From a virus (lineage: Duplodnaviria > Caudoviricetes): 64,000 bases of DNA. The position numbers and the translations under genes are program-made. The stretch spans positions 34,317 to 98,316 of the IMG/VR virus record IMGVR_UViG_2597490289_000004. One strand, 5' to 3'. Shown here piece after piece: positions 1 to 64,000 of the stretch; positions within the stretch are counted from its first letter, which is position 1; each line of letters starts with the position of its first letter. The notes under the pieces were generated by a model. That model was not told the origin of the DNA, ran no database searches, and saw only the letters and a list, made by a program, of their open reading frames with translations.

Positions 1-185
1 CTTAAGTTATATTTTTTTTGCATTATATTCTATTTTAAATATATGATATCTAATAAAAAACAACCTAATTTAGAGGCATTATATAAAGTTTCTAAAAAAT
101 TAAATTTAAAAATAACCCTATACAGAGATTTTTATGATGAACATTGCATAAAAATAATTATAAGTAATATAGGAGCTTTAATAAG

Positions 186-2012
186 ATGAACTCAAGATTA
201 TGTCCAGGATATTATTCTGCAGATTCAGCTAATTTTTTAGTTGAATATAGAGGAAATTTTAAAAATGAAATAGATAATGTATCATACGCTTGTGGAGATA
301 TATTAACAAATACTATAGGAGTCATATCATTACCTTATGAATATTTAGATCAAGTATTGATAGATGTTCCATCAATTAAGTTTATTGATTTTAGAAGTAT
401 GTCTGTATTGCAAGATATTTCTCCAAGTTCAATTGATCAGATATTAGCAATTAAAAAAAATCCATATTTAAATTTAACAGGAAAAGGTGTACTTGTAGGA
501 ATTGTAGATACAGGAATAGATTATTTAAACAATGAATTTATTAGAGAGGATGGAACATCAAGAATAGCTGCAATATGGGATCAGACGATACAGGATGTTA
601 AAGCAGAATCAGTTTATTTAGGAAATATTTATTCTAATGAAGAAATAAATAAAGCAATAAATGCATATAAAAATAATCAAGATCCCTATTCCATTGTTCC
701 ATCAAAAGACGATATAAATCATGGAACTGAAATGGCTGGAATAATTGGAGCTAGGGGGTATAATGGAGAATTTCAAGGAGTTGCAAATGATTGTGAATTT
801 GTAATTGTAAAACTCTTAGAATCTTTAAATTTTCAAAAAATTTTACAGTCAAACAATGTAAAATACACACCAATATATAATTCTGCCGAAATTGTAGCAG
901 GAATAGAATATTTAAAAAACTATTCAATAAGTATGAACAAACCTATAGTTATTTATTTAGGTATTGGTGCAACAGAAGGAAGTCATGACGGTAATAATTT
1001 GATTTCGAAATATTTGACTTCTATAGCAAGCATAAGGGGAGTCGCCTTAGTTGCAGGAGTTGGTAATGAAGGAGCAGCAGAAGGTCATGTATCAGGAACT
1101 ATTGAAAATGTAGGTGAAACAGATAGCATTGAATTAAACATACCTAGAGAAATGAAAAATTTCTCTTTTCAAATATGGGTAAAAAGACCAAATAAAATGT
1201 CGCTCAATGTTATTTCACCTACTGGAGAAGAAAGTAGTTTTATTCAAGCTAAAAGAAATAAAAGAGAAGAAATTAATTTTGTTTTTTCAAATGCTAAATT
1301 AAAAATCAATTATTATATGCCAGAAGATTTTTCAGGTCACGAAGTTATCCAAGTGATTTTTGAAGATATAAATCCTGGTATATGGAAATTCATTTTAAGA
1401 GGGGACTATATAAGTGATGGTGAGTATAATGCTTGGCTTCAACCTAAAGTTACGTTGCCAGAAAATACAAAGTTTTTAGAACCTGATCCATTTAGTACAT
1501 TAACAATTCCATCAACTGCAAGAAAAATTATTACAGTTTCTTATCATGGATTAGTTAATGAGTCTTTAATTGCAACTTCAGGAAAAGGATTTAATACTAA
1601 TGGTTTAATTAATCCTGACATTGCTACGGTTGGTATAAACATTTTAACAACAAAGGCATTAGGAGAAACTACTGTTGTATCAGGAAGTTCAGCTGCTACA
1701 GCTGTGGTTGCTGGAGTATGTGCATTACTTTTGCAATGGGGAATTGTTGATGGAAATGATACTACTATGTATTCAACAAAAGTTAGGAGTTATTTAGTAT
1801 ATGGTGCATATAGAAAGCCTGAACTTGTATACCCAAGTAGAGAAATTGGATATGGAAGTCTTGACATACTAGGAACATTTAATATTATAGGTAGAAAATA
1901 TATGAGATCTAGAAAAAACATAATACTTAAAAACAAAAATTTTATTGAGTATAAAGTTAATAAATTATTTATAAGAGTTCCAAAGGAGATTATGCCAAAT
2001 GCCAAAATATAA
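186..2012 (+). CDS. Subtilisin-like S8 serine protease (clostridial CspA/B/C-like)
   Basis: Triad motifs IVDTGID, NHGTEMAG, VSGSSAA; WDQT and jelly-roll-type insertion typical of Csp proteases. Confidence 0.9.
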   Translation: MNSRLCPGYYSADSANFLVEYRGNFKNEIDNVSYACGDILTNTIGVISLPYEYLDQVLIDVPSIKFIDFRSMSVLQDISPSSIDQILAIKKNPYLNLTGKGVLVGIVDTGIDYLNNEFIREDGTSRIAAIWDQTIQDVKAESVYLGNIYSNEEINKAINAYKNNQDPYSIVPSKDDINHGTEMAGIIGARGYNGEFQGVANDCEFVIVKLLESLNFQKILQSNNVKYTPIYNSAEIVAGIEYLKNYSISMNKPIVIYLGIGATEGSHDGNNLISKYLTSIASIRGVALVAGVGNEGAAEGHVSGTIENVGETDSIELNIPREMKNFSFQIWVKRPNKMSLNVISPTGEESSFIQAKRNKREEINFVFSNAKLKINYYMPEDFSGHEVIQVIFEDINPGIWKFILRGDYISDGEYNAWLQPKVTLPENTKFLEPDPFSTLTIPSTARKIITVSYHGLVNESLIATSGKGFNTNGLINPDIATVGINILTTKALGETTVVSGSSAATAVVAGVCALLLQWGIVDGNDTTMYSTKVRSYLVYGAYRKPELVYPSREIGYGSLDILGTFNIIGRKYMRSRKNIILKNKNFIEYKVNKLFIRVPKEIMPNAKI

Positions 2013-3720
2013 ATCTAATATACCTAGAGATATTTTTCATAATACAGATTATAAACACTATATTGTTCAATATCAAGGAAAAGTAAATGATGAAGCATTG
2101 CAAAAGGAAGGATATTATATAGCAATAATTAATGACAAGTATGCTATAATTTCAACCCAAAAAGGGAAAAAAATTAATGTTGATGACCCATTATTTTCGG
2201 ATATAGTGTATATAAAAGGAACTGAAACTTATACCCTTGAAGAAATTAGCCCTATAGAAGCATCACAAGTAAGGAATGTACAAATAAATCTACCACTTCA
2301 ATTAACCGGAAAAGGAGTGGTTGTTGGTATTATTGATACTGGAATTGATTATTTAAGTGATGAATTTATGACTTTGCAGGGAGATACTAGAATAGACTGT
2401 ATATGGGATCAGACAATAACATCAGATAAAGATGGTGAGATTGAGCTTATACCATATGGAGCTTTATATACAAAAGAAAAAATAAATGAAGCAATAAAAA
2501 ATTATAATGAAGGAAAAGCTCCTTATGAAATTGTACCAAGTATAGATGAATTTGGGCATGGTACTAGTATGAGTGGCATAATAGGCGCTACTGGTAAAAA
2601 TCCAGAACTTAAAGGAGTTGCACCAGATTGTAAGTTTGCAATTGTAAAGCTCATAGAAGATTATTCCAATAAAGCTGCATTTGATGCTAAAATACCAATA
2701 TATAATATTACTTCAATATTTTCTGCATTAGAGTTTTTATATGAATATGCATTAAATAATTCTGTGCCAATGGTCATATACCTTCCACTTGGAAGTAACT
2801 CTGGAAACCATAGAGGAAATGGTATTTTGCCAGAGTATATAGAGTCAATTTCTAATAGTAGAGGCATAGTTGTAGTAACAGGTGCAGGAAATGAAAGAGA
2901 TAAGGGAGGTCATGCATCTGGATCTATATCAAATGTAGATGAAGCAAGAAACATAGAATTAAATGTATCCCCAGAACAAAAATATTTATGGGCAGAAATT
3001 TGGGTAGCTCCACCTAATATAATGACCGTTGATATAGTTTCACCATCAGGAGAAAACACAGGTGTAATTCCAGCTTTAATAAATCTTAGTGAAGATTATA
3101 ATTTTATTTTTGAAAAAACATCAATAAAAGTTGATTTTTATATTCCAGAAGAAAATACAGGAGATGAATTAATACGTATAGAATTTTTTAATTTGCAACC
3201 AGGAATATGGAAAATAAAATTAATAGCTAATATGGTATTGGATGGAGCATATAACATATGGATACCACAGTATGGATTATCTATAGGAGATACATCTTTA
3301 AGTCCTTCTGATCCTTTTGGTACATTTACCACTCCTGGTGGAGCAACTTCGATAATTACAGTAGCAGCGTATAATCAAAATAATAACAATATAGTAAATT
3401 ATTCAGGAATGTCATTTTTAGATGATTATATTGACAGAGTTGATATTGCAGCAGGTGGTGTAAATGCATTAGCTGTAGCTCCTAATAATGAAACTAAAGT
3501 AGTAAATGGTACAAGTGTTGCAGCAGCAGTTGTAGCTGGAACATGTGCAATATTATTTGAATGGGGAATAATAGAAGGAAATGATCCATATATGTATTCT
3601 CAAACCATGAAGACTTATTTGACTAGAGGTACTAGAAAAAGACCAGGGGATACATATCCTAATCCAGAATGGGGATATGGGATATTAGATGTACTTGGAA
3701 TTTTTTCTAATATGACTTAA
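1999..3720 (+). CDS. Second tandem S8 serine protease (Csp-like)
   Basis: IIDTGID, GHGTSMSG, NGTSVAAA, YPNPEWGYG; paralogous to and overlapping the upstream gene. Confidence 0.9.
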   Translation: MPKYKSNIPRDIFHNTDYKHYIVQYQGKVNDEALQKEGYYIAIINDKYAIISTQKGKKINVDDPLFSDIVYIKGTETYTLEEISPIEASQVRNVQINLPLQLTGKGVVVGIIDTGIDYLSDEFMTLQGDTRIDCIWDQTITSDKDGEIELIPYGALYTKEKINEAIKNYNEGKAPYEIVPSIDEFGHGTSMSGIIGATGKNPELKGVAPDCKFAIVKLIEDYSNKAAFDAKIPIYNITSIFSALEFLYEYALNNSVPMVIYLPLGSNSGNHRGNGILPEYIESISNSRGIVVVTGAGNERDKGGHASGSISNVDEARNIELNVSPEQKYLWAEIWVAPPNIMTVDIVSPSGENTGVIPALINLSEDYNFIFEKTSIKVDFYIPEENTGDELIRIEFFNLQPGIWKIKLIANMVLDGAYNIWIPQYGLSIGDTSLSPSDPFGTFTTPGGATSIITVAAYNQNNNNIVNYSGMSFLDDYIDRVDIAAGGVNALAVAPNNETKVVNGTSVAAAVVAGTCAILFEWGIIEGNDPYMYSQTMKTYLTRGTRKRPGDTYPNPEWGYGILDVLGIFSNMT

Positions 3721-3738
3721 TTAAATATAATTTATTAT

Positions 3739-3990
3739 TATAAATTGTATTCCATATCTTTTATAAATTTTTCAAAGTTTTTCTTTTGAATATGAAAATT
3801 TCTTTTATAAATTTCTGTAGAAGTTAGCACACTATTAAGTTTCATTGAATTCTCCAGTGTGAGTTTTTATTTCAATAATTGGATACCATAATCATTTAAA
3901 TTTTCCACTATTTGTACCTGATGATCTAAAAAAGCTAAAGTTACTTTTCTATTCCATAAGTATATTTATTTTAACAAATATTATTAATAT
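3739..3990 (-). pseudogene. Possible decayed ORF remnant
   Basis: Minus-strand protein-like pieces (LWNRKVTLAF / RSSGTNSGKFK*LWYPIIEIKTHTGEF) broken by stops and frame changes; boundaries approximate. Confidence 0.3.
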
Positions 3991-4138
3991 TTATATTAAT
4001 AAATTTGAAGATAATTATAGAATAAGTAATATTTTTATTTTATTCTTGATAATTATATGTAAAAATATTACAATTAAATAAAATATTAAAATAATCTTAT
4101 AGATTGTAAATCTTTAAGATTTTTATAGGAGTACAATT

Positions 4139-4339
4139 ATGGGAGTTAAGAATAAATTAAAAGAGATTCGAATGAGAGAATATTTAATGAACCAAACTGA
4201 ATTTGCAAAATTACTAGATGCTCCAAGAAGTACGTATTCTCAATGGGAAAGTGGTCTAAGTAATCCTACATTAGAAAAATCCTTTGAAATAGCTAAAAAA
4301 TTGAATAAAAAAATAACTGAAATATGGCATTTTGAATAG
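4139..4339 (+). CDS. Xre-family HTH regulator
   Basis: MGVKNKLKEIR...QTEFAKLL...YSQWESG..NPTLE; same N-terminus as 57360 ORF. Confidence 0.9.
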   Translation: MGVKNKLKEIRMREYLMNQTEFAKLLDAPRSTYSQWESGLSNPTLEKSFEIAKKLNKKITEIWHFE

Positions 4340-4398
4340 TGCCTTATTTTTTTTTATAAGATTACTTAAAAATAATAAAATTTTCTAAAATTTAAGCA

Positions 4399-4425
4399 AC
4401 TTTTCTAAAATAACAGCATAGTATA
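4399..4425 (+). promoter_or_regulatory. Candidate SigK/SigE-type promoter for parM
   Basis: AC-N16-CATAGTATA; AC-N16-CATA spacing conserved at 57636-57660. Confidence 0.45.
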
Positions 4426-4457
4426 AACTATAAGATTAATCAAAAGGAGTTAAATTT

Positions 4458-5336
4458 ATGAAAAATTATTCGATTTTAGGTGTTGATGTTGGAAATTCTA
4501 CTTGCAAAACTAACACTGGTGTTTTATTTAATTCTAAAATTACAGAGGTTGAACCTTTTGGAAAAACAGATACTTTATTTATAGATAAAAAATATTACTG
4601 GCTGGGAGAAGGGGAGTACGATACAACTTATAGAAAAGTAGACAAAATAAATTATATAAATTTTTTATTTGGAGCTTTGGCCCTAAGTACAAATACAGTT
4701 AGAAATTATGTGGTTCTAGGATTACCATTAAGTCAATACAAAGAAGATAAATCAGCCTTGATAAATATGGTTTTATCTAATAAAGAAAAATATACAAAAA
4801 TTAATGGAGTAGAAAAACACTTAATAATAGATGATATAGAAGTGTTTCCAGAAGGTGTAGTTACTTTAGATGATGAATATGAAGGAATTGTTGTTGATAT
4901 AGGAGGAAGAACAACGGATTGCGCATTAGTTATTAATGAAAGAGGAAGAAGAAGGATATTAAATCCAATAAGCTTGCCATGTGGAACCATAAATCTGTAT
5001 ACAGATTTTATAAAAAAATTAAATAATAAATTCAGTTTGGATTTAGTTATGAATGATGCAGAAAGAATAATTAAAAATGGATTAATTTTAGATGGAAGAA
5101 ATACAAATATAGATTTTGCCATGGACGTATATAGAGCTTTCACAGAGAATCTTATAACACAATTACAGGTTGAATATAGCTTAAGAACAAATTCTATATA
5201 TCTTACTGGGGGAGGAGTTATATCTTTATATAAAACCATAAAAGAAAGGCTAGGAAATGGAGTTTCACTTCAAGCAAACTCTATTTACGCTAATACAAAG
5301 GCTTATTATGAATTGGGGTGTTCAATATGGCAGTAG
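4458..5336 (+). CDS. ParM/StbA actin-like ATPase
   Basis: GVDVGNSTCK, VFPEG, VDIGGRTTD, LTGGG actin-fold motifs. Confidence 0.9.
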   Translation: MKNYSILGVDVGNSTCKTNTGVLFNSKITEVEPFGKTDTLFIDKKYYWLGEGEYDTTYRKVDKINYINFLFGALALSTNTVRNYVVLGLPLSQYKEDKSALINMVLSNKEKYTKINGVEKHLIIDDIEVFPEGVVTLDDEYEGIVVDIGGRTTDCALVINERGRRRILNPISLPCGTINLYTDFIKKLNNKFSLDLVMNDAERIIKNGLILDGRNTNIDFAMDVYRAFTENLITQLQVEYSLRTNSIYLTGGGVISLYKTIKERLGNGVSLQANSIYANTKAYYELGCSIWQ

Positions 5337-5506
5337 TTAAACCTGTTAGTTTTAAAAATAAAGAACATGATCTTGTGGAATTTATAGGCGAAAGAGATTT
5401 TAGTTACTATGTTAAAAATCTTATTAGAAAGGATATGGAACAACAGGAAAGCAAAATAGGACAAATTAAGCCTAAAAAGAAGAGAAATATAAATTTTGAT
5501 ATATAA
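5327..5506 (+). CDS. Small ParR-like (RHH-type) adaptor
   Basis: Overlaps parM end; VSFKNKE motif shared with 58555 ORF; RBS GGGGTG. Confidence 0.6.
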   Translation: MAVVKPVSFKNKEHDLVEFIGERDFSYYVKNLIRKDMEQQESKIGQIKPKKKRNINFDI

Positions 5507-5605
5507 AAAAGCCTACCTGTTCAATAGGTAGACTTAGGCTATATCACAGCTTCAGATAGTACTTATCTTTGAGTCTACTGCGTAGCCACGAAAGAACGCA
5601 CTACA
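5505..5605 (-). ncRNA. Candidate small RNA convergent on parMR
   Basis: Minus-strand GTTCTA-N16-CATACACT promoter (5611-5640), GC-enriched body, hairpin plus U-tract at 5505-5540 conserved with 58762-58798. Confidence 0.4.
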
Positions 5606-5671
5606 GTAGCAGTGTATGAGTTAAAAAAATGAAATAGAACTATTTCTAGTTAATTTTATAAATATTAATAT

Positions 5672-5740
5672 TTACATGCATAAATTTTTAATTAATTCTA
5701 GTGCTATATAAACTCCTGAAGATATAAAAAGAAATTCCAT
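5672..5740 (-). CDS. 22-aa hydrophobic peptide MEFLFISSGVYIALELIKNLCM
   Basis: RBS AAGGAGAT; positional equivalent of 22-aa ORF at 58917-58985; not in ORF track. Confidence 0.6.
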   Translation of the reverse strand: MEFLFISSGVYIALELIKNLCM

Positions 5741-5810
5741 AAAAACATCTCCTTGCTTTTATATCTAAGAGTTTAACCAAAAATAATTTTAATATACAGG
5801 AGGAAAATAT

Positions 5811-6242
5811 ATGTTCTCAAAAAAGATAACTTATACATTAGAAGAATTTAAAAATTATACTCAATTAACACAAACTGAAAAAATAATATACGATTTTTCT
5901 AAAGAATTAGATAGTATCCAATTTAATTATAGTAAACATGAAAAATTATATAGAACACTTGCACTTATGTTAGCATCATTGTTATTTTTTGAAAAATCGA
6001 CATATGCAAGTGCTCCAAGCACAGGATACCCTGAAATTGATGAAGGAGCATGGAAGATTGTAAATGGAATTCAAGCTTGTATATTTTGGGTATCATTAAT
6101 GTATTCTTTACGTGCATTATTTCTTATGGCAATCAAAGGGGAGGGAGATTTTAAGAACGCTTTTTTAGGGATTTTAATTTGTGCAGCTGATTATGGAATT
6201 CCGTCAATATTTATAAAAATACCTGGACTTTTTAAATTTTAG
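5811..6242 (+). CDS. Membrane protein, VirB2/TrbC pilin-like architecture
   Basis: Internal signal-like segment ending STYA-S, then two hydrophobic helices; counterpart of 59059 ORF. Confidence 0.55.
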   Translation: MFSKKITYTLEEFKNYTQLTQTEKIIYDFSKELDSIQFNYSKHEKLYRTLALMLASLLFFEKSTYASAPSTGYPEIDEGAWKIVNGIQACIFWVSLMYSLRALFLMAIKGEGDFKNAFLGILICAADYGIPSIFIKIPGLFKF

Positions 6243-6255
6243 GAGGGATTGATTT

Positions 6256-6516
6256 ATGGATGAAATAAAAGAATTTTGTGTAGCTACTAAAGATTTTTTC
6301 ATAAATGCTGGAAAGGGACTTTTCTATATTACTCACCCTAGAGATCTAGGACTATTAATTTGGAATGGGTGCGTATATAACAGCTTTATGATTTGCACTA
6401 TAATATGTTTAACTTCTCTTATAATTTATATGTGTGGAAATAAGAAAGCTAAATTAGGAGTAACTGGAAGCTTCTTTATTTATATGTTAATACACATGCT
6501 TAATGCAATATTCTAA
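6256..6516 (+). CDS. Small two-TM membrane protein
   Basis: NSFMICTIICLTSLIIYMCGNKKA resembles NSYEICLTVAIISLILYIAGKRKS of 59509 ORF. Confidence 0.7.
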   Translation: MDEIKEFCVATKDFFINAGKGLFYITHPRDLGLLIWNGCVYNSFMICTIICLTSLIIYMCGNKKAKLGVTGSFFIYMLIHMLNAIF

Positions 6517-6530
6517 AAAGGAGAGAATGT

Positions 6531-6674
6531 ATGTTTAAATTCAAAAAAGAACAAACAATGAAATTAAGTGAATACTTTGAACTTAAGAGTCCTAAATATT
6601 GTACTTTACAGATAATACCTCACAGTTCTAATAGAAACTACGATACCGAGATATTAGTACAAACAATAGTATAA
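6531..6674 (+). pseudogene. Truncated 5' fragment of the VirB4/HerA-like ATPase
   Basis: MKLSEYFELKSPKYCTLQIIPHSSNRNY aligns with MKLSEYFKLIKPSYKYIQIIPHKSIRNY at 59748; stops after 47 aa. Confidence 0.8.
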
Positions 6675-6722
6675 TAATTGCTTGCAAAATTACTATACTA
6701 TTATTAATAATAAATATGTTCT

Positions 6723-6965
6723 TTAGTATAATTTAAAATAGGACCAGGATTGATACTCCTGGTCTTTTCTGTTTTTTATAAAAAATACGAACACCTTTAC
6801 AGGATTTAATTTAAGTTCTTTAGATAACTTAATAATAAGATTTATATCTGGATCACACATATTAGGGTAATCTTCTAATTTATTTAAATATGCTTCTTTA
6901 ATATTAAGTTTTTTAGACAATTCTTCAATACTCAAACTCATTTCTATCCTTTTCTTTTTTAGCAT
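6723..6965 (-). CDS. Xre-family HTH regulator
   Basis: LSIEELSKKLNIKEAYLNKLE; paralogue of 7253 ORF. Confidence 0.8.
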   Translation of the reverse strand: MLKKKRIEMSLSIEELSKKLNIKEAYLNKLEDYPNMCDPDINLIIKLSKELKLNPVKVFVFFIKNRKDQEYQSWSYFKLY

Positions 6966-6989
6966 ATTAGAGTGATTTTTAAATAATAT

Positions 6990-7142
6990 TCAATCATCAC
7001 TTTTTATTTTGTAATGGTCTTTTATAATTTTTGCAACCATTTTACTGATTGTGCGGTCTTCGTATTCCGCTTCTTTTTCTAATTTTTCATATACTTTTTT
7101 AGGAATTACAGAAGTAATTCTTGTGTTTTCTTTTTTTATCAT
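6990..7142 (-). CDS. 50-aa ribbon-helix-helix DNA-binding protein
   Basis: MIKKENTRITSVIPKKVYEKLEKEAEYEDRTISKMVAKIIKDHY; RBS AGGGGTG; not in ORF track. Confidence 0.7.
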   Translation of the reverse strand: MIKKENTRITSVIPKKVYEKLEKEAEYEDRTISKMVAKIIKDHYKIKSDD

Positions 7143-7252
7143 AGTGCATCACCCCTAAATTTAAGTATATAAAAAGTGATACACTATGTATTAAAAGTGA
7201 TGAACAGTGCAACACTTTTAATGCACATTTTTTATATTTTAAATTAGTAAGT

Positions 7253-7477
7253 TTAATGTTTATTAGATAAATTGGATTTAATTTTATCAACAAAGTATAA
7301 ATAGATTTGCAAGTGTTCAATATCTAATTGTTGAGATAACTTTAAAATTAGTTTTACATTAGGATTGCAAAATTCAGGATGTTTTTCTAGTTGACATATG
7401 GTACTTTTACTAACATTAAGTAATAATGCCAGCTCTTCTTGAGTAAATTTTTTATCTTTTCTCTTTTGTTTTAACAT
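7253..7477 (-). CDS. Xre-family HTH regulator
   Basis: FTQEELALLLNVSKSTICQLE; RBS GAGGTG. Confidence 0.85.
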   Translation of the reverse strand: MLKQKRKDKKFTQEELALLLNVSKSTICQLEKHPEFCNPNVKLILKLSQQLDIEHLQIYLYFVDKIKSNLSNKH

Positions 7478-7834
7478 AGAATCACCTCATCAAAAATAAC
7501 GAAATAATATATAAATTCATTATATATAATTCTATAAAATTTAGATATATTCCTTTTAATAAATCTTTTTTAGACAAAATTAGATAATATTTATACTATT
7601 TTTAAAAACAATTAGAGAAAATAAATATAAAAAATAGTTCAATTGACAATTAATACTTAAAAATAAACAAAATTGACAATTTTTTAATAAAACTAGATTT
7701 ACAATATATGTAATACAAATAAAGTGTCGAAAGTTTAATAGCACTAAACTTTTTTTCATGTATAATGAACTCAAAGGCGCCAATATTATTGATATATCAA
7801 CTTATTTAAAATCACTAGAGAGGTTGAGATAAAT

Positions 7835-8002
7835 ATGAAACTTTACGAAAAAGATAATGAATATATTTTAGATGTATTAGAAGATGAAGAAGATAGATTA
7901 TTAGAAAAGTTAGGAGAAATATTATCAGAAGAAACTAGATATTTATTTTATAGATATGTTTCTGTAATAGAAACTATAAATTGTATAAAATCGACATTGT
8001 AA
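7835..8002 (+). CDS. 55-aa acidic hypothetical protein
   Basis: MKLYEKDNEYILDVLEDEEDRLLEKLGE...; RBS GAGG; downstream hairpin; Spo0A-box match TGTCGAA at 7725-7731. Confidence 0.6.
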   Translation: MKLYEKDNEYILDVLEDEEDRLLEKLGEILSEETRYLFYRYVSVIETINCIKSTL

Positions 8003-8374
8003 TAGTTAAATATTTTATGAAAGCTAAGATTAAATCTAAAATATAATCTTAGCTTTTTTATTTGACGGCAAAAAAACGTCAAAAAAAATATGTTTATTTA
8101 TTCTTATTTATTCTTAAATTTCTTTTGAAATTATGCTGTCAAATGTGTAGTTTAGGTATATTGCAGTATTTTTGTTCATATTTATTACATTAAAGATTAA
8201 CATTAACATGAGATGTATTTAATTAAATTACAAACATCAGCACTGAACGTGTTGGTGTTTTTTGATTTTTATATGGAAAAATATAGAGTATAATAGAATT
8301 TGCAAAGAAATTTATAGAAATATAGTTTATATTAGATTACTATAAATAATAACTTAGTGATGGGGGTATTAATA

Positions 8375-9649
8375 ATGAAATTTAATAAGAAGGGGAAGGT
8401 TATTGCTACTATTGCACTTGTAATTGCAGTAGTTATAGGAATATTTGCTTTTAAAATATTTCATAGAGTAACTAACTCTCCTATGATTAAAAGTGAAGAT
8501 AGAAATGAGAAATTTATAGCAGATATTGAGTTCTTAAAAAAGGAATTACCTAAAAAGCATAAGAATTTATTTTTTTCTAAATCAGAAGAAGAATTCAATG
8601 ATGAGATTGACTCACTAATTAACAATGTTTCAAGATATAGTGATGAAGAGATAAATGGTGAACTTGCAAAAATAATAGTATCTATTAATGACAGTCATAC
8701 TAATGTAGATATTATGGGTTCACTAGCTTATCCATTAAATTTCTTTCAGTTTGGAAATGATATATATCTTGTTGATGGGGATTCAGAATATAAAGAGTAT
8801 TGGGGAAAAAAGCTTGTTTCAATAAATGGATATTCAATAAATCAATTAAAAGAAAAATTAGAACCTTTTATATCCAAGGATAATGAAGCTATAAGTAAAA
8901 ATCAGTTTTCAGTATTATTAAAATGTGTAGAAGTATTAAAACTTAGTGGAATAGTAAAGGAAGATAATGCAACCTTTACATTTGAGGGTTCATCTAATGC
9001 TGATGTTATGATGAAACCAGTTACAATGGAAGAGTATATGAATATAACAACATTATCAAGTGATGAAGAGTTTAAAAATAGATTTCCTATATCAAAACAG
9101 AACTCAAATGATAATTATTGGTTTAAGTACATTGAAGAAGAAAATACTGTGTATGTAAAATACAATTCATGTATGGAAATGAAAGAGTATTCTTTTTCTA
9201 AATTTACGAAGGATGTATTTAATGTTATTGACACAAAAAATGCAACTAAATTAGTTGTAGATTTAAGAGATAATGGTGGAGGAAATTCTAGAATTTTTGA
9301 AACATTTTTAGATGAAATAAAGAAAAGAGAAAATATAAATAAAGAAGGGAATCTCTATGCTATTATAGGAAGGAGAACATTCTCATCAGCAGTACTAAAT
9401 GCAATGAGTCTTAGAAATGAAACTAATGCTACATTAATAGGAGAGCCAACAGGTGGAAAACCTAATCATTTTGGAGAGGTAAAAACTATACATTTATCTA
9501 ATGTGAATATTGATGTTAATTATTCAAGCAATTATTTTAAAACCTCAGATGAAGATACAGATTCAATTTATCCAAATGTAGAAATAAACTTAAAAGCAGA
9601 ATCATTCTTTAATGGACAAGATGACTTTTTGGAGTATGTAATAAGATAA
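8375..9649 (+). CDS. S41-family peptidase with N-terminal anchor
   Basis: DLRDNGGG, TFSSA, LIGEPTGG motifs. Confidence 0.85.
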   Translation: MKFNKKGKVIATIALVIAVVIGIFAFKIFHRVTNSPMIKSEDRNEKFIADIEFLKKELPKKHKNLFFSKSEEEFNDEIDSLINNVSRYSDEEINGELAKIIVSINDSHTNVDIMGSLAYPLNFFQFGNDIYLVDGDSEYKEYWGKKLVSINGYSINQLKEKLEPFISKDNEAISKNQFSVLLKCVEVLKLSGIVKEDNATFTFEGSSNADVMMKPVTMEEYMNITTLSSDEEFKNRFPISKQNSNDNYWFKYIEEENTVYVKYNSCMEMKEYSFSKFTKDVFNVIDTKNATKLVVDLRDNGGGNSRIFETFLDEIKKRENINKEGNLYAIIGRRTFSSAVLNAMSLRNETNATLIGEPTGGKPNHFGEVKTIHLSNVNIDVNYSSNYFKTSDEDTDSIYPNVEINLKAESFFNGQDDFLEYVIR

Positions 9650-9786
9650 CAAATACTTATAATTGCATAAATTTATTAAAGATAAGGCTTTGTTTTAAAT
9701 GAAAGCTTATAATTCATTAGTTTTTGAAAATTGAGTTATTGTATTGATAATTTAGACGCTAGATATTAAAAGGAGAATGAGAATTT

Positions 9787-10329
9787 ATGGATTTTATAAA
9801 AGTTAATGAAAGAAAGTTTACAATATTAAAACTATTAGGAAAAGGTAAAGGTGGTTATTCATATTTGGTAACTGATGATAAGAGTAATAAATATGTTGTT
9901 AAACAAATTCATCATGAACCTTGTGAGTATTATCAATTTGGAAATAAAATAGAATCTGAATTAAATGATTATAATAAGCTTTATAAAATAGGGCTTAAAA
10001 TACCTAAAATGTTAGATGTTGATATAGAAAATGAAAGAATTCTTAAAGAATTTATTGATGGGGATACTATATACAATATGATATTAAAGGATAATATGAA
10101 TGAAAATTATATAAAGCAAATAAAGAATATGTGTAAAAAGTTATATCCAGTCAATATTAATATTGACTATTTTCCAACTAACTTTATTGTTCAAGATGAA
10201 TTGATTTGGTATATAGATTACGAATGCAATGAATATATGGAAAAGTGGGATTTTGAGAATTGGGGAATAAAATATTGGTCTAAAACTCCAGAATTTATTG
10301 AGTATGTTAACAACAACAAAGGCCAGTAA
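9787..10329 (+). CDS. Small protein-kinase-like protein
   Basis: LLGKGKGGYSY glycine loop, VVKQ lysine, DYFPTNF and IDYE. Confidence 0.7.
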   Translation: MDFIKVNERKFTILKLLGKGKGGYSYLVTDDKSNKYVVKQIHHEPCEYYQFGNKIESELNDYNKLYKIGLKIPKMLDVDIENERILKEFIDGDTIYNMILKDNMNENYIKQIKNMCKKLYPVNINIDYFPTNFIVQDELIWYIDYECNEYMEKWDFENWGIKYWSKTPEFIEYVNNNKGQ

Positions 10330-10428
10330 TTATAATATAATCAAAAGAATTTAATTGATGAAGCTATAACATCAATTAGGTTCTTTTTTTGTATTAAATA
10401 ATTATAAAAAATTATTAATTTTAAATTA

Positions 10429-10442
10429 GTAACATATGTTAC
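10429..10442. promoter_or_regulatory. Palindromic operator upstream of hcp (HcpR-type)
   Basis: Perfect palindrome GTAACATATGTTAC about 105 bp before hcp; fits GTAAC-N4-GTTAC recalled for clostridial HcpR. Confidence 0.6.
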
Positions 10443-10546
10443 AGAAAAAGTGAAAAGAATATAGTAGAATTTGAATTGTTAAAGTTAAGAAATAACAAAA
10501 AGAAATTAATAATTTTTATATAAAAAGAGAAATAGGAGGAAATAAT

Positions 10547-11476
10547 ATGTCAATGTTTTGTTATCAATGTCAAGAAACAGCAGGGTGCAAAGGCTGTACT
10601 AAAGTAGGTGTTTGTGGTAAAGACGAACATGTAGCAAAGGCGCAAGATTTATTAATATATGTAACTAAAGGACTAGCTATAGTAAGTAATGAGGGAAGAA
10701 AAGTTGGAGTTATAGATAGTAAAGTTGATAAATACATAACAGAAAATTTATTTACAACAATTACAAATGCTAATTTTGATAGAGATTCTATTTTAGATAG
10801 AGTAAGAGAAACTTTAAAATTAAGAGAAATTCTAAAAGCTAAAGTTATTAAAGCTGGTGGTAAAGTTGGAGAAGTAAAAGTAAGTGGTGGTTTCTTCAAA
10901 AAAATATTTGGAATGCAAACTACAGAGATGATAATGCCAGATGCAGCAACTTGGACAGCTGATAATATAATAGAATTTGATGTAAAGGCTGAAAAAGTTG
11001 GGGTACTTGCAACAGAAAATGAGGATATAAGAAGCTTAAGAGAACTTATAACTTATGGATTAAAAGGATTATCTGCTTATATGAAACATGCTATGAACTT
11101 AAAATATAACAATGAAGAAGTTCATGGATTTATGGCAAGAGCATTAGCAGCTACATTAGATGATAGTTTAACTGTTGATGATTTAGTTGCACTTGCATTA
11201 GAAGCTGGTAAATTTGGTGTAGATGGTATGGCATTACTTGATAAAGCTAATACTGAAAGTTATGGCCATCCTGAAATAACTACTGTAGATATTGGAGTTA
11301 GAACTAATCCAGGAATATTAATTTCAGGACATGATTTAAAAGATCTAGAGATGTTACTTAAACAAACAGAAGGAACTGGAGTAGATGTATATACTCATGG
11401 AGAAATGCTTGCTGGACAATACTACCCAAAATTCAAGAAATATAAACACTTTGCAGGAAATTATGGTAATGCATGA
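10547..11476 (+). pseudogene. hcp: Hybrid cluster protein (hydroxylamine reductase), 5' part interrupted by prophage
   Basis: MFCYQCQE...[22 protein letters not shown]; ends at GNYGNA* where the family continues with W residues; about half of normal length. Confidence 0.9.
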
Positions 11477-11496
11477 ATGACAAATGTAATACATAT
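11450..11496. other. attL junction of prophage
   Basis: hcp homology stops at GCATG|A (about 11475); integrase stop codon lies 20 bp further. Confidence 0.75.
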
Positions 11497-12962
11497 TAAA
11501 TAGTAATTTTATTTTTATATGGATCATATTGCAAATTAGTAAATATCAGTTTTAGAATTCTATTTTTCTCTTTTGTAGACTTTAACTTGTTAAATTCAAT
11601 TATTTTATTATAAATAAATTCTGAGCTAGTATCATTAGCTTTTTTTTGCATTTCTAAAAGTTTCTCAATTTCTATTTTGTTTTTTATTTCATTATTTCTT
11701 TGTGTAAGTTCCTCAATTTTTTCTATAAAAATTTTAGAGGCTTCAGTACTCAATAAAGCAACTTTTTCAACCAAACCATTTATTGCATTATTGTTTTTAT
11801 TAAGTTGTTTTTCTAAATTTGATATATTTGACTCTCTGCCTTCTTTGGGATCAGAAAATAATTTTTTAAATATATCTTTATTTTCTAGCTGTTTAAGGAA
11901 CTGAGATATTTTTTCTTCAAGTAAATCAGCTTTTATGTATTTCTTATTTTTACATTTCTCTTTTGATTTATCTATTCCAGTCTTGGTTCTGTTTATTCTA
12001 TTTTGACACACATAATATCTAACTTTATTTGATTGGGAAAGTTGATAATAACCTCCACAATAAGGGCATTTTAATACAGAAGATAAAAAATTAACTTCAC
12101 TTGTATTTTTAAATTGCTCTTTTCTTTCATCAAGTTGCATTTGCACTTTCAACCATATGTTTGAATCTAAAACACCAATATGCTTTCCGACAATAGCAAT
12201 AGGGGTATTATTTATTTTCCCATATGTCATATATCCACTTTTATTATCAACTTGCCCTATAACTTCATACCCCTTTGATTTTAAATAATTAGTTACTTCC
12301 TTGGAGGATTTTACATATATAGGGTTCCTTAAAACTTTTCTATACCCCTCCCTACTAATTGTGATTCCTTTTTCTTTTAAAAATTTGTATCCAAGAAATA
12401 AACTTCCATTATCTAAATATGAGTTGAAATATGAATGTATTAAATCAGAATCAATTATTTGTAAGCAACTTTTTTTGTTTTCTTTTATAATTTTACATCC
12501 CTTTGGAACAGTACCACCAGTATAATAACCTTTTCTAGCTAATTGCAACATATTATCTTTTACACGTTCAGCAATAGTTTCTCTTTCTAACTGTGCAAAC
12601 ACAGAAGCTATATAAATCATAGCTCTGCCCATTGGCGTGCTTGTATCAAATTGTTCTTTAATACTTATAAAAGTAACATTATACTTTTGTAACAATTCCA
12701 ATGTTGATGAAAAATCTGCTACATTTCTACTTATTCTATCTAGCCTATAGCAAATCAGTGCATCAAACTTATTCATTTTACATTCTAATATCAATCTTTT
12801 AAATGCTGGCCTATTTATATTTTTCCCTGAATAGCCTTCATCTTCGAATATTTCATATTCGTTATCACCTTTAAAATAGGTTTTGCATAAATTTATTTGA
12901 GTTTTTATACTTTCAGAGTTTTCAACATAAACAGATTTTCTTGTATATATAGCTATTCTCAT
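11496..12962 (-). CDS. Large serine integrase
   Basis: IAIYTRKS catalytic Ser, YRLDRISR, recombinase domain, CPYCG zinc ribbon, coiled coil. Confidence 0.95.
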   Translation of the reverse strand: MRIAIYTRKSVYVENSESIKTQINLCKTYFKGDNEYEIFEDEGYSGKNINRPAFKRLILECKMNKFDALICYRLDRISRNVADFSSTLELLQKYNVTFISIKEQFDTSTPMGRAMIYIASVFAQLERETIAERVKDNMLQLARKGYYTGGTVPKGCKIIKENKKSCLQIIDSDLIHSYFNSYLDNGSLFLGYKFLKEKGITISREGYRKVLRNPIYVKSSKEVTNYLKSKGYEVIGQVDNKSGYMTYGKINNTPIAIVGKHIGVLDSNIWLKVQMQLDERKEQFKNTSEVNFLSSVLKCPYCGGYYQLSQSNKVRYYVCQNRINRTKTGIDKSKEKCKNKKYIKADLLEEKISQFLKQLENKDIFKKLFSDPKEGRESNISNLEKQLNKNNNAINGLVEKVALLSTEASKIFIEKIEELTQRNNEIKNKIEIEKLLEMQKKANDTSSEFIYNKIIEFNKLKSTKEKNRILKLIFTNLQYDPYKNKITI

Positions 12963-13321
12963 TATTTTTTCCCTTTCTTTAAAATCTCAATTTCTGTTTT
13001 TACCATATTTAATATCATATCGTGTGTATTTTGGTCTATGTTATTTGAATCAGTGATTACTCCACTTTCAACTAAAAATTCTAAAAAGTTACTTACTAAA
13101 GTTTCTCTTTCAACTGTTGCAGTTTTCTCTGTAAGGCCTTCTAAATAGTCCATGCTTACATTGAAATATTGAGCAACCTTTTTTGTTAATTCTCTTCCAC
13201 CATCCTGTTGACTGCTTTCTATCATACCTATGAGGCTTCTAGATACTCCTAGCTCTTTTGCAAGCTGTTGTTGAGTTATATTATTTTCATTCCTTAATTT
13301 TTTTAATATATCTGCTTTCAT
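12962..13321 (-). CDS. CI-like repressor
   Basis: ITQQQLAKELGVSRSLIGMIE HTH; start moved to 13321 on RBS AAGGAG; divergent from Cro-like gene. Confidence 0.85.
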   Translation of the reverse strand: MKADILKKLRNENNITQQQLAKELGVSRSLIGMIESSQQDGGRELTKKVAQYFNVSMDYLEGLTEKTATVERETLVSNFLEFLVESGVITDSNNIDQNTHDMILNMVKTEIEILKKGKK

Positions 13322-13379
13322 TTTTACTAAAATCTCCTTATCACATAAAATCATATATAATGACCATAAACAAAATATT

Positions 13380-13556
13380 ATCACAAATAGTGACAAAATA
13401 AAAGAGAACATATATTCTAAAATGAAATAATTTGGATTAATTTTTATTAAATAAATGCTATAAAAGGTTAATTTTTCTAGGTCACTCTGTATGACTTTAT
13501 ATGACCTAATACGGGAAAATACAAGGGTTGAGAGATGTCACTTATTGTGACATAAT
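13380..13556. promoter_or_regulatory. Immunity region with three GTCAC-N5-GTGAC-type operators and rightward promoter
   Basis: ATCACAAATAGTGAC 13380, GTCACTCTGTATGAC 13481, ATGTCACTTATTGTGACAT 13535 between TTGAGA and CATAAT (17 bp). Confidence 0.7.
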
Positions 13557-13584
13557 AAAAACATCAGCTACGGGAGGTGAGTAG

Positions 13585-13815
13585 GTGTTTAAAGAACTAA
13601 GAAAGAAGACAGGCTATAGTACAGAACATGTAGCCAAATTATTAAAAATAAATAAATGGACACTTTATAAATTTGAAGAATATCATTTGTTGCCTTCAAT
13701 AAAAATTTTACTAGGAATGCGTGGAATTTACAACTGTTCTTATGAAGAAATTATGCAATCTTATGAATTTGCGAAAGGAGTTTATAATGAGAGACGAATT
13801 AACAAGACAAGTTAA
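13585..13815 (+). CDS. Cro-like HTH protein
   Basis: YSTEHVAKLLKINKWTLYKFE; RBS GGAGGTG. Confidence 0.8.
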   Translation: MFKELRKKTGYSTEHVAKLLKINKWTLYKFEEYHLLPSIKILLGMRGIYNCSYEEIMQSYEFAKGVYNERRINKTS

Positions 13816-14239
13816 AAATTTAGATTTAACAGAAATCAAAATGGTTTTTGGTAATGTTGAAAAAGTTCTACTTCAGCAAAAGATAATTAATAAATATGGA
13901 GAAAATTTAATTGTTAGAAATTCCTGATACTAAAAACTCAATTGTTTTAACAAAAAATCAATATCCAGATTTGCCTTTTGATGAAGTAGAAATAAATAAT
14001 CCAAAAGAATTTAAGGAAAAAATAAATCTTTATCATAAACTTATGGTTGAAGCTTATTATAGAGGAAGTTTTACAACAGAATCAGAATAAGAGGTCGCAG
14101 ACCAATAACTTAATTTAATTCTTAACATAACAATTTTAAAGACAAGCACATCTAAAGCTCAAAAAGCAATTACATCTAGTAATTTTCAGCTTAAGAGTAG
14201 TAGAAAGTAAATAACAAGCTAATTTAAGGAGGAGAATAT

Positions 14240-14992
14240 ATGGATAAAAAAGTTTTACAAGTATCTCAAATTGGAGATAAAACAAAATTATTTAAGGATA
14301 CAGAATTAAAATTCCGAGTTAGAACAATTCAAAATAATAATGGAAGTATTTTAGTTAGTGCTGAAGATACTGCTATTGGATTTGGATGGACAAAGACAGA
14401 GAATAAAGGAACTAAACAATATACATCTATTAGATGGGAAACAATTAATAACTATTGCAAGGATTTAGGCTTCGACAACAAGTTGGCGAAAGAAGATTAC
14501 ATTCCAGAAAGTCTATTTTATATGCTAGGAATGAAAGCGAATAATAAAGTAGCTCAAGATTTTCAAAGGTGGCTAGCAGTTGATGTAATACCTTCTATAA
14601 GAAAAACAGGAGCATACCAAATGCCTAAAATGTCAAAGGAGTTACAAGCAATATTTGCAATCGATGAAAGAACAGTTGAATTAGACAGCAGAATTACCAA
14701 ATTAGAAAATAATACAACAATAGATTATTCACAACAGGAAGAATTAAGAACTCTTGGAACTAAAAAAGTAGTTGCAATTTTAGGTGGAACAGATGCACCA
14801 GCATATAAAGAACTTAATAAGAAGGTATTCAGCAGTTTTTGGAGAGATTATAAAAGAAAACTTGAAGTTAATTCATATAAGAATACATTAGTAAAAGATT
14901 TTGAAACAGGAAAACAAGCTATCATAAATTGGTGTCCAAGCAAGGAAGTATCTTTTATGATTAGAGGTTGTAATGCTCAAATGAGAATGTAA
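14240..14992 (+). CDS. Phage antirepressor (BRO-N-like plus ORF6C)
   Basis: IPESLFY...FQRWLAVDVIPSIRKTGAY; ORF6C-like C-terminus. Confidence 0.85.
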   Translation: MDKKVLQVSQIGDKTKLFKDTELKFRVRTIQNNNGSILVSAEDTAIGFGWTKTENKGTKQYTSIRWETINNYCKDLGFDNKLAKEDYIPESLFYMLGMKANNKVAQDFQRWLAVDVIPSIRKTGAYQMPKMSKELQAIFAIDERTVELDSRITKLENNTTIDYSQQEELRTLGTKKVVAILGGTDAPAYKELNKKVFSSFWRDYKRKLEVNSYKNTLVKDFETGKQAIINWCPSKEVSFMIRGCNAQMRM

Positions 14993-15057
14993 GATAAGAG
15001 ACTTTATATTAAATCTTTTATCTTAACATAATAACAGAATTGTAAGGAGGAATAAAC

Positions 15058-15600
15058 ATGATACGAATAATTAACAATACATTATATCTAAATGATGGTA
15101 CTTTTTATAACTTAAGCAATACAAGTAAAAAAAGAGTTTTGCAAGGATTAAATTCTCAATTACAAGAAGGAAGTTTGACCAAAACTGAATATAATCAATG
15201 CCTAGAATTAATTTCAATGAGTAAAAAAGAAGAATTAAAAAGATTAGAGGAAGTATGTAAACCAGTAGTGGATTATTTAAAAAAGAATTATGATCCACAT
15301 TGCGCAGTAGTTATTACAGATAGTCAAATAAGATTAGTTAGAGATGAAATAGATATTCCAGTAGGAACTGCTCAAGAAGTACCAGTTCAAGAGCAGCCAA
15401 AAGTAACATTTGATTATTTTATAGATAAACCATCAAAAGTAATTTTAACTAATGATGAAGTCCTATATAAAAACTTAATAAAAAATTATAGAACTATTTA
15501 TATGTTTGGACCTGAACTTAATAAAGGTAATAATTCAGATCATACTTTATCAATTAGCACTAATGATTATCGTTTGGTTCAAATCCCGTTGGATAAATAG
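15058..15600 (+). CDS. Hypothetical phage protein
   Basis: RBS AAGGAGG; ORF only. Confidence 0.6.
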   Translation: MIRIINNTLYLNDGTFYNLSNTSKKRVLQGLNSQLQEGSLTKTEYNQCLELISMSKKEELKRLEEVCKPVVDYLKKNYDPHCAVVITDSQIRLVRDEIDIPVGTAQEVPVQEQPKVTFDYFIDKPSKVILTNDEVLYKNLIKNYRTIYMFGPELNKGNNSDHTLSISTNDYRLVQIPLDK

Positions 15601-15781
15601 GATTACCTTTTGATGATAACCAACCAAGTTGAGTGAATTGAACTTCATTTAAATTTAAATTACCTATAATATCCCATCCAACTTTAACAAATTCATTAAT
15701 ATGTTTATTAACACTAGATTTGTTAAGTTTAGTAGATTGGAAAATATGATAATTTAGATAACCTTCAACATTAGGAAACAT
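15560..15781 (-). CDS. Hypothetical moron on opposite strand
   Basis: RBS AGGGGGTG before MFPNVEGY. Confidence 0.5.
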   Translation of the reverse strand: MFPNVEGYLNYHIFQSTKLNKSSVNKHINEFVKVGWDIIGNLNLNEVQFTQLGWLSSKGNPIYPTGFEPNDNH

Positions 15782-15852
15782 AAAAACACCCCCTTTCAAC
15801 ATAATTTTACCATATGTTAGGGGAAATAAAAAATATTAGGAGGAATGTAAAA

Positions 15853-16107
15853 ATGAAATCAACAGGCATTGTAAGAAAAATGGACGAGTTAGGAAGGGTA
15901 GTAATACCAATGGAACTAAGAAGGAACTTAAATATTGCTGAAAAGGATGCATTAGAAATTTATGTAGAAGGAGATAACATAATTTTAAAAAAGTATACTC
16001 CTGGATGTTTTATCTGCCAAGAGATTGATAATTTGGTTATTATTCCGGATTCAAAAGTTAAGATTTGTCCAAAATGTTTAGCTAAATTAAGAAGTAAGCT
16101 ACTTTAA
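15853..16107 (+). CDS. abrB: AbrB-family transition-state regulator
   Basis: MKSTGIVRKMDELGRVVIPMELRR with C-terminal CxxC...CxxC. Confidence 0.9.
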   Translation: MKSTGIVRKMDELGRVVIPMELRRNLNIAEKDALEIYVEGDNIILKKYTPGCFICQEIDNLVIIPDSKVKICPKCLAKLRSKLL

Positions 16108-16496
16108 GGAGGATTAACATGGAAGATGTAAATTTGTATGTAAACTTGCTTTCTAAGAAGAGACATAAGGTATCTATTGTAAAGAGAATAGTAAAAAGGA
16201 TTTTAGGGTTATGAATAATCCAAGAAAGTTAAATAACAGACACAAAAGATTCTTAAGTGAACAGGGATATAATCCAAAAGATTTTTTAATAGTGAGTGAG
16301 GGATATGACTATTATACATTTTACAGTAAAACTATTAAGAAGGTATTTGATATGAGGAGGTAGTAATGGGGAAGTTAGCAGATTATGCAGAGCAATCAAA
16401 AGAAGTAGAAAGGTTAGTTCAAGATGAAAGATACAGCATAGAAGAAGCTTTAAAAATTGTAAAAGAAAAATATTCAAGCAAGGAGGAAGAAAGGCA

Positions 16497-16826
16497 ATGA
16501 AGGAGAACTGGTTTGCATTATACCTAGCTGTAGTTGGAGAAAAAAGTTTAGATACTGCTTTAGGAATAATGGGAATAAGACCTAAAAGAGAATATATTAA
16601 AAACTCCAATTTAAAGTTAGATAATAGCGCAGTTAAATTAATAGAATTTCTTAAACTAGAGCATACATGGGAAGAAATAGGAGAAATGTGTGGAGTTAAA
16701 GGAGATTATTTAAGAAACAAGGTTAAAAATTATAAAGCTACCAAGAACTCCGACCAAAGCGTTCCTAGTAGCACAGCAAAATTTTCAATTTCATTATACC
16801 ACAAAACTGGAGGTGTGCAATGGTAA
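16497..16826 (+). CDS. Hypothetical HTH-containing phage protein
   Basis: TWEEIGEMCGV helix-turn-helix-like segment. Confidence 0.55.
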   Translation: MKENWFALYLAVVGEKSLDTALGIMGIRPKREYIKNSNLKLDNSAVKLIEFLKLEHTWEEIGEMCGVKGDYLRNKVKNYKATKNSDQSVPSSTAKFSISLYHKTGGVQW

Positions 16827-17022
16827 GTATTAAAAGATTTGAACAAAAGTCAGCGATAGTTAATTCAATAGTTGAAGATATAGTACATGCCTTACCGGAC
16901 AACGAAATTGCTGAGGAGTTAGAAAATAATTTTGGTGAACTCTATAGTATGATTTTAGGTTTGTGTGAAACCTTAGGTGTATTAAATTCAGATATTGAGA
17001 AATAAATAAGGAGGATTTTATT

Positions 17023-17535
17023 ATGGAAAATACATTATTAAAACAATATTTGCAAGAAGAAAGAAGAGAAAGTTTTAAAATAGAAAATTTAGAAGGTGCT
17101 ACATGGGCTTTTAGAAAATTAAGAGCTATTGGAACTAAGAAAGCAGAAGTTGAAGCTGTAGCAGCCGAGGAAATTGCACGAATCGAAGCTTGGAAGCAAG
17201 AACAGCTAAAACAATATGATGATGATACAGAGTTCTTTGAAGGTTGCATAAGCGTTTATTTTGTAGAAGAAAGAGCAAAGGATAAAAAGTTTAAATTATC
17301 TACACCGTATGGAAAAGTAAGTAGTAGAAAATCTAAGAAGTGGATTTATGAAGATGAAGCAGCACTTAAGGAATATGTAAAGGAAAATGAAATAGAAGCT
17401 ATTAGAGTTAAAGAGGAACTTGATAAAACAGTTCTTAAAAAGATATGCAAAGATGGAGTTAATACTGAAACTGGTGAAATACTTCCAGGAGTAAGAATTG
17501 AAGAAACTGAGACTATTGAAGTTAAAGCAGAATAG
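17023..17535 (+). CDS. Mu Gam-like host-nuclease inhibitor
   Basis: Coiled coil then LSTPYGKVSSRK and TGEILPGV; next to annealase. Confidence 0.75.
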   Translation: MENTLLKQYLQEERRESFKIENLEGATWAFRKLRAIGTKKAEVEAVAAEEIARIEAWKQEQLKQYDDDTEFFEGCISVYFVEERAKDKKFKLSTPYGKVSSRKSKKWIYEDEAALKEYVKENEIEAIRVKEELDKTVLKKICKDGVNTETGEILPGVRIEETETIEVKAE

Positions 17536-17550
17536 AGAGGTGAGAATTTA

Positions 17551-18117
17551 ATGGAGCTAACAAATCAAGTAAATAATAATAATTCAGATTTATGGAAATC
17601 TTTTATAGAATTTCAAAAAGACTTTAAAGGAATGCAACCAGATGCAACAAATCCCTTTTTTAAGTCATCATATATAACTTTAGATGGGATTTTAGAAACT
17701 GTAAGACCATTATTAGCTAAACATGGACTTGCAGTACTACAAGAAGCAAAGGGAGTAGATGGTTCAGTAACGATAAAAACAAGACTAGTTCATGAAAGCG
17801 GACAATATTATGAAACAGACATTTTAGAAATGAAACCTCAGAAAGCTAATGATCCCCAACAAATGGGTTCATGTATAACTTATTCAAAAAGGTATCAATT
17901 GGCAGCATTACTTGGAATTTGTGAAAGTGTAGATGATGATGGGAATACAGCCACATATGGCAATGGCAAATCACCTAATTCTAATAAAAATGATAATTCA
18001 GCAAAATCATATAAATGTGTATCATGTGGAAATGAAGTCACAGAAAAGGTGGCCAAGTTCAGTTATTCAAAGCATAAGAAAATACTTTGTATGGATTGTC
18101 AAAAGAAAGAAAAATAA
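17551..18117 (+). CDS. ERF-family ssDNA annealing protein
   Basis: NPFFKSSY, PQQMGSCITYSKRYQLAALLGI, DDDG; C-terminal zinc finger. Confidence 0.9.
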   Translation: MELTNQVNNNNSDLWKSFIEFQKDFKGMQPDATNPFFKSSYITLDGILETVRPLLAKHGLAVLQEAKGVDGSVTIKTRLVHESGQYYETDILEMKPQKANDPQQMGSCITYSKRYQLAALLGICESVDDDGNTATYGNGKSPNSNKNDNSAKSYKCVSCGNEVTEKVAKFSYSKHKKILCMDCQKKEK

Positions 18118-18128
18118 AGGGTGATTAA

Positions 18129-18998
18129 ATGGCACAAAGAAGGATGTTTAGTCTAAAAGTAATTGATACAGATATGTTTTTAGATATGCCACAATCAGCA
18201 AGGCTATTATATTACGACCTTTCTATGAGAGCAGATGATGATGGATTTGTAGCTTCACCTAAGAAGATACAAAGAATGATAGGATGCTCAGATGATGATT
18301 TCAAGATATTAATAGCTAAGAGATTCTTAATTCCATTTGAGAGTGGTGTATGTGTTATAAAGCATTGGAGAATACACAATTATATTCGTGCAGATAGGTA
18401 CGTAGAAACTATTTATAAAGATGAAAAACAAGAGTTAATTGAAGAAAATGGACAATATGAAGTTATACAAAAAGCTAATGACATACCAAATGTCATACCA
18501 ACGGTTTCCAATTTGTCAACGCAAATGGATACACAGGTTAGGTTAGGTAAGGTTAGGTTAGAGTTAGGTAAGGATAGTATAGATAATACAACTAAAGTTG
18601 TAAGTAGTACTAAAGTACAACCCATAACATCAAAATGGAATGAATTAGGCTTACAAAAGCTTATTTCTATAAATAAAGGTACTAATAGATACAAATTACT
18701 TCAAGCGAGAATTAAAGAGTATGGAGAGGAAAAGGTATTACAAGCTATAGAGAACATTAAAGATAGTAGTTTCTTAAAAGGTCAGAACGGTAAAAGCTGG
18801 ACAATAACTTTTGATTGGCTAATAAAACCTAATAATTTTGTAAAAGTTCTTGAAGGAAATTACAAAGACAAAGAAATACAGTCTCAGCAACCAAATAAAA
18901 ATAGAAAGTCATCATTAAGGTTTGACAATTTTGAAGCAAGGGATTATGACTATGATTCCTTAGAAAAGAAATTATTAGGATGGGATGAAAGTAATTAA
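18129..18998 (+). CDS. Phage replication initiator/replisome organiser
   Basis: MAQRRMFS...ADDDGF N-terminus; FDWLIKPNNFVKVLEGNY C-terminus. Confidence 0.85.
   Translation: MAQRRMFSLKVIDTDMFLDMPQSARLLYYDLSMRADDDGFVASPKKIQRMIGCSDDDFKILIAKRFLIPFESGVCVIKHWRIHNYIRADRYVETIYKDEKQELIEENGQYEVIQKANDIPNVIPTVSNLSTQMDTQVRLGKVRLELGKDSIDNTTKVVSSTKVQPITSKWNELGLQKLISINKGTNRYKLLQARIKEYGEEKVLQAIENIKDSSFLKGQNGKSWTITFDWLIKPNNFVKVLEGNYKDKEIQSQQPNKNRKSSLRFDNFEARDYDYDSLEKKLLGWDESN
18535..18573 (+). repeat. AGGTT/AGGTA pentamer repeats inside initiator gene (probable ori)
   Basis: caggttaggttaggtaaggttaggttagagttaggtaagg. Confidence 0.6.
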
Positions 18999-19022
18999 AA
19001 ATTATAGATTGAGGTGATTAAT

Positions 19023-19172
19023 TTGAAATTTAAAGAGCTTAAGTCAGATTGCAATAAAGTTGATGTATTAATAAACAAGTGGTTAAAGGAAAATCCAAGC
19101 GTAAAAGTTATGGATGTTAATTATACAGCTAACAATTTTGGAAGTCATGTGTTAATTAGTTATGAGGAGTAA
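19023..19172 (+). CDS. 49-aa hypothetical protein
   Basis: TTG start with RBS GAGGTG; MKFKELKSDCNKVDVLINKWLKENP... Confidence 0.6.
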   Translation: MKFKELKSDCNKVDVLINKWLKENPSVKVMDVNYTANNFGSHVLISYEE

Positions 19173-19196
19173 TTCATTATTGTCAGATATTGTGAA
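19173..19196. repeat. 24-bp 9-6-9 boundary site (type example)
   Basis: TTCATTATT-GTCAGA-TATTGTGAA directly after a stop codon; relatives at 19562, 19636, 21538, 21768, 22034, 27284, 27544, 51191, 52408. Confidence 0.6.
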
Positions 19197-19213
19197 GTGA
19201 AGGAGATGTTTTT

Positions 19214-19561
19214 ATGAAAAATAAACATGCAGGTATGATTAAAGGGTTTACTCAATTATCAAAAGCATGGTATGGAGAACCAAGTTTAAGAGGTGCTGAT
19301 TATATAGACTCAGTACATTTTGGGTTCTATGGCACAGAAGGCGGAACAACTGGCGAAGTTTCGGTTAAGTGGATAAACCTAAGTGGTAAAATAGTACCAC
19401 AATTAACTATTTTTAGTGACACTTGGAGTGCTTTATCTCAATTTCATGATTTAATTGATTTATTAGGTAAACATGATAATGAAGACCCTACTCCAGAGCA
19501 ATTTTGTAAATTTTTATTACACTGTGGCTTTGTAGATAGGACTGAAACTGTTAGAAGTTAA
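19214..19561 (+). CDS. Hypothetical protein
   Basis: RBS AAGGAG; flanked by boundary sites. Confidence 0.7.
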   Translation: MKNKHAGMIKGFTQLSKAWYGEPSLRGADYIDSVHFGFYGTEGGTTGEVSVKWINLSGKIVPQLTIFSDTWSALSQFHDLIDLLGKHDNEDPTPEQFCKFLLHCGFVDRTETVRS

Positions 19562-19654
19562 TTCGTAATGTGTAAATATTAAATAGTTTTTGTAAGCTTA
19601 AAATAATTGGAAATGTATATCAAAATTCAGAATTATTAAAGTAAGTCAGAAAGG

Positions 19655-20425
19655 GTGAAGAATGTGGAAATTAATAATGAAATAAAAGAAATATTTAAAG
19701 ATCATAAAGCACACTTTAGAGATTTAGGAGAAGTTCAAATATTAGATTGGAAAATAGATAATACGTTTTGTTGCTCTATAAGATATATTTTTGATAGCGA
19801 CAAACTATATATTTCAGGTGATTATGGTTGTGCTGTTTACTGGTTGACATGGAATGGAACACCACAAAGTTTTAAAGGTATTAATTTAGGATATTTTTAT
19901 GAAAAGAATGCAGCACATGAATATGATGAATATGAATTTAATGATAAGAAAGCTAGAGAAGATATAGAAGATTACTTAAGCTTTATGTTTGAAGATTATG
20001 AAAATGCAAAAGAAGGTCATGAGGAAGAAATAAAAGATATTGAAAAAGAAATAGCTGAATTAGACAGAGGAGATTATGATTCAGATGAAGATTTTCAAGA
20101 TGCTAAAGAAAATTTAAGACAGGATATTGACTATTATAAAGCTTTAATACAAGAAGAATATATAGCAGAAGAAATCGAAAAGAAAGAACGTATAAAGCAG
20201 GATTTATTAAATTTAGTTAATGAATCTTCTAGTTTAAGCCAATGGAATTACTATGTAGCAGAATCTAATGTAACTGATGATTTGCAAGAGTATGATTATG
20301 ATTATTGGGAATGGATAAGTGAAGTTGGAAAAGCAATACCAGAAAGAGCAGAGCTGCATTTAGCTGGATTAATAATGGCAGCAGAGCAATTAGAAGAAAT
20401 TGAGGTAAAGAATTATGAAGTTTAA
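19655..20425 (+). CDS. Hypothetical acidic phage protein
   Basis: LYISGDYGCAVY motif; long ORF. Confidence 0.7.
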   Translation: MKNVEINNEIKEIFKDHKAHFRDLGEVQILDWKIDNTFCCSIRYIFDSDKLYISGDYGCAVYWLTWNGTPQSFKGINLGYFYEKNAAHEYDEYEFNDKKAREDIEDYLSFMFEDYENAKEGHEEEIKDIEKEIAELDRGDYDSDEDFQDAKENLRQDIDYYKALIQEEYIAEEIEKKERIKQDLLNLVNESSSLSQWNYYVAESNVTDDLQEYDYDYWEWISEVGKAIPERAELHLAGLIMAAEQLEEIEVKNYEV

Positions 20426-20660
20426 AATTGAAGTAGATGAAACAAGAAGTTTTAGACATGAATTTGTAGTTGAAGCAGAGAATGCAGATAAATTAGATTC
20501 TATTTTAGATAAGATTGAATCTGAAAGAATGCTTGGAATAAATGATTATGAGTGCCTATTAGAAGAAAATGGATTAAAAATTATAGAAAGTGTAAGAGAT
20601 GAAGATGGAGATCTTGGAGAAATTGAATGTACTGATATAGAGGATTTTGAAGAAGATTAG
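20415..20660 (+). CDS. Small acidic hypothetical protein
   Basis: RBS GAGG; very D/E-rich. Confidence 0.65.
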   Translation: MKFKIEVDETRSFRHEFVVEAENADKLDSILDKIESERMLGINDYECLLEENGLKIIESVRDEDGDLGEIECTDIEDFEED

Positions 20661-20675
20661 AAAGGGTGAAAGAAG

Positions 20676-20909
20676 TTGAAGTTAAAAGACTTAAGATGTG
20701 TTTTGAGTTCACAAATGGTTGATATAAACTTAGATTTTTTGGACACTAGAACTTTTGTACAAGAAGATTATTCAGAAGATAATGAGTATTTAGGACAAGA
20801 TGAAAGTGAAAGCATGTGGGATTTATATGGAGAAAAAGAAGTAGAACAAATATATGCTGAAGATTCGGAACGTATAAATATAGATTTAGGGGGAGAAGTC
20901 AATGAGTAA
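20676..20909 (+). CDS. Small acidic hypothetical protein
   Basis: RBS AAGGGTG; D/E-rich. Confidence 0.6.
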   Translation: MKLKDLRCVLSSQMVDINLDFLDTRTFVQEDYSEDNEYLGQDESESMWDLYGEKEVEQIYAEDSERINIDLGGEVNE

Positions 20910-21080
20910 AAATATACAAGATTTAATTAATTACCTTGAAGCAGTAAAAGCAGAAAGTGGAAATTATACAGAAGTTAGAGTTGATGGATGCGTTGTAGAA
21001 GAATTTGAAGATTATATAGAAGTAGATCATGTAAAAGACTATGTTGATTTTGTAACACCTAGCAGAATTTAGGTGAGAGC

Positions 21081-21536
21081 ATGAAAAAATTATTCGTTAA
21101 ATACAATGATGGAAGTGGTACAACTTATACTATGGAAAATCGTGTAGATCATGAGAAATATGTATATAAACACATTAATGTTCCTGGGATAGAATCAATA
21201 ATTTTACAACAATATCCTAAATCAAAGTATGAGCCAGTTGTTTATATATATCATGGATTTTGTAAAGATGGGCAGAAGGAAATGTTGAAATACGATATTG
21301 ATTGGTATTTAGCATTTCAAGGGAATGTAAGTACATCTCTTATAAACAGATTAACAAATACATTAGGGTTAGATGAACATGATGCAGTACCTTATAGTAA
21401 TGCTGATTTAACTTATAAAATTAAAAGAAGTTTAGATATAATGATGCCTGTAATTTTAACAAAATGTATAGGGCATAAGATAGATGCTTTTAGAGATTGT
21501 GGAGTTAATAAATTTATAATTAAAATATCAAATTAA
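21081..21536 (+). CDS. Hypothetical protein
   Basis: RBS AGGTG. Confidence 0.65.
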   Translation: MKKLFVKYNDGSGTTYTMENRVDHEKYVYKHINVPGIESIILQQYPKSKYEPVVYIYHGFCKDGQKEMLKYDIDWYLAFQGNVSTSLINRLTNTLGLDEHDAVPYSNADLTYKIKRSLDIMMPVILTKCIGHKIDAFRDCGVNKFIIKISN

Positions 21537-21599
21537 ATTAGCAATATGCAGAAGGTGAATTTATAAAAAGCAAAAATGGCGAATAAATGAGGTGTGGAT

Positions 21600-21767
21600 A
21601 TGTTCGGTTTAATGTATAAATTATCAGTAAAGTTTCTGATATGGGACTTAAAAAGATTGGGTATAAATGATTTAGAAATAGTAATTAGAAGTGATGGAAA
21701 GACAGTTTATAAAAGAAATAAAGAAAGAGAAAAAAGCATTAAAAGAACATTAGATTTAATAAGGTAA
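21600..21767 (+). CDS. 55-aa hypothetical protein
   Basis: RBS GAGGTG; stop abuts boundary site 21768. Confidence 0.55.
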   Translation: MFGLMYKLSVKFLIWDLKRLGINDLEIVIRSDGKTVYKRNKEREKSIKRTLDLIR

Positions 21768-21796
21768 TTCACAATATGTAGAAAGGACGAAGCAAA

Positions 21797-22033
21797 ATGA
21801 CATTAGCTATGAAGATAAATAGAAAATTTACTAAGTGGAGATTGGAAAATACATTTACTCGAAAAGAAAGGCTTAAATGTAAAAAAGACGCTAATAGAAC
21901 TATAAAAAAAATCAAAAAGTGGAGAAAACTAATGAAGAATAAAAGCTTTGGAATTATAAATGAAGTTAATTGTAAGGCAATAATAAGATTAGCAAATAGG
22001 GGAAATAAATCGCAAAGAGAATTAAAAAGTTAG
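21797..22033 (+). CDS. Basic hypothetical protein
   Basis: Flanked by boundary sites 21768 and 22034. Confidence 0.55.
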   Translation: MTLAMKINRKFTKWRLENTFTRKERLKCKKDANRTIKKIKKWRKLMKNKSFGIINEVNCKAIIRLANRGNKSQRELKS

Positions 22034-22143
22034 TTCACAATACTAAGCCAGGATGAAAGACTGAATAGAGAATGAAGCTGCAGCTATAGTTGTAAAACTT
22101 CATTCTCAATAAATAATCAATTTCACAAGGGGAGGAAAGAATA

Positions 22144-23151
22144 ATGAGCAACTTAAACGAAGAAGTATCGATAAAATTAGTGGGAAAATTAACATTGTTA
22201 TTACCTTTTTTAGAACAGAAATTAGATATGCAACTGGAAGTTAAGAAAGTTATAGATGAGACTTTGTATAACTATGAAGTACAAACTAAGTGTACAGATT
22301 TAGTTTGCAGTGATATAGAAGAAAAGGCTCAGCTATACCTTGCATGTAAGAAACTAGAAGGTTTAAGCAATAAGACATTATATAATTACAAATTGTTTCT
22401 TAATAAGCTAGACCAGTATTTTACTAAACCATGTAGCACAATTGCAACAATGGACTTAAGAATGTTTCTAGGATTATTAGGAAAAGGGAAACAAGCTAGT
22501 ACTATTAATGGGTATATCACTTATTTAAAGAACTTTTTCGGATGGTTGCAGAATGAGGAATATATAATTAAAAATCCTGCCTTTAAATTAAAGCAAACTA
22601 AAGTTCCTCGAGTAATTTTACAGGGATATAAGGCAGAAAACTTAGAGAAATTAAGAGAAGCCTGTAAAACGGAAAGGGAAAAATGTCTTTTTGAACTATT
22701 AGATTCTACAGCTTGTAGAATATCTGAGATAGATAATATTACTTTAGATGATATTAATTGGTCCGAGCAGAGTATAAAAGTCACTGGAAAAGGAAATGCA
22801 CAAAGAATAGTTTATTTTTCTACTAAAGCTAAATTGCATATTCAGCAGTATATAAGTACAAGAAAAGGAGAATCAAACTATTTGTTTATATCAGAAAAAG
22901 CACCATATCAAGCAATAGGTACAAGAGCTTTGCAACTAATTATAAAAAAGATAAAAGATAGGACAAATGTAACAGAAAGGGTTCATGCGCATAAGTTTAG
23001 AAGGACTCAGGCGACTAGGCTATTAAATAGTGGAATGAGGATTGAAGGAGTACAAGGTATATTAGGACATACTACTCCAACTACAACTCAGATTTATGCA
23101 CAACTTTCACAAGAAAATTTGAAAAATGAATATAGAAGATTAGTAGTTTAA
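22144..23151 (+). CDS. XerD-like tyrosine recombinase (internal, not the integration enzyme)
   Basis: ACRISE, GKG, HAHKFRR, LGH, TQIY catalytic set; SAM-like N-domain. Confidence 0.9.
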   Translation: MSNLNEEVSIKLVGKLTLLLPFLEQKLDMQLEVKKVIDETLYNYEVQTKCTDLVCSDIEEKAQLYLACKKLEGLSNKTLYNYKLFLNKLDQYFTKPCSTIATMDLRMFLGLLGKGKQASTINGYITYLKNFFGWLQNEEYIIKNPAFKLKQTKVPRVILQGYKAENLEKLREACKTEREKCLFELLDSTACRISEIDNITLDDINWSEQSIKVTGKGNAQRIVYFSTKAKLHIQQYISTRKGESNYLFISEKAPYQAIGTRALQLIIKKIKDRTNVTERVHAHKFRRTQATRLLNSGMRIEGVQGILGHTTPTTTQIYAQLSQENLKNEYRRLVV

Positions 23152-23181
23152 ATTTATTAATAATAGAAAGGAAGAATAAAA

Positions 23182-23583
23182 ATGGAAAACATAATTAATT
23201 TAGAAAAGTTTGCTGAAGGAGCATTAGCTGAAAAAGTTAATATTGCACTTAAGGAGGTATTAAGTAATATAGCAGATCCTAATACAGATTGGAAAACAAA
23301 AAGAAAATTAACAATAGATATTACATTTGAATCACAAGAAGATAGACAATTAGCTTTATTGGATATTAAAACAAAGAAAAAGCTTGCAGAGCCAAAGAGT
23401 ATTGGGACAAGAATTATTATAGATACAGATGGAAAAGGTGGAATATTAGCTTCAGAATATAAAAAGCAAATTCCAGGACAATCAACAATGAGAGTTGATG
23501 AAGAAACTGGAGAAATAGTAACAACTGCAGAAGAAAAAGCAAATGATCTAATAGACTTAAATGGTATCAAATTAGTTAAATAA
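23182..23583 (+). CDS. Conserved phage protein
   Basis: NIADPNTDWKTKRKLTI; commonly paired with next gene. Confidence 0.7.
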   Translation: MENIINLEKFAEGALAEKVNIALKEVLSNIADPNTDWKTKRKLTIDITFESQEDRQLALLDIKTKKKLAEPKSIGTRIIIDTDGKGGILASEYKKQIPGQSTMRVDEETGEIVTTAEEKANDLIDLNGIKLVK

Positions 23584-23652
23584 TTAAATCTATATAGCCA
23601 TGGCAAGGGGCTTAAACCTTGCACATTAATTAAGAAAAGGTGGAAATAAAAA

Positions 23653-24366
23653 ATGAGAGAACAAGAAGCATTACAATACTTAGTACAATTAGGAGAAGAA
23701 AGTGAACCAATAATTGAATTAGATCAAGGAACTTATTCAAGAGTTGATTTAAATAGAGTTAAACAACCAAAGGCACAAGGATTAAGCATTAGTACATTAA
23801 CAGGATTCGTAGATTACATTAAGAGCAATATAGATGCAATAGACACTAAATTATTAATACATGTTGCATCACATAAAAGAGTTGACTTATATGGACCATT
23901 AAATGCAGATAGAGAAAGAGAATGTTATTTAGTAGCAGGAGCAGAGCTACCAACTAATATTAGATATGAGCAATTTTTAGATACAGAGCAATTTAATATT
24001 ATGTTACAAAGTTCATTTTCAGATAAAGGGGACAAGGAAGTTTTATTAAAATATACAGGACTTGTGAGAGATGAAGCTGTAAAAACTACTGGTGATGATG
24101 GAATAAGTCAAAAGGTAACAGTAAAAACAGGAGTTGCAAGTGTAGCTGAAGCTGTAGTACCTAATCCAGTAAGTTTAGCACCATATAGAACATTCCCAGA
24201 GATAGAACAACCTTTAAGTAAATTTATATTTAGAATGAAAGATGGTCCAAGAGCAGCAATTTTTGAAGCTGATGGAGGGGCATGGAGAAATACAGCTATA
24301 TTAAGAATTAAAGAATACTTAAAGGAAGCACTAAAAGAAAATGAAAACATTGAAATAATAGCATAG
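23653..24366 (+). CDS. Conserved phage protein
   Basis: PNPVSLAPYRTFPEIEQP, EADGGAW. Confidence 0.75.
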   Translation: MREQEALQYLVQLGEESEPIIELDQGTYSRVDLNRVKQPKAQGLSISTLTGFVDYIKSNIDAIDTKLLIHVASHKRVDLYGPLNADRERECYLVAGAELPTNIRYEQFLDTEQFNIMLQSSFSDKGDKEVLLKYTGLVRDEAVKTTGDDGISQKVTVKTGVASVAEAVVPNPVSLAPYRTFPEIEQPLSKFIFRMKDGPRAAIFEADGGAWRNTAILRIKEYLKEALKENENIEIIA

Positions 24367-24409
24367 GAAAATGGGAGGGGTAAAACTCTCCTAGAAAAAA
24401 GGAGAAGAT

Positions 24410-24901
24410 ATGGCTAAGAATTCAGGAAAAATATTTGAAGAAGATATAAAAAACTCAATACCTAAAAATCAAGATTTCTTTTATTACAGATTTATAGATA
24501 ATGCAGCTTCATTTAGTGGTGGAGATAATGTCAGATTCACTTCACACAACCTATGTGACTGCATGACAATGACAAAGGATAAATTATACCTTATGGAATT
24601 AAAAACCCATACAGGGGCAAGCTTACCACTATCATGCATAAGGGAAAATCAAATAGATGGTATGGCAAAGATAAATCATCCAAATATGAAAGCAATATTT
24701 ATTATTAACTTTAGAGAAAAAGAAAAAACTTATGCGATAGAAGCAGATAAATTAGAAAAATATATACAAACATCTAAAAGAAAAAGTATTCCCATTAGTT
24801 TCTTAGAAGAATGTGGAGTTGAAATAATAGGTACTAAGAAAAAAGTACATTACAGATATGATTTAGAAAAGTATTTTGAGGAGGACAATGATAATGAATA
24901 A
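24410..24901 (+). CDS. RecU-like Holliday junction resolvase
   Basis: GKIFEED...CD...MELKT PD-(D/E)xK motif, IRENQ. Confidence 0.8.
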   Translation: MAKNSGKIFEEDIKNSIPKNQDFFYYRFIDNAASFSGGDNVRFTSHNLCDCMTMTKDKLYLMELKTHTGASLPLSCIRENQIDGMAKINHPNMKAIFIINFREKEKTYAIEADKLEKYIQTSKRKSIPISFLEECGVEIIGTKKKVHYRYDLEKYFEEDNDNE

Positions 24902-25307
24902 AGTGGTATTAATAGGAAGATTAACAAAGGATCCAGAACTAAAATTTACACCAGGAGCAGGAACAGCAGTTACTACATTAACATTAGCAGTTGATAAGTA
25001 TAATTCTAAATCTGGTCAAAAAGAAGCGGACTTTGTACCTGTAGTTGTATGGGGTAAACAAGCTGAAAGCACAGCAAATTACATGGTCAAGGGTAGTCAA
25101 ATGGCTATAAGTGGAAGAATACAAACTAGGAACTATGAAGCTAAAGACGGTACTAAGAGATACGTTACAGAAGTAGTTGCTACAGAAGTTCAGTTCTTAA
25201 GTAAATCAAATGATTCAAGTGGCGGAAATACATCATCTAGTCCTTTTGATAGTGGAAACTTTGAGGCAGATATAAATCCTGTGGATGATGGAGATTGTCC
25301 TTTCTAG
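24894..25307 (+). CDS. ssb: Single-stranded DNA-binding protein
   Basis: MNKVVLIGRLTKDPEL, acidic tail DDGDCPF. Confidence 0.95.
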   Translation: MNKVVLIGRLTKDPELKFTPGAGTAVTTLTLAVDKYNSKSGQKEADFVPVVVWGKQAESTANYMVKGSQMAISGRIQTRNYEAKDGTKRYVTEVVATEVQFLSKSNDSSGGNTSSSPFDSGNFEADINPVDDGDCPF

Positions 25308-25316
25308 AAGGCAATT

Positions 25317-25517
25317 ATGAGTAAATATCTTTGGGTAGCAGTAAGCCCAGATAAGTATGAACTTCCACTAGTAGTTGAAGATACATCTAAAAAACTAGCA
25401 GATAAATTGAAAGTAACTGATGGATGTATAAGAGCATCGGAATATAATTATAGAAAAAGAAACAAGGGAAAGTATGAATCAAAATGTGATATAAGGATAA
25501 TTAAGATTTTAAGATAA
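25317..25517 (+). CDS. Hypothetical phage protein
   Basis: DKYELPLVV motif. Confidence 0.6.
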   Translation: MSKYLWVAVSPDKYELPLVVEDTSKKLADKLKVTDGCIRASEYNYRKRNKGKYESKCDIRIIKILR

Positions 25518-25604
25518 CTAAATAGAGAATAAGAGCAAATAGCAATATGGTTATAAGTTCTTATTCTCAAATAAAAATCAATTTCAAGAGAGGGAGTAAT
25601 AAAA

Positions 25605-25856
25605 ATGAAGGATTATGTAGAAAATAGGGTAAAGGAAGTAGCTGAATTTACAGTAGAAACTAAATCTACTGTAAGAAATACTGCAAAAACATTTATGTAT
25701 TCAAAATCTACAATATATAAAGATTTAACAGAACGTTTAAGTAATATAGATCCAGTTTTATATAACCAAGTACACAGCGTATTAGTAGAAAATAAATCTC
25801 AAAGACATATTAGAGGTGGAAAGGCTACTCAAAGTAAATTTAAGGGGTTGATGTAG
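25605..25856 (+). CDS. spoIIID: SpoIIID-like sporulation transcription regulator
   Basis: MKDYVENRV...TVR..AK.F..SKSTIYKDLTERL...RHIRGGKAT. Confidence 0.9.
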   Translation: MKDYVENRVKEVAEFTVETKSTVRNTAKTFMYSKSTIYKDLTERLSNIDPVLYNQVHSVLVENKSQRHIRGGKATQSKFKGLM

Positions 25857-26176
25857 TGGAAAAATTGAATTTAAGTATACAACTTAAAAATATAGACTTA
25901 ACAGAAATAAATATAGTTGAGCAAATGAATAAATCTGATGAAGAAAGAAAAGAGCTTGAGGATGCAATTTTATTATATACAACTAAGAAAAGTAACAATG
26001 AAGATAAACAAGAAATTGAAAATGAAAGAAATCATGTTATAGAGGAATTTTGGGACACAGTACAATCAAACTTAGGAGTATTAGATAAGTTAGGAATAAA
26101 TGCACAAGAAGTAATGGAAGGTTATTCTAAGCATTTAGTTAAGTTGGAAGATAGACCTAGAGTTAAGGAGGATTAG
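25856..26176 (+). CDS. MazG-like nucleotide pyrophosphatase
   Basis: DEERKEL ... IEEFWD acidic helices. Confidence 0.5.
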   Translation: MEKLNLSIQLKNIDLTEINIVEQMNKSDEERKELEDAILLYTTKKSNNEDKQEIENERNHVIEEFWDTVQSNLGVLDKLGINAQEVMEGYSKHLVKLEDRPRVKED

Positions 26177-26179
26177 TTA

Positions 26180-26584
26180 ATGGAATATATAAGTGAAGAA
26201 CAATTTTTAAAACAACCTAAGGAAATTCAAAAAGTGTTTATTGATTGGTGGAAACCAAGCACAGGGGATTTGTTTATAGATATATCAAAAATAGATTCAG
26301 ATGTTGATATTGTTTATTGTGTCCCTATTAATAACAAGCATTTTGAAAACTATAACGGTGAGATACATTATAAAATAGATTCTATTCCTTTATTAAGTGA
26401 AGGACAACTTAGAAAGTGTATTGAGGATAAGACAAATTGTTATATAAGTTGTTCACCAACATATAAATGTGATGGATATGATATTACTATTTTAGGAATT
26501 GTAGAAGATACTTACACTATTAAAACAGATAATTTACTTGAAGCCTATTGGAAAGTAGCTTGTGAAATTGCAAAGGAGGAATAA
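26180..26584 (+). CDS. Hypothetical phage protein
   Basis: WWKPSTGDLF, IPLLSEGQL. Confidence 0.65.
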   Translation: MEYISEEQFLKQPKEIQKVFIDWWKPSTGDLFIDISKIDSDVDIVYCVPINNKHFENYNGEIHYKIDSIPLLSEGQLRKCIEDKTNCYISCSPTYKCDGYDITILGIVEDTYTIKTDNLLEAYWKVACEIAKEE

Positions 26585-26761
26585 CTTATGTCTCCAAAAG
26601 AATTAGCAGAAAAAACAATTAGAGATATAGCAGCTAGGAGAGAAAGAGCTGATAGAGAATTTTATGCTTATCAAAAAGAAAGTGGAGTAAGAAGAAAAAA
26701 ATCTTCTAATGTAAGATACGGTGGATATAGGTGGTAATCCTAATAAATTAGGAGGGATAGG

Positions 26762-27286
26762 ATGCAAAAATATAAAAGAATACTTTATAAGGAAACAGAA
26801 GATAAATTATATAAATACTTCAATAGAGATAGAATATATAGAGGCTTGAATAGTCAATTAATTGTATTAAATAAACAGATAGATCAACTAAACAATGAAC
26901 TAAAAGATTGCAAGTATATCAATGTAGATGAGGAATCATCATCACCAAGTTTTGACGAAAGAGTACAAACATCATCTAGTTGTACAAGTTATGTTGAAAG
27001 CCAAGTAATTAAATTAACAGATATGAAGTTAAGAAGAAAAGAAAAAAAGGAACTGGAAAGAGAAAATATATTAAGTCAATTAGGTGATCTTGAATCAATA
27101 GTAGTAGAAATGGAATGGAAAGTAGGACAACTTAGGGACAATTATAAAAAAATGCTTTCCATGGTATATAAGGACAACATGAATGAAGTTCAAATATCTT
27201 TTAAATTGCATCTAAGCCAAAGCCAAGTGAATAAGAGAAAGAATAAGATACTAGAGCATATATTCATGTGGGAGAAATGGAATTAG
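26762..27286 (+). CDS. ArpU/RinA-like late transcription activator
   Basis: ERVQTSS motif, C-terminal sigma-4-like HTH; end of early region. Confidence 0.7.
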   Translation: MQKYKRILYKETEDKLYKYFNRDRIYRGLNSQLIVLNKQIDQLNNELKDCKYINVDEESSSPSFDERVQTSSSCTSYVESQVIKLTDMKLRRKEKKELERENILSQLGDLESIVVEMEWKVGQLRDNYKKMLSMVYKDNMNEVQISFKLHLSQSQVNKRKNKILEHIFMWEKWN

Positions 27287-27312
27287 GTAATATGTATAAA
27301 GTGTGAAGGAGA

Positions 27313-27540
27313 GTGATAAATTTGAAAAATAAAAATCTAAGTGTAAATAAAGAATTATCTTTGAAAGAAAAAATTGAATATGTAAATGAATTAGGAGGAA
27401 AAGACCCTACATTAAACCTTTTAATAAACTTAGAAAATCAAGGATTAGGTAATATATCTGTAACTGAAATATTAGATTCTATAGCAACTAATACAAAAGT
27501 TGAATTACCAAATAGAAAACGTAGTTTGATAATAGAATAA
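27313..27540 (+). CDS. Hypothetical protein
   Basis: RBS AAGGAG; flanked by boundary sites 27284 and 27544. Confidence 0.55.
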   Translation: MINLKNKNLSVNKELSLKEKIEYVNELGGKDPTLNLLINLENQGLGNISVTEILDSIATNTKVELPNRKRSLIIE

Positions 27541-27872
27541 TCCTACGCAATACTAAGTTAATATGAGGTGGATATGAAGAAAAATGAAATATTAAAGGAA
27601 ATTGATAAGAAGATACAATTTATTGAAAAGCAACAAGGAACATTAGAATCATATCAAATTGGAATGATATATGGATTAAAATTAGCTAAAGAAACTGTAA
27701 AAGAGTTTAAACGAGGAAAGTGAAACCATGGAATAAAAAAGGAATAAAAGAAGAATAATTTTCTAAGATTAAAGCTTTAAAATAGTAAGTGTAAAGAATT
27801 AAATTTAAACCTCTCATAAATTTAAAATACCCTGTATTACTTAGGTTGTATGGGGTATTTTTGTTATGTTTA

Positions 27873-27968
27873 TAGACCAGTAGGGTTTTATCCTCCTAAT
27901 TAATTTAAATGTGAAAGGTAGGTGTAAACCTCCAGACACAATATATAGTACATCAACTCTACTGGTTT
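27873..27968 (+). ncRNA. Candidate structured RNA with two CCTCC motifs
   Basis: ACCAGTAGGGTT pairs with AACTCTACTGGT, enclosing about 70 nt. Confidence 0.35.
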
Positions 27969-28022
27969 TATTTGTTATATATTAGAAAATAATGTATAAT
28001 AATCGAGAAAGTGGGGTTAAAC

Positions 28023-28187
28023 ATGATTAAAAGCGAATATGGAACATTGAAAACAGCAGTGGAGCCAAATAAAATAAAAACTCAGGTAAAAAGAGAAAAT
28101 AAAATAATGACACAAGTAAAAAGTGATAAAATAAAAACCCAAGTTAAAGGGGATAGAATAAGAACTCGAAGAATAAAGGAACTCTAG
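28023..28187 (+). CDS. 54-aa basic repeat peptide (KIKTQVK repeats)
   Basis: TTGTTA-17-TATAAT promoter at 27972-28000, RBS GGGG, downstream hairpin. Confidence 0.6.
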   Translation: MIKSEYGTLKTAVEPNKIKTQVKRENKIMTQVKSDKIKTQVKGDRIRTRRIKEL

Positions 28188-28233
28188 AAATAGGGTTCCT
28201 TTTTAATGCAATAAATTGAGGTGATAAAGCTAT

Positions 28234-28917
28234 GTGAAATGTGATAGAAATAAACTTAAAGATATACTTAAGGTTAATTTAAATACTTTAAAGCAGATAG
28301 AAAGAAGAAACAATCTACAGATAAGACTTAAAAAGATTGGTTATGATCTCGTAGATAAGCACAAAGAAAAAAATAAGTATATCTATGAGATAAAGAAAAC
28401 TACTGATGAATCATACAAGAAACTTAAAAGTATAATCAGCAGTACTTATAACTCTAATAGAGCAGATAAGTTTGTAACCTACTTTAATATAAGAACATTA
28501 GAAGAACCTAACACAGTAAGAGATATTGCAACAGCATCTGATGTTACAGAAAAAACAATAATAAAGTGGGATAATACTCTCCAAGATAAAAGAATACTTT
28601 CAAAAGATGGTTATTACTACTTTAGATTATGCAAAGATACTAGAGAAGTACAACAATGCACTATAGAAGAATACAAATCTTTCTGGAAGAACAAAGCTTA
28701 TATAAATGCTTTTTATCAACTCCAAAGCAAATACATGAATGGAGAAATAACACTTACAGAGTTGCGGTTAGCTTCAGGAGAAATAGCTGTAATAATAAGT
28801 ACTATAGAAAATAAGTATTACTTCAAGGTTAAAAAATATAAAGTTAATAAGGAAAATGAGTTATACATGGAAACTAAGAATTTAATAGATGAAATAGAAA
28901 CTAGAGCATTGGAATAA
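28234..28917 (+). CDS. Hypothetical DNA-binding protein (winged-helix-like)
   Basis: TVRDIATASDVTEKTIIKW; N-terminus shared with next gene. Confidence 0.6.
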   Translation: MKCDRNKLKDILKVNLNTLKQIERRNNLQIRLKKIGYDLVDKHKEKNKYIYEIKKTTDESYKKLKSIISSTYNSNRADKFVTYFNIRTLEEPNTVRDIATASDVTEKTIIKWDNTLQDKRILSKDGYYYFRLCKDTREVQQCTIEEYKSFWKNKAYINAFYQLQSKYMNGEITLTELRLASGEIAVIISTIENKYYFKVKKYKVNKENELYMETKNLIDEIETRALE

Positions 28918-28983
28918 CAGTACAAGTTATTGTTATCTTACCAATGTTCTTTTTGTTTTAATGGAAAGAAGGGTGTTAGCTAA

Positions 28984-29661
28984 ATGCTTAAAACAGACAG
29001 AAATGGTTTAATGAAAATACTTAATATTAATAAAAATGCATTAAAGCAAATTGAACGCAGAAATACATTAGGAAAAAGATTAAATCTTAAAGGTTATAAA
29101 CTTTTAGCTAAAGATAAAATGGGATTAACCAATGTCTATTATATTGAAGAATATGAATTTATAGAAGACAAACCTAGTAATAAAGCGATTATGACTAAAA
29201 AAGAAAAGAGAAGGATATATAGAAAGAGATATGAGAAAAAGCACAAAGAACAAGTTAAAGAACGCAGAAGAAAATACAGCAGAACTAATAGTTTTATAAA
29301 TTCAACAAAAATATATCAGAACAATAGGCGAGCAAGAGAAAAATACAATCAATATAATAGCATAACACTAGAACAATGGAAAGAATGTTTAAGATTTTTT
29401 GATAATAAATGTGCATACAGTGGCGAACAAAAAGAAGATGATCGATTATCATTAGATCATGTATTAGCATTAAGTAATGATGGTGATAATTTAATTTATA
29501 ATGTAGTGCCAGCAATTAATAAATATAATATAAACAAAGGTGAAAAACTATTTTTGCCATGGTATAAAAAACAATCTTTCTTTAGTGAAGAACGTCTTAA
29601 TAAAATATATGAGTGGCAAATATATGCTAAAAATAAATTTAAACAAAAGGGTACATTTTAA
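28984..29661 (+). CDS. HNH endonuclease
   Basis: CAYSG...SLDHVLALS..G.N...NVVPA...NINKG. Confidence 0.8.
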   Translation: MLKTDRNGLMKILNINKNALKQIERRNTLGKRLNLKGYKLLAKDKMGLTNVYYIEEYEFIEDKPSNKAIMTKKEKRRIYRKRYEKKHKEQVKERRRKYSRTNSFINSTKIYQNNRRAREKYNQYNSITLEQWKECLRFFDNKCAYSGEQKEDDRLSLDHVLALSNDGDNLIYNVVPAINKYNINKGEKLFLPWYKKQSFFSEERLNKIYEWQIYAKNKFKQKGTF

Positions 29662-29921
29662 AGGTATAACTACAAGGTATATATTAATACATATACTGTA
29701 GTTTACCCCGAAAAATGAACCCTTTTTATAATGCTATTTATATTAATTCATATATACTTATTAGCTTATATAAGAAGGTATTAAATTAGATGATTAATTA
29801 TATTAGAAAGTATTTAAAGACTTTCTATGGACTTAATAGATAAGTAAAAACACAGTATATTAATATGTAATCCATATAAATAAAACTGTAAATATGTAAG
29901 TAAATGAAATGAGGTGATATT

Positions 29922-30359
29922 ATGATAATAACAGATAAACATATACAGGCAATTAATCTAATATTAATGGGAAACCTTACGAATGCTAATATTGCTAAAA
30001 CTGTAGGAGTATCAGAAAAGACAATTTATAATTGGTTAGATAACAAAGATTTTAAGGTTGAGCTTCAGAAACGTACAGATGAATTAAATTCACAACAAAC
30101 CGAAGAAGGTAGAAGACAAATATTAGGTTTGCTACCATTAGCAATTAGTAATATAGCCGAGATAATGGCTGATAAAGACAATCCTAAGTTCTTTGAAACA
30201 AATAAGTATATTGTTGATAGAAACCTTGGCAATACCACAACCAAGATAGAACAATCATCTACAGGCGATAATAATAAGACTCCAGTAAGCATAACTGATA
30301 TGCTAGAGCAAGTGCAAAAGGATAATGTTATTGAGTTGCCTAAAGATAAAGCTAAATAG
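29922..30359 (+). CDS. Terminase small subunit
   Basis: N-terminal HTH IAKTVGVSEKTIYNW; upstream of TerL. Confidence 0.75.
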   Translation: MIITDKHIQAINLILMGNLTNANIAKTVGVSEKTIYNWLDNKDFKVELQKRTDELNSQQTEEGRRQILGLLPLAISNIAEIMADKDNPKFFETNKYIVDRNLGNTTTKIEQSSTGDNNKTPVSITDMLEQVQKDNVIELPKDKAK

Positions 30360-30603
30360 TATGGTATCAAAAGGTATACTTTTCAATACTATAGAAATGC
30401 TTATGTAATTAATGGGTTTAAAGAATATAAAATAATATAAAAAGGTATCGAAATATTGTGTTGACATTACGATACTATAAGAGTAAGATAAAGTTATAGA
30501 GAATAAGAACATGATAGGGGCATATTCTAAATTACAGAATCTCAAAAACCTGTCACTAAGCTCTATAAAATTTTATTATATTTTTTAAACTGGGGGTATT
30601 GAA

Positions 30604-31260
30604 ATGCTATATTTTGCTTATCACAGAACTTCAACACATGAACAACACTTAGATAGAGGTATTAAAGAAATTAATGAGTTTATTACTAAAGAAAATATTA
30701 GTTTAATAAATGAGATTTATACAGATAAACAAACAGGAAAGAATTTTAATCGACCATACTATGATAATTTGATTAAAGATATGGATCTTGTTAAAAAAGC
30801 CAATCCCAATGAATGTATTGCATTAATAGTTACTGAACTAGATAGATTGGGTAGAAATAAACAACTTATTTTAAAAGAAATTAGGAAAATGAAAGATAAT
30901 GGTATTAGACTAATGGTTTTAGAGATACCAACAACTCTTATTGAGTTACCTAAAGATTCTAATATAGCCAATATGATAATGGAGACTATAAATAATATGC
31001 TTATTGAAATGTATGCTTCATTTGCTCAGGCTGAAATAGAAAAAAAAGAGAAGAGACAAAGTGAAGGCATTGCTGCTAAAAAAGCTAGAGGTGAATGGGA
31101 TGATTATGGTAGGCCAAGAGCATTAGATTTTAAAGAATTTGTTAAGGAATATAAACGAGTTCTTGATGGATCTATTAAACCTACTGAATGCATGAAACTT
31201 TTAGATATTACTAAACCAACTTATTATAGATATAGAAAAGAATATGAAGCAAATAAATAA
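30604..31260 (+). CDS. Small serine resolvase/invertase
   Basis: AYHRTST, ELDRLGR, GRPR, C-terminal HTH; own TTGACA-17-TAAGAT promoter. Confidence 0.9.
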   Translation: MLYFAYHRTSTHEQHLDRGIKEINEFITKENISLINEIYTDKQTGKNFNRPYYDNLIKDMDLVKKANPNECIALIVTELDRLGRNKQLILKEIRKMKDNGIRLMVLEIPTTLIELPKDSNIANMIMETINNMLIEMYASFAQAEIEKKEKRQSEGIAAKKARGEWDDYGRPRALDFKEFVKEYKRVLDGSIKPTECMKLLDITKPTYYRYRKEYEANK

Positions 31261-31301
31261 TTATTAGCACTTAGAGTTTATCTAGGTGTTTTTATTGTGG
31301 G

Positions 31302-31496
31302 GTGAAATATATGTGTGAACATAAATGGATATTTCAAGAATCAGTTTATAATTTTGAATATGGAAGAGGACCTTCAGGACAGGACCATTATAAAAGAATA
31401 GATACTTATTACTGTGAAAAGTGTATTACAACTAAAGAAGTAACTGCTAAAGATGAATGGAGCAGGGAAAGGCCGTATTGGTGGAAAAATAATTAA
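31302..31496 (+). CDS. Small hypothetical protein
   Basis: CEHKW...YCEKC metal-binding-like motif. Confidence 0.55.
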   Translation: MKYMCEHKWIFQESVYNFEYGRGPSGQDHYKRIDTYYCEKCITTKEVTAKDEWSRERPYWWKNN

Positions 31497-31510
31497 TCAG
31501 AGGTGATAAT

Positions 31511-33274
31511 ATGATATACTTTGACAACTTAAAATTTTATACAGAGCTTAAATATGAGGTATATCTGTTAAATAAATACCTCACTAAACATTATGACAGT
31601 AAAACATCCAAAGCACTCATGGATGCTAATAATAGTGATTTAGATGAACTCGCAAGGGCACTAGGTGAAATAGATATTGAATTTTTTAGTTTATATTTTA
31701 TGAGTGATACATTTGTTGTTAAAGATAATAATTTCAATAGAAAGTTAGCGCCTGTGCACTATGAAATGTTAGATTTAGCAAATGATATGTTTATAAGAGA
31801 TAAGTTTGATAAAGCTTGTGCGTTAGAACCACGTGGAACAGCTAAAACTACAATATTTGATATGACAGCAGGAGTTTATTTACATTGCTATAAGAAAAGT
31901 AAATTTACATTGCTAGGAGCTAAAACAGATGATGATTCTACTCAATTTTTGAGTTCAATAAAAAAACAATTTAATGAAAATAAAAAAATAAGAAAAGTAT
32001 TTGGAAAATTAATAAATCCAAAGGCTATTAATCCTACTACAGGTGAAAGATATAAAATAAACGCAAATGAAGTTGAGTTTACTAATGGCACTTATATAAG
32101 AGTAGTAGGTTCAGGAACATCTGTCAGAGGTGCAAATTGGAACGGAGTAAGACCAACCGTTGTAATTGGAGATGACTTTCAAGATAAGAAAAACATACTT
32201 ACAGAGGATTCCCGAAATAAACAATATAATAAATGGATGACAGAAGTAGAAGAAGTAGGAGATAAAGCTGTTTACAGAGATGGTAAAAAGATTAAATCAG
32301 CTACCAAAATAATTTTTATAGGTACTGTGATGCATATAGACTGCTTAGCTTCTAAATTATCAAGGAACACCACATATCATCTTATTTTAAGACGTGCAAT
32401 ACCTTTAGAAGGTGATGAAAGTGTAGATGATATATTTGATTCTGATTTGTGGAAAGAATGCCATGACATTTACTATGATGAAAAAATAATAGATAAAGAT
32501 GAAAGGCAAGAAAAAGCAAAAACATTTTATGAGGATCATAAAAAAGACATGGAGTTTCCTGTTTTATGGTCTGAAAAATGGAGTTGTTTTGAATTAGCAA
32601 CTAAATATTGGGAAGATAGAGAAAGTTTTTTTTCTGAATATCAAAATGATGCAAGTTCTATAGGAGAAAAGTGGTTTAAGAGTGTTAGAACTCAAACTAA
32701 AGAAGAAATTGAGCAGCATGATTTTACTAAAACTATGCTTAGTGTGGATCCAGCAAGTACTACTAATAAAAAATCAGATAGCACAAATATTATGGTTGGA
32801 AGTAAAGCAACTAATGACTTTACCTATATAAGAGATATAATCCATAGAAAAATGACTTTTAATCAATATTGTGAAAAAGTTGTTGAAGTGCTTGAAAGAA
32901 ATTTAGATGTTACTCATATTAATGTTGAAAAAAACACTTATCAAGGCGCTGATGTAATTAAGATTAAAGAATTAATTGCAGTAAGTGAAATACTTAAAGG
33001 TAAAAAATATGAGTGGATTAATGAAATGCAGAAGAAAAATAAAGACGAAAAGATTAGTACAATAGTTGATGCTGTTAATAACGGTCAAATTATTATTGTA
33101 TCTGATTGTGAAGATAGTAAAGTTGCTATAGAAGAAATAGAAGAGTTTCAAGGTCAATTATATTCAGTTCATGATGATGCACCTGATAATTTAGCAGAGT
33201 TAGAAAATAAAATAAAAACTATTAAAGTAAGAAAAAAATTAAGAATTGGTTCTATTGATCAAATTTATGGATAA
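31511..33274 (+). CDS. Terminase large subunit
   Basis: EPRGTAKT Walker A, VVIGDD Walker B, SVDPA and HDDAPD nuclease motifs. Confidence 0.92.
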   Translation: MIYFDNLKFYTELKYEVYLLNKYLTKHYDSKTSKALMDANNSDLDELARALGEIDIEFFSLYFMSDTFVVKDNNFNRKLAPVHYEMLDLANDMFIRDKFDKACALEPRGTAKTTIFDMTAGVYLHCYKKSKFTLLGAKTDDDSTQFLSSIKKQFNENKKIRKVFGKLINPKAINPTTGERYKINANEVEFTNGTYIRVVGSGTSVRGANWNGVRPTVVIGDDFQDKKNILTEDSRNKQYNKWMTEVEEVGDKAVYRDGKKIKSATKIIFIGTVMHIDCLASKLSRNTTYHLILRRAIPLEGDESVDDIFDSDLWKECHDIYYDEKIIDKDERQEKAKTFYEDHKKDMEFPVLWSEKWSCFELATKYWEDRESFFSEYQNDASSIGEKWFKSVRTQTKEEIEQHDFTKTMLSVDPASTTNKKSDSTNIMVGSKATNDFTYIRDIIHRKMTFNQYCEKVVEVLERNLDVTHINVEKNTYQGADVIKIKELIAVSEILKGKKYEWINEMQKKNKDEKISTIVDAVNNGQIIIVSDCEDSKVAIEEIEEFQGQLYSVHDDAPDNLAELENKIKTIKVRKKLRIGSIDQIYG

Positions 33275-33282
33275 GGAGGTTT

Positions 33283-34653
33283 GTGATTATGGATGATAAA
33301 GAATTAGAAATAATTAAAAGGTGCTATCTAGATTATAAAAGCAATTATGATTACTATGATAAAATAAATGCTTACTATTACGGAAATACCGATAGTCTTA
33401 GTAAATTTAAGCCTATGAAAGGTAGAAGTAATCTTAAAGTATTTACTAATTTCGTACAAAAATTAGTAGATGAAGAAGCACAATATAGTTTTGGCAATAA
33501 TATTACTTATACTTATAAAGATAATAATCCTCAAGTACCTAAAGATATAAATTATTATCTTAAAAATAATGTGGCCGATCATGATTTGAATTTGGCAATA
33601 GAATTAATAAAGTATGGTTTAGGTTATGAACTTTCTTATTTAGATGAAAATTTAGAATTTAAAAACAAAATAATCACTCCATTAGATGGTTACACATATT
33701 TCAAAGGTGATAAATTAAAATATTTCTTACATATACACTCAAATCAGTTTAATGATGAGGAATATATAGATGTTTATACTGATGAAATGATATATTATTT
33801 TGATTCTAATTTTGTAGAGGTTGAAAATCCTAAATCACATCCATTCGGAATAGTACCAGTTGGAATTGGCAAGGTTGGTGGAAAAACCTACACTGAAAAG
33901 AATGGATATATAGAGGGTGATAAGACTATCTATAGGACTATAAAGACTTTACAAGATGCTTTTGAAACTAATTTAAGTGATATGGTGTCAGAAATAAGTG
34001 ATTTTAGAAATGCAATATTGAAACTATATGGAATTGAAACGGAAAATGAAACAGACAAGGATGGAAATGTTGTTTTAGATGATGATGGCAATCCTAAGCA
34101 AAAGCAGCCTGTTATTAGAGGAAATTCTGTATTATTTTTTGGAGATAAGAAAATTGAAGATGCAGAATGGTTGATTAAAAATATTAATGATACTTTTATA
34201 AAAAATACCAGGGATGATGTTAAAGATTTAATATACACATTAACTTCTCATATAGACTCTAATGAGAAAATGGTTAGCAATCTTAGCGGGATGGCCCTTA
34301 GAAGTAGACTCCAAAATCTAGAGGCTAAATGTTCTATGAATGAAAAGGCTATGACAAATATTATAAGAACTAGGCTAAGATGTTTATTTAAATATTTATG
34401 GACCATTAAAGGTGATAATTATGATTCTAAATTAATTCATATAGAATATACTCCTAAGGTTCCAGTTGATGAAGCAACTATAGCTCAAATAATTTCTCAA
34501 CTTCCGCAAGGACTTGTTTCAAATGAAACTTTAAGATCATGGCTGCCTCGTATTAGTAATCCAGTTACTGAAGGTGAAAAAGTTAAAAAAGAACGACAAG
34601 AAGATTTAAAAAATGAATTAGATCTTGATAAGGTAGTTGGTGCAAATGAGTAA
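33283..34653 (+). CDS. Portal protein (SPP1 gp6-like)
   Basis: YYYG, TNFVQKLVD, NLSGMALR; follows TerL. Confidence 0.9.
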   Translation: MIMDDKELEIIKRCYLDYKSNYDYYDKINAYYYGNTDSLSKFKPMKGRSNLKVFTNFVQKLVDEEAQYSFGNNITYTYKDNNPQVPKDINYYLKNNVADHDLNLAIELIKYGLGYELSYLDENLEFKNKIITPLDGYTYFKGDKLKYFLHIHSNQFNDEEYIDVYTDEMIYYFDSNFVEVENPKSHPFGIVPVGIGKVGGKTYTEKNGYIEGDKTIYRTIKTLQDAFETNLSDMVSEISDFRNAILKLYGIETENETDKDGNVVLDDDGNPKQKQPVIRGNSVLFFGDKKIEDAEWLIKNINDTFIKNTRDDVKDLIYTLTSHIDSNEKMVSNLSGMALRSRLQNLEAKCSMNEKAMTNIIRTRLRCLFKYLWTIKGDNYDSKLIHIEYTPKVPVDEATIAQIISQLPQGLVSNETLRSWLPRISNPVTEGEKVKKERQEDLKNELDLDKVVGANE

Positions 34654-36091
34654 GAAACTTACTAAAGAACAACAACTTTATATCGATAAGCAATTAGAAT
34701 TTACTGAAGAGCTATATAATAAAGCTGATGAACAGTTAAAAGAAGTTTTTAAGCAACAATTAAGCAATAGGAATGAAATACTAACAGAGATAGCAAATAC
34801 CATGTTATATTATAATATTGCAGACAGTAAATTAGCTATTAGTATTGCTGAAAAGAAGAAATTAAAAGAAAAGTTAAGCAAAGTAATTAGAGATAAAATT
34901 CAAGAAGAATTAGGAAATGAAACTAAGTTAACTGATGAAATTTTAAAATCTACTGGCAAAGAGAAATATAATATTAACAACTATCTACATGATATAGGAA
35001 TGAATGTAAGTTGGGATATTAAGCCTGTAGATGATACAACTTTAAAGGATGTAATTAATGCTAAAGTTGAAAATGAAATTTGGAGTGACAGGCTTTGGAA
35101 TAACAAAAATGACCTTCAAAAGGACCTGCAATTAGAAATTGATGATTTCCTTAATGGAAAAACTAGTGTAAATGAAATAGAAGCAAAAATAAAGAAAAAG
35201 TATAATTCAAATGCATATAATACTAAGAGATTAATACAGGATAACATTTGCAGAGTTCAAGAAGGAATTAATAATGTTTGGCAGCAAGAACACAATATAA
35301 AATATGTCTTATACATGGCTACTTTAGATGGTCATATATGCGCTAATTGTGCTCAATATGATGGAAAGCCCTTTGAATTAGATAAAAAGCCTGTAGAAAT
35401 ACCTCAACATCCATTTTGTAGGTGTTGTTATACAAACATACCTAATGCTGATTGGCGACCTAAAATGAGGCTTGATAATGAAACTAAAGAAAAAATTAAT
35501 TGGCAAAGCTATGAGGAATGGCATAAGAATTATATAGAAAATAACCATAAAAGACTTGCTAATGAAAAAATGATTAAAAATAAATCATCTGATAGAAAGC
35601 AATATGAAAAATATAAAGAAATTTTAGGAAAAGAAGTGCCTAAATCTTTTGATAAGTTCCAGAAGTTGAAGTATAATAATACTAATGAATGGGAATTATT
35701 TAAAGATTATACTAAATCAAGATTAAGTAATATGATTTCAGTATTTAGTTCTTTTGATGATTATAAAAAATATAAAATGATAATTAATAAAGAAATAGTA
35801 GGATTAAAAACTGTAAATGGGATTAAAATCAAGTCACAAAGCAAACATTTTATAGAGAGAGTACTTGGAACATCATTTGATCCTGAAAAGAAAAGGCCAA
35901 GGGAAGGTATTGAAGCAGATGATATATTAAAAACATTGACAAATCCATTAAAAATAAAGGAAGAACCTAAGAAAAATAGTCATAAATTTATTGGAGAAAA
36001 AATAACAATAACGGTAAACCCTAATACAGGTAATTTAATTCAATGTAATCCAACAGATAGTGATTTAGTGAGGAGGTTAAAAAATGTATAA
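34646..36091 (+). CDS. MuF/SPP1 gp7 minor head protein with C-terminal toxin-like extension
   Basis: WSDRLW, ATLD..C..C, QHPFCRC; extra C-terminus SKHFIERV...VNPNTGNLIQ. Confidence 0.8.
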   Translation: MSKKLTKEQQLYIDKQLEFTEELYNKADEQLKEVFKQQLSNRNEILTEIANTMLYYNIADSKLAISIAEKKKLKEKLSKVIRDKIQEELGNETKLTDEILKSTGKEKYNINNYLHDIGMNVSWDIKPVDDTTLKDVINAKVENEIWSDRLWNNKNDLQKDLQLEIDDFLNGKTSVNEIEAKIKKKYNSNAYNTKRLIQDNICRVQEGINNVWQQEHNIKYVLYMATLDGHICANCAQYDGKPFELDKKPVEIPQHPFCRCCYTNIPNADWRPKMRLDNETKEKINWQSYEEWHKNYIENNHKRLANEKMIKNKSSDRKQYEKYKEILGKEVPKSFDKFQKLKYNNTNEWELFKDYTKSRLSNMISVFSSFDDYKKYKMIINKEIVGLKTVNGIKIKSQSKHFIERVLGTSFDPEKKRPREGIEADDILKTLTNPLKIKEEPKKNSHKFIGEKITITVNPNTGNLIQCNPTDSDLVRRLKNV

Positions 36092-36344
36092 AATTATACT
36101 AAGTAAATCATTGTATGATTATATGACTGATAAACTAGAGGATAATTTGAAAAATAAAATAAAAGATATTAGCTATAAAAATGACAAGGTTGACTTTTAT
36201 TTAGATGTTGATACTAAATTAGATATAATGGAGTTTGTAGAAGATAAACAATTAGAAATAGGATTTGTAAATGAAGATTATTTAAATGATGATGGAGAAA
36301 AGCTTCAAAAAATATATGATGAAATTTATTATCAAACAAACTAG
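36084..36344 (+). CDS. Small acidic protein, probable immunity protein
   Basis: Overlaps MuF stop; followed by hairpin. Confidence 0.55.
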   Translation: MYKIILSKSLYDYMTDKLEDNLKNKIKDISYKNDKVDFYLDVDTKLDIMEFVEDKQLEIGFVNEDYLNDDGEKLQKIYDEIYYQTN

Positions 36345-36411
36345 AGCACTTACTTAGAAAAATGAGTAGGTGCTTTTATTATGCAAAAATTTAAGGAGGA
36401 GGTAGAAAGAT

Positions 36412-36528
36412 ATGCATCATTATATTACAAAATATTGTGAGAATGGAAAAAGATATGCAGAAGCTTGGATACAAATAAATCTATTTGGATACTGCTTTTG
36501 CGTATTGAAAAGAAAAATTATAATTTAG
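36412..36528 (+). CDS. 38-aa protein MHHYITKYCENGKRYAEAWIQINLFGYCFCVLKRKIII
   Basis: Strong RBS AAGGAGGAGG; not in ORF track. Confidence 0.65.
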   Translation: MHHYITKYCENGKRYAEAWIQINLFGYCFCVLKRKIII

Positions 36529-36541
36529 GAGGAATTGAAAA

Positions 36542-36901
36542 ATGAAAGAATTAAGTACAATCCAAAAGAGAGAAAAATTAAATACTGTTAATATAAAAGG
36601 TGAGGTGGGTCCAGGAGGTGCTTATCATAAATATAATATAATATCTAATGATAATGGAATATTACTTGGAAGTGTGCAATTTCAAATGGGTCCTAGAAAT
36701 GAAACTAATTCAATAGCCGGAGTGATTGATTCTGATTTACTTGAAATAGTAAGAGATAGATTACAATGTTTTCAAACTGGGCCATTTAGTTCAAGGGAAA
36801 ATGCAATTGCACTAACTCATATTGAAGAAGCTTTAATGTGGATGAACAGAAGGGTAGAAGATAGAATTGAAAGAAATGTATTGGGAAGGAATGAGAAATA
36901 A
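36542..36901 (+). CDS. tad1: Thoeris anti-defence sponge Tad1
   Basis: [14 protein letters not shown]...GPGGAYH...[50 protein letters not shown] matches recalled C. botulinum prophage Tad1. Confidence 0.9.
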
Positions 36902-37173
36902 TGAAGTATAGAAAGAAACCAGTAATTATTGAAGCATTTAAGTATGATGGTGATTTTCAAAATAGAAAAGGTAAATATTATATTCCAAAGTGGGGTATTG
37001 AAGCTAATAAAAATGGAGTATTATTTTTTGATGGTCCAATTCTTAAAATAAAAACTCTTGAAGGCGATATGGTGGCGAATGTGGGTGATTATATAATTCA
37101 AGGCATTAATGGAGAACTCTATCCATGCAAACCATATATCTTTGAAAAAAGTTATGAAGTAGTTAAGTCTTAG
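36901..37173 (+). CDS. Conserved phage protein, possibly anti-CBASS sponge (Acb4-like)
   Basis: YRKKPVIIEA...TLEG...GDYII.G..GELYPCKP.IFE; coupled to tad1; Acb4 link is from memory, unverified. Confidence 0.5.
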   Translation: MKYRKKPVIIEAFKYDGDFQNRKGKYYIPKWGIEANKNGVLFFDGPILKIKTLEGDMVANVGDYIIQGINGELYPCKPYIFEKSYEVVKS

Positions 37174-37291
37174 CAATAAGGCTTATTTTTATGCTCAAAT
37201 TTAAGCTTGTGGGCGTATTTAGTGAATTATATATTACAAAAATAAATTGTGTCTTAGGGCGCTTAAAACGGTCTAGGGGATAGGAGGAAAT

Positions 37292-37882
37292 ATGTTTAAG
37301 AAAGAGTTATTAAAACTTACTGAAAATATTGAAGATGAGGGTTCAGTTGATGAAGTCTTATCACAAAGTGATTTTGCAAAGTCACTTTTAAGTAGTGGCT
37401 TAACTTTAGATGCATTTAAAGGAAAAGAAAATGATATGGAATTTAAATCTTATTTAGATTCTATTAAGGACACACATTTTACAAAAGCATTAGAAACTTG
37501 GAAGGCTAACAATTTAAATAAAATGGTTGAAGCTGAATTACTAAAGAGAAATCCAAGTAAAACTCCAGAACAACTAAAGCTAGAAGAAATGGAACAAAGA
37601 CTTAATGAGTCAGAAAAGCAAAGAAAATTAAGTGATCAAAAGTCAAGAATAAAGAGTGATGAATCTTATAAAGGAATTGATTCAAAAATAATTGATTTAT
37701 TAGTTAATGAAGATGAAGAAATTACAAAGGCAAATTTAGCTCTTTATGTTGAAGGTAACAAACCTTTTATACAATCAGAAATTGAAAAGAGATTAAAAGA
37801 TAACCAATATACTCCACCAAGTAATGAATCTGATAAGGCAAAACAACTTGAACAAGATGTATATAAAGCTTTTGGTCTTTAA
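37292..37882 (+). CDS. Capsid scaffolding protein
   Basis: Coiled coil, KALETWK; precedes capsid. Confidence 0.8.
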   Translation: MFKKELLKLTENIEDEGSVDEVLSQSDFAKSLLSSGLTLDAFKGKENDMEFKSYLDSIKDTHFTKALETWKANNLNKMVEAELLKRNPSKTPEQLKLEEMEQRLNESEKQRKLSDQKSRIKSDESYKGIDSKIIDLLVNEDEEITKANLALYVEGNKPFIQSEIEKRLKDNQYTPPSNESDKAKQLEQDVYKAFGL

Positions 37883-37916
37883 AAAAATAAACATAAAAAG
37901 AGAGGATGATTAAATC

Positions 37917-38828
37917 ATGGCAAATACAATACAATATGCACAAATTTTTCAAAAGGCATTAGACAAACAAATATTAGCAGCGGCTACTTCTAATTGGATG
38001 GAAGCTAACGCAGGACAAGTTATTTATAAAGGTGGAAATACTGTTAAAATTCCTAAACTATCTACTAATGGATTAGGGGATTATGATAGATCAAATGGAT
38101 ATGCAGGTGGGGCAATTACTTTTGAATATGAAACTAAAACTATGACTCAAGATAGATCAAGAAGTTTTTTACTTGATTCAATGGATGTTGATGAAACAAA
38201 TTTTGTATCAACTGCTGGAGCTGTAATGAGTACATTTCAAAGCGAAAATGTTATTCCAGAAATTGATGCCTATAGATATAGCTCATTAGCACAACAAATA
38301 ATGGCTAAGGAAAAAGCAACTTATGGTTATACTGCAGATGCTACAACAATTATGAATACTTTAAAAACTGAAATAGATACAATAAAAGATGTTACAGGGG
38401 ATGTAAATTTAGTGTGTTGTATCTCTAGACTTGTATTAAGCTTATTAGAACAAGGAACTAGACTTGAAAAGGTTCAATTTACAAGTGGAGATATTGTTAC
38501 TGAAGTAAGTTCAATTGATGGAGTTCCATTATTACCAGTTCCATCTGCAAGAATGAAAACTAAATATATCTTCAATGATGGTAAGACTTCTGGTCAAGAA
38601 GTGGGAGGATTCAAGGCAGCTGATGATGCTAAAGATATTAACTGGATTATTACTCCAAGAATAGCTCCAATAGCAGTTTCAAAAACTGATAAACCTAAAA
38701 TCATTGATCCAGAATCAAATCAAGATGCAGATGCATGGAAGATTGCTTATAGAAAATATCATGACTTATGGATTACAGGTGAAAAAATAAAAGCATCACA
38801 TGTAAATATTAAACAGGCCAAGGCATAG
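37917..38828 (+). CDS. Major capsid protein
   Basis: GGNTVKIP, GLGDYDR, DVDETN, PEIDAYR. Confidence 0.9.
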   Translation: MANTIQYAQIFQKALDKQILAAATSNWMEANAGQVIYKGGNTVKIPKLSTNGLGDYDRSNGYAGGAITFEYETKTMTQDRSRSFLLDSMDVDETNFVSTAGAVMSTFQSENVIPEIDAYRYSSLAQQIMAKEKATYGYTADATTIMNTLKTEIDTIKDVTGDVNLVCCISRLVLSLLEQGTRLEKVQFTSGDIVTEVSSIDGVPLLPVPSARMKTKYIFNDGKTSGQEVGGFKAADDAKDINWIITPRIAPIAVSKTDKPKIIDPESNQDADAWKIAYRKYHDLWITGEKIKASHVNIKQAKA

Positions 38829-38838
38829 GAGTGATTGA

Positions 38839-39096
38839 ATGATAAAGCTTGAAAATATGAATGTTCAAAAGATTGTAAGTACTGAGGAACAGGCTGAAAA
38901 GCTTGTTTCTTTAGGTTTCAAGATAGTTGAAGAAAAAACAGAAAATAATGATGTGGAAAACTTCAATCAAGAAGAATTAATAAATATGACAATGGATCAG
39001 TTAAAGAATATTTGCAAAGATAATAATTTAGAAGGATATAGCAAGTTAGGAAAAGATGAATTGATTAATTTTATAATAAATAATTTAAGAAAGTAG
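38839..39096 (+). CDS. Small head-associated protein (Rho-N/HeH-like)
   Basis: MTMDQLKNICKDNNLEGYSKLGKDELI. Confidence 0.65.
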   Translation: MIKLENMNVQKIVSTEEQAEKLVSLGFKIVEEKTENNDVENFNQEELINMTMDQLKNICKDNNLEGYSKLGKDELINFIINNLRK

Positions 39097-39101
39097 GTGA
39101 T

Positions 39102-39404
39102 ATGCCTATGGAAAAAGATTTGGATAAAGACCAGGAAAAAGCTATTTTTATTATAAAAAAATATCTTAAAGTATTTAATAATTCTAAATGGACTAATGAA
39201 TATATTCTAACTAATTATTCATTTGCAGTAGAGCAGCTTATTAAAAATTCTAAAAAAATTGAAAAGACTAAAGAAAGCGTTGGAGTTATATCACAAAGTC
39301 AAGGTGATAGAAGTACTACTTTTATGGATAATATTGAAGCTTGGGTGATAACAGAAGATATTAAGGCTTTATTGCCTAATCCAATTAATTTTAAGGTGTG
39401 GTGA
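39102..39404 (+). CDS. Head-tail connector
   Basis: SQSQGDRSTTF; position. Confidence 0.7.
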   Translation: MPMEKDLDKDQEKAIFIIKKYLKVFNNSKWTNEYILTNYSFAVEQLIKNSKKIEKTKESVGVISQSQGDRSTTFMDNIEAWVITEDIKALLPNPINFKVW

Positions 39405-39406
39405 TT

Positions 39407-39751
39407 ATGTACTATGATAAAGAGATAAATATTTATACCTATAGTCCTTATGAAGATGAACACAGAATAACAAGAGATGGCTATATAAAAGCAACTAAAG
39501 AACCTTATTTAGTAGATATACAACCATATTCTACTGAAAAAGCTAAGAAAGATTATGGTTATGATATTAAATGTACTAGAAGAATGTTTAGTGATGCTTA
39601 TAGTGAAATTACAGAGGACTGTATTGTAGAATACAACAATAAATACTATAAAATTGAAGCGATACCTTGGGATGATGATTATCTCGAGGTTTTATTAAGT
39701 GAAACTAAAGACGTAAATATTATTGAAACTGAGATAGTAAACAATGAGTAG
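39407..39751 (+). CDS. Head closure protein
   Basis: DIQPYS, position. Confidence 0.65.
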   Translation: MYYDKEINIYTYSPYEDEHRITRDGYIKATKEPYLVDIQPYSTEKAKKDYGYDIKCTRRMFSDAYSEITEDCIVEYNNKYYKIEAIPWDDDYLEVLLSETKDVNIIETEIVNNE

Positions 39752-40148
39752 TACATTTGGATTTAAAGAGTTTATTAATAAAATAAATATAACTCAAAAG
39801 CAAATGAGCAATGTTATTAATGAAACTTTAGAAGAATCTGCAACAGAGTGCGTAGCAGAAGTGCAAGCAAGAACTCCTGTAAGGACAGGAAATTTAAGAC
39901 GGTCATGGAATCATGGTGAGGTAGAAATAGAAAACAATACTCATTACATTGAAATAGGTTCAGCATTAGAGTATGCTCCAGCAGTAGAAAATGGATATAA
40001 GCAAGATGTAGGGAAATATATTCCTGCTATTGGAAAGAAACTTGTAAAAGAATATGTACCAGGTAAATATATGTTGCGGGATTCTTTAACTATAGCTAAA
40101 GCAGACTTACCAAATAAATTAAAAGCAAAGTTGAGTGATATTAAGTGA
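39744..40148 (+). CDS. HK97 gp10-like neck protein
   Basis: TPVRTGNLRRSW, YAPAVENG. Confidence 0.85.
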   Translation: MSSTFGFKEFINKINITQKQMSNVINETLEESATECVAEVQARTPVRTGNLRRSWNHGEVEIENNTHYIEIGSALEYAPAVENGYKQDVGKYIPAIGKKLVKEYVPGKYMLRDSLTIAKADLPNKLKAKLSDIK

Positions 40149-40594
40149 TAAGATATGTGGATTTATTATATAGTATAAGCAAAACATTAAGAGAAAATTA
40201 CCCAAAAGCAACAATTAAGATAGATAAAAAGAAAAGTGAAGAAGAAATTAAAAATGGTCTATTTTATGTGACCATATCTCCATTAAATAGTAAGACCTTT
40301 TTTAATTTAAGAAAAAAATTATTAAATGTGTATATTGAATTTGTGGAAGAAGTTAAAACCCAAGAAAGCTCTTTAAATAAGATTGATGAATTAACAGAAT
40401 TGTTTGATGAAAGCATATATGTTAACAATAGAACATTACCAATATTAAATAAAGAGCCTAAAGACACAGATGATAATGTAATTTTAATGTTTACGCTTAA
40501 TTATTTTGATGGAAAAGCTGAACCTATTCCAGAAACTCCAGATGCAACTTATGATAAGCTTATGGGGATTTTAAAATTAAATATTATTGATTAA
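40145..40594 (+). CDS. Tail terminator
   Basis: Position before sheath. Confidence 0.65.
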   Translation: MIRYVDLLYSISKTLRENYPKATIKIDKKKSEEEIKNGLFYVTISPLNSKTFFNLRKKLLNVYIEFVEEVKTQESSLNKIDELTELFDESIYVNNRTLPILNKEPKDTDDNVILMFTLNYFDGKAEPIPETPDATYDKLMGILKLNIID

Positions 40595-40650
40595 AGACTA
40601 GTTATAACTGGTCTTATTTTTATGCACAAAATTAGAAAGGAGAGATGTAT

Positions 40651-41730
40651 ATGGCAACAAGTAATACTATGCATGGTACTAAATTTACAGTACAGGCATT
40701 AGCAGAGACAGCCAATATTAGAGCAAAGCATGGAGTGCTTTTTCTAATTCTAGATGATCCAACTGTAACTCCAGGAGTATATCAATATTCCAAATTAAAA
40801 AAAGTTGTTGAAAAATATGAAGAAAAGAATAAATCTCTTATAAGTACAATTTTCGCTGATTATGGAGTTAAAACATTAATAGTATCTGTTGGACACGCTG
40901 AAAGCGGATTAACTGGTTCTCTAGATAAATCATTATCATTACTTAATAAAGTAAATGAAAATGGATGGTTGGCAGTACCACAAATTAAAACAGATGAGGA
41001 TAAAAAGAAGGTAGCAGATTTTATTAAATCTCAAAGAAAAGAAGAAGACTATCAAATAAAAGCTGTACTCTACAATTATAAAAGTAATTTTGAAGGGATA
41101 GTAAATTTTACTGGAAAAGACTTAGGGGATATTTCTCCAGAAGAATATACAATACAAACAGCAGCTACATTATGTACTTTGGGCGCAAATGAAGCTGTTA
41201 CAAACCACATTGCAAAGAATGTAAAAAGTTGTGATGTGAAAGTAGACAACAATGAGTGTGTATCTAATGGGGAATTATTTTTATATAACAATGGTACTAA
41301 CATTGTTTACTCAAGAGGTGTAAATTCACTTGAAGTTATCGAAAATACACAATCAGAAGCATTATCTAAAATAAGAATTGTTGAAACTATGGATCTTGTG
41401 AAATCAGATTCTAATAAAATATTTGAATCACACTATTTAGGCAAAATAGGAAACTCATATAAAAATAGAAAAACATTGATAAATGAGCTGAACTCTTATT
41501 TAAGAACTTTAAGTAATGAAGGTTACTTAAGTAATGATGAAGAATCTTTTGCTGAATTAGATGCTGAAGCTACTAGAAAATATTTAGAAAGTAAAGGCAT
41601 TAATACTGATGAAATGAAAGATGAAGAAGTTTTAAAAGCTAAAACAGGAAGTTATGTATTTATAAAAATTACATTAAAAATTATGGATTGTATTGAAGAC
41701 ATTCATATTTGTCTACAATATGAAACTTAG
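40651..41730 (+). CDS. Tail sheath protein
   Basis: RGVNSL, SKIRIVETMD, YLGKIGNSY (XkdK-like). Confidence 0.85.
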   Translation: MATSNTMHGTKFTVQALAETANIRAKHGVLFLILDDPTVTPGVYQYSKLKKVVEKYEEKNKSLISTIFADYGVKTLIVSVGHAESGLTGSLDKSLSLLNKVNENGWLAVPQIKTDEDKKKVADFIKSQRKEEDYQIKAVLYNYKSNFEGIVNFTGKDLGDISPEEYTIQTAATLCTLGANEAVTNHIAKNVKSCDVKVDNNECVSNGELFLYNNGTNIVYSRGVNSLEVIENTQSEALSKIRIVETMDLVKSDSNKIFESHYLGKIGNSYKNRKTLINELNSYLRTLSNEGYLSNDEESFAELDAEATRKYLESKGINTDEMKDEEVLKAKTGSYVFIKITLKIMDCIEDIHICLQYET

Positions 41731-41745
41731 AAAGGAGTGAATTGA

Positions 41746-42207
41746 ATGAGCCAACAATTAAATCCTTATGATGTTGTTAGAACCAATAAGGGGTACATGA
41801 AAATAAATGGTATTGAATTAGCTGAATTAAAAGAATGTGAAATTAGCGTTGAACCTAATACTAAGAACTTGCCATTAATGAATAGTGCTACAGATGCAGA
41901 AGTGACAATGAGTTACAAATGTACTATAGCATTTAAACTAAATAAAAGATACAGCAGATTTAAACCAGCAATTTTAGAAGCTGCTAAAAAGCTACAAAAT
42001 TTTGTCTTTGATTTTGAAGCTACAAATTATACTCCTAATGGAGAAGAAGAAGAGAGTATTGCTATAACAAAAGCATGGATAAAAGGGAAAACAGTATTAA
42101 TGAAATTAGCAAGTGAAAATGATTTTGGAGAAGATAGTTTTGAAGCAGGATTCATGATTGAGAATAGTAATTATACTAATATTATAGATGATGGAGAAGA
42201 TTGGTAG
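41746..42207 (+). CDS. Tail tube protein (XkdM-like)
   Basis: Size and position after sheath. Confidence 0.8.
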   Translation: MSQQLNPYDVVRTNKGYMKINGIELAELKECEISVEPNTKNLPLMNSATDAEVTMSYKCTIAFKLNKRYSRFKPAILEAAKKLQNFVFDFEATNYTPNGEEEESIAITKAWIKGKTVLMKLASENDFGEDSFEAGFMIENSNYTNIIDDGEDW

Positions 42208-42259
42208 AGCATTAGATTTAGCTCTACCTTTAAATTTATTAATGGAAGGATGATTATAC

Positions 42260-42658
42260 ATGGCATTGTTAACTATAGAAGATATTATATCTAAAAAAGA
42301 AAATGTGAAAGAAGAAGGAAAAGAACAAAAAGGTCTTATATATTGTGAAAAATTTGGTGGAGAATTTGAAGCACATAGTTTAAGTAAAGGCGATTTAGCG
42401 GATGTTAGAGCAGAAATGAAGAAAGATCCTAAAAGAGGAACCTATAAAATGATATATATGAGTATAGATATGTTAAGAGAAAAGGAATTATTAGAATCTT
42501 ATGGGTGTGGAACTAACTCTTTAAATATAGTAGAAAGATTGTTTCCTAGAGAAAATCAAATTTTGGCAATAACAGAACTTTTAAATAAATTAAATGGATT
42601 AAGTAGACTAGATCCTAAAGAAATTTACTTAAAGGTGAGTGAAGAAACAAAAAACTAA
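42260..42658 (+). CDS. Tail assembly chaperone (XkdN-like)
   Basis: Ends EETKN with slippery A AAA AAC. Confidence 0.8.
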   Translation: MALLTIEDIISKKENVKEEGKEQKGLIYCEKFGGEFEAHSLSKGDLADVRAEMKKDPKRGTYKMIYMSIDMLREKELLESYGCGTNSLNIVERLFPRENQILAITELLNKLNGLSRLDPKEIYLKVSEETKN

Positions 42659-42660
42659 TA

Positions 42661-42879
42661 ATGTCCGAAGATGGTAAAGAGCTAGATATAGAACTTTATA
42701 TGATGGCTTATTATCTTCAACATGGACATAATTTAAAAGAATTATGCAATTTAACTGAATTAGAAAAGATTTTTATGACACAAAGTATGTTGTTAATGAA
42801 AGAAGAAGAAACAAAAAATAATATAGCATTAGCCGAATATACAGGAAAATTAGCTAATCCATATGCAATAAAGAAATAA
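42661..42879 (+). CDS. Chaperone frameshift extension
   Basis: In the -1 frame of upstream slippery site. Confidence 0.7.
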   Translation: MSEDGKELDIELYMMAYYLQHGHNLKELCNLTELEKIFMTQSMLLMKEEETKNNIALAEYTGKLANPYAIKK

Positions 42880-42892
42880 AGGAGGGAGGTTT

Positions 42893-44842
42893 ATGGCAGA
42901 TAATATATTAGGTGGTAGATTATCTTTAGAAGATGGATATTCTAGCGCATTACAAAGGTTTGCTAATGGAGTATTAGCATCAGAAAATAAGTTTGAACAA
43001 TTTGCAAATAGCGTTATAAATAGCAATCAAAGAATAGCTAATGATACTACAAAAACTTCCCAACAAATAGATAAAATAGCACAAAAGTTTATTCAAAAAG
43101 GTGATAGTGTAGCTGATGCTATCAACAAGGCTAATGATAAGGTTAAAGAAAACCAAGAAAAGACAATAGAAGGATTAGCACAGAAATATATTAAATTAGG
43201 AATGACTATACAAGATGCATATTCTAAAGCTCAAAGTGAATCTAATAATATATGGAATGGTGGAGGATCTAGTACTGGTGGTCCAGGAGGTTCTGATGGA
43301 TTTAAAGATTTTGCAGAATCTTTTTTAAATAGTGGATTTGCAGGAATAGTAGGAAAGCTTGGTCTTATTGGAGCAGGAATTACTGCAGGAATTACTACAA
43401 TGAAAACTATGAATAACTGGATGGAACAGGGATTTGGAATACTTAATAAAGTATCAGATGGTCTTTTTTCTTATGAAGGTGTTAAAAATGCAATAGAAGA
43501 ATCTATGGACTTTGAAACAGGTAGAATGAAGCTTGATTTATTCTATGGTGATGAACAAAAAGGATTAGAAGCATATCAAAAAGCTACTTATGAAGCGAAT
43601 AAAACTTTTGCAAGCGAAACAGATACAGTTGATATTATGGCTAAAATGGGTCAAATGAGTGTAACACTTTCAGAAGACCAATTAGAAAAATTTCTAGATG
43701 TAGCAGGTACTAGAGATGAAGTTGATACAAGTCATATAGGATTAGCAGTTAAAGAAGCTATTGAAGGTAGAATTGCTATGTTACAAATGTATGGTATTAA
43801 CAATAGAAATTTAAAGTCTTATTATGATGGACTTAAGAAATCTAATCCAGAAGAATATAAAGCTTTAAAAGGAGCATTAAGTAAAAAAGGTTCAGCAGGT
43901 AATCCACAAAAATATGTTAATTTGCTTACTGGTTATATTGAGCAATCTCCAATGAATGGATATGCTGAAACATATGCTAAAACTGTTAAAGGTAAGATGG
44001 AGAGACTAGAAGGTGTATGGGGTAAATTAAAAGCAGAAATAATGGGGATTGATACTAATACTGGTACTGCAAAAGAGGGTGGTGTATTTTCTGCTATTGC
44101 AGAAATGGTTGACGGATTAAAAACTAAATTAGAAGATCCTAAAACAATAAGTGGATTAGAAACTATAGGAAATGCATTTGGTAGTGTGTTTACTTCTATT
44201 TCTAATGCATTTAGTAAAGCGTTAGAACCAGATACAATAAACAAAGTAGCTGATTCAATAGTTAAAATTGGTAATGCATTAGCAAGTTTAATTAATAATT
44301 TTGTTGAAAGTGGTCAATTGGATAATCTGATTGAAAAACTACCTATTTTAGTAGAAAAAACACTTGGAAATGAAGTAATAAATAAAACTACAGATTTTCA
44401 AGTTGGAGCAGATATTGCTCAAGGAAATTGGTTAGATGCTACTGGCGATTGGTTTAGTGGAAAATTAGATTGGGTATATAATGCTTTAGGAATAAAAACC
44501 GATTATGGAATACTTGGAAGTAAAGGAACTAAAATGACAGCAGAAGATAGACAAGAAAAAAATAAAAATGATCTAGATTGGTTGAACAATAAATTTGGAA
44601 TTCCTAAATGGCTTTTATACAGTGATAATCCTATGATGAGTCCTAAGCTATTAACTGATGCAAATGCAAATACTGCGATAGATAAAAATAATAAGTTATC
44701 AGATGATGAAAAAAGTAAATTAAAATATGAGATAAATAATGATGATAAGGCTAAATATAATATAACTATTCATAAAGTAGAAGCTAATAATTTTGATGAG
44801 ATAATGAACTCTATAAAAGCAGCTCAAAAAAATAGAAAGTAG
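42893..44842 (+). CDS. Tape measure protein
   Basis: Helical A/G-rich 649 aa after chaperones. Confidence 0.85.
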   Translation: MADNILGGRLSLEDGYSSALQRFANGVLASENKFEQFANSVINSNQRIANDTTKTSQQIDKIAQKFIQKGDSVADAINKANDKVKENQEKTIEGLAQKYIKLGMTIQDAYSKAQSESNNIWNGGGSSTGGPGGSDGFKDFAESFLNSGFAGIVGKLGLIGAGITAGITTMKTMNNWMEQGFGILNKVSDGLFSYEGVKNAIEESMDFETGRMKLDLFYGDEQKGLEAYQKATYEANKTFASETDTVDIMAKMGQMSVTLSEDQLEKFLDVAGTRDEVDTSHIGLAVKEAIEGRIAMLQMYGINNRNLKSYYDGLKKSNPEEYKALKGALSKKGSAGNPQKYVNLLTGYIEQSPMNGYAETYAKTVKGKMERLEGVWGKLKAEIMGIDTNTGTAKEGGVFSAIAEMVDGLKTKLEDPKTISGLETIGNAFGSVFTSISNAFSKALEPDTINKVADSIVKIGNALASLINNFVESGQLDNLIEKLPILVEKTLGNEVINKTTDFQVGADIAQGNWLDATGDWFSGKLDWVYNALGIKTDYGILGSKGTKMTAEDRQEKNKNDLDWLNNKFGIPKWLLYSDNPMMSPKLLTDANANTAIDKNNKLSDDEKSKLKYEINNDDKAKYNITIHKVEANNFDEIMNSIKAAQKNRK

Positions 44843-44850
44843 GTGATTTT

Positions 44851-45564
44851 ATGGCACAATATGCACTAAATGATTCACAAATAGTAATCACTACATTGAA
44901 ACATTATGAAAATATGAATGGCTTAAGAGTTGATAGTGATAATTCTAAACCAGTAGAAGAAAGAGTTATTCTTTTGCCAGTGTCACCTAGTGATTTAATG
45001 TTTGATGAAAGTTCAGACAGCCAAACATTAAAATTAATGAATTATGGAGAGATACCTATTAGTATAAATAGAAAATTGGCAAAATGGTCAATATCCTCTT
45101 TTTTCCCAAAGAGGAGTAATAAAGCTTATTATAATAAAAATAAAGCTAATTCTATATGGAAATATCCTTTTGACTTATCTAGTGGTACAGAAGATCCGTA
45201 TACTTTTTATTGTGCGACATTATTAGAATGGAAAAACAAACAAATACCATTAGTATTTATGTTTAATACTTGGGGGAACTATTATTATTGTCAAATAACT
45301 AATTTTAAATATGGTAGAAAAGATGGAATAGGAAATGTATATTATGACCTACAATTTCAAGAATATAAAAAAATAAGTTTAGAAACTGGAGAAAATGGAA
45401 CAACAGATTATCCATCTAATATTTATTATCCGGAATCAGGTGAATCTATACAGGATATGGCAAAAAAAATATATGGAAGTTCTGAATATTATAAAACAAT
45501 AATGAGCTTAAATAATCTTACTACTCCTGCAATTATAGCAGGAAAAGGCTATAAGATAAGATGA
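44851..45564 (+). CDS. XkdP-like baseplate/LysM protein
   Basis: LLPVSP, SSFFP, C-terminal LysM-like repeat. Confidence 0.8.
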   Translation: MAQYALNDSQIVITTLKHYENMNGLRVDSDNSKPVEERVILLPVSPSDLMFDESSDSQTLKLMNYGEIPISINRKLAKWSISSFFPKRSNKAYYNKNKANSIWKYPFDLSSGTEDPYTFYCATLLEWKNKQIPLVFMFNTWGNYYYCQITNFKYGRKDGIGNVYYDLQFQEYKKISLETGENGTTDYPSNIYYPESGESIQDMAKKIYGSSEYYKTIMSLNNLTTPAIIAGKGYKIR

Positions 45565-45621
45565 TTGACAAAACCTTCTAATAATATACAATTATAGTAT
45601 ATACTGTTTAGGGGGATATAC

Positions 45622-45906
45622 ATGGACAATAATAATATTGAAAAAAACGACATAATAAGAAAAATCAAATTATCAGGAGAAAATATTGCTACTGTGTTTA
45701 ATATTGTTGCAATAATAATGATAATTGGAATGATTGGCTCTTTTTTAACTGGAAATATAGGAACAGCAATAGCATTGGTAGTTGGATCTATTTCTATTTT
45801 TATATTAGGTTTAGCTGTTAAAGCCTTATTTGGTTGTATTTCTATTATAGCTGAAAATACAGAGAAACAAGTAGAACTACTAGAAGAAATGCGTAAAAAT
45901 AAATAG
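45622..45906 (+). CDS. Two-TM moron protein
   Basis: Own TTGACA-16-TACAAT promoter at 45565-45592 and downstream hairpin within tail operon. Confidence 0.7.
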   Translation: MDNNNIEKNDIIRKIKLSGENIATVFNIVAIIMIIGMIGSFLTGNIGTAIALVVGSISIFILGLAVKALFGCISIIAENTEKQVELLEEMRKNK

Positions 45907-45978
45907 AAAAATTTTTAAACACTTAGGAAATCCTAGGTGTTATTTTTATACTTAAATTTAAGGAAAGGAATATTACAT

Positions 45979-46746
45979 ATGGAATTAAGCGTTTATATTT
46001 ATGAAAATGATGGTACTTTTAGAATTTTAAATGATTTAATTACAAATGTAAAATACACTTGTAGTTTAGATAAAATAGCACAACAAGTAGATGTAACATT
46101 AGCTTATGGAATTTATAGTGATTTACCTTCTCTTTATATAGAACCAGGACAAAAAATAGAGCTCTATGTTGGCAGTAGAAATATTTTTAAAGGTAAAGTA
46201 ATAACTTCTAATTTAAAGGCTGATAAAGAAGAACTAGAATTAACTTGTTACGATTTTATCTGGTATTTAACTAAATCTAAGGTTGTCTATAATTTTAATA
46301 ATATAAGTGCTTTTGATGCTGTATGTAAAATTTTCAATGATTTAGAAATTCCATATTCATTACCTGGAATCCTAGGCGGGCCTAATGGGGAAGGAGCTTC
46401 AATTAATATAGAACATCTAGTTAAAAATAAAAGTGCTTACGATGCTTGCATGATGATCGCCACAGAAGTTCATAATCAATTTGGGATTTATTATTATATG
46501 TTTATGGATGTGGCAGGAAATGTAAATTTAATGGAATGTGATAGATACTGGAGTAAGCAAACAATTAGACCATGTAGTGATCCTTCTTTAGCTAATCCAG
46601 ATGGAACACTTATAGCTTTATCCTATAGGAATGATATGTCAGATATGGTTACAAGAGTTCAATTATTCGATAGTAAAGGTAATGCTGTAGATATAGAAAC
46701 TGGAGAATCTGCTGAAGGTGATGATGATGAAGGTGGTGAAGAATAA
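45979..46746 (+). CDS. Baseplate hub, N-terminal part (XkdQ-like)
   Basis: IFKGKV, TCYDFIWYLTKSK. Confidence 0.75.
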   Translation: MELSVYIYENDGTFRILNDLITNVKYTCSLDKIAQQVDVTLAYGIYSDLPSLYIEPGQKIELYVGSRNIFKGKVITSNLKADKEELELTCYDFIWYLTKSKVVYNFNNISAFDAVCKIFNDLEIPYSLPGILGGPNGEGASINIEHLVKNKSAYDACMMIATEVHNQFGIYYYMFMDVAGNVNLMECDRYWSKQTIRPCSDPSLANPDGTLIALSYRNDMSDMVTRVQLFDSKGNAVDIETGESAEGDDDEGGEE

Positions 46747-48203
46747 TGGCTAAGTCTCCTGAACTTGAACATATGAGTATTGGAAAAGCACAAACACTAG
46801 GAACTAAAAAAGTAAATGAATTATTAGGATTAAAGAATTTAACAGATGAAACAACTGGAGAAGAAGCTAAGGCAATTAATAATACTTTAACAGCTCCTAG
46901 TGGCATTATTAAAAAATATGGACTTATACAGGATATTATTTTTAAATCTAAAAAAGAAGACCCAACTTTAAAAGCTAAAAGAATATTAAATGAGAACTGC
47001 AAGCCTAAAGAAACTATAGAAGTAGAATGTATTGGAGATATAGACTATAGAGTGGGTTTTGGAGTTCATTTAGTTGCGCCATTTTTAAAAGGATATGAAG
47101 ATTGTTTTATGTATATAAAAGAGGTAGAGCATGAATGGAAATCTAATAATTTATTTATAAGTAAACTTACATTAACACCATCACGTGTTATGGATGAAAT
47201 GGAATGGACAGATTTATATGAGGACGAAGATGAAGAAGGAAATTCAGCTTCAAGTTCTGCTTTATGGGAAAAAATTTATTCTGTTTTAAAACAACAAGAA
47301 GGCAAATCGTATGTTTGGGGTGCGCATGGACCAGATACATTCGATTGTAGTGGCCTAGTAGAATATTGTTATAATCAATATAAAGCAGAATTAGGACTAA
47401 CACTTGGTTGGACTACTTATGAGCAATGTAAACAAGGAACTGAGGTTGATAAAAATAGTAAAGAGAGTTGGGAACCAGGAGATTTATTATTTTGGATTGG
47501 TAATGGTAGTTATCCAGAACCAGCTCATGTTAGTGTTTATATTGGTGATAATAAAATGCTTCATGCCCCAAGAACTGGAGATGTAGTAAAAACTGTAGAT
47601 GTTACAAGAACAGATATTTATTCTGTTAAAAGGGTAATACCAGCAAGTAAAACTGGGTATGCAGATATTAATATTGAAGGTGTTCCAGATGAATATGCGG
47701 GTAATTTAACTGCGGTTGAAGGTAATTGCAATACATTTATTTCTAATATGAGCAAATATAATTTTAAAGATATTATTATAAATAAATCTAATGCATATAA
47801 AATAGATGCTTATGTTACTGCTGCAATTATTGCGATAGAAAGTGAAGGAAATCCTTATTGTGGAGGTTCATATTATGGATTAATGCAAGTAAGTGGAGGT
47901 TCATCAGACCCAGCTAATAATATAGAGCAGGGATTAAAAGAATATAAACAAAAAATGAGTGCTGTTGGTGTTCAACCTCATGTAATATTTTCTGCTTATA
48001 ATAGTGGTGAAGGCACAGTACTTAATGCTTGCAAGCAAAATGGATATAATACATCAACTGTAACAGTTAAACAATTAGGAGATGCTTTATATAGTTATGT
48101 GAAGGCAAATAATTCAGACTGGGATCCAAACGAAAAGAAATATTATGCTTCAAAAGTATTAAAGGCCTACAATATATTAAAAACTAAAAATGCATTAAAG
48201 TAA
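46746..48203 (+). CDS. Hub C-terminal part fused to NlpC/P60 and lytic transglycosylase domains
   Basis: KKYGLIQ; YVWGAHGPDTFDCSGL, HVSVY; AIESEG, GLMQV, AYNSG. Confidence 0.85.
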   Translation: MAKSPELEHMSIGKAQTLGTKKVNELLGLKNLTDETTGEEAKAINNTLTAPSGIIKKYGLIQDIIFKSKKEDPTLKAKRILNENCKPKETIEVECIGDIDYRVGFGVHLVAPFLKGYEDCFMYIKEVEHEWKSNNLFISKLTLTPSRVMDEMEWTDLYEDEDEEGNSASSSALWEKIYSVLKQQEGKSYVWGAHGPDTFDCSGLVEYCYNQYKAELGLTLGWTTYEQCKQGTEVDKNSKESWEPGDLLFWIGNGSYPEPAHVSVYIGDNKMLHAPRTGDVVKTVDVTRTDIYSVKRVIPASKTGYADINIEGVPDEYAGNLTAVEGNCNTFISNMSKYNFKDIIINKSNAYKIDAYVTAAIIAIESEGNPYCGGSYYGLMQVSGGSSDPANNIEQGLKEYKQKMSAVGVQPHVIFSAYNSGEGTVLNACKQNGYNTSTVTVKQLGDALYSYVKANNSDWDPNEKKYYASKVLKAYNILKTKNALK

Positions 48204-48214
48204 AAGGGGATGAT

Positions 48215-48568
48215 ATGATGGCTTCATCATTTGATGAATTTTGGAATGTTATAGATAATCAACAAAAAAAGAATATGATTGATGAACCTTTTGAAGTTGG
48301 AAAAGTAACTTCATTAGACCCTTTAGTTATAGAACTGGAGGGTCTTCCTTTATATAGAAACAATTTATATATAAATCCTTATTTGCTGGCATGGGATGAA
48401 GAGGTAAATATAAAAACTAGTATAAATAATGAACATAGTCATACAATTTCAATTATTCAGCACCATTCAAAGTTAAAACTTGGTTCAAATGTTGCTTGCT
48501 ATGGAATTGGATATGATGAGAGTGGAAAAACATATCAAAAATATTGTGTGTTAGGGGTGATTGGATAA
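48215..48568 (+). CDS. XkdR-like baseplate spike protein
   Basis: GKVTSLDPL, HSH; position. Confidence 0.65.
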   Translation: MMASSFDEFWNVIDNQQKKNMIDEPFEVGKVTSLDPLVIELEGLPLYRNNLYINPYLLAWDEEVNIKTSINNEHSHTISIIQHHSKLKLGSNVACYGIGYDESGKTYQKYCVLGVIG

Positions 48569-49026
48569 TGAGTTTTTTCCCGGAAGATTTTTATAGTAAT
48601 AAAGCAATGAATAGAACAAAGAAAAAAGAAATTAAATTATTAAAGGATTATGCAATAAATCTTGATACAGGAGAAATATTACTTGATGAAAATAAAAAAG
48701 CAATTATCGTAGAAGGTTTAGATGCAGTGATAGTACAGGCATGGAGAAAGATATACACCAAGAAATTAGATCCTTTTACAGGAGACGGTTACTTAATTTA
48801 TAGTAAGAATTTTGGAAGTCAACTTCATAAACTTATAGGAAAAAGTAAAAGTAATGGTGATATTTATGCATATCAAATGCTTCATGATTGTTTAGTGGAT
48901 GGAATTTATGTAACTGGAATAAATAATTTTTCAACTGAATTGGAAAAAAGCTGTTATAAGATAAATTATACTATAGAAAGTATCTATGGAAATAAAGATG
49001 ATAGCTTTTATGTAGATATAGATTAG
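48568..49026 (+). CDS. XkdS-like baseplate protein
   Basis: IYSKNFGS, SIYG. Confidence 0.75.
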   Translation: MSFFPEDFYSNKAMNRTKKKEIKLLKDYAINLDTGEILLDENKKAIIVEGLDAVIVQAWRKIYTKKLDPFTGDGYLIYSKNFGSQLHKLIGKSKSNGDIYAYQMLHDCLVDGIYVTGINNFSTELEKSCYKINYTIESIYGNKDDSFYVDID

Positions 49027-49037
49027 GAGGCGATTTG

Positions 49038-50105
49038 ATGGCTTATTATAGAAGCGCTGAGGATATATATGAAGAAATGTTCTTAGGATATACAGAAACT
49101 GACACAAATGAAGGAAGTTTGATTTATAACTCTTGTATGCCAGTATGTATTAAATTATCAACTGCTTTATTAGATTTAGATGAAGCTACAAAAAAAGTAT
49201 TTGCTAGTTCTGCTTTAGAAAGTGGATATTCTAATTATCTAGAAATGAGAATAAAAGAAGTTGGAATAGAAAGAAAGCAACCAACTTATGCCAGTACTAA
49301 AATTGATGTAAATGGTTCTCCAAATGCAAATTTAAAGGCAAATAGTATTGCAGGAATTAAAGATAACAGATTATATATAACTCAAAATGATTTAGTATTA
49401 GATCAAGATGGATATGGAGAAGTTATTATAAGAGCAGAAAAGCCTGGTAGCAAATACAATGCAAAAGTTAATGAAATAAATTATTTGCCAATAAAATATA
49501 ATGGGATAACTAGTATTACCAATAAAGAAGCTGTAACTAATGGTTATGACATTGAGAGTGATGAAGATTTATATAATAGATATTTACTAAAGGTACAGAC
49601 TCCAGCCACTAGCGGGAATGACTACCACTATAAACAATGGTGTTTAGAAACAGAGGGGTGCGGAAGTGCAAAAGTATATCCACTTTGGAATGGTAATGGT
49701 ACTGTAAAATGTGTTATTTCAAATAGTAATAAAAGAGCTGCCAGTAAAGAGCTGATAGATAAGGTAGCAAAGCATATTGAAGAAAATAGACCTATAGGAG
49801 CAACTGTAACTGTAGTTTCTGTAGAAGAATTACTTTTAAATATATCTGTAAGTTTAATTTATAATTCTAAAGAAATTACATTAGATAAGATTAAGGAAAA
49901 TATAAAAAGTTCTATAGAAGAGTATTTAAAGAAAGTAGCTTTAAATATTAATTATATAAGTATTGCTAAAATAGGAGCTTTAATACTTAGTTCAGATGGT
50001 GTTGAAGATTATAATAATTTAACCATTAATAGTAGCGCTACTAATGTAACTGTAAATGACAATCAAATAGCTGTTTTAGGAGAGGTGGTATGTAATGCAA
50101 CTTAA
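49038..50105 (+). CDS. Baseplate J (XkdT-like)
   Basis: GYDIESDEDL, TSGNDYHY.QW, PLWNGNGTV, RPIGA. Confidence 0.9.
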   Translation: MAYYRSAEDIYEEMFLGYTETDTNEGSLIYNSCMPVCIKLSTALLDLDEATKKVFASSALESGYSNYLEMRIKEVGIERKQPTYASTKIDVNGSPNANLKANSIAGIKDNRLYITQNDLVLDQDGYGEVIIRAEKPGSKYNAKVNEINYLPIKYNGITSITNKEAVTNGYDIESDEDLYNRYLLKVQTPATSGNDYHYKQWCLETEGCGSAKVYPLWNGNGTVKCVISNSNKRAASKELIDKVAKHIEENRPIGATVTVVSVEELLLNISVSLIYNSKEITLDKIKENIKSSIEEYLKKVALNINYISIAKIGALILSSDGVEDYNNLTINSSATNVTVNDNQIAVLGEVVCNAT

Positions 50106-50712
50106 AGATTATGTACCATCCTTTTTGAGTGGTGATAAGATTTTATCTAAAGTCTATGAAGAACAGCAAAAGCAAGTAGATTCAACTAATGCAGATATAC
50201 AAAATTTAATTAATCAATGTTTTATTGAAACTGCAACTTGGGGATTAGATACTTGGGAAAAGGAATTAGGAATACAGAATAATATAAATTATAGTTATGC
50301 AATTAGAAGAAGTAGGATTTTAGCAAAATTAAAAGGTCAAGGAACAACTACCATAGAAGCGATTAAGAATATATGTAAAAGCTTTGTTGAAGATGTTGAG
50401 GTTATAGAACATAATCCAGAGTATTATTTTGAAATAGATTTACTTAGTCATAGTGGATTTCCAAGCGGTTTTGATACTTTGTATGATTCTATAAGAGAAG
50501 TAAAACCAAGTCATTTAAATACTAATTATATTTTAAGAGCAATTACAGAAACAGATTTTAGAGTGGTTATGGTTGGTCTACAAGGAGAAATAGTAAGGGT
50601 ATTTCCGTGGACTCCTAACAATTTAGCTTATAAAACAGATGTTAAAATTCCATTAATGCAACCTAAAAGTTTTGAAAACATTAGAACATATCCAGTAGAG
50701 GAGGGATTATAG
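50095..50712 (+). CDS. XkdU-like baseplate protein
   Basis: TATWGLDTWEKELG, KPSHL. Confidence 0.85.
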   Translation: MQLKDYVPSFLSGDKILSKVYEEQQKQVDSTNADIQNLINQCFIETATWGLDTWEKELGIQNNINYSYAIRRSRILAKLKGQGTTTIEAIKNICKSFVEDVEVIEHNPEYYFEIDLLSHSGFPSGFDTLYDSIREVKPSHLNTNYILRAITETDFRVVMVGLQGEIVRVFPWTPNNLAYKTDVKIPLMQPKSFENIRTYPVEEGL

Positions 50713-51923
50713 TGGCAGAAAAATTTTATAGCATACTAACCAATATAGGAAAAGCTAAAGTTGCTAATTCTATAGGGTTAGGTACTAAAATAAACTTTGC
50801 AAAAATGAAAATAGGAGATGGAGGAGGTAGCTATTACGAACCAACTGAAAGCCAAACAGACTTAAAACATACCGTTTGGGAAGGAAATATAAATCATGTT
50901 GAAGTTGATAAGGATAATCCTAATTGGATACACATAGAAATTATGATTCCAAGTACAGTTGGAGGATTTACTATAAGAGAATATGGAACATACGACAGTG
51001 ATGGAGACCTTATAGGAATATGCAAATGTGCTGAAACTTATAAACCTGTAATAGCAGATGGTTCTACTAAAGAATTATTACTGGATTTAATACTTTGTGT
51101 AGTAAATACAGATACGATTGAATTAAAGGTAGATCCAACAATTATTTTCGCTAAAAAAGGTGAAGTAGAGCAATTAAGAACAGATATAACAGCACAGTTG
51201 AAAGATATTGCGAACAAAGTAGATAATATAAAAATTGCAGATGGTACTACAACAACTAAGGGAATAGTTAAATTAAATAATGCTACTAATAGTACAAGTC
51301 AAACAGAAGCAGCTACACCATTAGCTGTAAAAACTGCTATGGATAAAGCAAATGAGGCTTTTCAGTATGCCAGTAATGGGAAAAGTCTTATTGCTGGCAA
51401 GGTAGGAAATGTTACAGGAAGTAATACACATACAGAGATAGCAAATAGAATACAAGTAGATAAAAATACAGCAGCAGCTAATTTAAATTCTAAGAATGTA
51501 AGTGCTAGTGGAAACGAAGCTTTGGCTAGTTTAGTTTCTAAAATAGGAAATATAAGTATAGCGGGAATGGGTGGGAAAAAATGTGTTGTTGGTAGTACAC
51601 CAGTTGTTTTTTCAGAAGGTAATCATTATTGGAGAACAGATATCACAATAACAGGATTTAATTTTATACCTACTCATATTTTTTCAGTTTTAATATCAAA
51701 TTTTGAATCAAATAGTAATATAGCGTTATCTATGTCTATTTTTTATAATAACTATTTTATTTTTAATAGAAATGGATCTTATTCAGGAGGAACTATTACA
51801 GGTAGCGTTATTGTGCCTAGTTCATCAAATTATGTGGAATATAATAGAGCTGTAATGCCATTTTATTTTCCAAAAGAATATAATGGCAATTATACACTTC
51901 AATGGCTTGTCGTTGGGGACTAA
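50712..51923 (+). CDS. Tail fibre protein
   Basis: SILTNIGKAK, GGFTIRE collar domain; KGIVKLN..AATPLAVK repeat. Confidence 0.85.
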   Translation: MAEKFYSILTNIGKAKVANSIGLGTKINFAKMKIGDGGGSYYEPTESQTDLKHTVWEGNINHVEVDKDNPNWIHIEIMIPSTVGGFTIREYGTYDSDGDLIGICKCAETYKPVIADGSTKELLLDLILCVVNTDTIELKVDPTIIFAKKGEVEQLRTDITAQLKDIANKVDNIKIADGTTTTKGIVKLNNATNSTSQTEAATPLAVKTAMDKANEAFQYASNGKSLIAGKVGNVTGSNTHTEIANRIQVDKNTAAANLNSKNVSASGNEALASLVSKIGNISIAGMGGKKCVVGSTPVVFSEGNHYWRTDITITGFNFIPTHIFSVLISNFESNSNIALSMSIFYNNYFIFNRNGSYSGGTITGSVIVPSSSNYVEYNRAVMPFYFPKEYNGNYTLQWLVVGD

Positions 51924-51939
51924 AAAAGGAGGAATTAAT

Positions 51940-52251
51940 ATGAAAACATTGATAATTTATGATAATGAAGGAAAAATATATTCACAAATGAGTGAGGGAT
52001 ATCCTATTCCCAAAAATGAAGTACAATTTTTAGAAATAGAGATCCCTGAAGGAAAAAGATTTAAAAAGATAGATACGTCTGTAATTCCACACAATATCAT
52101 TTTAGAAGATATACCAAAAAGCCAAATTGAATTATTACAAGAAGAATTAGCACAAAATACAAAAGAAATTGCTAAAAAGGATTTAGCTATAGAGCAACTA
52201 CAAAAAGATTTAGCAGATTTAACAAAACAAATAGCTTTAGGAGGTAAATAG
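51940..52251 (+). CDS. Tail fibre-associated protein
   Basis: MKTLIIYD..G; coiled-coil end. Confidence 0.7.
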   Translation: MKTLIIYDNEGKIYSQMSEGYPIPKNEVQFLEIEIPEGKRFKKIDTSVIPHNIILEDIPKSQIELLQEELAQNTKEIAKKDLAIEQLQKDLADLTKQIALGGK

Positions 52252-52254
52252 TAT

Positions 52255-52407
52255 ATGAATTGGTTTGAAAAAGTACAAAGATATTTTTGTTGGGGATGTT
52301 ACAATAATACAGACGTTTGGGATTTTGTAAGTTATAAGAAAATAACAACAGAACAATATACTGAAATAACTAAAGTAGAATATACAGAAGTAAGACCAGT
52401 AGTTTAA
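52255..52407 (+). CDS. XkdX-family protein
   Basis: MNWFEKVQRYF...FV..KKITTEQYTEIT; not in ORF track. Confidence 0.8.
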   Translation: MNWFEKVQRYFCWGCYNNTDVWDFVSYKKITTEQYTEITKVEYTEVRPVV

Positions 52408-52498
52408 TTCGCAATAGGATTATAGGATAAATTAAATAACAGGCAATAGATAGGACCATACAGGTCTTTTTTTATTGCTTGTAAACAGGAGGAAAACA

Positions 52499-52636
52499 AT
52501 GAATGAAGATCTACAAAAATTTATAATTAGTTGTATGGAACTTGGAAAAGAATTATTAGATAAAGAAAATTTAAGTTCTAAAGAAGAACAATTCCTTAAA
52601 AATTTAGATGTAATTACAGATAAATATTTTAATTAG
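52499..52636 (+). CDS. 45-aa hypothetical protein
   Basis: RBS AGGAGG; MNEDLQKFIISCMELGKELL...; flanked by hairpins. Confidence 0.6.
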   Translation: MNEDLQKFIISCMELGKELLDKENLSSKEEQFLKNLDVITDKYFN

Positions 52637-52730
52637 AGAACGTTAAGTTGTTCTCTTTTTATTGTTCTAAAAAGGATTTAATGTTAATATGTAGAATTTA
52701 ATATTATAAAATAAAAAGAAGGTGATATAA

Positions 52731-52802
52731 ATGAGTGGTGGAACATGGGGTCTAGAATCAGGTGGATCATGGGGCTTTGATTCAGGCAATAGTTGGGGCT
52801 AA
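52731..52802 (+). CDS. 23-aa repeat peptide MSGGTWGLESGGSWGFDSGNSWG
   Basis: RBS AAGGTGA, SigH-like promoter AAAGGATTT-N11-GTAGAAT, terminator 52808-52834. Confidence 0.7.
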   Translation: MSGGTWGLESGGSWGFDSGNSWG

Positions 52803-52860
52803 AAATTAAAGGCAGTTTTTAACTGTCTTTTTTTATTGCTTAAAAATAGGAAGGTGTTAT

Positions 52861-53085
52861 ATGAATGAAGTAGATACAATTCAAGAAATTAAAGAAAGAT
52901 TAGTTAGAATAGAGATTTTACTAGAAAAGAATACAGAAAATTGGGGCGAAAAAATTAATGTAGCTAACGACAGAATAAGAGATTTAGAAGATACTATCAA
53001 ATGGATAAGCCGTACTGCTATAGGTGGTTTGCTTACAGGTTTATTAGGGATATTATTTAGTTTAATAAAATTTGGAGGTATGTAA
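52861..53085 (+). CDS. XhlA-like lysis protein
   Basis: IKERLVRIE...KWISRTAIG plus C-terminal TM. Confidence 0.8.
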   Translation: MNEVDTIQEIKERLVRIEILLEKNTENWGEKINVANDRIRDLEDTIKWISRTAIGGLLTGLLGILFSLIKFGGM

Positions 53086-53086
53086 A

Positions 53087-53347
53087 ATGGATTTAACAAA
53101 TTTAATGGAATTTATACCAGGAGAATTAGCAATAGTTATTGTAGCAACTTATGTTATTGGAGTATTTCTTAAGAATATAGAGAGTGTTAAAGATAAATAT
53201 ATTACTGTAGCATTAATGATATTTGCAATAGTATTCTCTATGATTATAAGTGCCCCTAGTGCAACAAGTTTCTTACAAGGTGTATTATGTTGGGGAGTGG
53301 CTGTAGGGCTAAATCAAACAGGAAAACAATTAAATAAACAAGAGTAA
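53087..53347 (+). CDS. Holin
   Basis: Three hydrophobic segments, KDKYI, QGVL...NQTGKQ. Confidence 0.85.
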   Translation: MDLTNLMEFIPGELAIVIVATYVIGVFLKNIESVKDKYITVALMIFAIVFSMIISAPSATSFLQGVLCWGVAVGLNQTGKQLNKQE

Positions 53348-53408
53348 TTTTAGGTAGCACTTATAGCTACCTTTTTTCTTTTATATAAATAGAAGGAGGA
53401 ATGTATAA

Positions 53409-54215
53409 ATGTCTAATTGGAAATGGTGTGTAGAAGATTCTACAGGAAACATTACTAAAGGCTGGTATGAAGATAACTCAAAATGGTATTACTTAAAAGA
53501 TAATGGAACTATGGCTACTGGATGGATTGAGGATAAAGATGGCAGGTGGTACTACTTAAAAAATGATGGTTCTATGGCTACGGGTTGGTTAAAAAGTTCC
53601 TATAGTGGTAAGTGGTTTTATTTAAATCCTGTAAGTAATGGGTATATGGGTGCTATGTATACGGAAGGTACTTATACAATACAAGGAAAAGAATATAAAT
53701 TTGATAAAGAAGGAGCATGGATAGAAGAAAGTTCTTTAGTTAGTAACTCTTTAATAGAATTTATTAAAGGTTGGGAAGATTTTTTTGAATGTGCTTATTA
53801 TGATGGATATGGGAATACAGATACATATCTTACTATTGGCTATGGAACAACTAAGGCTGCTAATCAATCTGCGTTTCCCAAGGGTATCGAATCTACTTGT
53901 ACCAAAGAGCAAGCCACTCAATGGTTAAAAGAGGAAATAAATAAGTGTGCAAATAAAATTAAAAATGCTTTAGGTAGTACTCAAATACCACAAAACCGTT
54001 TTGATTGCATGGTTGATATAGCCTATAATGCAGGAGTAGGAAGTTTAATAGGTGGAAATACATGGAGAGCATTAATAGGTGGAAATAAGAGTGATATAGA
54101 AACATATTTAATGCAATGGAATAAATCTAATGGTAAATACAGTGAAGGGTTAAATAAAAGATGTAGAGCTAGAGTCAATATGGCTTTATATGATATATAT
54201 AATTCAGAACATTAA
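53409..54215 (+). CDS. Endolysin: choline-binding-type repeats plus GH24 lysozyme
   Basis: WYYL..NG.MATGW repeats; FIKGWE..AYYD..TIGYG, YNAG, GLNKR. Confidence 0.9.
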   Translation: MSNWKWCVEDSTGNITKGWYEDNSKWYYLKDNGTMATGWIEDKDGRWYYLKNDGSMATGWLKSSYSGKWFYLNPVSNGYMGAMYTEGTYTIQGKEYKFDKEGAWIEESSLVSNSLIEFIKGWEDFFECAYYDGYGNTDTYLTIGYGTTKAANQSAFPKGIESTCTKEQATQWLKEEINKCANKIKNALGSTQIPQNRFDCMVDIAYNAGVGSLIGGNTWRALIGGNKSDIETYLMQWNKSNGKYSEGLNKRCRARVNMALYDIYNSEH

Positions 54216-54475
54216 ATATGATATAATATGTATGGCTAAATTACACATAAAATTAGAAAACACTTTAAGGGTAGTAGATAAGAGAAATCTTATTTGCTAC
54301 CCTTTTTCTTTTTATAGAAAAATTGGACAAACTGTAGTATTATGTAAATATGACAAATAAAAAAGAACTCATGTGATTACTAATCTAATAATGAGTTCTT
54401 AGTTGTAATAGAGTTCAATTATCTTACCTCTATTATAGCATAAAATTAATGAGATAATAAACGGTAAATGGAGGA

Positions 54476-54979
54476 ATGATTATGAAACCTGATAATGGGG
54501 ATAATATTAATAAGTATATAAAAGAAACAATGAAAAAATATAAATCTGATAAAACTATTTTTGATAAAACTATGAATATATTAAACATATATATGCAACG
54601 AAAAGATTGGCCAATATGTTATAATGAATTTATAGATATAAGCAAAGATTTGCTTGGGGCTGATGTTGAAAACTTATTTCTAGATTTTGAAGTATTTAAA
54701 ATTTTAAAAAGCGTTAGCAATGAATATGAATTAGAATTAGAAGATTTTAAAAAAGATATTAGTTTATTTTTTAAAGTATTTTATTCAATTATGGATGAAT
54801 ATTATAGTTATAGAGATAACCCAATTGGCCTAAAAAAGATTATGAAGTTAAACATTGTAAATGATAAACAAACATTTAGGGTTATTAGAAATGATGGAGA
54901 ACACTTTGATTTATTAATATCAAAGGAAGAAATGAAAAAAATTATATCAACGCTAGATGAAATATCAAAGGAACAATAA
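54476..54979 (+). CDS. Hypothetical moron protein
   Basis: RBS GGAGG; after lysis terminator. Confidence 0.65.
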   Translation: MIMKPDNGDNINKYIKETMKKYKSDKTIFDKTMNILNIYMQRKDWPICYNEFIDISKDLLGADVENLFLDFEVFKILKSVSNEYELELEDFKKDISLFFKVFYSIMDEYYSYRDNPIGLKKIMKLNIVNDKQTFRVIRNDGEHFDLLISKEEMKKIISTLDEISKEQ

Positions 54980-54980
54980 T

Positions 54981-55469
54981 ATGAGTAGTAATCTTGTTGA
55001 TTTAATAAAATATAAGAATGATAATAAAGAAGTTTTCTATAAAATTAACAACCCTAATGAAGAAATAAACAATATATTAAAAAATAAAAGATTATCTGAA
55101 CCATTTGGTATTGATAAGGAGGTGGCAACAGATATGGACGAAAACAAAGGCTTTGAAAAAATTTTAGATAGAATGGATAAAGATAGAAGAGAACAAGAAC
55201 AAAGGCTATCTAAAAACATGCAATTAATGGAACAACGTATAACTGAAGAACGCCGACTTTCAGAAGAACGAATGGAAAAGAGTTTTAAAGAAGCAATGGA
55301 ATCTGTAAAAAGTACAAATAATAAAATAGGTAGTTTAGAAAATAAGTTAGATGAAAAAACAGAAAGAATGTTAGAAAAGGTAGACTCAACAAATAAATGG
55401 ATTATGGGAACTTGTATTGCTACTATTTTAGCAGTAGCAGCGATAGCAGCTTCGGTATGGTTTAAATAA
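54981..55469 (+). CDS. Coiled-coil protein with C-terminal TM anchor
   Basis: KWIMGTCIATILAVAAIAASVWFK; strong alternative start at 55134 (AAGGAGGTG). Confidence 0.65.
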   Translation: MSSNLVDLIKYKNDNKEVFYKINNPNEEINNILKNKRLSEPFGIDKEVATDMDENKGFEKILDRMDKDRREQEQRLSKNMQLMEQRITEERRLSEERMEKSFKEAMESVKSTNNKIGSLENKLDEKTERMLEKVDSTNKWIMGTCIATILAVAAIAASVWFK

Positions 55470-55703
55470 ACTAATATACTAATACTTTAAGAGCAGTATG
55501 TAGAGTAAGTTCTATGTACTACCCTTATTTTTTTGTCGAAAAATAAATCACGAAAAAGAGATGAATTTTATAAAAATCATTGATTAGACACACGCTAGAG
55601 TGTAGGATATAAAGTATAGTAAAGATAAAGAGTGGTTGAAAATGAAAACAAAATTAGATATAGCATAAGAGATAATTTTTGAAGGTCAAGGGGGATAAAT
55701 AAA

Positions 55704-55913
55704 GTGTGTAAAGAAAACATATGGGATAAGTTATTGAGTCTTAAGGAAGCAGCAGAGAAATATAATAGAGATACTAGCACATTAAAACGTGCTATTTCCA
55801 ATGGAACTTTGGTAGAAGGTATAGATTGTAAGAAGTTTGGTCGAGATTGGGTAATATTAATATCTAGTTTGGATCGTGTCTATATAGAGGAAAGAAAAAA
55901 TTTAAAAAAATAA
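55704..55913 (+). CDS. Small HTH regulator
   Basis: LSLKEAAEKY...KKFGRDWVI; flanked by matching operators. Confidence 0.8.
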   Translation: MCKENIWDKLLSLKEAAEKYNRDTSTLKRAISNGTLVEGIDCKKFGRDWVILISSLDRVYIEERKNLKK

Positions 55914-55923
55914 TAAAAAGCTA

Positions 55924-55952
55924 TTGACTATATACACTCTAGCGTGTATAAT
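55924..55952 (+). promoter_or_regulatory. Strong sigma-A promoter with operator
   Basis: TTGACT-17-TATAAT enclosing ACACTCTAGCGTGT, the reverse complement of the site at 55590-55603. Confidence 0.75.
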
Positions 55953-56100
55953 TAGATTGTAGTTAGGAGATAACTGCAAGAAGATATTTATACTAAATAA
56001 TTTTAAAGCGCCCTTCTAAATTAAATTCAATTTACAACATATTACTAATAATGTATTATTAATAGTAATTTAAAAATAAATATAAAAGGAGAGAAAAATT

Positions 56101-56439
56101 ATGAATATAGCATATATAAGAGGTAATTCAAAACAATCAATAGAGGGTCAACAAATTTTATTAGGAAAACATAAAATAGATGAATATTTCGAAGATCATG
56201 GCACAAACATACAAATAAAAAAGATGCTTTCTAAACTTAAAGAAAATGATACACTATACATTACTAGTGTAGATAGACTAAGTAGAGATATAAAAGAAGC
56301 AATTGAAATACTAAAAGAAATAGAAAATAAAAAAGCAAAATTAAAAGTTTTAAATTTAAATGAAGATATGGATATAGATAAAATTAAAGCGTTAATTAGC
56401 ATGGCTGACGCAGGAAATGAAATTCTTAATAAAGAATAA
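56101..56439 (+). CDS. Short degenerate resolvase-like protein
   Basis: IAYIRGNS (altered YxRxS), SVDRLSRD; no DNA-binding domain. Confidence 0.65.
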   Translation: MNIAYIRGNSKQSIEGQQILLGKHKIDEYFEDHGTNIQIKKMLSKLKENDTLYITSVDRLSRDIKEAIEILKEIENKKAKLKVLNLNEDMDIDKIKALISMADAGNEILNKE

Positions 56440-56488
56440 AAAGCTAAAGCAGTAGGTAAAGAAATTAATCTTACTTACTGCTTTATTT

Positions 56489-57229
56489 CTATTGTACTTC
56501 ACAATTATCTAAACACACATCTGCAACGCTTTTTCCACGTATTTTCCCTTTAATAGTAATAGTATTTCCTTTTTTCAAATTAGCTATTTGTTCTGATTGA
56601 TTATTATTACTAAAGTAACAATTAACACCAAGTATTGAACCTTCTTTACCATCACTCAAAGAAATGCAAGGTTTTCCTGAAGTTACACTGATTTTTCGTA
56701 TTTTACCTGTAACTATTCCAATCTTTCCACTATATAAATTATCAGCATTAACTTCATTAGCATCATAAGATTTATATAATTCTTTAGCAGTAATTTTAAT
56801 TTCAACATCAGTTTTTTGAGCAACTTGTTGTACTGTATTATTTTTAACAAATGTATTTATGTGATTTTTAAAATCTGTATAAGTATCATTTTCAATTATT
56901 TCAACATTGCTTATCGGATCTTCATTATTTCCATCTTTTCTTTTAAAGTCTAAATTTACATTAGATTCATTTTGGGTTTTCCCTAATAGAGTTCCTGAAA
57001 CTTTAATTGTATCTCCTATTGTAGATATATCATAATCGTCATATTTCCAAGAATCAGAATCATTGATGCTTGTACTTATTTCATTTACCCATGCACAAAT
57101 AGCATAGCTTTCATAGTTTTCTTTAATTCTTTGCTTATTTGAAAAAAATAATCCACTTCCAATAATTATTGTGGCAAGGATAAGAGTAATTATTAAGTCT
57201 AATTTTTTATTATATTTTATGTTTTTCAT
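56489..57229 (-). CDS. Membrane-anchored protein with OB-fold (tRNA_anti-like) domain
   Basis: N-terminal TM; ITAKELYKSYDANEVNADNLY, LKKGNTITIKG. Confidence 0.7.
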   Translation of the reverse strand: MKNIKYNKKLDLIITLILATIIIGSGLFFSNKQRIKENYESYAICAWVNEISTSINDSDSWKYDDYDISTIGDTIKVSGTLLGKTQNESNVNLDFKRKDGNNEDPISNVEIIENDTYTDFKNHINTFVKNNTVQQVAQKTDVEIKITAKELYKSYDANEVNADNLYSGKIGIVTGKIRKISVTSGKPCISLSDGKEGSILGVNCYFSNNNQSEQIANLKKGNTITIKGKIRGKSVADVCLDNCEVQ

Positions 57230-57359
57230 AGTCTATCTCCTTGTAAATATATTATATTAATTATTTCATTTAAGTATATTTATGTCAATTATAACTAATA
57301 TTATCACCTCATAGAAATTGTTAACATTATATGGTAAAATTATTCTTAGAGGTGGTGAC

Positions 57360-57560
57360 ATGGGGGTTAAAAATAAATTATTAGAAATAAGGTTAAGCTT
57401 AGGATATAAAAATTCTAAAGACTTTGCTGACTTTTTAGGGATAAATAAAAGTATGTATAGCTTAATAGAAAATAATAAAAGGGTAGTTAATTTAGAAAAT
57501 GCATTTACAATAGCTGAAAAACTTAATATGAATATAGAGGATATTTGGTATAAAGAGTAA
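57360..57560 (+). CDS. Xre-family HTH regulator
   Basis: MGVKNKLLEIR; RBS GAGGTGG. Confidence 0.85.
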   Translation: MGVKNKLLEIRLSLGYKNSKDFADFLGINKSMYSLIENNKRVVNLENAFTIAEKLNMNIEDIWYKE

Positions 57561-57694
57561 TACTAAATATCCTCTTTTTTTATTTATATGAGAATAAAAT
57601 TTATACTTATGGAAATTTTTTTTATTAAAGTGGAAACTTTTATAAAAAGTGTGCATACATATATAACAAAGGACGAAGAAAAGGAGAAAAAATT

Positions 57695-58567
57695 ATGATT
57701 TTAGGTGTAGATATTGGTACCTATAGTGTAAAGACTTCTAACAAAGTTACATTTTTTAGTAAACTCACACAAGAAGAAAGCTTTACTGAAATAAATAAGA
57801 TTAATATAAATGGATCTAGTTATAACATAGGAGAAGGAGAATTCAGTACAGATTGGGATAAGAGTAGAAAAGAAAATACATTAATACTTCTATACTCAGC
57901 TATTTACAAGGGTGCTGAAGATAATATAAACCAAATTGTATTAGGATTGCCAGTACAACAATATAAGAAAAATAAAAATAATTTAATAGAACTTATAGAA
58001 AATAATAAATGTGCAAAAGTAGAAAATAGAAATTTAATTATTACAGATGTTACTGTAGCTCCAGAAGGTGCAAGTAGTTATTATTCTATAGACAGTAGTT
58101 TAAGAGAAGAAATAGGAAATAAGCAACTAATAATAATAGATATAGGAGGTAGGACTACAGATATTATAGTATTTCAAAACAAAGTTATAATTGATGTTAA
58201 AACTATTCCTATAGGTATGTTAAATATATACCAGGAGATTATAGACACAGTTAATACCCAACATACAGAAAGTTTACTTTTAGAGGATGGAGAAACTATA
58301 TTAAAAGATGGTTTATTTCTTAAAGGTAAGCAGCAAGATATTAACTTTGTACAACCTATTTTAAAAAGAAATTTTAATAGTGTATTTAAAGAAATACAAC
58401 TTAAATATAACACTAATAAAGGATATGTGTATTTAACAGGAGGAGGAAGTATATTGCTTAAGTTACCATTTAAAAATAGATTAAGTAATTTACTAATTTC
58501 TAATAATCCTATCTTTGATAATGCAATTGGTTTTGGAAAGGTTGGTGAATCATTGTGGCTAGAATAA
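57695..58567 (+). CDS. ParM/StbA actin-like ATPase
   Basis: GVDIGTYSVK, VAPEG, IDIGGRTTD, LTGGG. Confidence 0.9.
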   Translation: MILGVDIGTYSVKTSNKVTFFSKLTQEESFTEINKININGSSYNIGEGEFSTDWDKSRKENTLILLYSAIYKGAEDNINQIVLGLPVQQYKKNKNNLIELIENNKCAKVENRNLIITDVTVAPEGASSYYSIDSSLREEIGNKQLIIIDIGGRTTDIIVFQNKVIIDVKTIPIGMLNIYQEIIDTVNTQHTESLLLEDGETILKDGLFLKGKQQDINFVQPILKRNFNSVFKEIQLKYNTNKGYVYLTGGGSILLKLPFKNRLSNLLISNNPIFDNAIGFGKVGESLWLE

Positions 58568-58758
58568 CTGTAAGCTTTAAGAATACAGAAAAAGATACGG
58601 AATTACATGGTTATTGGGATAGTATGGAGGACAAATCTGTTGAAATAAAAAAGGTGTTAAGAAAAGAAATGGAAAGAAGAGAAAGTCTTGAAAATAAAAA
58701 AGATGAACAAAAGTTAACTAAAAAAGAAGAGAAAGTTAATAATATATTAGATTTTTAG
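58555..58758 (+). CDS. ParR-like adaptor
   Basis: RITVSFKNTE; overlaps parM end. Confidence 0.6.
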   Translation: MARITVSFKNTEKDTELHGYWDSMEDKSVEIKKVLRKEMERRESLENKKDEQKLTKKEEKVNNILDF

Positions 58759-58761
58759 TAT

Positions 58762-58838
58762 AAAAAAAGCCTACCTAATGAATAGGTAAACTTAGGCTAA
58801 GTAGCTATCAGCTCGGCTTACATGCGTTTCGCTTACGC
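58762..58838 (-). ncRNA. Candidate small RNA convergent on parMR
   Basis: Minus-strand GTCATC-N16-CATATGCTA promoter (58842-58872); conserved terminal hairpin plus U-tract. Confidence 0.4.
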
Positions 58839-58916
58839 TAATAGCATATGCAAACAACTTTGAAAAGATGACTAGTTTTAAGCGTAAATAATAAGTTTTA
58901 ATAAAATATTAAGAAT

Positions 58917-58985
58917 TTATAAGAAATTTGAAATAGCTAAGGCTAAACCATATGCAAAAATAGATCCCCAAACAAAAGTATACAT
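58917..58985 (-). CDS. 22-aa hydrophobic peptide MYTFVWGSIFAYGLALAISNFL
   Basis: RBS GGAGGTG; upstream GTATA-N15-GTTAATACTA. Confidence 0.6.
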   Translation of the reverse strand: MYTFVWGSIFAYGLALAISNFL

Positions 58986-59058
58986 AGTAAGACACCTCCG
59001 ATTAATTATTACTAATAGTATTAACTTAAATAATTAATTTTATACATGGAGGTATTAA

Positions 59059-59496
59059 ATGAGTAAAGAAATTACAATGACTTTTAATCAATTCTTTGAA
59101 ATGGAAAGAGGAATTTTATCATTAGATGAAATAGTACAAGCTAATAATTTAGAAACTATAGCTGGAGAGATATTGAAGAATAATAGATTAAGAAAATGTG
59201 CAGTTACTTTTATAGCATTAGTAAATAGTGCATTGCCAGTTTTTGCAGAGGAACCTGATGCAACTATAGCTGTAGCAAATATTCATAGAGCTACAAATAC
59301 TCTGCTTAATGTATTACAAGAAGGGATCTATTCTTTATGCATATTAGGCTGTGTAATGGAAATTGGTAAAGCAATAGTTGGAAGAAGAAAAGAATCTATT
59401 CCAAATATAATATTTAAATACATTTTAGCTTTTGGAGCTATATATTTCTTACCTTGGATATTTGATTTAATAAAATTAATATTTTCAAATAAATAA
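59059..59496 (+). CDS. Membrane protein, VirB2/TrbC pilin-like architecture
   Basis: Signal-like segment ending PVFA-E, two hydrophobic helices. Confidence 0.55.
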   Translation: MSKEITMTFNQFFEMERGILSLDEIVQANNLETIAGEILKNNRLRKCAVTFIALVNSALPVFAEEPDATIAVANIHRATNTLLNVLQEGIYSLCILGCVMEIGKAIVGRRKESIPNIIFKYILAFGAIYFLPWIFDLIKLIFSNK

Positions 59497-59508
59497 GGAG
59501 GAAAGTAT

Positions 59509-59751
59509 ATGTTAGAAAATATTAAACAATCAGTATCAGAAGCAATTCAAGAATCGTTTGGCAGTATGTTTCACAATTTGTTTAATTGGCTTGCTAGGGG
59601 TGTAATAGATAATTCCTATGAAATATGTTTAACTGTAGCTATTATTTCACTAATTTTATATATAGCTGGAAAAAGAAAGTCTGGGAAATATGTAACTATA
59701 TCACTAGCAGTATATTTTATATTACAAAGTTTAAGAGGTTTTGTAGTATGA
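59509..59751 (+). CDS. Small two-TM membrane protein
   Basis: RBS AAGGAGG; ATGA overlap with ATPase. Confidence 0.7.
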   Translation: MLENIKQSVSEAIQESFGSMFHNLFNWLARGVIDNSYEICLTVAIISLILYIAGKRKSGKYVTISLAVYFILQSLRGFVV

Positions 59752-62075
59752 AGAGTATGAAATTAAGCGAATATTTTAAATTAATAAAACCAAGTTATAA
59801 ATATATACAGATAATACCTCATAAAAGCATAAGAAATTACAATTCTAGTAATATAGCAAAAGCTATAGCACACACCTATAAATCATTAGATAGACGTATT
59901 AGAAGAGAAAAAAACAAACTATTCTTTGAATGTGATTTTAAAATTTCCTACATTATAGATATTCAAAACAATGATGCTAAGTTTTACTTTTTAGTTCCGG
60001 ATCCATTTGTTACTGTGTTATTAGAAAAAATTAGAGAGATATGGGCCAAAGCTACCATTAATATATTAGAAGATAAAATTAAAGAGTTTTCAGAGAATGC
60101 AGAAATGTATCAATTAAGTTATAAAAAAGAAGATGCAATGTCTTTACAGGTAGATAAAAAATCTAATGAACCATTAAATAGTATATTGAGCGTAATGGAT
60201 GTTATGAAAGAAGATGATAGAATTACTATAGTATATAATTTCCTTCCATGTTCTCAGTTTGGGTGGATGCAAAGATATAATACAACTATGGAAAAGATTA
60301 AAGATAATAAGGTGATAGATAAGAAACAAACAAGCCCAGAATATATTATAAAATCTACATTGGTTAATATAGTAAAGCTATTTAATACATTTTTACAAGT
60401 ACTAGATGATTTTACAGGTGGAAGTGGAGAGGATAAAAAGGAAAGTTTATATAATTCTATATTAGGAATTTTAGAACAACAAAAAGAACTAAGTGCAGCT
60501 ACAAAAAGAAAAAAAGAACAAACGATATTAGATACACAAATATCGGTAATATCAGAAAGCGCGAATGAAAATAGAAAAGATAATAATGCTTTAAGTGTAT
60601 GCCAAGCCTATAGGGTGTTAGATGAAGATAATGAGCTTATATATAAGAAGATAAATAATAAAAGAACTATAGATTTAGAGAAAACAAGTCTAGGAACTAC
60701 TATAAGCACTATAAGTACGGAAGAAGCGTCTAATTTTATACAAATACCAGGAAGAAGTCTTTTATATAGTCTTGGAATTAAATTTATTAAAGTAGAAGAG
60801 GTTAAAGTGCCTGAGAAATTAAGAAAAGGTTATATATGTTTAGGTAATGCTAAAAATAAAGGCACTATATTAGCAGCATACTTAGAAGATGATAAAGAAA
60901 TAGGTTCACTTCCATTAATGCTGTTAGGTAGGCAAGGAGGAGGAAAAACAACTTATATGTGTAACTATGCTAATTATTGTTTAAGCAGAAATGAAAGCAT
61001 AGTACATATAGATTTTATAAAAAATTGTGAAGCAAGTAAGGCTATAGAAAAAGTTGTGCCTAAAGACAGACTAATTGTATTAGATTTTAGTGTGGAAGAA
61101 GGATTACAAGCGTTAGCTTATAATGAAATAAAATTTACAGACAATATGTCTTGGTTTGAAAAACAAGCTTTAGCTAATAAAAAAACAGAACTTACATTGG
61201 AATTAATAAATTCTATAAATGTAAATGGTGATCCATTAAGCGCTAAGATGGAGAGATATTTATGTGCTTGTACAGATATTGTATATTTAGACGAAAAAAC
61301 TACTCTTAAGGATGTTATTAGTTGTTTAACTAATTATAAGTATAGAGAAAATATAATAGGCAATATTCCAGAAGAATTAAAAGAAGAGCTACAAGATAGT
61401 ATAGACACTTTACTAGAATTAGATGAATGGTCCAAAGCTAGTAAAGATAATCCAAGTGAGAAAATTGGTACAAGAGATAGTAAAATAGAAGGAATATTAG
61501 ATAGAGTAACACTACTTAAAAGAGATTTTTATCTTAAAAAGATGTTTAATAAAACACCTGAAAACAATATAGATTTTGCCAAAGCAACAGAAGAAGGAAA
61601 AGTAATATTAGTAAGAATGCCACAATCGAAATTTAAGGATTATGTTAAAAATGTTATTACTACTTTCCTTTTAACCAAATGTTGGCTAGCAGCAGAATTA
61701 AGAGGGGAATTATCAGAGAAAACTAAAAGATGTCATGTTCTTATAGATGAAATAAGTCAAACTAAAACAGCAGAGATGTTCATGGAATCTAAATTAACTC
61801 AAACTAGAAAGTTTGGTTTAAAATTTGTTTTAACAGGACAATACTTAGATCAATTAGAACAGCAAACTATTAAAAGTCTTAAAGGTGCTGGGTGTTCATT
61901 CATGCTTCTTAAAGGAGCTATTAAGGAAGATTTTCAATATTTCAAAGATGAACTTGATGAAACCTTTGAGTATGAGGATCTAAAAGACATGGAAAAGTTC
62001 AGTAGTTTAAATGTAATTCAATATAGTGATGGATATTCTAGTTTTATAACTAAACTTCCACCAGAATTAAAATAG
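59748..62075 (+). CDS. VirB4/VirD4/HerA-FtsK superfamily P-loop ATPase
   Basis: GRQGGGKTT Walker A, HVLIDE Walker B, TRKFGLKFVLTGQ arginine finger/sensor. Confidence 0.85.
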   Translation: MKSMKLSEYFKLIKPSYKYIQIIPHKSIRNYNSSNIAKAIAHTYKSLDRRIRREKNKLFFECDFKISYIIDIQNNDAKFYFLVPDPFVTVLLEKIREIWAKATINILEDKIKEFSENAEMYQLSYKKEDAMSLQVDKKSNEPLNSILSVMDVMKEDDRITIVYNFLPCSQFGWMQRYNTTMEKIKDNKVIDKKQTSPEYIIKSTLVNIVKLFNTFLQVLDDFTGGSGEDKKESLYNSILGILEQQKELSAATKRKKEQTILDTQISVISESANENRKDNNALSVCQAYRVLDEDNELIYKKINNKRTIDLEKTSLGTTISTISTEEASNFIQIPGRSLLYSLGIKFIKVEEVKVPEKLRKGYICLGNAKNKGTILAAYLEDDKEIGSLPLMLLGRQGGGKTTYMCNYANYCLSRNESIVHIDFIKNCEASKAIEKVVPKDRLIVLDFSVEEGLQALAYNEIKFTDNMSWFEKQALANKKTELTLELINSINVNGDPLSAKMERYLCACTDIVYLDEKTTLKDVISCLTNYKYRENIIGNIPEELKEELQDSIDTLLELDEWSKASKDNPSEKIGTRDSKIEGILDRVTLLKRDFYLKKMFNKTPENNIDFAKATEEGKVILVRMPQSKFKDYVKNVITTFLLTKCWLAAELRGELSEKTKRCHVLIDEISQTKTAEMFMESKLTQTRKFGLKFVLTGQYLDQLEQQTIKSLKGAGCSFMLLKGAIKEDFQYFKDELDETFEYEDLKDMEKFSSLNVIQYSDGYSSFITKLPPELK

Positions 62076-62145
62076 GCTAGGAGATAATATCCTAGTCTTA
62101 TTTTAATGCAAAATAAAAAGAGTAGATTAGCTACTCTTAATGATC

Positions 62146-62913
62146 CTATAGGCAAAAAGATATAGGTATGTAATCCTGTTTTAAAAATTCCTTCATTATG
62201 TACATGTAATTATCTTCAATTCTTATTCTAAGACATCCTAATACATATATTATATCTTCTTTACGTAATATAAGTTTATTTAGTTCTTTCATTAGTGGCT
62301 TTTTATTAACTATATAGGTATTTTCTCTTTCTTCAATAATAATTTCCTCATGAGTTGAAACATACTCTCTAATTATTTGTAAAGCTAAATCTGGAAGATA
62401 TGATTCATCTTGTCCAGTTTTGATAGATAATCTAAAAACAGCATCGCTTTGTAGTCTATATTCTTTATTCTTAGTTTCAATTTTTTCTTTTTCTTCCTTT
62501 AGCATTTTATAATTATATCTTAATTCACTTATCTTATCTTCTAATAATTGTTGATTTTCTAACAATTCATCTGTTATGTATAAACCATGTTTTCTAATAG
62601 AAGGCAATACTTCTTTAGTAACCCATCTTTTAAATTCTTGAGCAGTTTTTAATTCACTTCCAAATATTAAACTATACATACCACTTTCATTTATAACTAT
62701 CATATTTCTTCCTTGACCTGCCCCGTCGATTTTACGGGTTAGCTTGTCTTCTTCAAATACATGCTTTCTAATAGCTTGATCTGTATCAGTATACTTTAAA
62801 CAATTGGCCACATCTTTACCAACAAACCAACATTCGCCATTAATAAATAATGTTCTTACTTCTCCCAATTCTTCATTTTTAAAAATCTCAATTTTATTCT
62901 CCAATAAATCCAC
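62146..62913 (-). CDS. BRO-N domain protein
   Basis: WFVGKDVA, INESGMYSLI, FKRWVTKEVLPSIRK. Confidence 0.85.
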   Translation of the reverse strand: MDLLENKIEIFKNEELGEVRTLFINGECWFVGKDVANCLKYTDTDQAIRKHVFEEDKLTRKIDGAGQGRNMIVINESGMYSLIFGSELKTAQEFKRWVTKEVLPSIRKHGLYITDELLENQQLLEDKISELRYNYKMLKEEKEKIETKNKEYRLQSDAVFRLSIKTGQDESYLPDLALQIIREYVSTHEEIIIEERENTYIVNKKPLMKELNKLILRKEDIIYVLGCLRIRIEDNYMYIMKEFLKQDYIPISFCL

Positions 62914-63049
62914 CCCTTAAATATTTATTTCTTTAATATAATTATACAACTATTTTGTGATATATACAACTCGCAAAACGCTATATTAAAATTAAAAATA
63001 TTTATAAGTATAGCGTTATATAGTATAATAAAAATAAGGAGTTGATATA

Positions 63050-63259
63050 ATGATAAAAATGAGATTACATATATTGCTTGCAGAAAAAAGAATAACTAGA
63101 AAACAGTTATCAGAGGATACAGGAATAAGATTGGCGACAGTTTCAGCATATTGTAATGAGAAATATAAATATTTAGTTCCAGAGCATTTATCTAAATTAT
63201 GCAAATATTTAAAATGCGATATTTCTAATTTAATTGAATATGTAGAAGATGAAGAGTAA
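63050..63259 (+). CDS. Cro/C1-type HTH regulator
   Basis: ITRKQLSEDTGIRLATVS...LCKYLKCDISNLIEY. Confidence 0.85.
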   Translation: MIKMRLHILLAEKRITRKQLSEDTGIRLATVSAYCNEKYKYLVPEHLSKLCKYLKCDISNLIEYVEDEE

Positions 63260-63309
63260 GGTTTGATTAATTTCAAGCCTTATTTTTTATTTTCCATTAG
63301 GCAAGATAG

Positions 63310-63676
63310 GTTTGTACCAAAAACACAGGTCTTTTGTAACAAAAGTTTTGACCTATTTGTTACACTTGTAAGCATTGGTATTACTAGCCTGTAGGGTAAT
63401 AATCTTATTTGTACCGAAAATAAAAAATATATGCACACAACTTTATATAATAATAATATATATACTTTTTCTATATATATAATATAATATTATAATTATT
63501 GTTACATTATATATTATATATAGTATAAAGCTAGATATATCAGTACTTTAGAGGTGTAACAAAAAGTGTAAATGTTTTTTATTTCCATTTTTAATAAAGT
63601 TGCTCTAAAGCTAGATATAATCAACCCTACAGGCTGTAACAAAAACCTTTTTATTTTCGGTACATTTTTGGTACAG
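63310..63676. repeat. Iteron-like TGTA(A/C)CAAAA repeats around an AT-rich core
   Basis: About nine direct/inverted copies plus longer inverted pairs. Confidence 0.65.
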
Positions 63677-63727
63677 GGATTTTAAGACCAAGATTACTTA
63701 TCCTGGTCTTATTCTTTAGATTGTCTA

Positions 63728-64000
63728 TCATTCTTTTTCTAAGCATTTAGTACAACTATAAATATTACAATGCATATTATTGCTTTTTAACATATCACAA
63801 TCATTATTTAAATAAAAAAATATATAAACTCTAACAGGGCATATATCAAGAGCATTAGATAGTATTTTTATTGCTTTTGGAGAAGGTATTTTTTTGCCAC
63901 TTTCTATTTTCGAAATATAACTTGCATTAAAGTTACATCTTCTAGCTAATTCCGACTGACTAATTTCCTGTTTAGTTCTTTCAATGGCTATTATATTCAT
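63728..64000 (-). CDS. Xre-family HTH regulator
   Basis: ISQSELARRCNFNASYISKIESG; start at window edge. Confidence 0.8.
   Translation of the reverse strand: MNIIAIERTKQEISQSELARRCNFNASYISKIESGKKIPSPKAIKILSNALDICPVRVYIFFYLNNDCDMLKSNNMHCNIYSCTKCLEKE

Follow-up and report, generated by a model that had tools for sequence, protein, structure and literature searches.

A family of 24-bp two-armed sites at single-gene cassette junctions in the early regions of Clostridium prophages

What are the short two-armed sequences that recur at gene boundaries in the early region of a Clostridium prophage, beside the gene of an internal tyrosine recombinase? A preliminary description had listed eight such strings in the window (the whole stretch of DNA that was analysed, 64,000 nucleotides), and had proposed that single-gene cassettes are inserted, excised or swapped at them. 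All eight strings were found at the coordinates given for them, and they belong to a family of 24-base two-armed sites lying between small genes in one group of Clostridium prophages. We conclude that these 24-bp sites are a real cassette-junction element, with a variant of the logic of integrons or dif modules. The sites and cassettes of the window, including a ninth site absent from that first list, are as follows.

19173..19196, + strand: site 1, TTCATTATT-GTCAGA-TATTGTGAA, with the consensus arm on the right side
19214..19561, + strand: cassette gene of 115 aa, flanked by sites 1 and 2, from the list of open reading frames
19562..19585, + strand: site 2, weak, TTCGTAATG-TGTAAA-TATTAAATA
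19636..19659, + strand: site 3, a half-site, TTAAAGTAA-GTCAGA-AAGGGTGAA, with spacer and Shine-Dalgarno-like right arm
21538..21561, + strand: site 4, TTAGCAATA-TGCAGA-AGGTGAATT
21594..21767, + strand: cassette gene of 57 aa, a singleton among the compared loci
21768..21791, + strand: site 5, TTCACAATA-TGTAGA-AAGGACGAA, 26.7 bits with the window-free matrix
21797..22033, + strand: cassette gene of 78 aa; 21773-22047 is 100% identical at a different locus of the related genome G001
22034..22057, + strand: site 6, TTCACAATA-CTAAGC-CAGGATGAA, 26.8 bits, directly upstream of the recombinase leader
27284..27307, + strand: site 7, TAGGTAATA-TGTATA-AAGTGTGAA, 14.3 bits
27313..27540, + strand: cassette gene of 75 aa, in place of which G001 has the 78-aa cassette and runs X5 and X6 have other DNA
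27544..27567, + strand: site 8, TACGCAATA-CTAAGT-TAATATGAG, 19.4 bits
52408..52431, + strand: site 9, TTCGCAATA-GGATTA-TAGGATAAA, 22.8 bits

In each site, a conserved left arm, T(T/A)CRCAATA, is separated from the right arm by a 6-bp spacer that belongs to one of a few recurring types. The right arm either repeats the left arm in inverted form (TATTGTGAA) or is a degenerate version of it that also serves as the ribosome-binding site of the next gene. The placement of the eight listed sites was as first described: all begin 0-3 bases after a stop codon (that at 27284 overlaps its stop), and right arms frequently serve as ribosome-binding sites too. The spacers do recur, in the classes TGTAGA/TGCAGA/TGTATA, CTAAGN/CTAATA and GTCAGA, and those of a more distant clade are TGAAAT and CAAAWA. 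However, the portrayal of the arms as inverted repeats held only in part: the left arm is conserved, but only in a minority of cases, among them 19173, L096 7183 and L069 10280, is the right arm its true inverted copy, and commonly the right arm is extended Shine-Dalgarno-like, AGAAAGGRYGAA. In relatives (such as at L013 4718, L007 4802 and L018 3722), a genuine Shine-Dalgarno sequence, distinct from the right arm, lies beyond it. Some sites are degenerate, as had been noticed; those at 19173, 19562, 19636 and 21538 all scored below 10 bits with a matrix trained outside the window. Site 1 has homologues in G001 (L054 3029), L007 (2331) and L018 (1654), and site 9, which follows a 50-aa open reading frame downstream of the tail genes, has homologues in L014, L015, L031 and L001 (L001 belongs to the window's own record and lies upstream of it). 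No PHROG family was found for the cassette gene at 19214.

Enrichment of the motif over background was absent from plain counts in the window but present with a cross-trained matrix and in a spacing control. Within the window, the half-site TTCRCAATA with at most 1 mismatch gave 64 matches against 55.0 +/- 7.1 expected, and the full palindrome with at most 3 mismatches gave 1 match (19173) against 0.28 expected, neither of which is an enrichment. In contrast, a 24-nt weight matrix derived from 24 intergenic sites of other loci, with the window left out, gave 5 forward and 0 reverse matches in the window at a cut-off of at least 14 bits, compared with a mean of 0.17 and a maximum of 2 in 30 dinucleotide shuffles; every one of these matches (21768, 22034, 27284, 27544 and 52408) lies directly 3' of a stop codon. 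The geometry is non-random as well: arms TTCRYAATA and TATTRYGAA, with at most 2 mismatches in total, were found 23 times at a spacing of 6 in 104 related sequences, as against 1-8 times at each of the other spacings from 0 to 14, and arm complementarity of at least 7 pairs was seen in 13 sites at offset 0 versus 0-3 at other offsets. Site sequences were also biased to one strand, with RCAATACTA occurring 23 times forward and 2 times in reverse, and TARTTCRCAATA occurring in the 98-kb record 4 times forward, 0 times in reverse and 0 times in a backward control.

The sites mark mosaic junctions where single genes swap between related phages. This agrees with the earlier proposal that they delimit single-gene cassettes whose gain, loss or replacement breaks in or beside the 6-base spacer. 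At 26 sites, 78 of 83 partner comparisons had one flank only in common. At gene boundaries bearing the motif, 31 partners broke inside the site and 3 spanned it (31/34, 91%), whereas at plain boundaries 391 broke and 482 spanned (391/873, 45%); boundaries with breaks only made up 10 of 13 with the motif and 61 of 284 without. HSP ends fell inside seven of the eight sites first listed. HSPs ended at 19186-19187 (L006, L035, L036) and 19197 (G001, L007) for site 1, and at 27296 (L005, L006) and 27301 (L035, L036) for site 7, and they began at 19645 for site 3 (L007) and at 27552 for site 8 (L005). At site 4 the left gene is common to L007 and homology stops at 21548, and at site 6 eight HSPs start at 22028-22060, one ends at 22047 and none spans; where relatives have a different left gene, they show variants of the motif at this position. 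Contig breaks in unrelated runs lay at 19572/19574 (where matches of X1 and X6 begin, within the spacer of site 2), 19644/19645 (where pieces of X1 and X5 begin, site 3), 21553 (an X5 joint from there to 22031, site 4), 22050, 27296 (a loose end of X6, site 7), 27307 (an X5 joint, site 7) and 27546/27547 (where an X6 piece begins and the X5 joint resumes, site 8). No breakpoint was seen at site 2 among the fetched loci. Most mosaic breakpoints in these phages fall outside the sites: of 587 breakpoint clusters, strict sites accounted for 16, Shine-Dalgarno-like sequence for 220 and other positions for 317, and 54 of 71 non-redundant shared islands had neither end at a site.

A clean and recent swap through two pairs of sites separates G001 from the window. 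Identity between the two is 100% from 24400 to 27283 and 99.5-99.8% past 27568, and the difference there consists only of the cassette flanked by sites 7 and 8, which in G001 is a 100% copy of window positions 21773-22047, lying between the sites at 21768 and 22034 (homology with this cassette begins at 21773, in site 5). About 8-10 bases are in common at each junction, and the partner spacers are one base apart (TGTAGA versus TGTATA, and CTAAGC versus CTAAGT). In L063, L066 and L096, the left gene, left arm and spacer TGCAGA are kept and are then followed by three different right arms and genes.

The genes that bear on which enzymes might carry out such exchanges are listed here.

11496..12962, - strand: large serine integrase at the left end of the prophage (phrog_95 integrase, E 7.2e-95)
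17023..18117, + strand: Mu Gam-like protein (17023-17535) and Erf-like single-strand annealing protein (17551-18117), homologous-recombination genes
22068..22125, + strand: leader hairpin (22068-22107) and conserved box ATCAATTTCA (22116-22125), 5' of the recombinase gene
22144..23151, + strand: Xer-like tyrosine recombinase (REC) of 335 aa (PF00589, 5.6e-35)
24410..25307, + strand: RecU-like resolvase (24410-24901; PF03838, 6.2e-12) and SSB (24897-25307; PF00436, 2.8e-33)

The phrog_95 match of the gene at 11496-12962 upheld the view that integration is carried out by a separate serine integrase, beside which lies an HTH repressor/Cro pair (12962-13411 and 13585-13815). The Gam-like and Erf-like assignments rest on PF07352 (2.1e-25) and PF04404 (1.5e-26), with phrog_2205 and phrog_2324. 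The 22144 protein, first described as XerD-like, is a Xer-like tyrosine recombinase by profile, PDB and residue checks, with its catalytic set intact (R192, K216, H283, R286, H309 and Y318). Its best NCBIfam models are XerA, XerC and XerD, none of which reaches its cut-off, and it aligns with the XerC-like protein of PDB 4a8e (3.6e-27); as an IntI it scored 60.4 bits against a TIGR02249 cut-off of 265. The leader has a second copy at 25525-25586, ahead of a SpoIIID-like gene (fold z-scores of -3.24 and -6.14), and its stems vary among relatives while the outer GAGAAT/ATTCTC is conserved.

The co-occurrence of sites and recombinase proved not to be strict. With a matrix tuned to three spacer types, a site was present within 3 kb upstream in 25 of 28 recombinase loci and within 3 kb downstream in 2 of 28. 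Cassette arrays and such sites also lie directly upstream in a clade whose recombinases are only about 50% identical, and in a distant clade a site is found 3' of the recombinase gene as well. However, sites and cassettes occur in relatives that lack the gene (G001, L057, L063, L066, L069 and L096), and in L035/L036 the recombinase copy is internally deleted and the sites are kept. Among 69 loci found through a neighbouring gene, the strict motif was present in 1 of the 13 with the recombinase and in 10 of the 56 without it, and perfect palindromes occur in L069 and L096, both recombinase-negative. The recombinase family is also found away from arrays, for example beside lysis genes in L014/L015/L031 and in phiCp-D, which encodes ParM too.

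We tentatively favour, at somewhat less than even confidence, the reading that the 24-bp sites are recombination sites for cassette exchange, with a Xer-type tyrosine recombinase as the most likely catalyst. The sites would form the borders of promoterless cassettes of one gene each, within the variable early regions of a temperate Clostridium phage lineage, and exchange would occur within the spacer or at its edge; the upstream gene would therefore keep the left arm, and the downstream gene the spacer-distal part together with the right arm. One cassette would thus be replaced by another between co-resident or co-infecting relatives. Because the left and right spacer types of a cassette often differ, the usual event would be a two-site exchange between two genomes, like recombinase-mediated cassette exchange, and seldom the excision of a circle; simple integron-style circle excision was considered and fits poorly, many cassettes having unlike spacers at their two ends. 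The 22144 enzyme, by its Xer likeness and adjoining position, is possibly the catalyst where it is present, and might act in cis or in trans from another prophage. We infer that the sites would be bound and cut by a tyrosine recombinase, the 22144 enzyme in particular.

A possible but somewhat doubtful alternative is that the exchanges arise from homologous or microhomology recombination, by the phage Erf, Gam, RecU and SSB proteins or by host RecA, wherever short junction sequences align. The motif would then be kept for another reason, as a protein-binding site plus translation start region, and would be the best patch of identity between otherwise unrelated cassettes, with selection for intact genes confining the surviving breakpoints to short intergenic gaps that are nearly all motif. 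The shuffling of T4-type phages through conserved intergenic PeSL cassettes, as described in PMC2839356, offers a precedent. Genes for Gam, Erf, RecU-like and SSB proteins are encoded within the window, and the persistence of sites in relatives without the recombinase would be expected, as would the large share of breakpoint clusters (537 of 587) that fall on Shine-Dalgarno-like or other sequence, the numerous junctions that break at ribosome-binding sites or start codons, and the small-ORF array of G001, in which TAAGTCAGAAAGGRYGWAG links the frames and the left arm is wholly missing. However, the clean G001 swap used merely about 8-10 shared bases per end, which is short for annealing proteins; plain boundaries carry ribosome-binding sites too, and yet break in 45% of cases as against 91% with the motif; and the upkeep of an inverted repeat with exact 6-bp spacing is left unexplained.

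It is improbable that the sites act as operators for a DNA-binding regulator (an MrpR-like 22144 protein, or another phage or host dimer), with recombination there being incidental. Phage SPbeta provides a parallel in the account of PMC10516654, combining integration by a serine recombinase with MrpR binding to the repeated SPBRE, although MrpR is described there as keeping 3 of 7 catalytic residues, and all six residues named above are kept in the 22144 protein. As expected of a protein site, the arms form a consensus palindrome without site-specific compensation (4.99 pairs versus 4.90 after right-arm shuffling; 303 of 2000 shuffles gave at least as many pairs). Nonetheless, some close relatives retain the sites and do without an intact recombinase gene, the HTH repressor/Cro pair beside the integrase is a separate one, and the sites follow stop codons between genes of one operon, with no match to sigma-70-like promoters at them.

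Very improbable is an RNA element, in which the inverted repeat would fold within the polycistronic early mRNA and serve in its processing, its stabilisation or translational coupling. The strand specificity (23 versus 2 for RCAATACTA, 5 versus 0 for the matrix) would suit it, as would the invariable position on the coding strand from stop codon to next ribosome-binding site and the G-U pairs possible at a few sites (for example TTCGTGATT / TATTGTGAA in G001), but the four window sites tested folded no better than shuffles (z = 0.57, -0.12, 0.96 and 0.48), covariation beyond the consensus was absent, and no Rfam family matched the sites. That there is no element at all, only chance likeness in AT-rich DNA plus ordinary Shine-Dalgarno sequences, is scarcely credible: plain window counts do not exceed shuffles, several sites first listed are degenerate, and spacer and right arm resemble AGAAAGGAGGTGA, the extended Shine-Dalgarno consensus from the 16S 3' end, but this account is already contradicted by the cross-trained matrix (5 versus 0.17) and the spacing control (23 versus 1-8), and is opposed by the strand bias and the separate Shine-Dalgarno sequences beyond the right arm in L013, L007 and L018.

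Four known systems resemble these arrays in part. MrpR (YopR) and SPBRE of Bacillus phage SPbeta share serine-recombinase integration, an internal protein of tyrosine-recombinase fold and a short element repeated across intergenic regions, with ten ChAP-seq peaks and a 15-bp motif bound by MrpR (PMC10516654). However, MrpR is described in that source as an essential master repressor that has lost catalysis, with SPBRE in promoter regions, whereas the 22144 protein has a complete catalytic set and is dispensable among close relatives, and the sites lie at stop-codon-to-RBS junctions that are mosaic breakpoints. PeSL cassettes of T4-type phages (PMC2839356, PMC4122927) likewise have a short conserved intergenic element, which flanks small genes without known function where the early regions are hyperplastic, with insertions, deletions and replacements between close relatives at the element (PMC2839356). 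In contrast to PeSL, a sigma-70-like promoter plus terminator stem-loop recombining by homology, our sites have recombinase-type 9-6-9 geometry without a promoter-like match or stable hairpin.

Integrons (IntI, attI and attC), including the phage-borne ones described in PMC9892861, are similar in that one-gene cassettes without promoters form arrays next to the gene of a tyrosine recombinase. Further likenesses are cassette borders that are imperfect inverted repeats, one cassette at two positions, and arrays without a recombinase, comparable to attC clusters without integrase. Unlike in integrons, the recombinase is no IntI, its gene lies downstream of the array and points the same way, the sites are 24 bp long with neither folding nor structure-only conservation, and cassettes often have differing spacers at their two ends.

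The dif modules of Acinetobacter plasmids (pdif, XerC/XerD) likewise have short two-armed sites with a 6-bp centre bordering small gene modules, the same module in different backbones, and a Xer-type enzyme proposed as the agent. As described in PMC6449649, Xer sites have an arm, a 6-bp centre and another arm, one arm being more conserved, as is the case in both systems. A likeness between the window sites and the host dif site was sought, and none could be shown. The arms are 9 bp here versus 11 bp in dif modules, and all sites here are co-oriented on the coding strand, whereas site orientation alternates in dif modules. Furthermore, each unit here is one promoterless open reading frame in a phage operon, right arms also act as ribosome-binding sites, and the candidate enzyme is phage-encoded and optional.

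The preliminary description had listed eight 24-bp elements, each with two 9-bp arms around a 6-bp spacer, and we found all eight of these strings in the window (starting at 19173, 19562, 19636, 21538, 21768, 22034, 27284 and 27544), each directly behind a stop codon. Plain counts in the window did not rise above those of shuffled sequence, either for half-sites (64 versus 55 expected) or for full palindromes (1 versus 0.28 expected). We therefore fetched related loci, 34 of them through the Xer-like tyrosine recombinase gene at 22144-23151 (REC) and 69 through the neighbouring phrog_1029 gene, and used a cross-trained matrix and a spacing control instead. In the fetched relatives the left arm and spacer formed a strand-specific intergenic motif: RCAATACTA occurred 23 times on the forward and 2 times on the reverse strand in the 34 loci plus the 16-kb window stretch 14001-30000, and a looser pattern gave 60 forward and 15 reverse intergenic matches in 66.6 kb of intergenic sequence. 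The motif had two main forms, T(T/A)CRCAATA-CTAAKN-YAGGATRAA and TTCRCAATA-TGTAGA-WWGGACGAA. A weight matrix trained on 24 sites, all outside the window, and applied at a threshold of at least 14 bits, matched the window five times on the forward strand and never on the reverse (mean of 30 shuffles, 0.17), in agreement with the proposed enrichment over shuffled sequence; four of these matches were sites already described and the fifth, at 52408, was new. When pairs of arms were counted at spacings of 0-14 in 104 sequences, spacing 6 gave 23 pairs and every other spacing 1-8, and the 9-6-9 layout is therefore real.

Four of the eight sites were weak by themselves, and most of the information was held in the left arm, the right arm being variable or Shine-Dalgarno-like. 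A true inverted copy formed the right arm at some sites only (19173, and positions 7183 of locus L096 and 10280 of locus L069, the last of them perfect), and at others the end of the spacer and the right arm resembled an extended Shine-Dalgarno sequence. Because several relatives carry a separate Shine-Dalgarno sequence 3' of the right arm, this arm is not merely a ribosome-binding site. When left arms behind stop codons were counted loosely in REC-positive and REC-negative loci, the reverse strand matched as frequently as the forward, which made this comparison uninformative. An Rfam search returned only a sub-threshold snoRNA match (27602-27679). At composite junctions in some relatives (L012 4580-4630, L006 4902-4967, L067 12313-12389, L035 near 5310 and L041 near 1920), left arm and spacer were followed by a short, G+C-rich hairpin (TTGCCGA..GGCAA or TTGGCGAGGTTGGCAA) and then by a second spacer and right arm, and these junctions look like a tiny, hairpin-only cassette between two sites.

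The 64-kb window makes up the right-hand part of an IMG/VR provirus record of 98 kb, and its G+C content is about 28%. The left border of the prophage carries these features:

11496-12962, minus strand: large serine integrase, start of the prophage (phrog_95, 7.2e-95)
adjoining the serine integrase: HTH repressor/Cro-like pair

The rightward early operon contains genes for an anti-repressor, a MazE-like protein (15814-16107, of the MazE antitoxin type; PF04014, 6e-13), Mu Gam-like and Erf-like proteins and a DnaD-like initiator, followed by a run of small uncharacterised ORFs. Downstream of this run lie REC, a conserved pair (phrog_997 and phrog_1029), RecU-like and SSB genes, a SpoIIID-like regulator and a phrog_36 regulator. 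The SpoIIID homologue borne by this phage (25605-25856) matched PF12116 at 7.2e-33 and scored 108.8 bits with TIGR02844, whose cut-off is 111.5. A megablast of the region against named phages returned no close relative, and the nearest REC homologue among GenBank phages was that of phiCp-D, at 40%. The site that follows a small ORF downstream of the tail genes is present twice in the 98-kb record, at record position 29508 (locus L001, upstream of the window) and at window 52408, and as the flanks of the two copies are homologous, the record may hold parts of two related prophages.

The clearest exchange was observed between the window and a close relative, G001, which was 100% identical to the window over 24400-27283 and 99.5-99.8% identical over 27568-30300. 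Between the sites 27284 and 27544, G001 carried a cassette (a single small ORF between two sites) unrelated to that of the window and instead a 100% copy of window 21773-22047, the 78-aa ORF that lies between sites 21768 and 22034 and adjoins REC. The junctions in G001 (written with a slash at the joint) were ...GGTAATA/TGTAGAAAGGACGAAGC... and ...TAGTTCACAATACTAAG/TTAATATGAGG..., which confine the exchange to AATA+TGTA at the left junction and CAATA+CTAAG at the right one; at both junctions the exchange zone was thus the inner end of the left arm and the first bases of the spacer. Only one further viral contig contained the 78-aa cassette, so that its mobility rests on two contexts. Elsewhere in G001, small ORFs arrayed over 4.4 kb took the place of window 19198-23149, and many junctions in this array consisted of just TAAGTCAGAAAGGRYGWAG, without a left arm.

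Comparison of 150 bases on each side of 26 strict sites with other loci yielded 83 partner comparisons: in 78 one flank only was matched, in three both flanks were matched with an indel, and in two, from a near-identical pair, both were contiguous. Partners with an unlike left gene still had a variant of the motif at the break; upstream of the leader of REC, for instance, seven left genes ended in seven left-arm variants, all of them then followed by CTAA.. and YAGGATRAAA. Locus L012 contains an insertion of 1568 bp that L007 lacks; a hybrid site borders it on each side, and L007 has the empty site instead. Partners broke rather than spanned motif boundaries (31 breaking, 3 spanning) more often than plain boundaries (391 breaking, 482 spanning), and only breaks were seen at 10 of 13 motif boundaries versus 61 of 284 plain ones, the loci being related in both counts and the trials not independent. 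The preliminary description had proposed to check whether exchange breakpoints fall in the spacer, and homology to fetched loci did end inside seven of its eight sites, in most cases within the spacer or at its edge. Contigs from four public sequencing runs of four studies supplied further breakpoints. In run X5 one joint linked 21553 to 22031 and another linked 27307 to 27547, the latter with 953 other bases between; in X6 an end was loose at 27296 and a piece began at 27546. There were also loose ends at 19572 and 19574 in X1 and X6, pieces beginning at 19644 and 19645 in X1 and X5, and a piece beginning at 22050 in X8. The element is real and marks the borders of cassettes, and we consider it probable that the sites are preferred points of exchange for single-gene cassettes.

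These phages are mosaic throughout, mostly with breakpoints away from the sites. Of 587 breakpoint clusters, strict sites accounted for 16 (12.7 times the random rate), loose sites for 15, half-sites of spacer plus AAGG for 19 and other Shine-Dalgarno-like sequence for 220; the remaining 317 fell elsewhere. Similarly, 71 non-redundant islands shared between loci had both ends at sites in 5 cases, one end in 12 and neither in 54; besides the swap between G001 and the window, islands with both ends at sites were in the pairs G001/L036, L009/L041, L019/L041 and L007/window, and a separate comparison showed G001/L033 and G001/L012.

A Xer-type tyrosine recombinase, either REC or a relative acting in trans, could quite possibly catalyse this exchange, although we place that somewhat short of an even prospect. 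The two-armed layout with a 6-bp centre, like that of Xer sites, speaks for REC. The scores of REC with its best NCBIfam models were all below the cut-offs (XerA, 204.5 bits versus 220; XerC, 170.7 versus 335; XerD, 155 versus 330), its best structure match was a XerC-like protein, and the residues R192, K216, H283, R286, H309 and Y318 are present. The co-occurrence of sites with the recombinase that had been proposed held in part. With a leave-one-locus-out matrix, a site lay within 3 kb upstream at 25 of 28 REC loci and downstream at 2 of 28 (0.61 versus 0.04 sites per kb), and a clade whose REC is about 50% identical has small-ORF arrays just upstream with the same kind of site and other spacers (TGAAAT, CAAAWA). 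Sites also occurred in REC-negative loci, however: among the 69 loci found through the neighbour gene, the strict motif was carried by 1 of the 13 with REC and by 10 of the 56 without it. Perfect palindromes were present in L069 and L096, both REC-negative. REC is absent from G001 through a precise indel away from any site, which is weak evidence either way, because G001 is near-identical to the window downstream of REC and may have received its cassette in a parent that still had REC. In L035 and L036 (near 6170-6180), REC has an internal deletion bounded by the two occurrences of a 10-base repeat, ATATAGAAGA (window 22313 and 23130), and about 60 codons remain, fused to the last few codons. 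Homologues of REC were also found beside lysis genes (L014, L015, L031) and in phiCp-D, which encodes ParM too and where a role in dimer resolution would be the ordinary expectation. As a site also follows REC at its 3' side in the clade with about 50% identity, REC may simply be one more cassette.

Exchange could also be driven by homology, at the only conserved patch between cassettes, and filtered by selection for intact genes. Such events would yield the same breakpoints in a phage that encodes Gam, Erf, RecU-like and SSB proteins, and the PeSL elements of T4-type phages (PMC2839356) supply a precedent; yet the two ends of a swap that is very recent had only 8-10 bases each in common, and the exact 6-bp spacing of the inverted repeat would be left unexplained. 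We regard homology-driven exchange as plausible, though less likely than not. A second reading to be taken seriously, in which the sites are the operators of a regulator, appears improbable. Phage SPbeta, according to PMC10516654, pairs a serine integrase with MrpR, a repressor of tyrosine-recombinase fold that binds the repeated SPBRE, but MrpR is described there as essential and as having lost four of seven catalytic residues, whereas REC keeps the catalytic set and is optional. A function as RNA hairpins is unlikely, given that four window sites folded no better than shuffles and that complementarity (4.99) was hardly altered by shuffling right arms among 80 sites (4.90), the original figure being equalled or exceeded in 303 of 2000 shuffles.

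Other elements were observed around REC and its neighbours. A leader element occurs in two copies, before REC (22068-22125) and before the SpoIIID-like gene (25525-25586), each with a strong hairpin with an outer GAGAAT...ATTCTC (fold z = -3.24 and -6.14), then AAUAAAUAAUCAAUUUCA and a ribosome-binding site. The inner stem varies among relatives with pairing kept, and in G001, which is without REC, the leader stands directly 5' of the gene for phrog_997. A possible role for this leader is control of the replication module, as a promoter/operator or as a regulatory RNA. We dropped the idea that the phrog_997 gene (23182-23583) encodes an RTP-like protein with these sites as its targets, and its PHROG label, 'replication terminator', was not borne out: its AlphaFold model (pLDDT 76.5) had one helix and five strands, and no PDB fold matched at E <= 0.001. 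This gene was paired with the phrog_1029 gene in all 43 distinct homologues from the fetched loci. In L008, L009, L010, L013 and L019, a long palindrome resembling AATGTCGTGC...GCACGACATT (around 4640-4700, minus strand), whose ATGTCGTG is 38-fold enriched in intergenic DNA, is a candidate operator of the lysogeny switch.

A broader reading, which we consider less likely than not, is that a phage Xer-family recombinase and the 9-6-9 sites would together be a self-contained analogue of the integron in temperate Clostridium phages. The few spacer types would serve as mutually incompatible addresses, and co-resident prophages would exchange single early genes one for one, in the manner of recombinase-mediated cassette exchange, sparing essential genes between like-oriented sites; the merging of the right arm with the ribosome-binding site would allow a captured cassette to be expressed at once. 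In phage mosaicism, gene-level shuffling of small accessory genes, many of which are likely defence or counter-defence factors, has mostly been ascribed to rare illegitimate events and selection. Here a defined, countable element marks the points of exchange, a candidate enzyme adjoins it, and at least one swap is both clean and recent, between genomes otherwise identical around it; together these make the question directly testable. Should a recombinase be responsible, tailed phages of Firmicutes would have a site-specific cassette system of their own, distinct from integrons and plasmid dif modules, with short heterospecific sites of possible use as tools. Should homology be responsible, the PeSL idea would no longer be confined to T4-type phages but would cover temperate phages of Gram-positive hosts, there with a far shorter element.

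Like an integron, the window has an array of promoterless single-gene cassettes by a recombinase gene, with the array upstream and the 78-aa cassette at two loci. REC lies outside the IntI family, however (TIGR02249, 60.4 bits versus a cut-off of 265; NF011946, 31.7 versus 435), and whereas attC is a long imperfect inverted repeat read as a folded single strand, whose structure is conserved and not its sequence, the sites here are 24 bp long with fold z from -0.12 to 0.96 and show no compensatory pairing beyond the consensus. PeSLs similarly flank variable small ORFs and coincide with indels and replacements, but consist of a sigma-70-like promoter and a terminator stem-loop; a promoter and terminator scan placed neither at any site among the matches listed, and the sites have no stable fold. 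The MrpR/SPBRE system differs in that its protein has a tyrosine-recombinase fold with lost catalytic residues, where REC keeps R192, K216, H283, R286, H309 and Y318, and in that its element stands in promoter regions, with no promoter-like match at the sites here among those listed. The element is thus not a member of any of these three systems. Our literature search, with supplementary files outside its scope, found no description of the motif in Clostridium phages. In the nearest genome found, that of Clostridium weizhouense (68% identity on a flank protein), the site pattern was at control level, with 15 matches versus 13, and no one site stood out clearly in a search with a generic dif-type pattern. 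Xer/dif sites share the two arms and 6-bp centre, with arms of 11 bp rather than 9, and one arm better kept, here the left; plasmid dif sites, as described in PMC6449649, likewise have two arms about a 6-bp centre, one of them better conserved. The agreement with Xer-type sites is one of geometry, with REC as a candidate enzyme, and the element fits best among variants of a known principle, that of gene modules flanked by sites.

Follow-up and report, generated by a model that had tools for sequence, protein, structure and literature searches.

What is encoded in the roughly 170 nt that separate the tail-fibre and lysis modules of a Clostridium prophage, where a promoter, a ribosome-binding site (RBS), a micro-ORF of octapeptide repeats and a terminator follow one another, and is it the peptide, or rather the RNA or the regulatory signals around it, that selection preserves? 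We addressed this question in a 64,000-nt stretch of DNA (hereafter, the window) comprising bases 34317–98316 of the 98,316-bp IMG/VR provirus record IMGVR_UViG_2597490289_000004 (28% G+C). ORF calling combined with Pfam and PHROGs searches revealed two tandem myovirus prophages in this record, both of which carry terminase, portal, sheath, tube, baseplate and tail fibre genes along with an XhlA-holin-lysozyme module. The genes 5' of the cassette, as assigned by Pfam, are Baseplate_J, Mu Gp48, a tail-collar fibre and XkdX (52255–52407). The cassette occupies the site where, in Clostridium myovirus prophages, the tail-fibre/XkdX module meets the lysis module; the elements of this site are the following:

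52499–52636, plus strand: 45-aa ORF MNEDLQKFIISCMELGKELLDKENLSSKEEQFLKNLDVITDKYFN, with its own RBS and terminator and without a promoter box
52635–52661, plus strand: upstream terminator, belonging to the 45-aa ORF; 8-bp stem (within 52635–52656) and T-run
52671–52699, plus strand: SigH-type promoter box by motif; AAAGGATTT at 52671–52679 (−35), 11-nt spacer, GTAGAATTT at 52691–52699 (−10)
52718–52726, plus strand: RBS GAAGGTGAT, 4 nt 5' of the ATG
52731–52802, plus strand: peptide ORF (ATG at 52731, stop at 52800–52802); 23 codons plus stop, encoding MSGGTWGLESGGSWGFDSGNSWG
52808–52837, plus strand: cassette terminator; 10-bp stem with 3-nt loop (52808–52830) and T-run
52861 (start), plus strand: XhlA, assigned by Pfam, 3' of the cassette
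53087 (start), plus strand: Hol44 holin, assigned by Pfam, after XhlA
53409 (start), plus strand: lysozyme with cell-wall-binding repeats, assigned by Pfam

The peptide MSGGTWGLESGGSWGFDSGNSWG is made of three S-G-x-x-W-G-(L/F/I)-(D/E/N) units, and Tandem Repeats Finder detects in its ORF a 24-nt period with 2.1 copies and 80% matches. The upstream terminator folds at −10.6 kcal/mol and the cassette terminator at −9.9 kcal/mol; no shuffled sequence equalled the stability of either (0/200 in each case). The preliminary description of the locus had listed the three repeats of 8-residue period, the good RBS, the promoter box, the terminator and the placement ahead of the lysis genes, and every one of these was recovered at the same position.

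The surroundings of the cassette contain several further features. The 45-aa ORF, for which no Pfam or PHROGs family was found, adjoins the peptide cassette in three of the six copies described below. A conserved non-coding stretch, TTCGCAATAGGAATATAGGAT, lies 3' of the XkdX stop (window 52405–52482) and is also present in three other loci (L189 11508–11592, L154 2922–3000 and L193 255–338); the terminators near the XkdX stop have GCAAT...ATTGC as their outer closing stem, and this accounts for the TTTTTATTGCTT ends that the units share. The early region of the second prophage encodes a homologue of the sporulation regulator SpoIIID (25605–25853, plus strand; Pfam E 7e-33), and among the head genes there is a protein with an Acb2/Tad1 hairpin domain (36542–36898, plus strand; E 3.5e-9); members of this family act as sponges of nucleotides used in defence signalling. 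A Prismane/hybrid-cluster-protein gene (10547–11473, plus strand) that spans only profile positions 1–262 of 513 abuts a large serine recombinase gene (11499–12962, minus strand), which suggests integration of the prophage into the Prismane gene. Two adjoining S8 subtilase genes (608 and 573 aa; 186–3717, plus strand), which may presumably encode host germination-type proteases, lie between the two prophages, and two similar pairs of HTH_3 and actin-like (ALP_N/MreB-like_C) genes, at 4139–5333 and 57318–58564 (plus strand), flank the second prophage and have the appearance of partition modules belonging to additional mobile elements.

At the DNA level, the cassette exists in six copies in five IMG/VR records. 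The present record holds two of these, one per tandem prophage; the second, at about 29599–29760 of the record (L001 1414–1575), lies in the first prophage, outside the window, and encodes MTGSTRGIESGGTWGFDSGNSWG. The two cassettes occupy equivalent junctions, and their alignment begins at the T-run of the terminator ahead of them and extends through their own terminator. Searching IMG/VR with a degenerate S-G-x-x-W-G-x-x-S-G-x-x-W-G-stop pattern yielded 29 stretches, among which four proved to be true relatives after translation:

L007: peptide MTGSSRGIESGGTWGIDSGNSWG, 3 units
L014: peptide MTGSTRGIESGGTWGFDSGNGWGFDSGNAWG, 4 units
L018: peptide MSGGTWGFDSGNSWG, 2 units
L029: peptide MSGGTWGLESGGSWGFNSGSPWGLDSGNGWG, 4 units

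The records of precisely these four relatives were also retrieved from IMG/VR with a 41-nt promoter string. A phmmer search with the 31-aa allele against 1.84 billion representatives produced two matches, one unrelated repeat protein and one true allele. The latter, WP_252242641.1 of Clostridium sp. ZS2 (45 aa), is the seventh allele; it has four units, has lost its stop codon and reads through the terminator. The seven alleles thus contain 2, 3, 3, 3, 4, 4 and 4 units, and every one of them is in frame. The preliminary description had let its case hang in part on frame-conserved homologues, and such homologues, in frame, are present both in IMG/VR and as WP_252242641.1.

This set of alleles allowed us to ask what is conserved. 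The ATG, a strong RBS and the reading frame are retained in every copy, and the length differences between alleles are exact multiples of 24 nt, that is, whole 8-codon units. The consensus unit is S-G-(G/N/S)-(small residue)-W-G-(L/F/I)-(D/E/N/S). Glycine occupies unit positions 2 and 6 in all 19 units and is encoded at each by three different codons (GGT, GGC and GGA), and the serine at position 1 is drawn from both the TCN and the AGY codon families. Tryptophan is found in 16 of the 19 units, with arginine in its place in three N-terminal T-type units; position 7 accepts only L, F or I, and the residues seen at position 8 are D, E or N, the consensus also allowing S. Column entropy at codon positions 1, 2 and 3 amounts to 6.49, 2.92 and 9.57, respectively, and pN is lower than pS in 15/15 allele pairs, these pairs being close relatives and hence not independent. 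In L007, which has an intact ORF, a different strong site, AAGGAGGG, takes the place of the usual RBS segment. The antisense frame, which is open in five of the six copies, shares wobble positions with the sense frame, so that the codon-position signal is partly common to both strands; the antisense ORF itself was rejected, as it has neither an ATG nor an RBS and is broken in L007. Altogether, the ORF is under protein-level constraint.

The flanks of the ORF present a different picture. Five of the six DNA copies show at most one difference from one another in the 60 nt that run from the −35 element up to the ATG, and the synonymous divergence of the ORF over those same five copies is 0.06–0.72 per site. 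The upstream 60 nt being far more conserved than the synonymous sites, the RNA or the promoter could be the main object of selection, not the peptide: the cassette would then be a small RNA or a transcriptional insulator, with an ORF that is incidental or aids RNA stability. The presence of a terminator just before the XhlA RBS in all 20 IMG/VR loci that encode a relative of this XhlA is consistent with such a module. However, the transcript without its terminator has no unusual degree of structure (z −1.41; 20 of 200 shuffled sequences were at least as stable), no Rfam match was found for the locus, the variation follows the codon structure with indels of whole 8-codon units, and the RBS lost in L007 was replaced by another strong RBS. 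We therefore regard selection on an RNA or a promoter-terminator module as quite unlikely.

The contrast between flank and ORF has three possible causes. First, the promoter and 5' UTR may be constrained base by base; second, the flanks may have been homogenised by recombination, the repeats keeping old polymorphism; and third, shuffling of units may inflate the apparent divergence. The combination of a conserved flank with a variable ORF resembles that at pherotype or arms-race loci; however, the cassette is not accompanied by any receptor or partner gene.

The promoter had been assigned in the preliminary description to the class recognised by SigH, and we assessed this assignment with the pattern RNAGGAWWW-N11-12-RNNGAATWW, which we take to be the SigH consensus. 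The cassette box (AGGA-17 nt-GAAT) fits all positions of RNAGGAWWW-N11-RNNGAATWW and is identical in five of the six DNA copies; in L007 it carries a single change, G to A, at a consensus purine position. Strict boxes with an N11–12 spacer occur five times in the 98-kb record, compared with 0.67 times in shuffled sequences, and two of the five are the peptide cassettes. When the search was restricted to N11 and extended to the five records, six of eight matches were cassettes, and a reversed-pattern control gave 0. As a further control, the 400 nt upstream of spo0A were inspected in three related Clostridium genomes: one has a strict match (AGAGGATTT...ATAGAATTA), the second a box that is one position off (AAAGGATTT...GTAGAAAT), and the third no box in this interval. 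The claim agrees with these spo0A boxes, which are alike, and with the SigH motifs given in PMC12456013, namely AGGA and GAAT with a 17–18-nt spacer, like those of B. subtilis and C. difficile, the cassette spacer being 17 nt. An overlapping, weak SigA-type reading (TTGTTC-17-TAATAT with a TG extension, 52662–52690) was seen by eye, was not listed by the scan of the region and may apply instead. The promoter thus fits the SigH type by its motif.

Transcriptional regulators of phrog_36 are encoded 5' of both terminase modules (L188 2897–3415 and window 26762–27283, plus strand) and are candidate late-gene activators. In both prophages, the sequence in front of the phrog_36 regulator gene and of the terminase genes was read and contained no AGGA...GAAT box of this kind, which indicates that the cassette box is not a phage late promoter. 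Elsewhere, in record G002, a strict SigH-type box directly precedes a 159-aa ORF (MAHKVFVSYHHANDQ...; L215 1501–2044); this ORF lies after a membrane-protein gene (238 aa) 3' of the lysis module and may be a defence-type moron.

Public sequencing data provided little coverage of the region, at most 0.30 of the sampled words being present in any one run. The sole RNA run with any of the stretch (X20) contained only fragments of XhlA and of the lysozyme repeats, less than 90% alike, and left the cassette uncovered. At the DNA level, two contigs from run X7 contain the 5' part of the cassette, both ending at 52766, and run X1 has no cover over 52516–52823, which has the look of an empty site but, with no contig joint reported, is given no weight here.

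Terminators bound the cassette on both sides, and the upstream one would insulate it from tail-gene transcription and form its left border. In L014, the position of the cassette terminator is taken by a hairpin unrelated to it (−14.2 kcal/mol). What follows the cassette depends on the copy: XhlA, Hol44 and lysozyme; a 137-aa holin and lysozyme; or a lysis set of 66-aa, 79-aa and 267-aa proteins. The cassette of the first prophage precedes a 411-aa Big_2/DUF11 secreted protein (phrog_10059), which is in turn followed by XhlA, holin and lysozyme. Three types of lysis module are accordingly found behind the cassette, and the cassette itself occurs in 2 of the 20 XhlA-related loci.

This arrangement bears on the possibility that the ORF is a cis-acting, Trp-sensing leader peptide, the translation of which controls read-through of the terminator into the lysis genes. 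The three Trp codons, a gap of 5 nt between stop codon and terminator stem, and the location of the lysis genes directly 3' would all suit an attenuator. Yet the distance from stop to stem, 5 nt in four copies, is 11 nt in L007 and L029; the downstream gene varies among XhlA, the 137-aa holin, the 66-aa protein and the 411-aa Big_2 protein; and the cassette is missing from 18 of the 20 related lysis modules. The terminator was the only stable fold, with no alternative antiterminator fold found, and the conserved residues include ones other than Trp. Attenuation is accordingly a very improbable function for the cassette.

The organisation is more reminiscent of phage morons, autonomous promoter-gene-terminator units located between late-gene modules, of which bor and lom of phage lambda are examples. 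Like morons, the cassette has its own promoter and terminator, lies at a tail/lysis junction and is present in some and absent from other close relatives among the phages, and its promoter is unlike the other promoters of the phage. It differs from known morons in its payload of 15–31 codons, the octarepeat and the allele-variable number of units. Judging by these sequence features, the cassette appears to be an autonomous, insulated, accessory moron at a recombination-prone module junction, and the whole element is very probably a translated moron. The kind of moron is known; its payload is without a Pfam or PHROGs family and without a counterpart in the literature searched.

The distribution of the peptide was examined in several collections. 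The preliminary description had proposed tBLASTn and neighbourhood analysis, and the outcome differed between databases: GenBank phages yielded no relative of the peptide (tblastn with the peptide, blastn with the locus), the only matches being a chance one to benA and a holin, whereas the pattern search of IMG/VR recovered frame-conserved copies at lysis-module junctions. Among contigs representing one genome per species, the specific peptide pattern and a 36-nt promoter string each gave 0 matches; with the broad S-G-x-x-W-G pattern, chance and microsatellite matches dominated among the matches listed. In metagenome contigs, the specific pattern matched twice, both times by chance. A DNA search of 130 genomes from the genus of the related Clostridium metagenome-assembled genome G001 matched AT-rich promoter-like stretches only, and the coding part was absent from the 125 genomes scored; the peptide pattern was likewise absent from the other five. 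An exact look-up of six versions of the peptide in a protein collection gave no match. The Atlas contains the 31-aa allele letter for letter, with no credible look-alike of it there (best 0.76). The peptide has no family in PHROGs. The peptide family thus appears to be real but very narrow, and this narrow distribution means that the copies are all close relatives and that counts over them are not independent.

What could such a peptide do? The alleles have 15–31 residues, a net charge of −1 to −3 and at least two Trp residues spaced 8 residues apart. No allele has a hydrophobic stretch or a leader, the sequences starting with MSGG or MTGS. All 16 Trp-bearing units present the Trp in an S/T/G/A/P-W-G context. 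AlphaFold2, run on the 7-row alignment, gave a mean pLDDT of 50.3, a pTM of 0.10 and no secondary structure, and thus predicts a disordered peptide. A comparison of the 148 ORFs of the record with Pfam, together with 37 PHROGs queries, identified no receptor, transporter or modifying enzyme; among the families for which no member was found are radical-SAM enzymes, cyclases, prenyltransferases, proteases, peptidase-transporters, TPR receptors and reverse transcriptases. The absence of a signal peptide and of a modifying enzyme, remarked on in the preliminary description, is therefore confirmed for the alleles and for the ORFs of the record, respectively. In the literature searched, we found nothing on this peptide and no bacterial precedent for the motif.

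The absence of these elements weighs differently on the three roles that had been put forward for the peptide, namely a signal, a multi-core precursor of a modified peptide, and a Trp-anchored protein decoy. Repeated core-like units with invariant Trp, Ser and Gly would be expected of a multi-core RiPP precursor, in which Trp or Ser would be modified by host enzymes encoded elsewhere. But the peptide has no leader or recognition sequence, its first unit beginning at residue 2, the record encodes no modifying enzyme or transporter family, and the cassette moves alone between prophages. Lacking both leader and enzyme, the precursor role was not borne out and is most improbable.

The signal role is drawn by analogy with Phr and other RRNPP pro-peptides. 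In Bacillus, Phr peptide genes are expressed from SigH-type promoters. The cassette shares with the Rap-Phr and AimP systems a small peptide gene, a SigH-type promoter, a temperate phage context and diverse alleles; the peptide might be freed by an exporter or by phage lysis, perhaps cut to octapeptides, and perceived by a receptor encoded elsewhere, the alleles representing pherotypes. The link between SigH-type promoters and Bacillus phr genes, the diversity of the peptide between near-identical flanks, which is like that of pherotype loci, and the proximity of the lysis genes would all be in keeping with communication. Unlike those pro-peptides, however, the peptide has no signal sequence or hydrophobic N-terminus, and neither an adjacent receptor gene nor any TPR/RRNPP-type receptor or ABC/PptAB-type exporter is present in the 98-kb record; moreover, the invariant residues recur in every unit instead of marking one mature C-terminal peptide. 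Of the signal proposal, the SigH-type promoter stood, and the export signal and the adjacent receptor did not, which leaves communication unlikely.

The repeat also has look-alikes outside phages. In the prion octapeptide repeat (PF03991), which has the same 8-residue period and a G-G-x-W-G core, His anchors copper, and a metal-binding octarepeat might be imagined by analogy. The match to this family, Prion_octapep, is weak (E 0.0024), and the only paper retrieved with any of four 6-residue motifs concerns a marsupial prion-protein gene. Yet the 18.3 bits scored fall below the gathering cut-off of 32, the similarity is one of low complexity, and the copper-anchoring His is absent from all alleles. 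The resemblance to the prion repeat is convergent and reflects low complexity, and metal binding is hardly credible.

GW/WG hook motifs, known from eukaryotic GW182 proteins and plant-virus silencing suppressors, provide another comparison. The peptide resembles these hooks in having several Trp residues flanked by Gly and Ser on a backbone predicted to be disordered, which suggests by analogy multivalent binding to Trp pockets; it differs from them in its bacterial context and in being known here from sequence alone. In its most specific form, this comparison would make the peptide a phage counterpart of the GW/WG hook, produced at the onset of stationary phase or sporulation and plugging the Trp pockets of a host regulator or defence protein, and arms-race diversification of the repeat number and of the x positions would then account for variable coding repeats between near-identical flanks. 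One conceivable target under this reading is a prokaryotic Argonaute. A Piwi domain is present in only 11 of the 127 genus genomes scored and absent from the closest genome, G001, and none of the papers listed in a literature search linked GW motifs to prokaryotic Argonautes. We consider this specific version very unlikely.

Among the three roles initially suggested, that of a decoy or ligand is the least contradicted, by inference only. The preliminary interpretation was upheld in part, namely in its frame-conserved gene and its SigH-type motif. The reading that we favour, tentatively and at somewhat less than an even chance, is that of a leaderless, disordered, acidic peptide that is made in the lysogen from the SigH-type promoter and acts as a multivalent, Trp-anchored ligand of a protein. 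Under this ligand reading, host RNA polymerase with the transition-phase sigma factor SigH would transcribe the cassette, and expression in the lysogen would then coincide with the arrest of growth or the onset of sporulation and would not come only from the phage late operon. The product would stay in the cytoplasm, where its Trp side chains, one every 8 residues along a flexible Gly/Ser backbone, could dock into pockets of a host or rival-phage protein; avidity would depend on the number of units and specificity on the variable x positions.

Comparison of sequences was thus enough to recognise a repeat ORF of only 15–31 codons as real. Gene callers mostly miss genes of this length, and the 45-aa read-through allele is the only one in protein collections. 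If the peptide has no phenotype, it is a narrow-range curiosity. The cassette provides a compact case in which an accessory gene of a prophage appears to be under the control of the host's transition-phase sigma factor. If the peptide modulates sporulation, prophage induction or defence via multivalent Trp contacts, it would represent a new type of phage-host effector and would offer a simple scaffold for studies of short-linear-motif binding in bacteria.
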